Shown here: piece after piece, positions 1 to 64,000 of the stretch
Numbering within the stretch: position 1 is the first letter of the stretch
Layout of the letters: each line of letters starts with the position of its first letter
Source of the DNA: Paraspadella gotoi
Lineage: Eukaryota > Animalia > Chaetognatha
NCBI GenBank assembly: GCA_051294375.1
Contig: CM119263.1
Coordinates: 21,560,494 to 21,624,493 of the forward strand
Length of the DNA: 64,000 bases
Reading direction: 5' to 3'
Notes under the pieces: generated by a model
Told to the model about the DNA's origin: nothing
Database searches by the model: none
What the model saw: the letters and a program-made list of their open reading frames with translations, nothing else
Made by a program: the position numbers and the translations under genes

Positions 1-249
1 ATCGCCACACTTTTGTAAAACTTTATCATAATTCATAATAATTTTTATTTAAAAAAAAACGGTAAGTCACAGCCAAACCTATAAAAGCGTAGTAGTTTTT
101 TATATATGAAAACAGCGTGACGGAGACGACGACGACGACGACGACTACGTCACAAAGAAGCAACCCTAAAACATTATAGCAAGCCTTGACCCGGCTTCGC
201 CGGTCAAGGCTCGATAAAAATTCTTTGAAACAATATACCATTTCATTAT

Positions 250-303
250 AGCTTATTTATTAAATGAATGGATAATTTTTATATTGGTTGTACCAATTTC
301 ATA
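250..303. repeat. Short dispersed repeat
   Basis: AGCTTATTTATTAAATGAATGGATAATTTTTATATTGGTTGTACCAATTTCATA is identical at ~37260-37313. Inverted degenerate copies lie at ~2806-2860 and ~17667-17690. Confidence 0.75.
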
Positions 304-898
304 AAAAGAGTAAATAATTAAAATTTTTACTTCAGTCGAAAGAGGTTATATGATTATTTTTTTTAAGAAACTTTCCGTAATTAGAGGAAGATCGGCTTAA
401 TTTTTTTTTTTTTTGCAAAAGCAAAACATTAAGCTTTGTCATCTCTTGTAGTAAATTTATAAATATAAAATATCAATTAATTATTATTTTATTACTTCTG
501 AAACTTTACTTCTGAAAGTTTTTAAAAAACGAGCTAATTAGAAAACTAAAAACAAGTTTTTAGATTCCAATAACCTGGGATTTTTGTTTTCAAACTTAAT
601 TCCTCCTGAAATTACTGTTCATAAAGTTAATAATTAAACAATTACGAAAAAAAAAGTTACAATAAGGCTTTATTTTCAAAATTTTTATAATTCAAATGCT
701 TTGATTCGACTTCAAAACTATTTATTTCTCTCGAAGGTAACGATGATAAACTAACCACTAAAAAAGATTCCCCTATAATTATAGTTTAGAAAATTTATGG
801 AATAATTTATATTATAAATATAATATATATATATAGATATATATATATATATTAAAGCGTAGCAAAAATATTGAAATCAAGTAGAATCTAAATTCGCA

Positions 899-1525
899 TA
901 CGCCCATATTTATACATGAACTAACCACTTCCGGTTTAAAACAGATCGAGAATTTTAACATTTGCATTTTAAAATCAAAAATATAAATATAACTTTATTA
1001 CCTAATTATTTTGTTTTTGTTTATAAATGAGGTCAAAAGGGTATAATTTTAAAAGGCTTAATTATAAAAAAATGCGCCTTTTTAAAAAAGAATCAGTTTT
1101 GACCCAAGTACTTAATCAATTTCAATGAAATTTTGTATGAATATATTATGTAGCTCTACAAATCAAACTGAAGCATTTTACAATAATTGAGAGGCATGGT
1201 GAGCAAAAGAAAAAGCAAAAGCACAATAAACATATAAAAAAATTACTAATTCGAGTTAAGACTTTTTTCCCACTGACTCACATTATTGTTTCATCAAAAT
1301 TAAAGTATTTTTATATTAATCAGAGAATAAGTCGTGATGAAAGTAATTAATATTTTTGATAATATATAATTTAGAATTTATAAAAAGAGGAGAAATAATC
1401 TGAAACTATATACAATTATCCAGAAAAAAACCTTAAAACTAAATATTTATCAGCTTAAAAACGTTTTATTTCTAAAAACAACAGCCAGCTTCAACCGGAA
1501 GTAGTTTACCACATAAAGTGGCGAT
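899..1525. mobile_element. Probable old MITE
   Basis: Imperfect inverted ends: ACTTCCGGTTTAAA at ~927-940 and TTCAACCGGAAGT at ~1491-1502. Confidence 0.4.
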
Positions 1526-1574
1526 GAAAATCCATAAATCAAAATCTGAGAATTTTTTTTAGGTGATATTCGGT

Positions 1575-1900
1575 TTTTTTAGTCGGATCTGCTTATCAGC
1601 AGATCCCGACTCTATAATTCACTTTGTCGGTCCGTCGGTCCGCCCCCTCAATATTGTCGGGCACTAATTTATATCATGTCAGAACATCGAATTATGATAA
1701 ATTATGCAAAAAAAATTATGTCCGTCTGTCTATCCGTCCGTCCGTCCATCCGTCAGTCCGTCCGTTCCACCTTAGCAAAAAACACCAATTACTCGTGATT
1801 GGATGGATGGATTTGAATGAAATTTTGTGTGTGGGAAGGGGAGTGTGTGATTGAGCTGGATATAAAGTTTTGATGGAATCGTCCGAGTGGACGCCGCGAG
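1575..1900 (+). mobile_element. DINE-1/HINE-like (Helentron-associated) non-autonomous element; further copies at 2876-3180
   Basis: T-run followed by the palindrome AGTCGGATCTGC..GCAGATCCCGACT, a (CCGT)n microsatellite, and an ATGAAATTTTGTGTGTGG block repeated at ~2940 and ~3090. Confidence 0.5.
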
Positions 1901-2175
1901 ACTCGAGATAATGTAATATTATTATCTCATTTTCATGAGATATATATTTTACAGCGTTTTATGTATGCTTTTAAAAATGGTAGCAGAATAACGCAAATTT
2001 TTTTAATTGATATTTTTCAACAACCTATTTTAACCATCGAATTTTATATTGTAATGTCAATTTACATTGTAAACCACAAAAACAATTCTTCAGATGGTAC
2101 AATTGACCAAACTTTCGAACCAATCAGGCGTTGCGTTATCCTCATCCTCGTGATTCCCGATTTCTCTCATCGAAG

Positions 2176-4027
2176 ATGGTCGAATCATCGGTGGTGCCTT
2201 CGGGATCTTCGGGGGCATTGGCGGCGCGCCAACAAACCTCGGTGCAGCACGCCGTTATCGAGACGAATGACGGTCGCAAGTTCGAGACCGGTATCATCAA
2301 TACCAAAATTACCGCGGTGACGGACGAAGGGATCGTGGAGAGGGAGGTCAACTGTACGAGAGATAGTCAGTTCTCAACCTCGGAGAATAGAGGTGTGCTT
2401 GCTCTCTCTTTCTCTTTATCTCTCTCTCTCTCTCTTTTTCTTTCTCTTTGTCTCTTGCTCTTTCGTTATAAACTTATGTGTCAAAAAATATTGGCGCACA
2501 TTTATTGAACTATGGTGGACTAAAATCCACCAACCGTTCATCAGCGGCCATTGGTGCAGGAGGCAAGTCATTCGCCTCCCAACCCAAAGGTCCGGGGTTC
2601 TAGCCCAGTGGTCGCCTACCAGTTAAGAGGGACGGGGCGCTTAACCCGCCTGTAACATGGTGTTACAGCCTGATCCGAAGCTCAGGGACTGCTTATATTG
2701 AACAGTTCTGTCACTGACATATAACAATAATTACTGTCTCTTCAGAACTCAATTAAAAAAATCTAAAAAGTTAAATAAAATGATGGTTAATCGGTGATTA
2801 CTGTTTATGAAACTGGTACAACCAATGTCCAAATTATTCATTCATTCAATAAATTAGCTCCCTTGCCCATGACTTCCGTCCGTCCCACCTTAGCAAAAAA
2901 CTCCAATAGCTCGTGATTGGATGGATGGATTGGAAGAGAAATTTTGTGTGTGGGTAGGGAAGCGTGTGATTGAGCTGGACATGAAGTTTCGATGGAATCG
3001 TCCGAGTGGAAATGAGTTTAAATGGAAAAAAAAATTATTTAACTATTTGAACGCCATTTACTCATGAGTGGATGGGGCGATTGACCTGAAATTTTGTATG
3101 TGGGTAGTAAAGTGTGTGATTAAGCTGGAAATGAAGTTTCGATGAAATCGTCCGAGTGGAAATGAGTTTAAATGGAAAAAACAAAAAACTTGTTTCACTA
3201 ATTGATTATGCTTCTTTTTCCTTTTATAATAATTGTAAATGCAAAATGTATTAATTAATCAAATAATTAATCAAATAATTAATTAGTTAATTAATCAATT
3301 AGTCAATTAATTAATCAATAATTAATTAATCAGTCAATTAATCAATCAAAACAAACATTTCGGATCAAATTAATTAATTGCCTAATCAATTAATTAATTA
3401 ACTTAAATTAATTAACTTTAATTAATTAATTAACTTTATTTAATTATTTCCTTAATTATTTAATTATTTCATTAATTAATTAATTAATAATTACCGATAA
3501 TGATCGTGATTGTTTGGTCAAACTTGTTCAAGAAATGTTTCAAATTCTACATTTCATCTTCTTCCAGCCTAACACGGTAACCATAATGACAAGATCTCCG
3601 CCGCCTCGCCCGTCCAACTACTTGTTCCTCGCCCTTTTCACGATAATCTGTTGCTGCTGGCCGCTTGGATGCGTCGCTCTCTGCCAGTCTCTGAGGTCAA
3701 CCTCGAATTACGACGAGGGTGAGTTCGATTCTTGATGGATCACTCTGAATTCTAATTGCCTTTTAAAACTTGGGCACCGGCGTGGATTTATTATCGGTTT
3801 AGCTTTCGGTCACGCTTTTTTGCAATCATGGCTATTGAAAGTGTGATATCATAGGGAGTTGAAATTTTTCTAATCATCAAGTTCTTTAAAATTGTCATGT
3901 TTCATATCTATTTTGAACTAAGTTTGGAGAGTTATTTCGTAACAATATCAATGTTCGTATTTGTTTATGTTTTATTTACAAAACAAAAACGTTTTAATTA
4001 TATGTCGCTTTCTCTATCTCTTTTAAT

Positions 4028-4083
<56 letters not shown>

Positions 4084-6369
4084 CGGCTCTCCCCCGCTCT
4101 CCCCCTCTCTCTCTCTCTCTTTTTTTTTTATTTTTTTTTTTACAAAAACATTTTTATATATATTGTGGGCTGAGCAATGTAAAAGACAATGCGGCAAGCA
4201 AGGCTACGTCCGGCGCCAAAGGTACTGCTGATTCTTTGACGAGTAAAAGGGCTGTGCAGCTTCTCTCTCTCTCTTTTAATTATTTTATAAAGCTCTCTCT
4301 CTCTCTTTTTCTCTGCAGCAGCTGTCCAGCGGCTCTCTCTCTCTTTTAATTATATGTCGCTCTCTCTCTCTCTCTCTCTTTTTTTCTTCTGAATAAGGGT
4401 AGCCCCTGTCAACGGGGTGAATCAAAAATTTTGAATGAGAACATGCTCAAACGAAAATTTAAATATTTTTAAGTATACTTTCAATGTACAAATAATTTCT
4501 TATATGTCTCTATACCCAAATATTTATTTTTTTAAAAGGATTTGGACACTATTCAGATTCGTCTAAAAATGAGTTCAGCTCTGCAGCGGCGGTCCAGCGG
4601 CTGTCCAGTAGGGTGGAGTGATGAAAAGAGCGATGGAACAATATTTTTTTGCTGCCTTTGTATATGTAATAAAAAATAATTAAGCCTTTTTTCAAAAAAA
4701 AATTGCATAACAGTATCATTATTTGAATTTTCTTTATAGTAATATCCTTATAAAATCATAAAATTTCAAAATCATATTTTTTTAATTTTAAAAACAGTTT
4801 TGGATTCGCCGGAAAAAACTGAAAAACTTTTGGAAAATATGTTACATGATATTTTTAGGTTAAAGCTGCGAAAAATGATTAAAAAGTTTCATCATATAAT
4901 AGTTTTTACTACAAAGTGTAAAAAAGTAGAGAATTTAACTTTTTTTTTCATTTTTGACGCTGAAGACATTGAAATTTTTAATAACATATTTTTTATTTTT
5001 GATCTAACTTTTTGTAAAGAATCAGAATCTTTAATAAAATTTTTTTTTAAAAATCTTTAATAAAAATTTTTTTAAAAAATTTTTGAAATTTTTTTGATCT
5101 TATAAGAATATTACTTAACAAAGTTTGGAAATATTTTTCGTCAACGATTTTATTTATTATACGGACATGTTTCGACTCTTCATTTCGAGTCTTCATCAGC
5201 GGTAATGATGCATTAACAAATTTGTGTAAAAGAATATTACTATAAATATATTGTAATTAATGATACTGTTCCCTAAACAATATAAGCAAAATATTTTTTG
5301 TTCTCCTTAATCATACTATCTCACGTTTAAATATCCTTGTTTGATCACTCAAATAAAATTTATGTTCCCCAGTGCTCCACTCTACTGTCCAGTTTCTCTC
5401 TACCTTTCTCTCTCTCTGATTATTTTTTTCCTTCTAAAAACTTTTATTTTCGCCATTTATTCCGCGCTTTTTTACGTGTATAAAAAAAATCAACATGACC
5501 CAATTTCACACGGCGGAAACGTTATGTGTATAAAAAAAATAAACTTGACCTAGATCACGGATAACGGATAACGGATAACGGATAACCAATATAAACGAGA
5601 GAGACCTAATAATGCGTCTCGTTTGCAGGAAAACTTTCGTTGTAAATAAAGTTCAATCGTCTTGACCTAGATATCACCACCGTCACTAGGCGACGAGTAA
5701 ACAAGTAAACTAGTTCCAGCTCTGCAACATCTGTCCATCTTCTTTTTCTCTCTCTATCTCTCTCTCTCTCTCTTTTTTTTTTTTTTTTACAAAAAAAAAA
5801 TTTTATTCACTTTTTTTCGCTTTTCTTTTGTGAATCAGCAGGGCGCGAACCCTAGTCCTTTGGATTGGGAGGAGCTCGCGCTACCTCCGGCGCTACCGGA
5901 CGAGTAAAGGGGCTGTTCAGCTTCTCTTTCTTTATTTCAATTATATGTCGCTCCCGGATTTTTTTATTAATTTTCTTTGATAGTGGGATCTGGCTCGATC
6001 ATGAGTCTTTTAAGATTTTTATTCTAGAGTTTTAATTTCTCATTGCAAGCAAACTAGATCGAAGTACTATATTCCGAAAATATATATATTCCGTACACAG
6101 CTTAGGAAAATATTGATGGCATAGTTAAAAAAATTTTCTGGGTTAATAAGGTAAGGCAAAGCAAGACTTTTCTTGATTAATAATGTATAAATAAATTAAA
6201 ATTGAAAGTAGTCGTTTTCAACTTTTTTATCTTTGCTATAGGCGACATCGACAATGCAAGGAGTTTGGGGAAATCTTCGAGGTGCTGGTCCTCATGTGGT
6301 ATTTTCTTTGGCCTCGTAATTTACATCGTTATTGTTGTTTCGTTTGCCACTCGCAACCTAAGCGATTGA
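2176..6369 (+). CDS. CD225/dispanin (IFITM/PRRT/SynDIG-like) membrane protein; 3 coding exons ~2176-2346, 3568-3718, 6242-6369
   Basis: Exons 2 and 3 join in phase 1 (G|gtgag ... tag|GC) and give PRPSNYLFLALFTIICCCWPLGCVALCQSLRSTSNYDEGDIDNARSLGKSSRCWSSCGIFFGLVIYIVIVVSF. This is the CD225 pattern: CC-x-PLG, GD-x-x-x-A and a second hydrophobic segment. Exon 1 (MVESSVVP...VERE) is phase-compatible but less certain. Confidence 0.85.
2544..2615 (+). promoter_or_regulatory. tRNA-derived (Gly-CCC-like) internal Pol III promoter inside the LTR; also at 17880-17951 and 54078-54149
   Basis: Acceptor-like stem GCGGCCA/TGGTCGC, A-box-like TGGTGC(A/C)GGAGG, loop CTCCCAA and B-box-like GGTTCTAGCCC. The anticodon stem is broken, so it is not a functional tRNA. 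Confidence 0.7.
2619..2692 (+). ncRNA. Twister-like ribozyme (type P5) in solo LTR; predicted cleavage at 2642/2643
   Basis: Same core as 17955-18028, with an 8-bp P3 (CTGTAACA/TGTTACAG). The only loss is the terminal P5 pair. Confidence 0.72.
3250..3492. repeat. (TAAT/TTAA)n low-complexity tract
   Basis: Directly visible degenerate tetranucleotide repeats. Confidence 0.8.
5156..5206 (-). ncRNA. Minimal type I hammerhead ribozyme, Penelope-like-element style
   Basis: Minus strand reads attaccg-CTGATGA-a-GACTC-gaaatgaa-GAGTC-GAAA-CATGTC-cgtataat: intact core, 5-bp stem II, palindromic ACATGT stem III and a GUC cleavage triplet. Confidence 0.7.
5837..5900 (-). mobile_element. tRNA-derived SINE-like head related to the LTR's tRNA module
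   Basis: Minus strand TAGCGCCGGAGGTAGCGCG..CCTCCCAATCCAAAGGAC..GGGTTCGCGCCC shares GCCGGAGG, CCTCCCAAxCCAAAGG and a B-box with the LTR. A related fragment lies at ~4201-4262. Confidence 0.5.
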
Positions 6370-8901
6370 TAGCAGTTTTAATTTCATTATCAATTGTAAG
6401 AAAATAAAATGATCAGTAATAATTAAAACGTTTTTTGATGAAATGGAGGAGAATAATGATAAATCTCACGCATCCAATTGTCTTATCAATAAATTACTCA
6501 TTTTGGTACCTTTGTAATTATTTTTGTTGAGTTTATTTTTTTTTTTTTTTTGTATTTTTCATACGTTTACAAATTTCTATACTGGTGGAATTTTATTTGT
6601 AAAGAAACTGTCCTTCATCCTAAAGTCTAAATCAAATATTTTTTGAGCCCCAAAATGCTGTGAAGATAAAACTTGAGTGTGTTGAAAAACTTGCTGTGGA
6701 GAAAATTGGGCTCATGCAATATTCAGCGACTATAGTAAAAGGGTTTTATTTATTGTGACATGTTAAATTTAACGCTCACCGGTTAATCATGAGAGTAACC
6801 GGTTGTAAGTGTAAAGTAAAGTGCAGATCCCACCTACGGATTGATGACGGTTGGGCTTTTCTCTCTAAAGAACGATATTTATTTACAGTCAAAAGTCGGT
6901 TGAGTTTCATTTAATGATAATTCATAAAAATAATATTGATTACTTTTCTTTTGTTCGGGATTTTTCACCGATAGCAAACATTTTTTATTTTATTAAAATG
7001 TGCGTGCCATAGAAGTATTAAAGGATCTAAAATTAATTTATTTTTCAAAATATAATATTAAAAGTAATATCATTCGCTCATAGAATTGTATATTAAGACA
7101 AAAATTGAAGAGATGGTGAGGTAAGAGATGCTGGCCTCGACTCTCCCGTGTGGATGTGTGATAGGCTCAAACGCAGAGTTTCTCGAAAATCGGATCCGGC
7201 GACTTGCTGCTGCGATTAAAGAGATAATAACCGGTCCGTCGTGCAAAAGGGGAATTGATGATGGAAAAGCCCTTTTATCGATTACGTTGTGTTAAAATGC
7301 ATAAATTACGTCAGCGCCCATTCATTTTCACCTACATAAACTTCGATCCCGGTTTCGGTTTCAGCCTAAACTCCGTGGACGGTAATATCGAAATATTGGT
7401 ACATTTCTGATTATTAGTATTTCGCATTGGTTATGAAGGTAAGTGTTAAAACTTTAAGTAAAGCGAAACGAAAGGGATATAATAATCTAATAGGGAAGTG
7501 TTAAGTGATTTAAAGGCATTTACCTTAAAGTTACATTTGCCTACAGTTGCCGGTTCGTCGGACGGTCGATCGGTCTGTCCACCGGGCGGTCTTCTCCAAG
7601 TCGTCTCCAAATCTTTTAGGATTTTATCTTTTTTAAGATTTTTTTCTTTTTTATCGTCGCCCCAGTTCGACCCACCGCGGATCGAAAACGCAGAACAAAA
7701 GAAACGGGAATTCGGGAAAAAGATTATCGACCGGCGAATTGACGGTTACGTGACACGTCGCTGCGAATAATACTTAGGCCGCCCGTGATTGTCGCCGCCG
7801 TCGTTGTCGCGTTCGTCATTGTCATATTTCTCATAGAAGTTTGATCTAAAATGATAAGCATTTAAAGAAGGGATTTCATATCGGATTAGGATTTTTTTTT
7901 TGCGGGGGGGGGTAAATACTTATCTATCGGTGAAGCAAGAGAAGCTTTTGACAAGTCAGGATAGCCCTATGTTTCTGAGGAAGAGGGTGCAAGGCCAAGG
8001 AAACATTAGCTATCTTTATTTTCAGAGAACGCGTCATTTCATCTTAAATTTGTTAATTTTTAGGTTTAAAGTTGAATTTTAATGTTAAAGTAAAAGATTA
8101 GATTAAAGATTATGTTAAAAATTCGGATTAAGGATTAGGTTAAAAATTAGGGTCAAGGATTAGGGTTAAAGACTTAAGGGTAAGGCGTGAGTATTAAAAA
8201 TTAAATATTTGAGTTAGGTCTAAGGATTAATTTAGGGTTAGGGATTAAAATTCTAAATTAAGCTTAAGAATTAGGTTATGAGTTAAAATTGAGTTCAGGT
8301 ATTAAGAAACAGAAATGGGCGCTTTAGGAAAAGAGAGCTCATAATCTCGCCTCAATATTCCATCGAGAGTAGTCGCAGATCAAATTTTAAAATAAAAACT
8401 ACCAAAATAATGCAGAGAAAGTCAACTAATTAGGTTACTGTAAGTTTTCTGAGGTAACATAGGTACTTAAATATTTTTAAATCAGAAATATTACCGTATT
8501 TTCTCTAAATTGGTTTTTATTTATAGATTTATTAATGTTAAAATAAATTGTGGATAAGGTTCATTTAGTACTTAATTTAGTAACTTTAAGACAATCGATT
8601 TTCTTCTCCATCATTTTCAAATAGTGTAAGGTAAAATTTAAAAAAATATTTTCGATATCCTTGTTGCAATTGATAAATATTAATATAAAATTTCAGACGA
8701 TTAAAAGATGCGATATCAGTGTTTCCGTAGTTGATGTCCGAACGGTTACGCGTCAATATCTTGCAAACGGTATTTTTTCCTTCTCGCGCGTGCACGTCAT
8801 TCTTGGAGGCGTAGAGATTTTTAATAATAGCTCTTCGTTTCTCATTTCTAGGTATTCTAAACATTTTCTTTCCTCTCAGTTTTTATCTTTTTTAACTTAA
8901 A

Positions 8902-11900
8902 ATGTCCGGATCGACTCCCGCGTCCGGCGCCGGAGAAGTCAACAACGAAGGATACGTGCGAGACGGCGTTGAGGACGAATACGAATCTTCACTGGAGAGA
9001 CGAGCGGAACGACAGAGAAAATGGTGAATCATTTCTCATGTGATAAATCACAATGCTGCCGTGGAAAAAGCTAAAGGAACTGCGATCGGGATCACTAATA
9101 GCCGGTCGAGTTATTTTGTGAAGCCACGCCACATTTTATTTTTTTTATTGTGGCAGGACATGAAGTAAATGATTTAATTTTTAAAACTAATGATGGAATA
9201 ATGATTTTATCACAATTCCAATGGAAGGTTGCAAGTATGTATTTATCACCCTAATTTTTTTTCAAAAATGACGTTCAATGATTGAGATATTGATTAGCAA
9301 CCTGTAAAGCCTTTTATTTTACAATACAGTCGCCGGTACGCGTTCTACGGGCTCGCCGGGGCGTTCGTCCTCGCTTTTATCATTGTCCTCGCGGTCACTC
9401 TCTCCCGACGAAAAGTGGTTAGTAGTAAGGAAAGTTTTTCATTTTTGAAATATTAAAAATTTATGATCATACCGATTAATTCGATTTAGCTTAGTCGGTT
9501 GGGTACAAATTTTCTTATTAACTGTATTGGTACTAAAAATTACTAATTTAAAGAGTTTAAATTTTGAAATAAGTATATTAACCAAAGGAAACTCGTTTTA
9601 CCCGTTTTACGCGGGATTAATAAAAAATCTGTCGAAGATTTGCGATTAAAAGATTAATAAGTGAAATAACGTTAACGGTTCACTATTTGGCTAATATTTT
9701 AGCGTTTAATTTGAGAAATGCTTTAAAGCTGATTCAAAAAATATTTTGTTAGCTAAGGTGTTGTGATATTCAATTATTTCGTCTTTAAAGAATTTCTTTT
9801 TCAATTGTGCCTGTATATTACATAATGAATTTCTTCACGCCGCACAGCCGGGTGGCTAGAAAGTCTTCTCTGCTCCACCCATCGTTTTCGGGTTCGCGCC
9901 CCGCGGTGGCCTAGTATAGTAAAATAGACGGGCGGGAGTACCCTCTGAGGGACTTAAAAATCATATATTTTAGTATAACCATTCATAACGTTGAATAATT
10001 TGCGCTAGCGGTAATTAAATTTGATAATTTTTAATTATTTTCTTAAAATTGTAAATAAACTCGTAAATTATAGATATGAACATATCAAATAGTTTCGGCT
10101 AACTTTTAAAAACAATGAAATTTAATAGCAATGACACAACCATCAGGAAGCTAACGTTTAACTCGTAATCAGGTAAGCTAAGCTCCACCCCCTAGGTATT
10201 TAAGCAGGTTTTCAGCTTTTCTACTTTATATCTATCTCGTCCGTTTTGAGATTGACACCGATGTTGCAAAACTTTTTCACAAATGTTGAATCGAAGTTTT
10301 TTCAATCTCGGCTTGATCGCTCTCAATGGATGTTGCAAAAAGCAATGTTCAAAAAAATTCGCCGGAAAACTGTTTTATGGAAAATACGGAAAAGACCCAG
10401 GATTTCTCGATAACATTTATGTAAAAGCGAAGTATAAAATAAATATTTTAAGTCTAATGAATTAGAATGTAGTATTTAGAACATTAGGTGCTATTTTGGA
10501 AATCAAAATCTAATTTTAAATTTTAAATATAAATTCGTTTTTTTTACGAGCCTTTGTCTATTAATCAAAGTATACAATATACATACTGAACTTGCTTCTT
10601 GTACTAATGTACAATGTCGCCGAGAAAAATAATTCCGAGTCTTAACGGGTTGGCAAGTTGTGGATTTATTTAACATGTTCTTTCGTAAAATTTACTTGTT
10701 AAGAAAATCAAAGGCATACATGTATTTGTGGACCTAACCAAAATGAAAGCTGCAGAACCTTACCCTTCAGCGCGATCCCAATGTCTGGGCGCCGGTTTTA
10801 TCCGACTCCGTCTTGGGCGTTTACGAAAATGCGGCAGTCGCATCGGATGGCATCACCTGCAGTAAAGTTGGAAGGTAAGTGTCGACTGGCAACATCATTT
10901 TTAAACGGCTTTATATATTTTGGAGAGTACCGTCTTCCTCAGATCATAAACCACAAGGAATAATATCTATTCAAAATGAAAAACATGATGCTACTATGTA
11001 AAAATTCTATTTTATAAACAACGATAATAAAAAGATAGGTTAAAACTGAGAGCAATTACAGGGTTCTATATTTTAAGAAGTTAATTTCCAAAAATTCAAG
11101 CTTTCGATATTTTTCTTCAGCGATTTCTTGAAGGCCGGCGGTTCAGCCGTCGATGCTATGATCGCGCTCGCTCTTTGCAATGGATTCAACAACATCCACT
11201 CCATGGGAATCGGAGGTAGGAATTAGTCAACAGGAGTAGATATGGGTCTCAAAGCGTGAAGGTGATGGTTTAACAACGAAAATTAATTTTTTCCCCCATT
11301 TTTTGATTTTGTGCTTAACAAAATTTTAAATTATTTATCCTCTGCCTCACCCCATCTAAGGTGGTTTCATAATGACCTACTACAACGCTACCACCAAAGA
11401 AGGTCACGTGATCGACGCCCGCGACTGCGCTCCCCTCAAAGCGACGTCGCACATGATCGTCAACGACACGAATCATTGGGCAGGTTGGGCTCACCACTTT
11501 GAAGGAGCAAGGGGGGAGCGGGCTGTAGTGTTTAAAGACAATAAAGACAACCCCAACATCCTCGTTTCGAAAGATTTACTTTTAACTATTTAATTTTAAA
11601 ATATCGTCAGGCCCGCTATCGATCGCCGTGCCTGGAGAGTTGCAAGGCTACTGGGAAGGTGAGATCGTCAATGTTGTTATTGTTAATTTTATGAAAGGTT
11701 TCTTAGAATTTTCATTCATTAACTTGTACAAAACTGCTTTTTTGTTTCTCTTTCAGCCCATCAAAGGTGGGGCCGTCTCCCGTGGGCGTCGCTGTTCGAA
11801 CCGGCGATCAGAATGGCGGAAGAAGGATGGAAGTTTAGCCGAGAATCCGCCCATTGGGTTCGTTACGTGATGCCCGTTATCAAAATAAGCAATTCAAACC

Positions 11901-14579
11901 TGGGGTGAGTTATTAGTTCATCGTTGGTGAATGTTAGATTACAATATGAAACTTCCGTATTATTTCTATCAATTTGTAAAATCTTGTCAGTGACCTGCTT
12001 TACAAAAAGAAGGAAAAGCGTTGGATGGATACGGGGGACGTCGTTAAAAATCCGAAGTTGGCCCAAGGTGTGAATTTTATTTTAGTATTTATTTTTAAAA
12101 AGTTATAATTTTACTTTCGCCGACTAAGGTTAGGGGAAGTTTAAAAGTAATTTTGAGTTAAAGCTAGTTAGTTAAAAAAAACAGTTGGATAATTTTTAGG
12201 TCAAGGATCGAGCGGTAGATAATTTTTATTTTTAAATTTTTTTTAATGAAATTAATGTAACCAATTTATAAATGATATATTCATGACTTTTGACAGGCTT
12301 TGGTGGTTTAAGGCCTCCCTCACATTATTTAAGTCAAAATCCCAGTCGGCGAAAGTAAAATTTGACCTAAAGAATCGTGACGGGCGTTGGTAATTTTTTC
12401 CCCATTTTAGTCCTCCGAGCCGTGGCCCGCGACGGCCCCAACGCCCTCTACAATGGGGAATTCACGGACCGCGCCGTCTCAGAAATCAAGGGTCGCGGCG
12501 GCATTCTCGTCAGGCAAGACTTTGAGAATTACCGCGCCGTCGAAAGGAAGCCGGCCGTCTACACCATGAGGAACGGATGGAAGATTTACGGGTCTCCGCC
12601 GCCCACTTCGGCGGCTGTTGTCGAGTTTATCATCAACATTATGGAAGGTTCGTCATTTATATTGACGTTTAGCTATATTTAAAGCCCATCTCATTTTTGT
12701 CCATCATTTTAAACTTGTTTTGTATATTGTACAAGAACTATCATTTGACGAACGATTGTAATGTCGATCTTCAGGATATCCGATCAACGAATCGACGCCA
12801 TTGGACGAGGAGGCTCTTCTTCTTCACTTCCACAGGTGCTTTTGTGGTTTTTTTTATCTTTGTGTACTTAATCCGTTCACAGTAGCAATTCGAATTTTTT
12901 CCTTTGCCCTTTTCCTAAGATTCGTGGAGTCGTCCAAGTTCGCCTTCGGCAAGCGTAGTTTGTTTGGTGATCCCAAATTTGTCAACGTCAATTCAATCGT
13001 CAAAGATCTCGTCTCTCATGGTTTCGCCGAATCGATCAGAAAGTAAGTCTTTCACGGGATCCTCAACATTTCCTTCGTACTTGCACGGCTTAATCAAAAA
13101 CAATTTTTATTACATTATTCACAGGCAGATCACTGATCGACCGCATGCTCCGTGGGTCTATGGTCACTCTGAGGCCGTTCCGCTAACGGGAACTAGTCAC
13201 AGCAGCCTTTTGGTAAATTTCATTTTTATGAAAAATTACGAAATTTCTGTTAGTTGTAGCGCTTAATGTTGTCCAAGATGTTTTACGCAAAAACAAACAC
13301 AGCTTTTGTTTTTCTCGCTTCGCGCAAACGCGCTACCTTTCGTGACTGTTCTATTGTTTTCCAGGCTCCAAACGGAGACGCGGTTGCCTTCACCTCGTCC
13401 GTCAACGGGTATTTCGGTACGAAAATCATCGGAGAGAACACGGGAATCATCTACAACAACAACATGCAGGATTTTGCCATCCCGGGCAAGCCGGACATGC
13501 ACGCGTTGCCTCCGGCTCCGACGAATCTCATCGAGCCCGGTGCGTGTGACGGTCTGATTGCCGCGTAATCCGAAATTGACATTGATGATATTAAATTACT
13601 TGACATTAACAATAAATCCAAAATGGCGATCTTTTGTTGGTTTTAGTTACTGTGAGTTTATTTTCGTTTTAGTAAGTCAGCTTTTCAAAACTGTAATTTT
13701 CACCACTACTCCAAAACCTTCCCCCCTCCAGGCAAGCGAATGATGAGCTCCATGTGTCCCATCATCGTGACAGACGACAAAGGAAAAGTCCGCGTGGTCA
13801 TCGGCGCCAGCGGAGGCGCAAAAATCATCACATCCGTCGCTTCGGTGAGACGCTTCTGAGAACGGGAGCGATTGGGCGTTGGATTTTGAAATTAGTTTTC
13901 CAAAGTTGGTTACCCTTTTTGGGTCAAGACCGAAAAAAAAATATTCCGATCAAAATGATTCTTTGGCCTGATTTTCAGATTTCATTCCCTTTGCTAACGA
14001 ATCAACTAACTTGCCAACTTTATACTAGTTTGTCGTCCATTCTCGTAAACTTTTTCCTATAAGTTGTGATTTACAACTTTCCCTACTCTTTTTCCTTACC
14101 CCCTTTCCTCACCGCCTCCCTAACCGCACCCTCTTCCAGGTTCTAATCAACCACCTGTTCTTCAAACAAAACATCAAAGAAGCGATCGACATGCCCCGCC
14201 TTCACAATCAACTATTCCCCGACTCCACAGAGTTCGAGGCGACGGCGCCCGAACCCGTCGTCCAAGACTTTCACGAGGAATTCCACCAACCCATTAAGGT
14301 AAGTTAAAGCCATGGGTAATTTTTATGAGTAATTTATGTTAAATTTAATCTTCTAAAAATTAAAATGTATAAGTGATACTGCTATTTCTAGGATTGTTTT
14401 CAGTTCAACTAACCTTATTCGTAATACTTAAAAAGTAATTAAAATTACCAGTCTTTTCCCTTTCACAGAAATCGCGCGAATGGCGAATCGGAATCGTCCA
14501 AGCCATAACGGTCGACGACAATGGCGTCATCAACGCCAACTGCGATTACCGCAAAGGCAGCGCCCCCGCGGGATTTTAG
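8902..14579 (+). CDS. GGT: Gamma-glutamyl transpeptidase (glutathione hydrolase), type II membrane protein, ~16 small exons
   Basis: Spliced fragments carry the GGT motifs in order: N-terminal TM (AFYGLAGAFVLAFIIVLAV, ~9330-9417), AAVASD..CSKVG (~10771-10874), GGSAVDAMIA..HSMGIGGGF, IDARDCAP, SIAVPGELQG, GGIL..DFENY, SPPPTS, FVESSKFAFGKRSLFGDP, catalytic GTSH (~13190), TSSVNGYFG..GIIYNNNMQDF, PGKRMMSSMCP, IGASGG, PRLHNQ, DYRKG..AGF*. Stop codon at 14577-14579. Confidence 0.95.
9838..9912 (+). mobile_element. Degenerate tRNA-derived SINE-like head in a GGT intron
   Basis: GC-rich island with A-box-like CAGCCGGGTGGCTA and B-box-like GGGTTCGCGCCC. Confidence 0.35.
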
Positions 14580-15211
14580 GAAGAAAATGGCAAACTTGAA
14601 CCCCCAGAGCTTTTCGCCCTCCATAGGGCGTACTGAGGACGTTTACTCGGTTTCGAAGAAAAATGTAGAAAGCTAATAACCAATTTTACATTTTCAAAAA
14701 TTATAAGCTTAATTTTTTAACAAAAAAACACGTGGGTCTCGAAATTGTAATTTTTTTATCAAATCTATTATTTAGAATCCGTCCATTTAGCCATGGGTGC
14801 AATTGTAGAACAGTAAATCGTGAGTTCGAAATTTTTTTTTTTTTTTTCATTTTACCTAGTCACTGCCGCGTATTTTTAACATTCTACGGAGGATTTACCG
14901 TCCGTTTTTTTTTCTGTACAGTAATATTCAATAAAAAAGTTTAATATTTTGGTGTTCAATTAATAAAGCAAATATTAAAGCTAAGGTAAAGCCATGTTTT
15001 TCAAAGTAGCTTAATATAGGATTCGACGTCGCTCTTAAAAATCGAAAAATATTTTTTCAATGGAGATTTTCGTTCAAATCTGACTACCAAACAATATAAA
15101 CGACCCCGGGAAAAATTAAGGAAAAATATAGATGTAAAAATGCTCATTCCAATAGCATTGCATCTGAAGAGCTCGTATTTTTTTATCTTGTCAAATCATC
15201 ATTTTGATATG

Positions 15212-15391
15212 GAAGAGACAGTAATTATTGTTATGACAGAACCATTCAATATAAACAGTCCCTGAGCTTCGGATCAGGCTGTAACACTATGTTACAGGCG
15301 GGTTAAGCGCCCCGTCCCTCTTAACTGCGAGGCGACCACCCGGCTAAAACCCCTGACCTTTAGGTTGGGAGGCGAATGACTTGCCTCCGGC
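15212..15391 (-). mobile_element. 5'-truncated LTR copy on the minus strand
   Basis: The reverse complement matches the LTR from GCCGGAGGCAAG to ACTGTCTCTTC; the twister region (15255-15328) is retained. Confidence 0.85.
15255..15328 (-). ncRNA. Twister-like ribozyme (type P5) in truncated LTR
   Basis: The reverse complement retains UAA, GA-CGG, UCCGAAGC, P3 and P4; the terminal P5 pair is G-U. Confidence 0.68.
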
Positions 15392-17846
15392 GGCACTTTT
15401 TTACATCTATGCCCCCTTGCTGCGGCTCTTGAAGCAGCAGATTAAAACACGTGCTTTTGCTGCTTCCATTGTCGCTTTATGCATCATTCCTTTTGTCGTC
15501 GCTCTCACCGTCGCAACTGCTTCCTCCATCGTTCAAATTATAGTTGTCGTTTTTGTCGATCTCGATCCTGACCGATGTCACCCAGCAAGTCAGTTTTCAT
15601 CTCTGATTTTATATCGAAATAAAAAGGATTGGCTTATTTTCAATTCGCCGTCCGGGATTTTGCGGTCGGTTATTTGTTTTTTGCTTTTTAGTAGCAACAT
15701 ATCTCGTTGCGGAAAAATAAAAAAGACGCTGTTAAGGTTAAAAAAAATTGATTACGAATTTTATTTCGAAACCTCGCCTATTCCCTAACTACCCCTAATA
15801 CTTAACCACCCCTAATCCCTAACGAGTAACCACCCTTACCCTAATTACTAACCGTTTAAAATTTAAAACATTAATTTTTTTTTTATTTCGTTGCGTTATT
15901 TGTTTGGTGTATAATGAATTGTTTACATACGAGTTTTAAGAAACAAAGTTCGGACATATTTCGGCATCAATCAGTGCAAAAACGTATTGATTTGTAAAAT
16001 AAATATTTTTAGACTTTGAAGTTTATAAGGTCTATAAATCAATTCATTTTTGCGCTGATGAAAGCTTACATTGAAGAATGTCTGAAATGTGTTTTATTTT
16101 CTACCTCAAACATAAAAATAATAATTAAAATAAATTTAAAAAAATTGTATTACTGCACAGTGTATATTATTGTGCGTACTAAGACTCGACGCTAAAGGGA
16201 AAACAAAAATGGATAACAAAGTACCGACCGTTGGTATCTAAGGTTGGTAGCGGACGCCGAATAATAGCTTGCTCGATAGTCATTTTTTTAACTAAGGTTA
16301 TTAAGAGTGAAACTAAATTTTTGCTCAACTGTCGCACCTACCCTTACTTTCACCGGTCGTTTGGAGATTTTGTGTCACTGATAAAATCGAACTAGGTGGA
16401 TCTCAAATTTAGGTTATATACATTGTTTTTATATTTAAAATTGAATGTGGGGGTTTTAACGAATTTCCTTGGGCGGCCCAAATTATACAAACGTGACGAT
16501 AAAGATGACAACGAAGTCTGTTTCTCGGAAAAAAACCTTTATCAGATTAACCGAAAGAAATCAATTTCTCTGTTACCTTTGTTTTAATGACTAAATATTT
16601 CTCGTTTTGGGTAATTCCTTTTGTTACAAATTTTGTTCTCTTGGCGAAAACTGATAGAATTTCTTAATAATTCTCGATAATTGTCACCATAAAAAAACAC
16701 CAAAAAAAAAATTAACTCGACGTATTGTTTTTGTACCTCGCTCATACCAAGGCTTTTTTCGCCGAAAATTTTGCTTTTAATCATTTTAATCGTTTTAAGG
16801 TTATAATGTACACCGATTTCAAAGATCAACGGCTATGGAACGAGAGTTTCGCCGTTTTATGCAGCGAGATTGGGATTCGTCGGGCAGGATACGCCTCTCG
16901 AAAATTCGTTCGCCCACTACTAAAGCTTCCAAAATATTTGCGGTCCAGCGCTTTCATTGTTTTACGACGAAAAAAGATAACAAATGAGGACAGAAATCAA
17001 TTCGAGTGAAGAATCCAGTTTCGGTGACACGGTCTGTTTGATTCAACATTAACACTTACCCGCTAGATTTTAATTGTAAGTTTAGGGAGCATAAACTATA
17101 AGTTTAAGTTTCAACAAGTTTGAAAAATAAATTTTAATCTGATACTTATGCTTTTCTGTTTATGACCAGTGTCCGCGATTGATCCCTAATTAAATTTTAT
17201 GGAATTATCGTTTTATTTTTAGTGCTATTAGTCTTGCTCTATGCTTATTTAACGTTTGAACTGTCAAATTGTTTCTTTTATTTAAAAAAAGTTTGAAAAA
17301 TGAAAAGACCCATGAGAGAATTAACTAATTAATTTTGTATTGTTAAATTTTCGTCCTGTCAGAGCGGCACCGGCACCGTCGCTCCTTCTGGAAAGAAGTG
17401 GAAAGGTAAGATTGAGGCGAGGTCGTTGACACCGAGTGACGCTTTTTTATCGGTCGTCGGGTCACGCATCAGTCTCATTGTCGGGAAAAAAAAGTTTTCG
17501 CGTGAGAAAAAAAAAATATCCGTTTTCATCCTGGTCGTCATCGTCGAAGTCGTGCTTAAAAAAAATATTGTTACTTGGTTTTTTAAGATGTTAGACTAGG
17601 TTTTTCGCAACAATAGCAGAAAATCGAAAATTCGTTGCGCCCCTTTTACGGGGTTGTGAAATAATTTATGAAATTAGTACAACCAATATATTGTATTCTT
17701 ATTGTACGTAGAATCTTCAAATGTATTACAACAATGAATGTCCATTTTTAAATTTTGGGTCAACCCCGAGAAAGTTGTAAAGTTGTAATCAGCTTGGTTC
17801 TCAGAATACACGGATTTCAAATGGGAGTGAAATGAAAAGAGTTGTT

Positions 17847-18080
17847 TATGGTGGACTAAAATCCACCAACCGTTCATCAGCGGCCATTGGTGCCGGAGGC
17901 AAGTCATTCGCCTCTTAACCCAAAGGTCCGGGGTTTTAGCCCGGTGGTCGTCTGGCAGTTAAGAGGGACGGGGCGCTTAACCCGCCTGTAACATGGAGTT
18001 ACAGCCTGATCCGAAGCTCAGGGACTGCTTATATTGAACGGTTCTGTCATTAACACTTATCAATAATTACTGTCTCTTCA
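17847..18080 (+). mobile_element. Solo LTR of the twister/tRNA LTR element
   Basis: Full 234-bp unit flanked by TSD TGTT (17843-17846 and 18081-18084). Confidence 0.9.
17955..18028 (+). ncRNA. Twister-like self-cleaving ribozyme, type-P5 permutation (best-preserved copy); predicted cleavage at U/A 17978/17979
   Basis: GCAGTT(P5) AA GAGG(P2') GA CGG(T1) GGCGCT TAA CCC(P2) GC(T2) CTGTAAC-atgga-GTTACAG(P3) CCTGA(P4) TCCG AA GC TCAGG(P4') GACTGC(P5'). The L4 CCG pairs with CGG and GC pairs with GC. P1 is minimal and P2 is 1 nt short of the usual 4 bp. Confidence 0.75.
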
Positions 18081-19828
18081 TGTTATAACTTTTAACTGAT
18101 TGATTGTGATCAATATTAGTACATTTTATAAATTGGAAATTGGACGTTTATATTTTTTTAAAGCAAATTGATAATACTTTATATCATAATAACTGGTGCG
18201 CTTTTTTTCCAGCTTTTTTTACAATATTTTTCCCTTCTTATTTGATATTTCAATTTTAAACTTATTGTAAAAAAATTGAAACAAATATTTAAAATATTTT
18301 ATATTCATTAGTTAATATAATATTTTGGGAGTATGTAAAAAAATTTTATTAATAGATTTTAAGGTTTAGTTAGGCAACAGGTTTTTGCCAGATTATTATT
18401 TTTTTATAATTTTTTTTTACGCTGAAATTTTTATTTTTTTAATTAAAAAAAATTAAAAAATGAAAAAGGCTGTTAATGTGGTTATGAATAAGCTTTTGAC
18501 ATTCAGATTATTTAGACACATACTCCACTATTTATATTTGTAAGATAAACCGAAATTTTTAAATATTTTTTTTTATAAAAATATATTTTATAATAATGTG
18601 TTATTCAAATACAAATTTTTTTTTTTAAATTCGACCATGCAATTGATGAGCACATAACTAAGAATGTAAGCAAGCAAGATTATTGGCAGTTGGAAAATGA
18701 TAAAAAAATTGTTATGGTTTTTTTACCAAAGTACAAAATCTGCAGTTGTTATAACAAATAATTTAGCCACAGTATTTGATCCTTTCATTTCACTCCCATT
18801 TGAAATCCGTGTAATTTTGTAACTTTACAAAGTAATCAAGCTCTGTCTACCGTTTTATTCCGTTGTTTTGTCTCGTGACGTCAATTTGTTTTTTATACTC
18901 GGTTTAATCGTGAGGAACTCGAGACATAAAAAAAAGCTATAGAAAATTAGCGAATTGTGACCAATGAAACTTGATCATTGACTGGAACTGAATTCCTCTT
19001 TCTTTTCGTTGTCGTCGTCGCCGTCGTCGGCATCGCGTGATTCTTAGCGAAGAAAGAAAGAAATACGAAAAAAAAAACCATTTTGGAAACAGAAAAAAAA
19101 ATTAAAATGTGGCTAAGGTGCGACGGTATGGCGGTAAAAAATTATTCTCGCTACTGGATGCGGATGGAATGTCGGAACAAGGATCGTTCAGATTTCGAAC
19201 AGATATCATTTAATATTGACGAATGTAGCTGTAGTATTTCATACCCCGTTACTCGTTCGAGAATCAGCAGCACCTATGGCGCCAGAGGTAGCACGAGCTC
19301 CTCCCAACCCAAAAAAATATATTTGTACAATGTACAGGGCTTGGATTAAAAGTTTTTGATTTTATTTAAATGGCAAGAGAATTTTAAATATTTTATAACA
19401 AACGTAAAAGAGCTCAAATGAAAGCTGTCTATTCTAATTTTCAATTATTAACTTAGATTATAAATGAAATCAATATCCCTCTGCGCCTAAATAGATCTAA
19501 TGTTGAGTCCCCAGTAACGTAAGATTTCCATAAAGTTTGCTGCATCAGATGCGACTTGAAAAGACAAATGTGGAGGAGAAGTGATAATATCAACTCATGA
19601 GCGATTTAATGGCTAAGCTTTTGGACAACTTCAAAATTTAAAAAAATATGATTTCAAAAATTATAAATACGGGTGAGAAGACAATATAGAAAAATTAAGG
19701 CAAAATAATTATCAAAGAACATGTCCACGTCCCCAAGCAACATTGATGAAATTACAATTCAAAAAAGCTTAGCTATACCTTATATCAAAATTTATCCACC
19801 AACCGTTCATTTGCTTATATCAAAATTT

Positions 19829-19967
19829 ATCCACCAACCGTTCATTTGCCTCCTAACCCAAAAGTCCGGGGTTCTAGCCCGGTGGTCGCCTAGCTGTTAA
19901 GAGGGACGGGGCGCTTAACCCGCCTGTAACATGGTGTTACAGCCTAATCCGAAGCTCAGGGACTGCT
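19829..19967 (+). mobile_element. Internally deleted, end-truncated LTR copy overlapping a 35-bp tandem duplication (19779-19848)
   Basis: ATCCACCAACCGTTCAT is joined directly to TTGCCTCCTAACCC, which removes the A-box; the B-box and twister region (19893-19966) are retained. Confidence 0.85.
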
Positions 19968-20030
19968 CAATGTAGGGCGCCTCAAGGCCCTAAAACCCAA
20001 GTTTGGAAGCATTCCAACCAACCCTAGTGA

Positions 20031-20643
20031 ATAAGACGTAGTAAAATTTATAAATTTAACTTTAATTAAAATTCTAAAAGTGAGGAACGAACAACATTAT
20101 ATTAATGAACATTTATGTAATAAAAAAATTTATAATAAATTTTACAATTTACGCAGTAGGCCATATTTATACTAATACTAAACCAATAAATGTTAAAATT
20201 TCAAAACAGTTTTTTCTAAGATTTTTTGGCAGATTTGGATTCGTCATAAAAAGTTGATAAAAAGAAATATAACTCTTTTTGAAAAATTATTTCATTAAGT
20301 GGGTCAAAAATTAGAAAAAGCTATATTTTAAGCTGAAAATTAATTTTTTATATATTAAATATAGTTTTTTTAATTTTTAACCCACTTAATGAAAGAATTT
20401 TTAAAAATGATTTATATTTTCTTATATCAACTTTTGATGAGGAATTCAAATCCGCAATCAAAATTAAGAAAAGCCTATTTTGAAATTTTTCGATTTTATA
20501 AGGATAGTACTATATGTAAATATAGCCTACTGCAAAAATTAAAAAACATAAAATTAATTTTTTTTACAAATTAATGTTCACTGATGGTATGTTGTTCATA
20601 ATTTACTTTTAGAATTTTCGTATGTAACTTTCACTACGCCTTA
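20031..20643. mobile_element. Foldback MITE, nearly fully palindromic
   Basis: TAAGACGTAGTAAAA... versus ...TTTCACTACGCCTTA. The arms stay inversely similar towards the centre (20240-20330 versus 20355-20450). Confidence 0.7.
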
Positions 20644-21160
20644 CTAGTGAAGTTGTGAAAGAAAATTTGTAAAGACTTTTTACAAAGAGAAAGAAAAAGC
20701 AGTAAAAGCAGTCAAAATACTTTTAGAATAAGACTTCTCTACATTTGATTTAATTTCATAAAAATTTCTTTGGTCTCCTTCGAACGGTTCAGGAGATATG
20801 CATTTATTTGTGCTGCCCGTAAATTATAAACTTCAAAAAAAATTATTTCTAAAGCCCCGACGATTGCGTGAGACGTAGCGAATTTTCTCGAACCCCGTCA
20901 GTGATTCTTTTTTTAGCTCAATATAAAAGGGGACCTCGCGATTCGGTCAGGCAGAATGGAAATTCTCTTCACGATGACGAGACGAAGCATAAAAAAAGGC
21001 TTACGTCGGAAGAAAAGAAAAAAAAACAGAAAAATAAGGGGAAAAAAATAAAAGAAAAAAGTATCCCTTTCTATTTTTGCATTATTATCCTAAGGAGGGG
21101 ATTTCCAGAAATCTACTCAATAGATACATAAAAAATATGCTAATGCTACGAATAAATATC

Positions 21161-21216
<56 letters not shown>

Positions 21217-24057
21217 ATTAACATAAACGCCATAAAAATTACCCGAGGCATTCGCAATTAGAATAAAGATGAAAGATGGCCGTTTTATGAATGCTCAGAG
21301 ATTTCCCGGAAGCCTTTTCATTTTTTTTTTTTTTTTCAGGTAAAAAATAGTACACACTCAAATAAAATCTTTTTTTTTGTCAAAGACTTAGTCCTGTGTA
21401 AAAATAAACGCGCCACTTTATTTCAGACTTTAAAAATCACCCTATATACTTGAATTTTTTTAAAAAATTTAAAAATTATTTAAAGTTTATTGAAAGATGA
21501 TAAGTTTGGCATAAATTTTATTAAAATTTGGCTATTCGTTTAGGAACAATTATTTTTTTAAAATGAAGTATAAATTACTTGATAAATGTAAAATAATCTG
21601 ATAGATTTAACCTTTCTTCTTCTGATATTTTATAATACTTAAAATAATTTAAAAATTTAAAAAAATAAAACTGGATATCCAGAGGGATAGCTGGATAACT
21701 GGATTACCCCAAATCCCTAAATGATAATCGTACGGTTATTAAAACATACGATGAAAGACAGGTCCATGATTCTGAAGCTTTTACACGGATTTCAAATGGG
21801 AGTAAAATAAAATGATCAAATATTCTAACTAAATTATCTGATATAGCAACTTCAGACTTTGTACCCTGATAAAAAAATTTACTAAAGTTTTTTTTATTTT
21901 TCAACTCCCAGTAGTCCAGCTTACTTACTTTCTTAGTTATGTGCTCATCAATGGTATGATCAGGTTTAAAAAAAAATAATTTGAATTTGAATAAAACCTT
22001 CCTGTTATAAGATGTAGTTTTTTAAAAAAAATCAAATGTTTTAAAATTTTGGTTCATCTTACAGATATAGACATTGAAATATGTATGTGTCTGAGCAATC
22101 TGAATGTCAAAAGCTTTTTCATAACTAGCGGTAGCCGACCAAATTCAAATTTTAATGGGAACAGCATTAAACTAATCCATTATTGGTATTAATTATTGTG
22201 TTAAAATATTTTTTTGCAAAAATGTTCCGAACCATGAGTAATTTGCTAATTAATATTACTATATCGCTATATAATTTCAAAATTTTTTTGGATATTTTAA
22301 GTTTTTTTAATTGATTCTGATAGAGCTTAAAAAGTTAAGCAAAAAATATAATTACAACTTTTTAAAATTTTGATGTTTTATTACTAAAAATTAGTAAAAA
22401 CTGCTAAAATCATCGGATGATGATGATGATGATTTTTTAAGGTTTTTCCCAATTTTAACCCACTTATCATCAAAATATTGAAAAAAGAATTGTACTTTGT
22501 GTAGATAACTTTTCATACGCTATTTGAATCTGCTTTTAAAAATAATATATATATCCTATCTATAAATAAATATTAAAAAATTAATTACTAATGCTTCTTG
22601 CCATTTTAGAAAATTTTGCTACATTGAAAGTTTTCTCAGAAATGTATGAAGTTTCATTTGGAAAGGTTCTCAAATCAAACTTCTGACCCACCCCATTGAC
22701 GAAGTTTGGCTCTATCATAACCACAATGACAGCACTTTTAATTTTATAGTTTTTTTAGTTAAAAAAAATCCGTGTAGATAAAAATCGATTTTCCTGTTTG
22801 GTTTTGGAACACGCAAGTATAAAAAATTATTTTTTTTTGCACAGGACTGTATTGTTCGAATATTTTTCTCATTTTTATTCTTAGATTTTAAATTAATTAA
22901 ACTTAGCCAATGTTATTAGATGCATTTCTTTTTTTTACTAATGTTATCACCGCGTACTAAGAGCAGCTGGGATTCTGAACTTAATTTAACTTAATCTTGT
23001 CTCAAATGTAAAAAAAAGTCAGACGGCTATAAACGTGTTTTGTCAAAAAAGTCAAAAATGTAATTATTTTACTACTTTTTAAAATAATAATTCAAATTTG
23101 CCTAAAAAGAATAAAGAATAACCAACACAATAGGTCACAATTCTATTTTTTTTTTTTTAATTTACGAATTTTTATAGATTTATTAACAGATTTACAAAGA
23201 TTCGTTCAAAAAAGTTGAGAGGACGAAATATAATTACATGTATATAAATTATGTATCAATTTTAAAATCTTATGAAGAGTGTACTATGTAAAAATGAATA
23301 GCCTACTGTATATTTAAACAATAAACATTTAAAATTTGTACCGGACATAGCCAAGGTTCATCCCGGAATTAATCATAGTTTCCTGACACTTGCTCTCTAC
23401 CATAAAATGTCACTTTCATTCCATCAACTCACCCTCGATCATTCCCTTCGCAGCCCCTTCTTCGATCGAGCGATTCCGAGCTTCCTCCTTTTCGATGACG
23501 TCGTCGTCGTTATCGTCGTCGTTGCGAACTTCACCCACAATACCAAAAACTTTCTTTCCCCGTCGTCGTCGTCGTCGTCGTCGTCGAAAGCCTCATCGTT
23601 CGACGATTCCTCCAAAAAAAGAAGACGAAGATATTTAAAAAAAGACAAATCGACGAAGAACTGGATTTTTGTCTTCGATATCCGGGACTGGATACTTAAG
23701 AATCCGAATAAGTAGAATTGCGCGATCGAAAAAAGGGCAAAATGCCGTCAATCGACGGTCAATGACTTTGTCAAATAAGATGACAAAAAAATAAAATGAC
23801 AAAACTTGATATTTCTAAAAGGCCTGCTCGTTAACTGGAATCTACTTTTATAAATAAAATAATTAACGCGTGAAAAAAAATAAAGCCTAAAAATTACTTC
23901 TCACGAACTAAAACTAAAAATTAACAACAAAACAAAACTAAAAACTATGTTGAAAGAATTTCCGGCTTAAAACGAATTCGTTAAATGAACTAAAAAAATC
24001 GATTTTTCGGTGGAAAATCGAAATTTCAAATCAATTTATTTGTTTCGCTTTCGCGTC

Positions 24058-24818
24058 ATGAGTTTTCACTTCGTCTGCGTCTCTTTTCTTCTTTTCCTCG
24101 AATTCTGCGACTTCTCTCCCACGAGGAGGAGAAACGTTTTGAGTTCGTCGTTGTTGTTGTTGTCGTCGTCGTCGTCGTCTTTTTCGTTGTCCTCGTCTTC
24201 ACCGACAGATGGAGAAACGAAGGAGAATGACATCTCCGAAACTTGGTGGGCCGTGCAGATTCAGGTACATGCAGTAATTGCATAAGTTGTGATTGAAGGA
24301 TGGAGCTGCGTGTAAATTGGGTGCAGATCTGTGCAATTAATTTTCGGTTAGTGCTTTGCGGAAATAAAAAATGTCAGTTAGTTTTTAATTAAACTAAAAA
24401 ATATGTTTGGTAAAACTACCGTGCCCTTAAACTACAGATACAGTATTTAAAGTTTAAAAATACTTTCTTTCTTAGAAGTGAATAATCTTTAGGTCTTTTT
24501 CTTACTTACTTATGTTAACAATGGCAGCAGCTGTTTTTTTATACCCTATAATGTCCTCAAAAGTGTGAGTAATAAGCGGAAAATACCTTTTTAATTAAAT
24601 ATTTTTTTATTAATACAAACGTTATTTCAATATTAAGCGCAGATTTAAATACAACATTTAAAATTAAACTTTTATTCTCTCATCCATCAGCCTCAATAAA
24701 TATATCAAACAGATCTTAAACTTTCTTTAAGTAAACCATTGCACCTCGTAACTCTATCTCTCTCACTACTATTACCACCCCGAAATAAGTTTGTCGCATC
24801 GAAAACACTATTTGTTTC

Positions 24819-24855
<37 letters not shown>

Positions 24856-27800
24856 GCCCAAAAATTCCTTCCCTACTTAGTTTACTCCTTCTTTTCAAGA
24901 TAAAATCTCTACTAATCGCGAGTCAAATCTTCAAGAAGGCATCGCTTTCGGTCTTTCCTTTCTCTCTCCTTCGAACAGGGATAACAATAAATTATCCCCG
25001 GATTATAATATTCCCCCCCCCCAAAAAAAAAGGGAACGAAAAAAAAAATAATGTTAAGGAGAGATTAAGCGAATAAATTCGGTTGGATGAATTGAGGGCG
25101 TTGTTTTCGTCGACGACTCCGTGAGATAAGAGGAACGCCTTCCATTCATCTTTTGTTTTCCCGTTGGTTGTGAATTCACGTGAGATGCGTGGAATTCCTT
25201 AAATGCCACTCGGGATGAAGTCACGAGAAACCCATAGCATAATTTCTGCAATATATGGAGACTAATTGAATTTATTGTTTGACGGGTGGTAAAATGATGA
25301 CCAGTATGAGATCGCATATGAACGTGAATGTAATTCGATTCTTCGATACTTCACACAATAATTCCATTTTTCCGTCATCCCTCTTACAGGAACTCGGGTC
25401 AAAAGGAGACGAAGAAATGGAATTTCTCCCCAATTCCGAAAACTTTATCGCGATTCCAAAGCCTAATCCAACCCCGAACTTACCCCCAAATCAGGATCAA
25501 AACCCAAATTCTAACCCCAATACAAACTCAAAATCTAATCAAATCTCTAATTCATACCCAAAGTCCAAAGCGAGATCGAACACTAAAAAATCCAGCAAAA
25601 GATCGAAAGAAAAATCTCTCGATTCATCTCACTCTTTGGACTTTTGGAAATCTTTCAAGGTTTCTAATTTCGAGACCGCTTCCAAATCTATGAACGAGTC
25701 TGAATCCGTAAACGTTTCTAAATCTTCCCACGCATCCAACTCAAAAAACTTTTTAAATCTTTCCAACGATTCCAAACCCTTAAACCTTTCACACACTCCA
25801 AATTCTTTTAACACATCTTTCGCTCTGAATTCTTTGAAACCTTCCGAGTTTTCCAACAGACCAACTCCCTCCCGAGAGACGAACGAAATCCGTCCAGTGC
25901 CTCCAACCGACCGTTCGAAAAGATCGTCGATTCGGACTCGAAAAATCCAAGAATTTCAGGCGATCAAAGGCTCGAGTTTATCGCCGGGCACTGGAGCAGA
26001 CCTTTCCGTTCCGCGGTCGCCCGAAAATTCGCCCGGCAGCCCGCCCAGAGATTTTTGGAGCGGAGTAGATGTTAACGGGTGGACGGAGAACGACAAAGGA
26101 GCGAAGGGAACCGAGGCAAACGAAGACAACAACAACAAAAACGACGACAAAATCGATGATACTCTGTCCGGGAAGCATCTGTTGTGGCACCCAGACAGCG
26201 CCGGGTGCCGGGACAAGTCTCACTACGCGGCTCCACGAGACGATTCGTCGAAAGGGGCGTGGGCAGAGGGGGAGGCGGCGGAGAGGTTGGCGTGGGAATT
26301 GTCCCGGTTCGAGGTGGAGGGGCAGGAGGAGGAGGAGGAATCTGTCCATCACGTGATGAAACGAAACGCTGATCAGGTGGCTTTTGTAGGTTTTTTGTGC
26401 TTTTTTTGTTTTATTTAATCAAAAGATTTATATTGTTTGTATCAAATTCTTATTTAATTTTACGTTACATTTAAAAAAAAAAAACAGGCCGGCGATAACC
26501 TTTCGCCTACGTGGGAGGACGGTTCCGGCGAGGAGCCGACCGACGCCACGCCCCCTACGACGGATAATATGACCGACGTTCCGACGGCAAAAGTGCCGAG
26601 AGGTCTGCCGGAAACGACAGCGTCCCCCAACGCGACCCAGGCGGAGATGACACAGGCTGGAGTCACTACGGGGCCGTCGCCAACAACACAGGCTGGCGTC
26701 ACTTCGGCGGCGGCGGAGACGACGCTGGCCGACAACACGATGTCGTATTGCAACGACGACGAGGACTGCAACATCGAGAGCAACGAGCGTTGCACGAATT
26801 TCCAGCGGCGCCGCAGCGTGACTCTCGTACGTCGCCGGACGGGGCTGCAGCCCATTTGCAAGTGCATGCCGAATTTCATCAGATCTAAGTTGGAGACGAC
26901 CGAGTTGTCGAATGAGTGCGAGGCGATTGTCGAGGTGAGATTGGATTTTTTTTACGTATACCATGATGGAAAAAAAAATTGTCCTGGTTACTTTCCAGCT
27001 ATTTTTCGAGATTTTAATGTAAGAATAAAAAAAATTAAATTTAAATATCAAGAAACTTTGGCCTTTTGTGATTCATATGAGCCATGTCTCATTTATGTAC
27101 GACAAAAAATATAGGAGTTCCATGCAAAAGAAAATGAGTGGTCCAAAAAAAAGCTTATGTCTTTATTTTTTTCATATCTACTTTTATCACATCGCCAAAG
27201 CCCTGGCGATATCGCCATGGCGAAGTCGCCAACCAACTAGAACCACACCTACGACTCGTGCGTGAATCGCCGGCGACATCGCTATTTGATTGAACTACAA
27301 CTTAGGATATTACTTTAAAAACAAATTAATTAATAATATTGTTATGCAATTTTTTTTTAAAAAAAGGCTTAAATATTTTTTATTACATATACAAAGGCAG
27401 CAAAAAACATTGTTCCATGGCTCAATCTTTTTATCACTCTACCCTACTGGAGACGTCACTGAGGGTGGAAAGCTCCTAAAGCCAACAGTAAGATGCCATA
27501 TCCTAATGGGCATCACAAGCAACCCGGCTGTTGCCATGATGCAATAAATAATTTTATGTTGTTGAAAAATAATTATTTTATTCAGTCTTAAGGAGGTTAT
27601 ATTATATATTAAAACTTATTTATTAACCAAAAAATATATTTGACAATGAAATTAACTGACTTTCAAACCGCGACAATTTTTTTTCCATCATGGTATGATT
27701 CTGTAAATGACAGAAATGTCAAAAAACAAGTGTGCTACAACGAGTACTATTGTCTAGTATTAAAATATTTTTTTCCGATTATGTGTCTTCATCGTCCCAA

Positions 27801-29175
27801 CCTTCCTGCCAAACAGGTCGTCAGCGTGACACTCGTCTGCCCCGTCGAATTCAACACCATCTACGCGGACAAAACCTCTTCGAAGCATCTCGAATTCCTC
27901 TTCTACATTCAGAACGTCTATTGCGACTACATCTCTATTATAATCAAGAGAACCTGTTTTTGCGAGATCGAGACAATAAAGAGCGGTTCTACAGAGATCG
28001 AGTTGCTCATCTCCGTTGCCGCCGGAAATAAAACAAAGAACAACGCCACAGAGTCCACAACTCCCTTGCCCCTTCTAACGAACACCACTCAACTTCTCCG
28101 CGAGGCCGCCAAACGCGCCTTCAACGATTTAATCGAGGAAGTCAACCTGGCGACGATCGATCCAAACGTCACGTCGACGCCAGGACTCGATCCCGGCGTT
28201 TACCTGGGCCCGTTCCGCGCCGCCGTCACTCGGCTCTCCGTCAACGAAGACTTTTATGTCCGTGAGAACCCCGTCCCGTCGACAAACCCTTGCCTAGATC
28301 CCGACCGCAATTATTGCGACAAGGACAACAACGGCGCCGAAGCCGAGTGCATCCCGGGTCCGGATAATAAAACGTTGACCTGTCGATGCCGAGTCGGTTT
28401 CCACGACGTCTCCTACGTGCCACGATCAGCGCCGGGCGAGCACTGCTCCCCCGTCTGCTACGAAGGATATTGCCTGAACGGTGGACGTTGTTACAACGAC
28501 AAAACTGAGCCGCTCTGCGATTGCAACGCCTGGTACAACGGTGTCCGATGCGACGTCGATCTCTGGGCGCTCTTGATTAGCGGCATCGTGTTTCTCTCGT
28601 TCTTCCTCGTCCTCATCATCGTGGGGTTGACGCGATGCGCGAGGAATCGTCTCGAACGTAAAGGGTCTTATTCTGTGGCGGAGGAAGACCGTCGCCTCTT
28701 TCATCGCGACGCCGCCGTCTCCCGTAGCCTGGATCCGTTCGATTTGACCTTCGATCCCGGGGAATACGAGTTTCTCTATGCGCCTGTGGACGCGCGGACT
28801 GGGGAGATCGTCGCTCTCGATCCCAATCTTCCGCCCGAAGAGAATCTATACCGTCTGGTGCCAGAGATCGACGTAGGGGATCCGCCGTGGCCGGCGCTGC
28901 GACGCCTCGCCGACCCTGGCGGCGGACGCTGGGAAGACGACGTCACGCAATCGATTTTTCTGCCCATTCCGCGTCCAACTCTGCGGCGGCGGTCGGACGT
29001 GCCGACGCCGCCCGGTTCCATGACGCGGTCGTCGTCGGGGGCGTCGTTGGTGATCTCACGCAGAAGTTCGACGGCGCCGGATGTCGACCTCGCTTGCGTC
29101 GGCCTCTATCCGAATTTGTTTGCCGATGACGAGACGTTACAGATTCCGAGGCCTTCGGTCATTACCAAACCGTAA
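24058..29175 (+). CDS. Single-pass mucin-like protein: S/T/N-rich region, EGF, SEA-like, EGF, EGF, TM, cytoplasmic tail; exons ~24058-24264 (tentative), 25390-26376, 26488-26934, 27817-29175
   Basis: Phase-0 GT-AG joins link ORFs 25279.., 26569.. and 27640... The product has a Thr-rich stalk, a Cys-spaced EGF (CNDDEDCNIESNERC..CKC..C), a SEA-like segment with KSGSTEI, two EGFs (NPCLDPDRNYCD..CRCRVGF; CYEGYCLNGGRC..CDCNAWYNGVRC) and a TM (LWALLISGIVFLSFFLVLIIVGL). The first exon is uncertain. Confidence 0.8.
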
Positions 29176-30468
29176 CCGGCGATGGCGACGAAGACGACGA
29201 CGACGGCGTTAACGCCAGAATTTTAACCATCATACACTGCGGCGCAAAAAAAAAATAAGACACTTGTTAGCTCTAAATACCCCACTATTTCTTTTTTAAT
29301 CTTAAAAAAATATTTATAAAAAGTATAGGTTTTTTAAAAATTTATAGATTGATGCAAAAAAAAATTAATTGGTTCAGGCAGTAGATTACAGCAATATTTT
29401 AAAGTCAAAGTCTGAAAACGGAATTAGGAAAAATGATTTTTGGAGGTTAAGTTCATGATATTTTTTTTCTGACTGATAACAGTGTAACAGTGTAACTGGT
29501 GTCATATTTGACTCGACGTGAGTTGATACGATGTTAAAAAACATCTTCCGGAATTTAGCTTTAATTTTTTTCCGTAATTTATTTTGACGTCCAATAGACC
29601 ATGGCGCCGAGACAACAATGACCAACTGGTCATGATAAAAACTTATGATTATTGATTTTTTATTAGGTTCATTCTTAGAAATTTCTCTCCTCCCATTTGC
29701 ATGCAAAATTACTAAGGAACGTGCCATATGGTCAAAATATCTGTGTTAAAACTGTTGAGAGAAAAAGATAAGGAAATATTGCTACTTTATTGTTTCCGTT
29801 TCTGACTCTCATTAATTGAATACTCTCGACGCAAAGATTTGTACTCATTGCTAATTATTTGAATGATAATAGTGAAATATTTACTCTGACATTTTATTTT
29901 ATTTCCTATCATCTTATTAGTTAGAAAAAGAAACCCATCAAAGCTATTAAACTGATTTTTATGAATCTTTTTCATTATCTCTCATTCTCTCTCTCTCTGT
30001 TTATAAACAAAGGTTACGTAGTACTGGACGACCTGTGGATAAAATTGGCTAACTTGGGTATTTGGTAGTTATGATCTCTCATATTTGCTTTTAACTTAAA
30101 ATATTTTGTAAAAATGTTTCTCATGGAGAATGAAATTATGAACGAAAAATGAAAAACACGATTAACTTTTACAGTAAACAGCATTACAATTGTAAAGCTC
30201 TATTTTGGGATAATCCTTTCACTCGTACCAAAGGTTCGTCTTCTGAGAGACAACGTAGGAACTAGGATCTGTTTTTTAAGATACTCCCGGGAAGACGTGA
30301 ATTTCTTCTGTTGCTAAGCGTCCCTCTCTGAAACTAAGGGATAAAGAGGAAGATCTTGTCAATTTTCTTTTTCTAATGTTTGACGTCCAATCATTATCAA
30401 CTGGAATTCGATAATTTTCGCACGAAATTTCCTCGTTTTCACCTTGTGTAATTTTAAGGTCGTTGAAA

Positions 30469-31628
30469 ATGGATGAAGATAACGAGTCAGAAAAAGTCGA
30501 AACGGAGGAACGGACGATCGGCGAATCTCAATCGAAAGATAAAGAAAAAAAAGACGAAAAAGAAAAAGAAAAAGGGGGTAAAGAGAATATCAATGAAGAA
30601 AATGATGTCAAGATGTCGGATGAGAGCGAAAGTAAAAATAACGACATTATTGTGGAGGACGCCAAAAGAAAAAATATTAAAAATGATGGTGAGGAAAATT
30701 CCGGTGAAAATATTGGCGATGAGAACTATGTAAAGAAGGACGAAACAAATAAGGAAAATGCAACGGAAGGTGAAGAAAAAGGTCATGAAAGGAATGATCA
30801 CGAGTTAAATGAACAAGAAGACGAAAAAAGCGAAGTGGATAAAAAAGATACTAAAAATGATGACGAGAATGAAATGAAAGAATCAAGATCCGAAATAAAT
30901 GGAGAAAATGAGGAAATTAAATCTGTTAATTCCCCTGCGAGGCAAAATTCGAAAGGCAATAAAGACGGCGGAATAAACGACCAAAATGGCAATGAAAAAA
31001 ATCAATCAAATGATAACAATAGTGAAAACTGGCGAGTCGATGGAAATGAGCAGACAACAGAAAACCCAACATCAAATGGCGATGGCGTCGCAGAAGCAAC
31101 AACAGCATTTGTTTCGACCAAATTGCGAAAAGAAATGGAGTCCAAAGCCAACGTGGGCACCATTCTCACTTGGCAGTACGCGGCGGCCATGGCTCAAGAG
31201 GGCGCGGCGACGGAATCTAGCGGAAATGACGCAGAACCGGAAGTAGAGTTGACCTCTGGCGCCGAGGTGGGCATGGCGGCTGCCTATGCAACTAAAAAGG
31301 GAGATCTGCAGCACAGAGAAGAAGGAGAAGTCGAAGAGAGCGAAGGCGAATCCGAGAAGAATTCAGAGAAAAAAGTGGAATCTCAAGTTGAGAATGAGAT
31401 TAATGTTGAAAATATAGCAGCCTCAGATGCAGAAGTAGTTCCTGTTTCTAAAGGGAAAGATGCAGGGGAAGCAGTGGAAAAGGCGAGTACCTTTGATGTG
31501 GAAACGAATCAAAAGAAGAATGAAAAGCGTGAAACACAATCTGAAGGTGAAACAGGTAACAGTTAACGAATTTTAAAATTCTGTGTACAACCATGTATTC
31601 GATATATTTATGATACTCGATGCAATAT

Positions 31629-31715
<87 letters not shown>

Positions 31716-34700
31716 TTACATTTAACTTTTAAACTAAAATGTATTTTTCTTTTAATCAAATTTTTGTTTTTGCTCGGATTTTATTAATAAAAAATCTATG
31801 GTGCAAGAGAAAACAAAGCATTTTAAAGGCAATTACTCTCAACACAATTCCTTTATCGTCACTGTTCAAATAGCTCCTTAGCTAGACGCTTCTCAAAGTG
31901 GATTGCCTGTTGGTTACAGACCCGAGGAAAAAGGTCGAAAGGCCCGGGAAAAAAACTCCGACGCAGCGATCTTTATAACTTTTTTTTCATAAGTTAAGAA
32001 TAAATTTATTCTTATTTTCCTTCCGCAGGCGATGACGCCGAGGAATCGATCGGGGAAAAACTGAAGACGGAAAATAAATCAGAAATATCCAGACCGAATT
32101 CCAGCGCCGATTCTCCCGAAAAATCTGAATCAATCGAAGATTCGAAATTGACCCAAATCGTAATATCAACTGAGAATTCTGAATTTACGGAAGCACCGAA
32201 ATCAAGCAAAACTTCAGAATTGATTGAAGCTGCTGAACCAATCGAAAATTCTGAATCGACTGAAAATACAGAATTAACTGAGAATTCTGAATCAGGTGAA
32301 GCTGAATCTAAAGACAATTCTGATCTAACTATCGCAGCAGAACCAACCGAGACTTCTGAATTGGGTGAAGCCGCTGATTCAAAAAAGAATATTGAATCAA
32401 CTAAATCACTTGAAGCGAATGCTAATGTGTTACCCACAGTTGATGTAACATCAGAAGCTGCCAAATCAACAGAAGGTGAGATAACTGCTAAATCAACTGA
32501 TGACCAAAGCAAAGGTCATGAATCTACTCAGCCTGTAGAAGAAACCGAGGTTGCTGAATCTACTGAAGCAGCTGTATTGACTGACAAAGATGAAATAACT
32601 CACTCCGACGAATTGACAAAAGATTCTGAATCTGAAGAACTGAGAAAAGATTCCCCAACAGAGTCTGCTGAACCAATAGATGCTACCGAATACATAAAAA
32701 CTGATGAATCAGTAGATGGTGAATCCTCTTATAATTTTAGACCCGAGACTGATAATTTGAATGAAAATGGTGATAATAAAAAAATAGACCCAACTGAAAA
32801 TAGAGCAGAACCAAATGATAGTTCTGAAGCTAATGGGAGAGCTAAATGTTCACATAATTATGAAATAGAACTAAGCCGCGACCCTGAAGAAGAAGAAGAA
32901 AATTCAAATACAAAAAATACTGAAGTAAGTCCTGAACTGAACGATAGTTCTGAAGCTAATGAGAAAGCTGAATGTTCACATGATGATGAAATTGATCTAA
33001 GCTGCGATCCTGAAGAAGGAGAAAATTCAAATAAAGAAAATACTGAAGTAAGTCCGGAACTGAATGATAGTTCTGAAGCTAATGAGAAAGCTGAAGTAAG
33101 TCCTGAACTGAATGAAAGTTCTGAAGCTAATAAGACAGCTGAATGTTCACATGATGATGAAATTGATCTGAGCCATGATCCTGAAGAAGAAGAAAAAATA
33201 CAAATACAAAAAATAATGAAATAAGTACTGAACTGAACGATAGTTCTGAAGCTAATGAGAAAGCTGAATGTTCACATGATAATGAAATTGATCTAAACCG
33301 CGATCCTGAAGAAGAAGAAAATCCAAATACAAAAAATACTGAAGTAAGTCCTAAACTGAATGAAACTCCTGAAGCTAATAAGACAGCTGAATGTTCACAT
33401 GATGATGAATTGATCGAGCCAGATGATCCTGAAGAAGAAGAAAAAAATACAAATACAAAAAATACTGAAAAAAGTACTGAACTGAACGATAGTTCTGAAG
33501 CTAATGAGAAAGCTGAATGTTCACATGATAATGAAATTGATCTAAACCACGATCCTGAAGAAGAAAAAAATTCAAATACAAAAAATACTGAAGTAAGTCC
33601 TAAACTGAATGATAGTTCTGAAGCTAATGAGAAAGCTGAAGGTTCACATGATGAAATTGATTTAAGCCGCGACCCCAAACACGAAGAAAAAAAATTAAAT
33701 ACAATAAATACTCAACTAAATGATAGTTCTGAAGCTATTGAGAGAGCTGATGATGAAATTGATCTAAGCCACGATACTGAAAAGAATGAAGAAAATGGCA
33801 GAAGCGAACAAAATGATGAAACTGAAACATCAGCCACAGATCTCGATGAGTTCTCAAATCCTAAATCTTCAGAACAAAATCAATCAAATATTGAAAACGA
33901 CTCAGACGATGAAAATAAACCCGATGACGCTGAAGAAACCGATGACAAAGATCTAGCAGATGATTTTGGACAAACAGAATTAAATGATAAAGTTGAAACA
34001 ACAGAAGATAGCGAATTAACAGTTAAAACTGAACCGACTGAATCCGATGACGACGAACGAGGAAGCTACAATGAATCAAGCAAAGACACTGAGCAAACAA
34101 GCGATACTGAAGACCCCGACAAATCAGCTCCTGACGAAACTGAACAAACGGGTGAACTAAATAAAACTGAAGAGAAGGAGAAGTCTGATTCTGAACCCGC
34201 GGCTGAGGACGACCCAAACGACGTTCAACAGTCTGATAATTCGGATCCGGCTGACTCTACCGAATCTTCGGCCGAAACTAACGCGACTAACGCCGAAAAT
34301 TCCGGCGCCGACACTGAAGATAGAGAAATGGGCCCCCGCATCAATCTTGTTGTCGATCTCGACGCCGGAAAAGCCACATGCTCTACTACGCCCGAACCTA
34401 GCGATATCCCCGCGCCGAAGCCGTCCAAGGGTCAGCCCCAGCGCCATCTCCGGCGTCCAAAAGTCACGAACGGTAACTTCAGGTCCACACAAATGGCGCC
34501 GATGCCTCGAAGAGGGCGTTGCACATGCGGGCCTGGTGCTGAGTGTTCATGCGCGTGGGGAGCGAGAGCGAAGGCGCGCAACGCTACGCGGCCGCGGTCG
34601 TGCGGCGCCGTCCACTCGAGAAAACCCATGGCGTCGACTTTGAGTAAATCGTTTGGCGGAGAAGAGGGAGTAGACGAGGTGAGTTGAGGGTTGGAAGGAG

Positions 34701-35024
34701 ATGGGAAAAAGGTAGGGAGTATATTAAATTTAAGAGGTTGGGCTGGAGAAGGATTGAGGGATTTCAGGTTTGATAAAGTGGTGATAAAACTGACTTAAGA
34801 GTGGGTCTGGGTAAACAGTTAGTAAATCAAGGAGAAGAAAGTGAAAAGCAAAAGGAAAATGAGGTGAGGGGACGAGTTAATTTAATTTTACCATGTCCAG
34901 TTTCCCTCACTTTTCAGACATTATCTTCGGATACGGCAGCTACGAGCTCAACCTTTTCGACTCTTCCGATTCAAAAACAAGTTAGTTTTTTGTCCTTTCT
35001 ATCTAATTTAAGTTAAAAAAAACA

Positions 35025-35083
<59 letters not shown>

Positions 35084-35860
35084 ATCCATCTCAGCGTCCG
35101 CGCTTACGAGATCAAAAGATTTTTGCAAGAATCTCTGGTCAGCGCGAAAAGGATCGCGTACGTCCGACCCGAAGTGGCGGAGAAAACTTTGCTGAGGGTA
35201 AGTAAGGAGTGCTGCTTTGAGTGAGGTTAAAATTGGAATTGAGAAAATTGTTCCTTTTCTCTTTCTTGATTTTTTTACGACCTCCTCATTCTTTAGGAAG
35301 AACTAACGAAATTCAGGAACCGAATGAAATCTTTCATCCTTCCACCAAAAGTATGTTTTTTTAATCGAATAAATAGCTACTGGGACATTTTTTTACAAAA
35401 TATTGCATTGTAAACAAGGTCTGCCACAGCATAAAAATAGAGGGGAAAAAAAAGAAAATTGGGCAGCTCAAATATTTTAGACCAAAACCACGGTCAAAAA
35501 AGGGAAGACGATGACAAATACAACGACATGGACGAAATTATTCTTAATTATGTATGTATACAATTCAAATAAAAACAAACAAACAAACCACAAAGCGCGG
35601 TTTTCCCGTGTTCAGGTGACCTCACTCTCCGCCTGGCAAAATTTCCTCTACGACGAAATTCGTCGTTTGGACGGAAAAAGTTGGAGTCGAATCAGCGAGG
35701 AAAATCGACACAAATTGCCCAACCTCGGCGTCAAAAGGTACACCTCTTTTTTCTTCTCTTCCTCTTTTCATTTTTCTTTTCCTTTCTCTTCTTTTAAAAA
35801 TGAGGCAGAGCTTCTCATTGATTAGTTTGTCTCTTTCCTTTATGACATCTGTTCTTCTCT

Positions 35861-35931
<71 letters not shown>

Positions 35932-36512
35932 CTCTCTCTCTCTCTCTCTCTCGCCCACGCTAAGTCTCTTTTTTTTTCATTTAAAGGAGCCCGTCGACGT
36001 CCAAACTGAGGAAGAGCGTCTCCCAGACCGACTCTTTATCTACGAATCCAAAACTCGCCGGTTGGAATGAAGGTGAGGTGTCATCACACATCACACTAAC
36101 CAGTAACCACACTATCATATATATTTTAACATTATCAGTTTTACTATTATCATCTAAATATTTTATTATGCGACAAAACAAAATTTCTAGGCCCACAAGA
36201 AAATAAAGTTATTTAGAAAGATTAATATTGTTTTAAACGAGATTTTAAACATTTCCCCCGCGCATTAAAATTACGATCGACGATTAGTCGAGGAGATTCG
36301 GCCAAAGCAACTAGTTCGACACCCAACGTATCATTTTCTCTGCTAAATGAAAGAAAACCACTTACGATCCCGGATTTCTTGAGTAATTAAAACTTTTTAA
36401 GGCTTCCAATTAAAAAAAAGGGAAAAAAATCAGAAAATACACTTTAAAAGGGTGTGGAGGACGGTCGAAGACGATTCGACCGACGTTTCTCTCTCTTTCT
36501 CTTTCTTTCTGA
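30469..36512 (+). CDS. Large acidic low-complexity protein of unknown function with ~40-aa tandem repeats; one apparent frameshift near 33195
   Basis: Phase-compatible exons ~30469-31555, 32029-34678, 34918-34980, 35084-35197, 35297-35350, 35617-35737, 35987-36072 and a tentative last exon to 36512, followed by AATAAA at ~36561. Composition is E/D/N/S/K-rich. No recognisable domain. Confidence 0.6.
31626..31717. repeat. (TTTA)n microsatellite in an intron
   Basis: Directly visible. Confidence 0.95.
32805..33780 (+). repeat. Coding tandem repeat, ~120-bp (40-41 aa) unit, about 8 copies
   Basis: Recurring unit ELNDSSEANEKAECSHDDEIDLSxDPEEEENSNTKNTEVSP; the DNA motif gatagttctgaagctaatgagaaagctgaatgttcacatgat recurs. 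Confidence 0.9.
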
Positions 36513-38032
36513 CTCGTCGTCTCCTTAAAAGTCGACACCGTTGGACGATACTCTCCCTCGAATAAACCTTAATTGTTATGTACTATTCTCACTTTTTACA
36601 TCGTAATAAATGTATAATGTATATATATTATCATAAGCAATGTTTCCTTTTCCAACGTCGTCTTATGGGCATTATTATTCAAAGGGGGTCAACAACTTTT
36701 TGGGAAAATCGAAATGAAAATAAATGGGTTGGCTCCTGAAATCACTTTTACATTTTTGAGGGGAACGTTTCTGATTTTTTCATGTTGCAAGCGAATTAAG
36801 TTCCGTGCTAAAAATGATGATGTACAGGTAAAGTCCGGACGGTTAGCTAGGAAAGGGATAAAAGGAATTAATTTGACAAAATAATAAATTCGAAAAAGAA
36901 TCTTAAACATCGTTGGATTCCCAGACGTCGAGATCAAAACTTCAACCCCGCAGGAATTTACAGTTCGTGTAAAGCCGATTTGAATTGTGTGCACTTCCAG
37001 ACAGGTTTCTAGATTTCTAGATCCGAAAGGAAAACCATTTATTTTTTTTTTCTATTTTTTTTATAACGTACATACAATTGAAACATTCTTTGAAATATTT
37101 TCCACTTCATTGATAGTTAAGCCAGGTACTCTGGGAGTGAATAAACAAGACTGTGAGAGAGTCTTGATTGAAAGCTTGCAGGGACCTGCTATGTCATTAT
37201 CTTGTAAGAGTGATGGAGGCCTTAAACCACCAAAGCCTGTCCAAAGTCAGGGGCAAGATAGCTTATTTATTAAATGAATGGATAATTTTTATATTGGTTG
37301 TACCAATTTCATAGAAAAAAGGAATTTACGTACTATTAAAATTTCCCCTCGGGTAGACATGGATATAGATCCGGCTAAGACATGAAATTAAACCTCATCA
37401 AGCGTTCCGACTCGTTTTCCTGTCAGGCGCCGAGGGATCAGTCGACGGTGGAACGCATGTGGACGAGCAGTTGCGACAATTGCGCTCAGTCTACAAACCC
37501 TTGCTGCCCCGCGATCATAATCTCAAGCGCGTCGTCAACAGGTTCAATCAAAGGCAACGAATCTACTTAATCTGATCTAATAAACACGATTTTGAAACAC
37601 ATTTAGGGGAACACCTTGGAAACAAGTTTAATCTCTACGGTCTACCTCATCAAAGCTGCGGGACTCTTCGACCCAAAGTTTATGTAAATTGTAAATTGTT
37701 GTTTCTTTTTAGGTGAGGTTGATTCTCCTGCGATGATAGTCATAACTGATAATATTAATAAAAGACCTTTATTTTTTACTAACAAATCTTTAGCCAAAAA
37801 AGGTAGCGCGTCAATTTTTTTTCTATTAAAAAAGTTTATTGTGACTTCCATATATATATAAGATGAATATACAGTTTGGTATAAATTACAGAATGAATGA
37901 ATGTGAATTAGAGAATAAAATGAGATTAAATTTTTCTTCCGACATTTTTTTGAGGGTGGGATCGCGTCAATACCATTATCTAATGCTTCATCGAATCATT
38001 ATCATTGTCATAATCGCCATCCTCAATCATTA

Positions 38033-45162
<7,130 letters not shown>

Positions 45163-46942
45163 CGCCGGCGTCTTGGAAATATAAATGACAGGGATATTAT
45201 TTTTCTTAGATATTCATCAACTTTGTGACTTTTAAACGTGATTTCCTTAACTTGATTAGATCACTCAATTCCTTATTTTCTCGCAATTTTGCAATTTATA
45301 AAAATGCTCACGCTCAACTACGATCCCGCATTTTATCAAAGATTAAAAACTGAGGTGACCCAACGCAAGAGCTTTCGTCATATTTCGAGGTCATCAAAAA
45401 TGACCCCTCATGACCCACTTTCGACCCTCACACTTCTTTCCGTGATCGATTAAAAACTCGGGACCTTGACTTTTGTCCATAAAAGATTCAAACTACGGGG
45501 ACGCGACGAAGGATTCAGTTTAAAATAAAAAGAACAATCAACGGATTTTCGAAACAACTGATCATCCAAAATGGATCTCTCATTCGCAGGGGCAAAATGG
45601 ATGCGGGATGTGTATAAAGAGAAAATATTTTCCGGGAAAAAAAAGAAAAGAAAATAGGTCGAGCGTTCGCGGCGATCTAGGGAAAGTTAGGACGTCGCGA
45701 AGACTTACCTCGATTACAACGCAGTCAGGGCGAGTAAAAAATTCTGGGCGGGCGAATCCAATCGTTTTAAAACAAAACTGCACTAGAGATTGCTCTTCTA
45801 TTTTTCTTTAGTTAAAACAAAAAGGAAACAATTTAGCATCGGGTAAAACAACTTAGCATCTTTCTCTCTCCTTGCTACCGACGCAAGCAGGGCAAATAGA
45901 ACCTCCTGATTGGTCCGCGGCGACGTTCGCCCTCTGTCGGCAGATTCCGAGTGGAGGTGGTTCGACAAAAAGCTACTGCAGATTCCACAGCTTGCATAGA
46001 TTATGTAAATGAGTTGGGATGGTCTTTTTTAGGGAGTTAAAATTAGAAGAGAAAAGTACGATACCTTATCATTTCTTCTAGGATTTCTCGATTCACAATA
46101 CAGTTTGAATGATTTTAATCTTTCAATATAGTACTAATTGCGCAAGAATTAATAAATTCGCAATCAGCTATTCGTAGGTGGCAGCATCTCCCTGAGATAC
46201 GAAACAAAAGATTTAGCGTCAGTTTCGTTGATTGTTTTAAGAATATCTTTCGCACGTCACGAATCTCTTTCTACGCAGTGGCTTGAATTCTAAATATTTT
46301 GAGCAAGCAACGATTGAAGTAATGATAAGAGCAGATTGATTGTAAACCTAATTACTGGGTCAACATATAAGCTTGGAAACTAACAGCTTCGTTTATTGAT
46401 GGATGGATGCATAATTGAAACATTTTTAGCTACGGTTTTGGTGAATATTAAAAGATTGAAAATTCCAGATTTAAAAATTTCTGATATTTTCAATGAATAT
46501 TTAATATTGATCAAAATCTCAACTACAGCTCTAAGATATAGTTCACATAATTCATAAAGTTTTAAAGAGTTTTCAATTTTGATATACGTATATTTTTAGT
46601 TTTTCACAGAGTACAAGTAAGGAAAATTTTCCTATCTTTTAATTCGTATAATTTAAGTTTTTTAAATTTTTAAATTTTTTATCTTTTGCCTCTGTTATCA
46701 ATATTATGCAACGGAATTACTACGAGTCAATTAATTTCAAATAAAGATATGCTATTAAATAAAACTTCCGCAATAATTTTTAACTCTAATTTAACTCTGA
46801 CATTAATGATTATAACCCAACAAAAATTATCTTTTTCTACTTCATCCTTATTAGCTAAAACTTTATTTGGTTTATTGCTTGAGAGTCATCGTATATGCGA
46901 TATGAGTACATAATATTAGTTTTATCGTTTTATTCGTTTTAT

Positions 46943-47520
46943 TTGAGCAATATATTTCGGTTAACATCGCTTAACCATAGTTCATTTGCGAAGTAAATGC
47001 GAGAAAAACAGTCACAAAAAAGTAAAAAATATTAAATAATAATAAAAAAATAATAGAGAGAAAGGGAGAGAATAAGAATGAAAAGAATCATGAGGTCAAA
47101 GTTAAGGACAAAAGTTCAAGAGAAAGAAAGAGAGAGCCTGGAGAGAGCCTGGAGATTCGTCGTCAAGGGACAGAACCGGGAAAAGGCCTCAACGGCGATC
47201 TCTCTAAATACGTCAAAACACACGCATGGAATCTCATCTTCTACAAAAACTAAAAGACTATTGAAGATCGGGCGGTGGTTCTTTCTCTTTCTTTCTCTTG
47301 AACTTTTGTCCTTAGCTTTGACCTCATGATTCTTTTCCTCTTTTCACTCTTATTCTCTCCCTTTCTCTCTCTTTTCACCAAAATATTTTTTACTTTTTTG
47401 TGACTGTTTTTCTCGCATTTACTTCGCAAATGAACTATGGTTAAGCGATGTTAACCGAAATATATTTCTCAAATAAAAATAATATGCGTTTTCCTCATAA
47501 AACGATGTTAATCACCAATA
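46943..47520. mobile_element. Long-TIR MITE, same family as 41002-41184
   Basis: Inverted arms of ~200 bp (GGTTAACATCGCTTAACCATAGTTCATTTGCGAAG... / ...CTTCGCAAATGAACTATGGTTAAGCGATGTTAACC) around a short GC-richer core. Confidence 0.8.
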
Positions 47521-48315
47521 TTGTTTGGTTTACCATTCACAAGTTGTCGTTTCCGTTTTATTCCAAACTTATTACAAACGGCACGCTCGATCGCTATATC
47601 ATCGCAGGAGTATCAGTCTCACCAAAAGTGGAACCGGATCGGAGGATCGGGCAATCGCCGCCAGAATGGAATCGCCGAATCCATGAGTTTTTCCTTCAAT
47701 GTCTAATTGTATATATCTTCATCATTAACAGAACAAATGGTCCTGACTGCGAAATTGACTAATTTTCATGCTCCTTTAAAATTTACGTGTCAACATTAAA
47801 AACGAAAACAAAATTTTCCGAATATTTTCTTCTCGTTTTTTCTAGACATTGTTAGGAACAGAAACAATTAACATATTCAAGATGTTTTAACAAGCAACAG
47901 CGACATTTAAGGGGAACGAGAGAGAATTTTAGGCTTCGAACGAATAAAAAAAAATAATTGGGCGGCGATGAGGGAATATTTCTGCTTTTTTAATCGGAGG
48001 CGAAGACTTACAAATTGAGGGAAATATGACAACATAATATTTTCTTTCTTTGTGTTTGTGATTGTTTGGGTTTCGATTAGGGGGAAATCGTTTTAATTTT
48101 GGGGGTCAATTAGAGGGAGCTTGAAGGGGGGGTGATAGAGAGGAAAGTATCTAAGCGACAGGGGAACGGGGGTTGAGGTTTGAAAAAAATATTGGGGAAT
48201 ATGGCAAGATGAATAACAGGGAAAGGTCACGTTCATCCAAGACACGTTCATCCAAGATGGCAAGATGAATAACAGGAAAAAGTCACGTTCATCTAAGATC
48301 TTTTTCTCGCCAAAT

Positions 48316-62389
<14,074 letters not shown>

Positions 62390-63260
62390 CTGGAAGAGAA
62401 GAGAGAACGGGGGTGAGGGGGGTAGAAGGGAGAGTGGGTTGGGGGTTGGAAGAGGGTTTGGAGGGGGAGAGGTGGTCGGAAAGGGGGCCGGGAGAGGGAG
62501 ATAGAAGGGGTTTTTTTTTCGTTTTTATCTCCGCCCACCTTATATGTTGTTTCTTTAGTTTTTCTGTTACTATTTTGTTTATTGATTTATTTATTTTTAA
62601 ATTTGTGTTCAAAAATTTAGGGACGGATGGTGACTGAGTGGGCTTTCTTGTGAGGGGAGAAGCTTGAGTGGTGGAGGAGTAAAAGATCGGCACTATTTTC
62701 CGAAAGCAACCAAATTTTGTTCCTTAATTCTTTAACTAAATCTTATTCTACAACCTAACTGATATATTTAACCCCAACCCTAGTCGCTAAGCCTAATCAC
62801 TAACCCTAATCACTAACCTTATCTCTAACCCTTACCTTTAACCTAATCTTTTAACTTTAATCTTTCACCTTATTTCGAATTTAATATGACAATATAAAAT
62901 TTGTGAATTTGGGAAAATATTGCCAAATAGTCCTGGGGGTGGAAGGAGAGGGGAAGCAGAGGGTGAATTGGGGGTGGCGCTGTGTGAAAGAATTCCCTGA
63001 AGAATAATATGTTGCGTGAAAATGATAAATTTCCATCATAAAGATAAAGAAAGAGGAGAGAAAAAAATGCTCCCTCCTTTTTGGCTGTAGTGAATGATGA
63101 ATATATTAATATTTTATTGAATATTAAAAAAAAATTATTTTAAGGCTTAAGTAGCCCTCGACGGCGACCATGGACGCGAAACCAGAGATTTATTTTCGTA
63201 ACCGTCGCCGACTAGCAGAGCGCGTCGCGGGAAGATATTAATAAAGGTTTATGATATGAT

Positions 63261-63320
<60 letters not shown>

Positions 63321-64000
63321 AAGCCGCGTATCACCTCTGCTTCTGTCAGATCTAACGAGAGTCTCTGGCGGTAAATAGTTCAATAAAAACCCATTTTACA
63401 TGTACGTCTAAATTAAAAAAATCTATTCATGTTCGCTACAGTAACATGCACATGTTTCGCGTCCAATTTCGCTCGGGCCAACGTTATAAATTTTTTTTAA
63501 TAGTGACGGCTAAGATAAGCTACATCCGTGTGTATTCCATGCTGTGATATGCCTAAGATCGGGAGGAGGGAGATGTGCCATTGTGTTCGGAGTCTCTAGC
63601 ATCTGTCGACCTTGAGCGTATTTGTCAGTTCAACTTAACTCCGTTACATTGTATGCTTCGAGTTGTCATTGTTAAATTTTTTTTAGATTACAAAATTCAA
63701 CTATAAGAAGCTTAGTTGCGTTCAACTAACAATCGCTTCAGCCGATTTGTAAAGAAATGATTGGAAGACGACCTTCCCCAATAGTTCGCTTTTTAATGTG
63801 AATTAAAAGAATAATTGTGATGGTATTTTTTTGATAAGGAAGTTGCACTTAATCTATCATTTAAAATTTATTTACTCCTCGACTCTTATATAGCAGCGGA
63901 TCAAATAAAATTCGTATTTATAAAATACAATCGAGTGTTGAATAAAATTTAGAAAAATAGTGATGTGATATAACGTGTATGAATCGTTTAAAATCCCTAC

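Follow-up and report, generated by a model that had tools for sequence, protein, structure and literature searches.

LTR retrozymes have been described from plants, in which they carry hammerhead ribozymes, and the retrozymes described from animals are of the non-LTR kind. The plant LTR retrozymes (PMC4918200, PMC7761336, PMC9695139) are non-coding, depend on Gypsy elements, make a 4-bp target duplication and have a PBS, a polypurine tract (PPT) and a ribozyme in each LTR; two cuts in their transcript give a unit-length RNA without an R repeat, which is copied as a circle. Helenus elements (TRIMp3; Kojima 2024, PMC10886601) are less than 1 kb long and have two LTRs, a PBS, for which the tRNA-Trp type is known, and a PPT; their animal families make a 4-bp duplication, their partner is presumed to be a Gypsy element, and the LTR contains a non-functional tRNA-like sequence with the motif GGTTC. 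The element described here, found in a 64-kb stretch of Paraspadella gotoi DNA (the window, by which we mean the whole stretch analysed), shares all these structural features, and appears from them to be a junction of the Helenus-type TRIM and the retrozyme, two kinds of element that are described only separately in the literature searched. It differs from Helenus in carrying its tRNA-derived head in the 5′ half of the LTR, in having a twister ribozyme instead of a T-run, and in its weak A box. The plant retrozymes, for their part, are larger, have plant hosts, a type III hammerhead and a tRNA-Met primer, and a tRNA-derived promoter is undescribed in the sections of those accounts that we consulted; circles have been shown for them and are predicted for the present element. 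Neither a twister within an LTR nor a ribozyme in a tRNA-bearing TRIM was described in the literature that we searched, Repbase, Dfam and most subscription papers lying outside that search and possibly cataloguing the family, and the exact LTR motifs of the element are absent from the Helenus consensus file (PMC10886601).

Six copies of a 234-bp LTR repeat lie in the window. Three loci retain both ends (2511, 17847 and 53636–54277), and all three are bounded by a 4-bp target duplication; the four LTRs that retain a 5′ end all have the termini TA…CA rather than the TG…CA used to define TRIMs, and an LTR beginning with TA is also found in Helenus-3_MeDo (PMC10886601). The copy at 2511..2744 (+), 234 bp from TA to CA with its ends set by contig flanks, is a solo LTR with a target duplication of its own, GAAC. 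It had originally been taken as the partner of the LTR at 54045–54277, but the true pair is 53636–54277, and a single 52-kb element spanning 2511 to 54045 is ruled out by the target duplications. A second solo LTR (17847..18080, +; duplication TGTT) and a 5′-truncated copy (15211..15391, −) have an intact twister core and a run of four T (T4) in the B box, at 15346–15349 in the latter, and a rearranged LTR fragment (19794..19967, +) carries a twister with mismatches in P4 and P5. In that fragment, a short tandem duplication at 19776–19850 joins foreign sequence to the 5′ part. No tandem multimers of the element were seen in the 64-kb window. The boundaries of the LTR are sharp in the public contigs: run X1 has 198 loose contig ends at position 2511 and a further 112 at position 2744, all with unrelated flanks. 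Contig depth, summed across the LTR, exceeds that of unique flank by about four orders of magnitude, depth not being equivalent to copy number.

The only two-LTR copy (53636–54277; target duplication GTAA) is 642 bp long and carries a deletion, the size of the element being about 657 bp. Its 5′ LTR (53636..53855, +) has lost 14 bp over the 5′ arm of the head and has a damaged twister core and a T4 at 53817–53820. The LTR is followed by a tRNA-Trp-type PBS (53856..53869, +), 13 of whose 14 bases are identical to the PBS of Gypsy-32_NVi and Helenus-2_SyJa, at the start of a non-coding interior of 189 bp (53856..54044, +) that lacks T4, contains an internal 48-bp repeat and gave no Pfam match in the one frame scanned. 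A PPT (54031..54042, +) ends 2 nt ahead of the 3′ LTR (54045..54277, +), in which two changes in loop 4 break pseudoknot T1. The locus has, then, the two LTRs, the length below 1 kb, the PBS and PPT and the target-site duplication of a TRIM; of the features of retrozymes, it has a ribozyme motif in each LTR, both damaged in this copy, a PBS, a PPT and a 4-bp duplication, and it departs from them in having a twister and not a hammerhead, a Trp-type and not a Met-type PBS, and animal-type genes nearby. The direct repeat in the interior (48 bp, 53898–53993) is 77% alike between its halves. The two LTRs differ from each other by 20 substitutions in 219 aligned bases and by 15 gap columns, and the 3′ LTR shows 17–18 differences from the solo LTRs, of the same order as from its own 5′ LTR; by these distances, the copy is an old or recombined insertion.

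The head, which occupies the 73 nt at 2544..2616 (+), has a long closing stem (2544–2554/2605–2615) and no cloverleaf. Its motifs lie where the original prediction had placed them: the outer stem at 2544–2550/2609–2615, an A-box-like sequence at 2552–2563 (+), CTCCCAA at 2576–2582 and a B-box-like sequence at 2596–2606 (+). The A box is weak, with two mismatches to the consensus (three in the copy at 17847); it has TRG, and YGG in most copies, but the CY of TRGCY is absent, and the head misses the TRGCY motif of most Helenus families. The B box has one mismatch to the consensus and has T at a purine position; GGTTC is kept in four of the six copies, this one included, the other two having a C-to-T change; the B-box pattern has four matches in the window, all of them within LTR copies. 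In the predicted fold, the long closing stem and two hairpins form a stable three-way junction, and the head folds better than its own shuffles (z −4.9, with none of 200 as good), the corresponding values for two other copies being −2.3 and −2.2.

The head aligns to tRNAs nearly without gaps over the 73 nt. We compared it with 11 of 14 fetched tRNA calls: z values were 4.8–6.2 against four tRNA-Asn and one tRNA-Ile that had been fetched with the head motif, 2.7–4.3 against three tRNA-Lys, one tRNA-Pro and one doubtful tRNA-Met fetched otherwise, and 0.9 against one tRNA-Leu. The score against the five unselected tRNAs was 194, compared with a background of 117 ± 16 for 1279 GC-matched 73-mers taken from outside the LTR copies, and the sole background 73-mer that scored as high (5831–5903, −) is itself a homologous tRNA-like head. 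Outside the fetch motif, the 5′ halves beat all but 6–232 of 2000 shuffles. The cloverleaf is eroded, with three of five pairs left in the anticodon stem and two of five in the T stem in the standard register; ARAGORN found no tRNA gene in the head, and Rfam reported neither tRNA nor twister at the gathering score over the window, or at E ≤ 10 in 2400–2900, 2605–2705, 17870–17965 and 5750–6000. On the strength of the alignments, the head is tRNA-derived. Among the fetched tRNAs, the best-fitting donors would be Asn and Ile, but the method favoured them in part, the fetch having used the head motif itself and yielded four tRNA-Asn and one tRNA-Ile in five loci. The resemblance to tRNA-Gly(CCC) that had been put forward is unsupported rather than excluded as a pointer to the donor: none of the 15 loci containing the quoted Gly 15-mer was called tRNA-Gly. 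The head motif had no match in viral contigs, and a blastn search of the head against phages gave an 18-nt chance match only.

Use of the head as an internal Pol III promoter is likely, given its boxes. Of the tRNA-like Pol III module originally proposed to be fused to a ribozyme within the LTR, the tRNA ancestry, the fusion and the location in the LTR are thus borne out, and Pol III use is the part that we infer. It could be argued that the transcript of this retrozyme comes from Pol II or from read-through, and that its head is no working promoter but a relic, or serves in structure or packaging; the weak A box, the imperfect B box and the refolding of the head into a stable three-way junction would agree with this, read-through transcription has been proposed for retrozymes, and under a double cut the unit would be the same wherever transcription began. 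We nevertheless think it unlikely, because what the head has kept best of its tRNA is the B box and the distance between the boxes rather than the cloverleaf, and because the main LTR type and the interior are free of T4.

The twister lies directly behind the head, as predicted, after a spacer of 3 nt (3–4 nt across copies). It occupies 2620..2691 (+), was identified by pattern search and by comparison with published twisters, and is a P5 permutation with P3. On the same strand, P5 comprises 4 bp in the copy at 2511 (2620–2623/2688–2691) and extends to 2619–2623/2688–2692 in most copies; P2 (2645–2647/2627–2630) has 2–3 bp with a bulge, P3 spans 2651–2667, P4 has 5 bp (2669–2673/2682–2686) and P1 is at most 1–2 bp. 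Pseudoknot T1 consists of three pairs and an A·A (2633–2635/2675–2677) and T2 of 2 bp (2648–2649/2680–2681). The general base is G2631, and the predicted cut, 2642^2643, falls within the U^AA of L1, which holds the general acid and A+2 (2642–2644). A descriptor built from the twister consensus, applied to both strands of the 64 kb, gave three matches, all in LTR copies, and none in 20,000 shuffles of the LTR; by this measure the core is intact in three of the six window copies, while T1 and T2 are intact in four, and damage to the core or to a stem is seen at 53636, 54045 and 19842. The general acid, A+2, the general base and the loop-4 A are all kept in the core. In T1, the CCC/GAGGG of published Schistosoma mansoni twisters is replaced by CCG/GACGG, a two-sided change that preserves pairing, although no two-sided changes occur among the six window copies themselves. 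Every catalytic and pseudoknot position of the motif is right, and cleavage is predicted. Searches for relatives of the twister gave none in viral contigs and one chance match, within a coding region, in metagenomes.

A 6-bp GC helix across the cut site is predicted to compete with the twister: the predicted minimum is −24.0 kcal/mol, compared with about −12 for the nested twister fold, pseudoknots being uncounted, and the pairing probability of P3 and P5 is about 0.15 in the copy at 2511, compared with 0.74–1.0 for most pairs in two other copies. On another view, the element would be an ordinary Helenus-like TRIM whose twister, held in the competing fold, is carried along without acting; the gap of about 12 kcal/mol before pseudoknots, the failure of Rfam to report the motif and the near absence of P1 would speak for this. 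We judge it very improbable, since the catalytic and pseudoknot positions are all right, the two-sided change in T1 included, and since an RNA with neither terminator nor ribozyme would have an undefined end. Flaws of a similar kind in P1 and P2 are tolerated by tested type-P1 twisters.

Variation across the family bears on the same point. The tally took in 40 of 48 variant rows from public contigs of the same organism; these 40 comprise six variants private to the copy at 2511, six at subfamily level, for which the cut-off was a frequency of at least 10% in runs X5/X8, and 28 minor ones. Of the six subfamily variants, the spacer and the P3 loop hold one each and the 3′ tail holds two, and the remaining two lie in the closing stem, whose pairing both keep. 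None touches the boxes or the twister core; the sparing of the core argues against a silent twister, and six variants are too few to set the boxes against the flanks. This placement fits constraint on stem and core. The B-box change that creates T4 occurs at a frequency of 0.5–4%. CpG transitions account for 16 of the 28 minor variant rows (in the same 40 of 48), whereas CpG bases make up 24 of the 122 G/C positions in the LTR at 2511–2744, and this excess suggests that the host methylates the repeat.

The end of the RNA is a separate matter. The original prediction had T4 runs in two other copies; they occur in three of the six (17934–17937, 15346–15349 on the minus strand, and 53817–53820), and the last of these belongs to the 5′ LTR of the single copy that has both LTRs. 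The main LTR type and the interior do lack T4, as had been stated, but this is unremarkable by chance, since 53–67% of shuffles of the LTR, and 19–38% of shuffles of LTR plus interior, lack it too, and we rejected the absence of T4 as stand-alone evidence. T4 is a context-dependent terminator, and the first T-run in the flank stands 10–198 bases past the LTR in three copies. The position of the ribozyme is more telling. Among the published Helenus LTRs in parts 7 and 9 of the PMC10886601 supplement, read by eye, T4 or longer follows the tRNA part in 31 of 35 (22 of 24 complete LTRs in part 7 and 9 of 11 in part 9), and the twister sits where these have their T-run, consistent with the suggestion that a ribozyme could define the RNA end in the terminator's stead. 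Of the four exceptions, two have only T3, and the others, Helenus-2_SyJa and Helenus-2_SyUm, have at the T-run position what looks by eye like a complete type III hammerhead, with a 12-nt loop–loop match. In the main text of PMC10886601, ‘ribozyme’ occurs once, in a reference title, and ‘twister’ not at all, and the Helenus hammerhead goes unremarked there.

These two families, from Synergus wasps, resemble the present element, again by eye, in having a tRNA-like part followed by a self-cleaving motif, an LTR without T4, a Trp-type PBS and a short spacer between PPT and LTR. They differ in that the ribozyme is a type III hammerhead with a long loop–loop match and in that the interior is longer and contains T4 runs, and there is no evident sequence likeness.

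Taken together, these observations lead us to propose that the element is a non-coding mini LTR retrotransposon (TRIM) in which the head serves as a Pol III promoter, a twister cuts in both LTRs to release a 423-nt circle, and a Gypsy-type partner provides for copying; we consider the chances that this is right to be even. In this scheme, TFIIIC would bind the A and B boxes and Pol III would start near LTR base 34 (2544), a position covered, in the copy at 53636–54277, by the 14-bp deletion. As the head is not followed by a T-run, transcription would continue across the interior and beyond the 3′ LTR into flanking DNA. Each twister would then cut after LTR base 132, which would remove 99 nt from the 5′ end together with the 3′ tail; the distance from cut to cut is 423 nt, and this unit would probably be ligated into a circle. 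Priming by tRNA-Trp could take reverse transcription round the circle, which would make an R repeat unnecessary and restore the promoter in both LTRs, and Gypsy integrase would insert the resulting DNA. More speculatively, the competing helix could act as a stem that holds the ends together and silence the ribozyme in the circle. The 5′ product of about 100 nt foreseen originally would indeed measure 99 nt if transcription starts at 2544, although it would be tRNA-like over the 73 nt of the head only, the remaining 26 nt being spacer and ribozyme. In the only two-LTR copy, both ribozymes are damaged, the 5′ arm of the head is deleted and T4 is present.

Self-cleavage had originally been assigned to the 3′ LTR only. 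Because both LTRs carry the same ribozyme, and the 5′ one is finished first, a double cut is the default. A linear template with one effective cut would require the 3′ twister to make the 3′ end while the 5′ twister is slow or trapped, leaving a 99-nt R repeat for strand transfer. The competing helix could slow 5′ cleavage in this way, the ribozyme occupies the Helenus terminator position, and the RNA that Cassandra uses is a Pol III product carrying short repeats at its ends. The sequence, however, does not favour the 3′ twister, because the two LTRs are identical on insertion, and the primary transcript of one plant retrozyme was wholly self-processed at the LTR ribozyme; a single cut is, in our estimation, improbable. 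Under the double cut that we prefer, the arrangement is akin to the Tornado system (10.1101/2020.09.11.294140, 10.1101/2023.07.11.548538), with its Pol III transcript, two twisters, RtcB ligation and end-pairing stem; in human cells, the combination of Pol III, two twisters and RtcB is enough to produce circles, with a stem keeping the ends together. Tornado differs in being engineered and immobile and in its external U6 promoter.

Two further comparisons concern animal elements. The SINE-like hammerhead repeats of Schistosoma (PMC6765202) likewise unite, within a single short repeat, a Pol III promoter with a ribozyme that cleaves itself, but they are non-LTR, tandem and hammerhead-based, and single copies lose the promoter, which replication through LTRs would restore in the present element. 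The twister variants of Perere-3/RTE (PMC8501958) are also twisters in an animal retroelement with a reduced P1, but lie at the 5′ end of autonomous non-LTR elements, have the P1-type topology and cut once. A bolder reading, to which we would give slightly less than an even chance, is that animals have here an LTR retrozyme that combines a twister with a Pol III promoter of its own, derived from a tRNA, in effect a natural Tornado cassette that retrotransposes by way of a 423-nt circle; with the Synergus Helenus-2 families, it would form a class of Pol III TRIMs in which the T-run terminator has given way to a self-cleaving ribozyme on two or more occasions, two unrelated ribozyme classes being involved. 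If true, the family would provide an animal LTR retrozyme with a twister in the LTR, a promoter inside the repeat and RNA ends made by self-cleavage, and twister ribozymes would gain a further natural function; the abundance of the repeat would then lead one to expect plentiful small circular RNA in the host. Rfam and ARAGORN miss both the head and the twister, and more such families may hide in repeat libraries.

A second repeat family in the window carries a homologous tRNA-like head, at 5829–5915 (−), 19244–19315 (+) and about 4238–4283 (−). It has the same CTCCCAA loop, a better A box and GGTTC, and none of 1000 shuffles scores as well; the A box of the related head at 19279 reads TGGCG. 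Two copies read together show that the sequence of the closing stem differs from that of the LTR head, and no ribozyme was seen behind this second head, which presumably also resembles elongator tRNA-Met. The family could be a SINE or a sister TRIM, and the donor of the LTR head.

Elsewhere in the window, Pfam matches mark the exons of an intron-containing gamma-glutamyltranspeptidase gene (11360–14304, +), a CD225 exon (3484–3732, +), C2H2 zinc-finger exons (41940–42716, −) and an MFS transporter exon (62157–62723, −). The first three of these, whose genes contain introns, indicate an animal host, and protein searches aimed at a narrower lineage gave no match. Long open frames at 27613–29175 (+), 30415–34687 (+), 43255–45213 (−) and 48316–51405 (−) gave no Pfam match where scanned; one encodes a cysteine-rich EGF-like stretch and a hydrophobic segment, for which a homologue search was empty, another an acidic repeat protein with repeats of about 123 bp, one is of 1029 aa, and one has several motifs that we take to be AT-hook-like. 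Other dispersed repeats are found at 22296–22699 and 61219–61683, at 1781–1891 and 2900–3160, and at 41090–41195 and 47426–47531.

Follow-up and report, generated by a model that had tools for sequence, protein, structure and literature searches.

A twister-like fold in the LTRs of a small non-coding retrotransposon of Paraspadella gotoi, and a tentative double-ribozyme mechanism for its mobility

A non-coding LTR retrotransposon (TRIM) of 642 bp in Paraspadella gotoi has, in its 234-bp LTR, a motif whose parts and pairings support a twister-type fold. The window, that is, the whole 64,000-nucleotide stretch of DNA that was analysed, holds several copies of this LTR as well as an unrelated repeat with the same ribozyme architecture. 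In place of P1 the motif has a short palindrome, and comparison among families points to a P1 that forms between two copies. On a tentative reading, which goes further than any of its parts, the element would be the first LTR retrozyme of an animal: a TRIM that depends on Gypsy and brings its own Pol III promoter, derived from a tRNA, and whose RNA would become a circle through an obligate double twister of a dimeric class that is missed by Rfam and may also be present in Naiad tails.

Parts and predicted activity of the twister-like motif

The motif and its copies are referred to as family A. Its parts in the solo LTR at 17847-18080 are as follows.

17955..18028, + strand: type-P5 twister-like fold of family A (sequence, descriptor, covariation with other families)
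17955-60 and 18023-28, + strand: strands of P5 (sequence)
Between P5 and P2', + strand: AA linker (sequence)
17963-66, + strand: P2' GAGG with bulged A17964 (sequence)
17967-68, + strand: G17967, the predicted general base, followed by A17968 (sequence)
17969-71, + strand: T1' CGG (sequence)
17972..17977, + strand: self-complementary 6-nt connector GGCGCT at the P1 position (predicted 6-bp duplex with the connector of a second copy)
17978..17979, + strand: predicted cleavage site U17978/A17979 within UAA (twister consensus position, from the available part of PMC8501958)
17981-83, + strand: P2 CCC, 3 nt (sequence)
17984-85, + strand: T2 GC (sequence)
17986-92 and 17998-18004, + strand: strands of P3, 7 bp (sequence)
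18005-09 and 18018-22, + strand: strands of P4, 5 bp (sequence and fold)
18010-17, + strand: L4, 8 nt, closed by P4 (sequence)

The initial annotation had described a type-P5 twister here, and every element that it named was found at its coordinates when 17955-18028 was checked in the sequence; a twister-type fold, present as described, is supported. The minimum free energy fold of family A formed P5, P3 and P4 (z -2.0) and drew T1' and T2 into a different hairpin instead of the twister fold. Among the six window copies, the TAA at 17978-80 (the N^AA triplet) was kept in all six, the general-base G and the A after P2' in five, and pairing of both T1 and T2 in four.

The copy at 17955-18028 keeps the pseudoknots and the catalytic positions, which are the features that natural twisters need, and its predicted ribozyme is therefore likely to be active. 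In the available parts of two studies (PMC11662667, PMC5113685), natural twisters tolerated defects in P1 and P2 and did not tolerate changes in the pseudoknots or catalytic positions; 94% of 1948 natural twisters tested were active, including ones with P1 or P2 imperfections (PMC11662667, same part).

The host element

The LTR copies, the single two-LTR element and their parts are listed below.

17847..18080, + strand: solo LTR with the motif, 234 bp, TATG...TTCA (six-copy alignment; loose ends of contigs from four runs)
17843..17846 (left) and 18081-18084 (right), + strand: target-site duplication TGTT (sequence)
17849..17868, + strand: 5' hairpin of the LTR (fold)
17868..17876, + strand: arm of a 9-nt inverted repeat, with its pairing partner at 18035-18043; the tRNA-like head and the ribozyme lie between the two arms (whole-LTR fold)
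17880..17951, + strand: tRNA-like head with a 7-bp acceptor-like stem, predicted Pol III promoter (home-made descriptor)
17888-99, + strand: box-A-like sequence inside the tRNA-like head
17932-41, + strand: box-B-like sequence inside the tRNA-like head, one base off in this solo LTR
53636..54277, + strand: complete two-LTR element, 642 bp, with the duplication GTAA outside (sequence)
53636-53855 and 54045-54277, + strand: its LTR pair (20 of 219 aligned bases differ)
53857..53869, + strand: PBS, matching 12 of 13 bases of the tRNA-Trp 3' end (sequence; tRNA end from the available part of the Helenus supplement)
54003..54012, + strand: 10-nt inverted copy of the LTR 3' end at 53846-53855 (predicted long-range helix beside the PBS in the RNA)
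54031..54042, + strand: PPT, two bases 5' of the 3' LTR (sequence)
2511..2744, + strand: solo LTR copy with the duplication GAAC, core intact (sequence, descriptor)
15212..15391, - strand: 5'-truncated LTR copy, core intact (sequence, descriptor)
19842..19967, + strand: partial LTR copy with one P4 and one P5 mismatch (sequence)

Alignment gave six LTR copies in the 64-kb window, and all three complete insertions were flanked by 4-bp target duplications (TGTT, GAAC and GTAA). The internal part of the two-LTR element is 189 bp long; its PBS begins one base past the 5' LTR, and the 10-base inverted copy at 54003-54012 is exact and lies just upstream of the PPT. Two 48-base tandem copies occur within the internal region (53888-53980), and a 35-base tandem duplication (19779-19849), which takes in part of the LTR 5' region, abuts the partial copy at 19842.

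The motif at 17955-18028 belongs to a solo LTR, and the sole two-LTR copy in the window is decayed. One of its LTRs has lost the general-base G, one T2 base and the connector palindrome, and in the other (3') LTR two T1 bases are changed, at 54210 and 54211. Variation per position across the family was taken from 40 listed rows of 122 and from the six window copies; among these rows, the intact T1 base made up 95-99% of depth at 54210 and 77-93% at 54211 in four runs.

In four runs of the same organism, contigs pile up on the element (14,649 in run X1) and end in unrelated flanks at both LTR ends. The PBS was seen again in the loose-end consensus of run X1. Run contigs also contained a joint at which the 3' LTR runs on into the internal part, which indicates tandem units.

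The tRNA-like head lies directly upstream of the motif. A home-made descriptor for it (acceptor-like stem, GTTC box) was passed by two of four copies and by 4 of 6000 shuffles, and neither ARAGORN nor Rfam called a tRNA in it. No autonomous partner was found within the window: a Pfam search of 13 long ORFs returned no reverse transcriptase and only a fragment of an MFS transporter. Helentron-associated HINE elements have subterminal inverted repeats and an end hairpin and are not known to make a target duplication. Such an identity was considered for the 9-nt inverted repeat and hairpin of this LTR and was rejected, as the 4-bp duplications, the PBS and the PPT contradict it.

Model searches and chance controls

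As the initial annotation had anticipated, standard covariance models miss the motif. The Rfam twister models gave no match to family A at the gathering level, nor at E<=10 with queries of 3001 or 251 bases. Rfam likewise gave no hammerhead match in the family A LTR and no match of a 5S or tRNA model on the stretch; for want of a 5S match, a 5S origin of the P4 hairpin was dropped. The gathering score of Rfam Twister-P5 (RF02684, clan CL00120) is 37.6 bits. Family A is treated as a variant of Twister-P5 and is not filed as a member of RF02684, because this score is not reached, its P2 has 3 nt and its connector cannot fold alone.

A relaxed twister descriptor, which demands NAA, the G-A, both pseudoknots, P2 and P4, was designed with the candidate in view. 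It was matched by 125 of 128,605 dinucleotide shuffles of the LTR (about 0.1%), a figure that is generous for that reason. Shuffling the whole window 184 times gave 117 matches (0.64 per window) compared with four in the real window, and three of the six window copies of family A failed the descriptor.

These figures bear on whether the likeness to a twister arose by chance in a GC-rich structured repeat, for example one derived from 5S or tRNA. The silence of the Rfam twister models, the fitting of the descriptor to the candidate and its rate of matches in shuffled windows would all be expected on such an account. It has to contend with the small share of LTR shuffles that match, with the lack of a 5S or tRNA model match on the stretch, and with independent families that share the architecture, differ by compensatory changes and match Twister-P5. 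A chance resemblance is considered very improbable.

Related families and covariation

The only other motif in the window that matched the descriptor belongs to an unrelated repeat, family B.

37199..37259, + strand: family B, the same twister architecture in an unrelated repeat (descriptor; Rfam Twister-P5, 25.8 bits, E 0.0012)
37217-22, + strand: family B connector AGGCCT (predicted cut 37223/37224)

The Twister-P5 match of family B (on 231 bases) lies under the gathering score. Its parts include a 7-bp P5, a bulged A, T1 CCA/UGG and T2 AC/GU. Beyond what the descriptor demands, it has its long P5 and, as in family A, an AA linker, a bulged A in the corresponding position and a connector of 6 nt. 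Relative to family A, T1 is changed from CCG/CGG to CCA/UGG, T2 from GC/GC to AC/GU, and the first P2 pair from C-G to A-U, and P5 differs as well. Copies of family B vary at their 5' ends and have an A-rich 3' end in common. Fragments occur at 12284-12323 (-), 56708-56730 (-), 2806-2875 (-), 248-307 (+), 17667-17690 (-) and 26427-26452 (+).

A metagenome pattern scan in which T1 pairing, P4 and the connector were left unconstrained returned 28 loci. Two of these, L130 and L145, had complete T1 (3/3) and P4 (5/5) pairing, and they scored 24.2 and 15.1 bits against Twister-P5, under its gathering score. The other 26 failed in T1 or P4 pairing, and 11 of them were near-identical copies of one sequence. 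L130 is a 1097-base contig with the motif at 395-436 (-); because 123 bases are common to its two ends, the unit measures 974 bases, and it holds a single twister with a palindromic connector and, after it, AATAAA. Either a circular RNA or a tandem repeat could give such a contig. In L145 a twister with a 4-base connector, also followed by AATAAA, lies at 703-744 (+), 3' of a coding-looking frame. Seven scans of viral contigs (3, 0, 12, 117, 0, 1 and 0 loci) gave no convincing homologue: a loose T1 and P4 filter let through three of 129 viral matches, and the complete architecture was seen in none. None of five matches in prokaryote genomes passed.

Across families A, B, L130 and L145, T1, T2, P2 and P5 appear to change in a compensatory manner, which supports the fold. 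T1 is CCG/CGG in A, CCA/UGG in B and L130, and CCC/GGG in L145, while T2 is GC/GC or AC/GU; in L145 the first P2 pair is mismatched. Covariation here means compensatory differences among the four families, as MAFFT misaligned L145 and part of B. Two earlier proposals are supported by this comparison, namely the type-P5 architecture with a bulged 3-bp P2 and no P1 in cis, and the retention of T1 through a compensatory change.

A palindromic connector in place of P1

The connectors GGCGCU (A), AGGCCU (B), CAAUUG (L130) and CGCG (L145) are fully self-complementary in all four families, and the connector had been left unconstrained in both the window descriptor and the metagenome scan. None of the remaining 26 metagenome loci had a self-complementary connector. 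With GU pairs allowed, the chance of self-complementarity is 0.053 per 6-mer and 0.14 per 4-mer. The joint chance for the four connectors would be about 2e-5 if they were independent, a value that overstates their independence because the families probably share ancestry. The innermost connector pair is Watson-Crick and varies by family (C-G, G-C, A-U and G-C), which folding in cis cannot explain. For family A the connector duplex has an energy of -8.3 kcal/mol, and in no family could the connector of one strand form a hairpin by itself; the Twister-P5 alignments of B, L130 and L145 give P1 a loop of zero bases.

The motif had originally been read as a twister in which P1 is reduced to a connector. 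The connector GGCGCU and the lack of a P1 in cis stand, and it is the supposed absence of P1 that needs revision, in that the conserved palindrome points to a P1 formed between two copies. A precedent from another ribozyme is found in the minimal hammerheads of Penelope-like elements, which are dimeric and have a short, palindromic stem III (PMC6765202, in the part available). Co-folding energy was rejected as support for a dimer because random connectors did as well as natural ones: without constraints, 158 of 300 random 6-mers gained as much or more than the connector of A and 113 of 300 than that of L130, with a modestly better result for B (19 of 300).

Alternatively, a monomer lacking P1 might be active, or only one LTR might be cut. 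Cleavage would then merely set one end of a linear Pol III transcript. Replication would rely on ordinary strand transfer over a repeat of about 100 nt, and a circle would not be required. P1 has been reported as dispensable (available parts of PMC8501958, PMC5113685 and PMC11662667), and the six connector bases might bridge the gap as a loop. There is also no run of four T in two LTR copies and the internal region, compared with the T-rich tails that close many Helenus LTRs shortly past the tRNA-like part (in the part of that source available); this absence was rejected as evidence, being found in 53-71% of shuffles and thus not significant. A lone monomer leaves unexplained both the Watson-Crick innermost pair in four of four families and the 4-nt connector of L145, and it seems unlikely as an account of the element.

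Naiad elements and the origin of the fold

Three Naiad 3' ends in one part of a supplement (PMC8557442, part 22/59) show by eye a P5-type fold with a bulged 3-bp P2. That part was picked for its motif match, and all three 3' ends visible in it have the fold. The Naiad connectors are 20-23 nt long and hold palindromes of 10, 6 and 10 nt, which are off-centre and so give no P1 in register, as far as these three ends go. Word searches of the Naiad supplement with ten and eight bases hit 2 and 25 places, one of them a twister end. The Naiad paper itself reports no hammerheads and does not mention twisters in the portion available (PMC8557442).

Family B resembles these Naiad ends in P4, in T2 and in a common 3' end, and is likely to be a tail from a Penelope-like element of the Naiad type. 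Among the ORFs that precede family B, inspected by eye, none resembled a reverse transcriptase or confirmed a Naiad identity. Family A, in contrast, is part of an LTR element with PBS and PPT, whereas Naiads are Penelope-like elements. The family A motif may be a Naiad-type twister that was captured, together with a tRNA-derived promoter, into an LTR.

An origin of this kind leaves room for the fold to be a passenger that came from a Naiad-type Penelope-like element, or from a SINE descended from such an element, and that is unneeded or no longer active in the TRIM. The same variant is present in family B and in the three Naiad ends of that supplement part (PMC8557442), and half of the window copies of family A fail the descriptor. 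According to the available part of PMC10886601, moreover, Helenus TRIMs probably originate when a SINE inserts into an LTR, and they move without a ribozyme. A mere passenger is nevertheless hard to reconcile with the differences of family A from family B and from the visible Naiad ends in P3, P5, T1, T2 and the connector, with all pairings and catalytic positions kept, or with run depth in which the intact T1 bases prevail at 54210 and 54211 (among the 40 of 122 rows listed). It is considered distinctly unlikely.

Proposed mechanism

The favoured explanation, judged about as likely as not, is that the paired LTR ribozymes share P1, both cut, and yield a unit that is circularised and reverse-transcribed; it draws on the covariation described above and on analogy with plant elements. 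Under this proposal, Pol III transcription would begin in the 5' LTR, at its tRNA-like head, and continue through the 3' LTR. The 5' half of one ribozyme would pair with the 3' half of the other, and the two connectors would form a 6-bp P1 in the canonical register, an arrangement suggested by the covariation that would parallel double hammerheads. The predicted cuts in the two-LTR element are 423 nt apart, and cleavage in both LTRs would release a 423-nt RNA. This unit would lack the terminal repeat needed for strand transfer, hence the proposed ligation into a circle, which could be primed by tRNA-Trp and copied with the reverse transcriptase and integrase of a Gypsy element. A lone ribozyme, be it that of the circle or that of a transcribed solo LTR, would cleave inefficiently; the requirement for a dimer would thus confine cutting to two-LTR transcripts, and the circle would be spared. 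For plant LTR retrozymes, a model with circles and tRNA-primed copying has been described, with solo and multimeric forms as products (PMC4918200, available part). Dependence of the mini-retrotransposon on Gypsy is likely.

Twisters have few assigned roles, and here one would be tied to the copying of LTR element RNA that has no terminal repeat. If the connector acts as the covariation suggests, there would be a dimeric form of twister parallel to the double hammerhead; such dimeric twisters would be missed by curated models and may be abundant in invertebrate genomes. The stated confinement of LTR retrozymes to plants would then fall, if the proposal is true.

Other contents of the window

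Several other interspersed repeats occur in the window, some with inverted ends: 18481-18814 and 21781-22125; 22126-22699 and 61072-61683; 41002-41185 and 46931-47521; and 4604-4748 and 27304-27451. Long exons encode a SEA/EGF mucin-like protein resembling animal mucins (27613-29175, +), an acidic repeat protein (30415-34687, +), a protein with RRPGRPP motifs that are presumably AT-hook-like (43255-45213, -), a 1029-aa low-complexity frame (48316-51405, -) and the MFS transporter fragment (62154-62723, -).

Comparison with known systems

Family A is like Twister-P5 (RF02684) in the order of its parts, the NAA triplet, the G-A after P2', T1, T2 and the 8-nt L4 on P4. It differs in P2, which has 3 bp and a bulged base in its 3' strand compared with 4 bp in the model, in P1, where a 6-nt palindrome without a loop replaces 3 bp and about 14 nt, and in its 7-bp P3. 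Twisters have been linked to retrotransposons in general (PMC13725137, available part). The T-variants of Schistosoma Perere-3, according to the available part of PMC8501958, are also tied to a retroelement and have P3 and L4 sequences similar to those found here, but they are of type P1 with a 4-bp P2 and occupy the 5' end of a non-LTR element of the RTE type, where the target site completes P1. In the dimeric minimal hammerheads of Penelope-like elements and a newt satellite, a palindromic short stem, unable to fold within a single copy, is completed by a tandem neighbour (PMC6765202, PMC7761336, parts available); these belong to another ribozyme class than family A.

In its two LTRs, non-coding 642 bp (<1000 bp), PBS, PPT and 4-bp duplication, the element fits the description of Helenus TRIMs. 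The available text on Helenus/TRIMp3 (PMC10886601) describes TRIMs of less than 1 kb with a tRNA-like sequence in each LTR, a Gypsy-type PBS and, in animals, a 4-bp duplication. According to the same text, tRNA-Trp priming occurs in wasp Helenus, a wasp Gypsy and a wasp Helenus start with the same seven PBS bases (supplement), and Helenus TRIMs are thought to be mobilised by animal Gypsy elements. In the Helenus LTRs available, the tRNA-like part is near the 3' end and the LTR finishes soon after it; the LTR of the present element has this part near the 5' end, followed by a further 129 bases. Twisters are not mentioned in the available part of that paper, and 11 short motifs, from twisters or from the families, were searched for in the available Helenus consensus set, in which line breaks can hide matches, without revealing such a fold.

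A paired-ribozyme arrangement in an LTR element has so far been described, in the sources available, only for hammerhead-bearing plant elements. The available parts of a review and of a 2026 preprint (PMC7761336, 10.64898/2026.07.22.740005) treat LTR retrozymes as plant elements with hammerheads, and in the former, which dates from 2020, metazoan retrozymes are without LTR, PBS and PPT and retrozymes seem promoterless. A literature search, mostly of open-access sources, found no dimeric twister, Naiad twister or twister-bearing TRIM, and single copies may already be catalogued.

With plant LTR retrozymes, as described in the available part of PMC4918200, the element shares its non-coding nature, two LTRs that each contain a ribozyme, PBS, PPT, 4-bp duplications, solo LTRs and tandem units. 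It differs from them in having a twister-like fold rather than a type III hammerhead, an animal host, a smaller unit (423 nt), a PBS for tRNA-Trp and not Met, and a predicted tRNA-like promoter inside the LTR. By analogy, the element would work like an LTR retrozyme without being a strict member of that group, as its fold is twister-like and it has no type III hammerhead. Twister, TRIMp3, LTR retrozyme and dimeric ribozyme are each known singly, and what appears to be new in this element is their combination.
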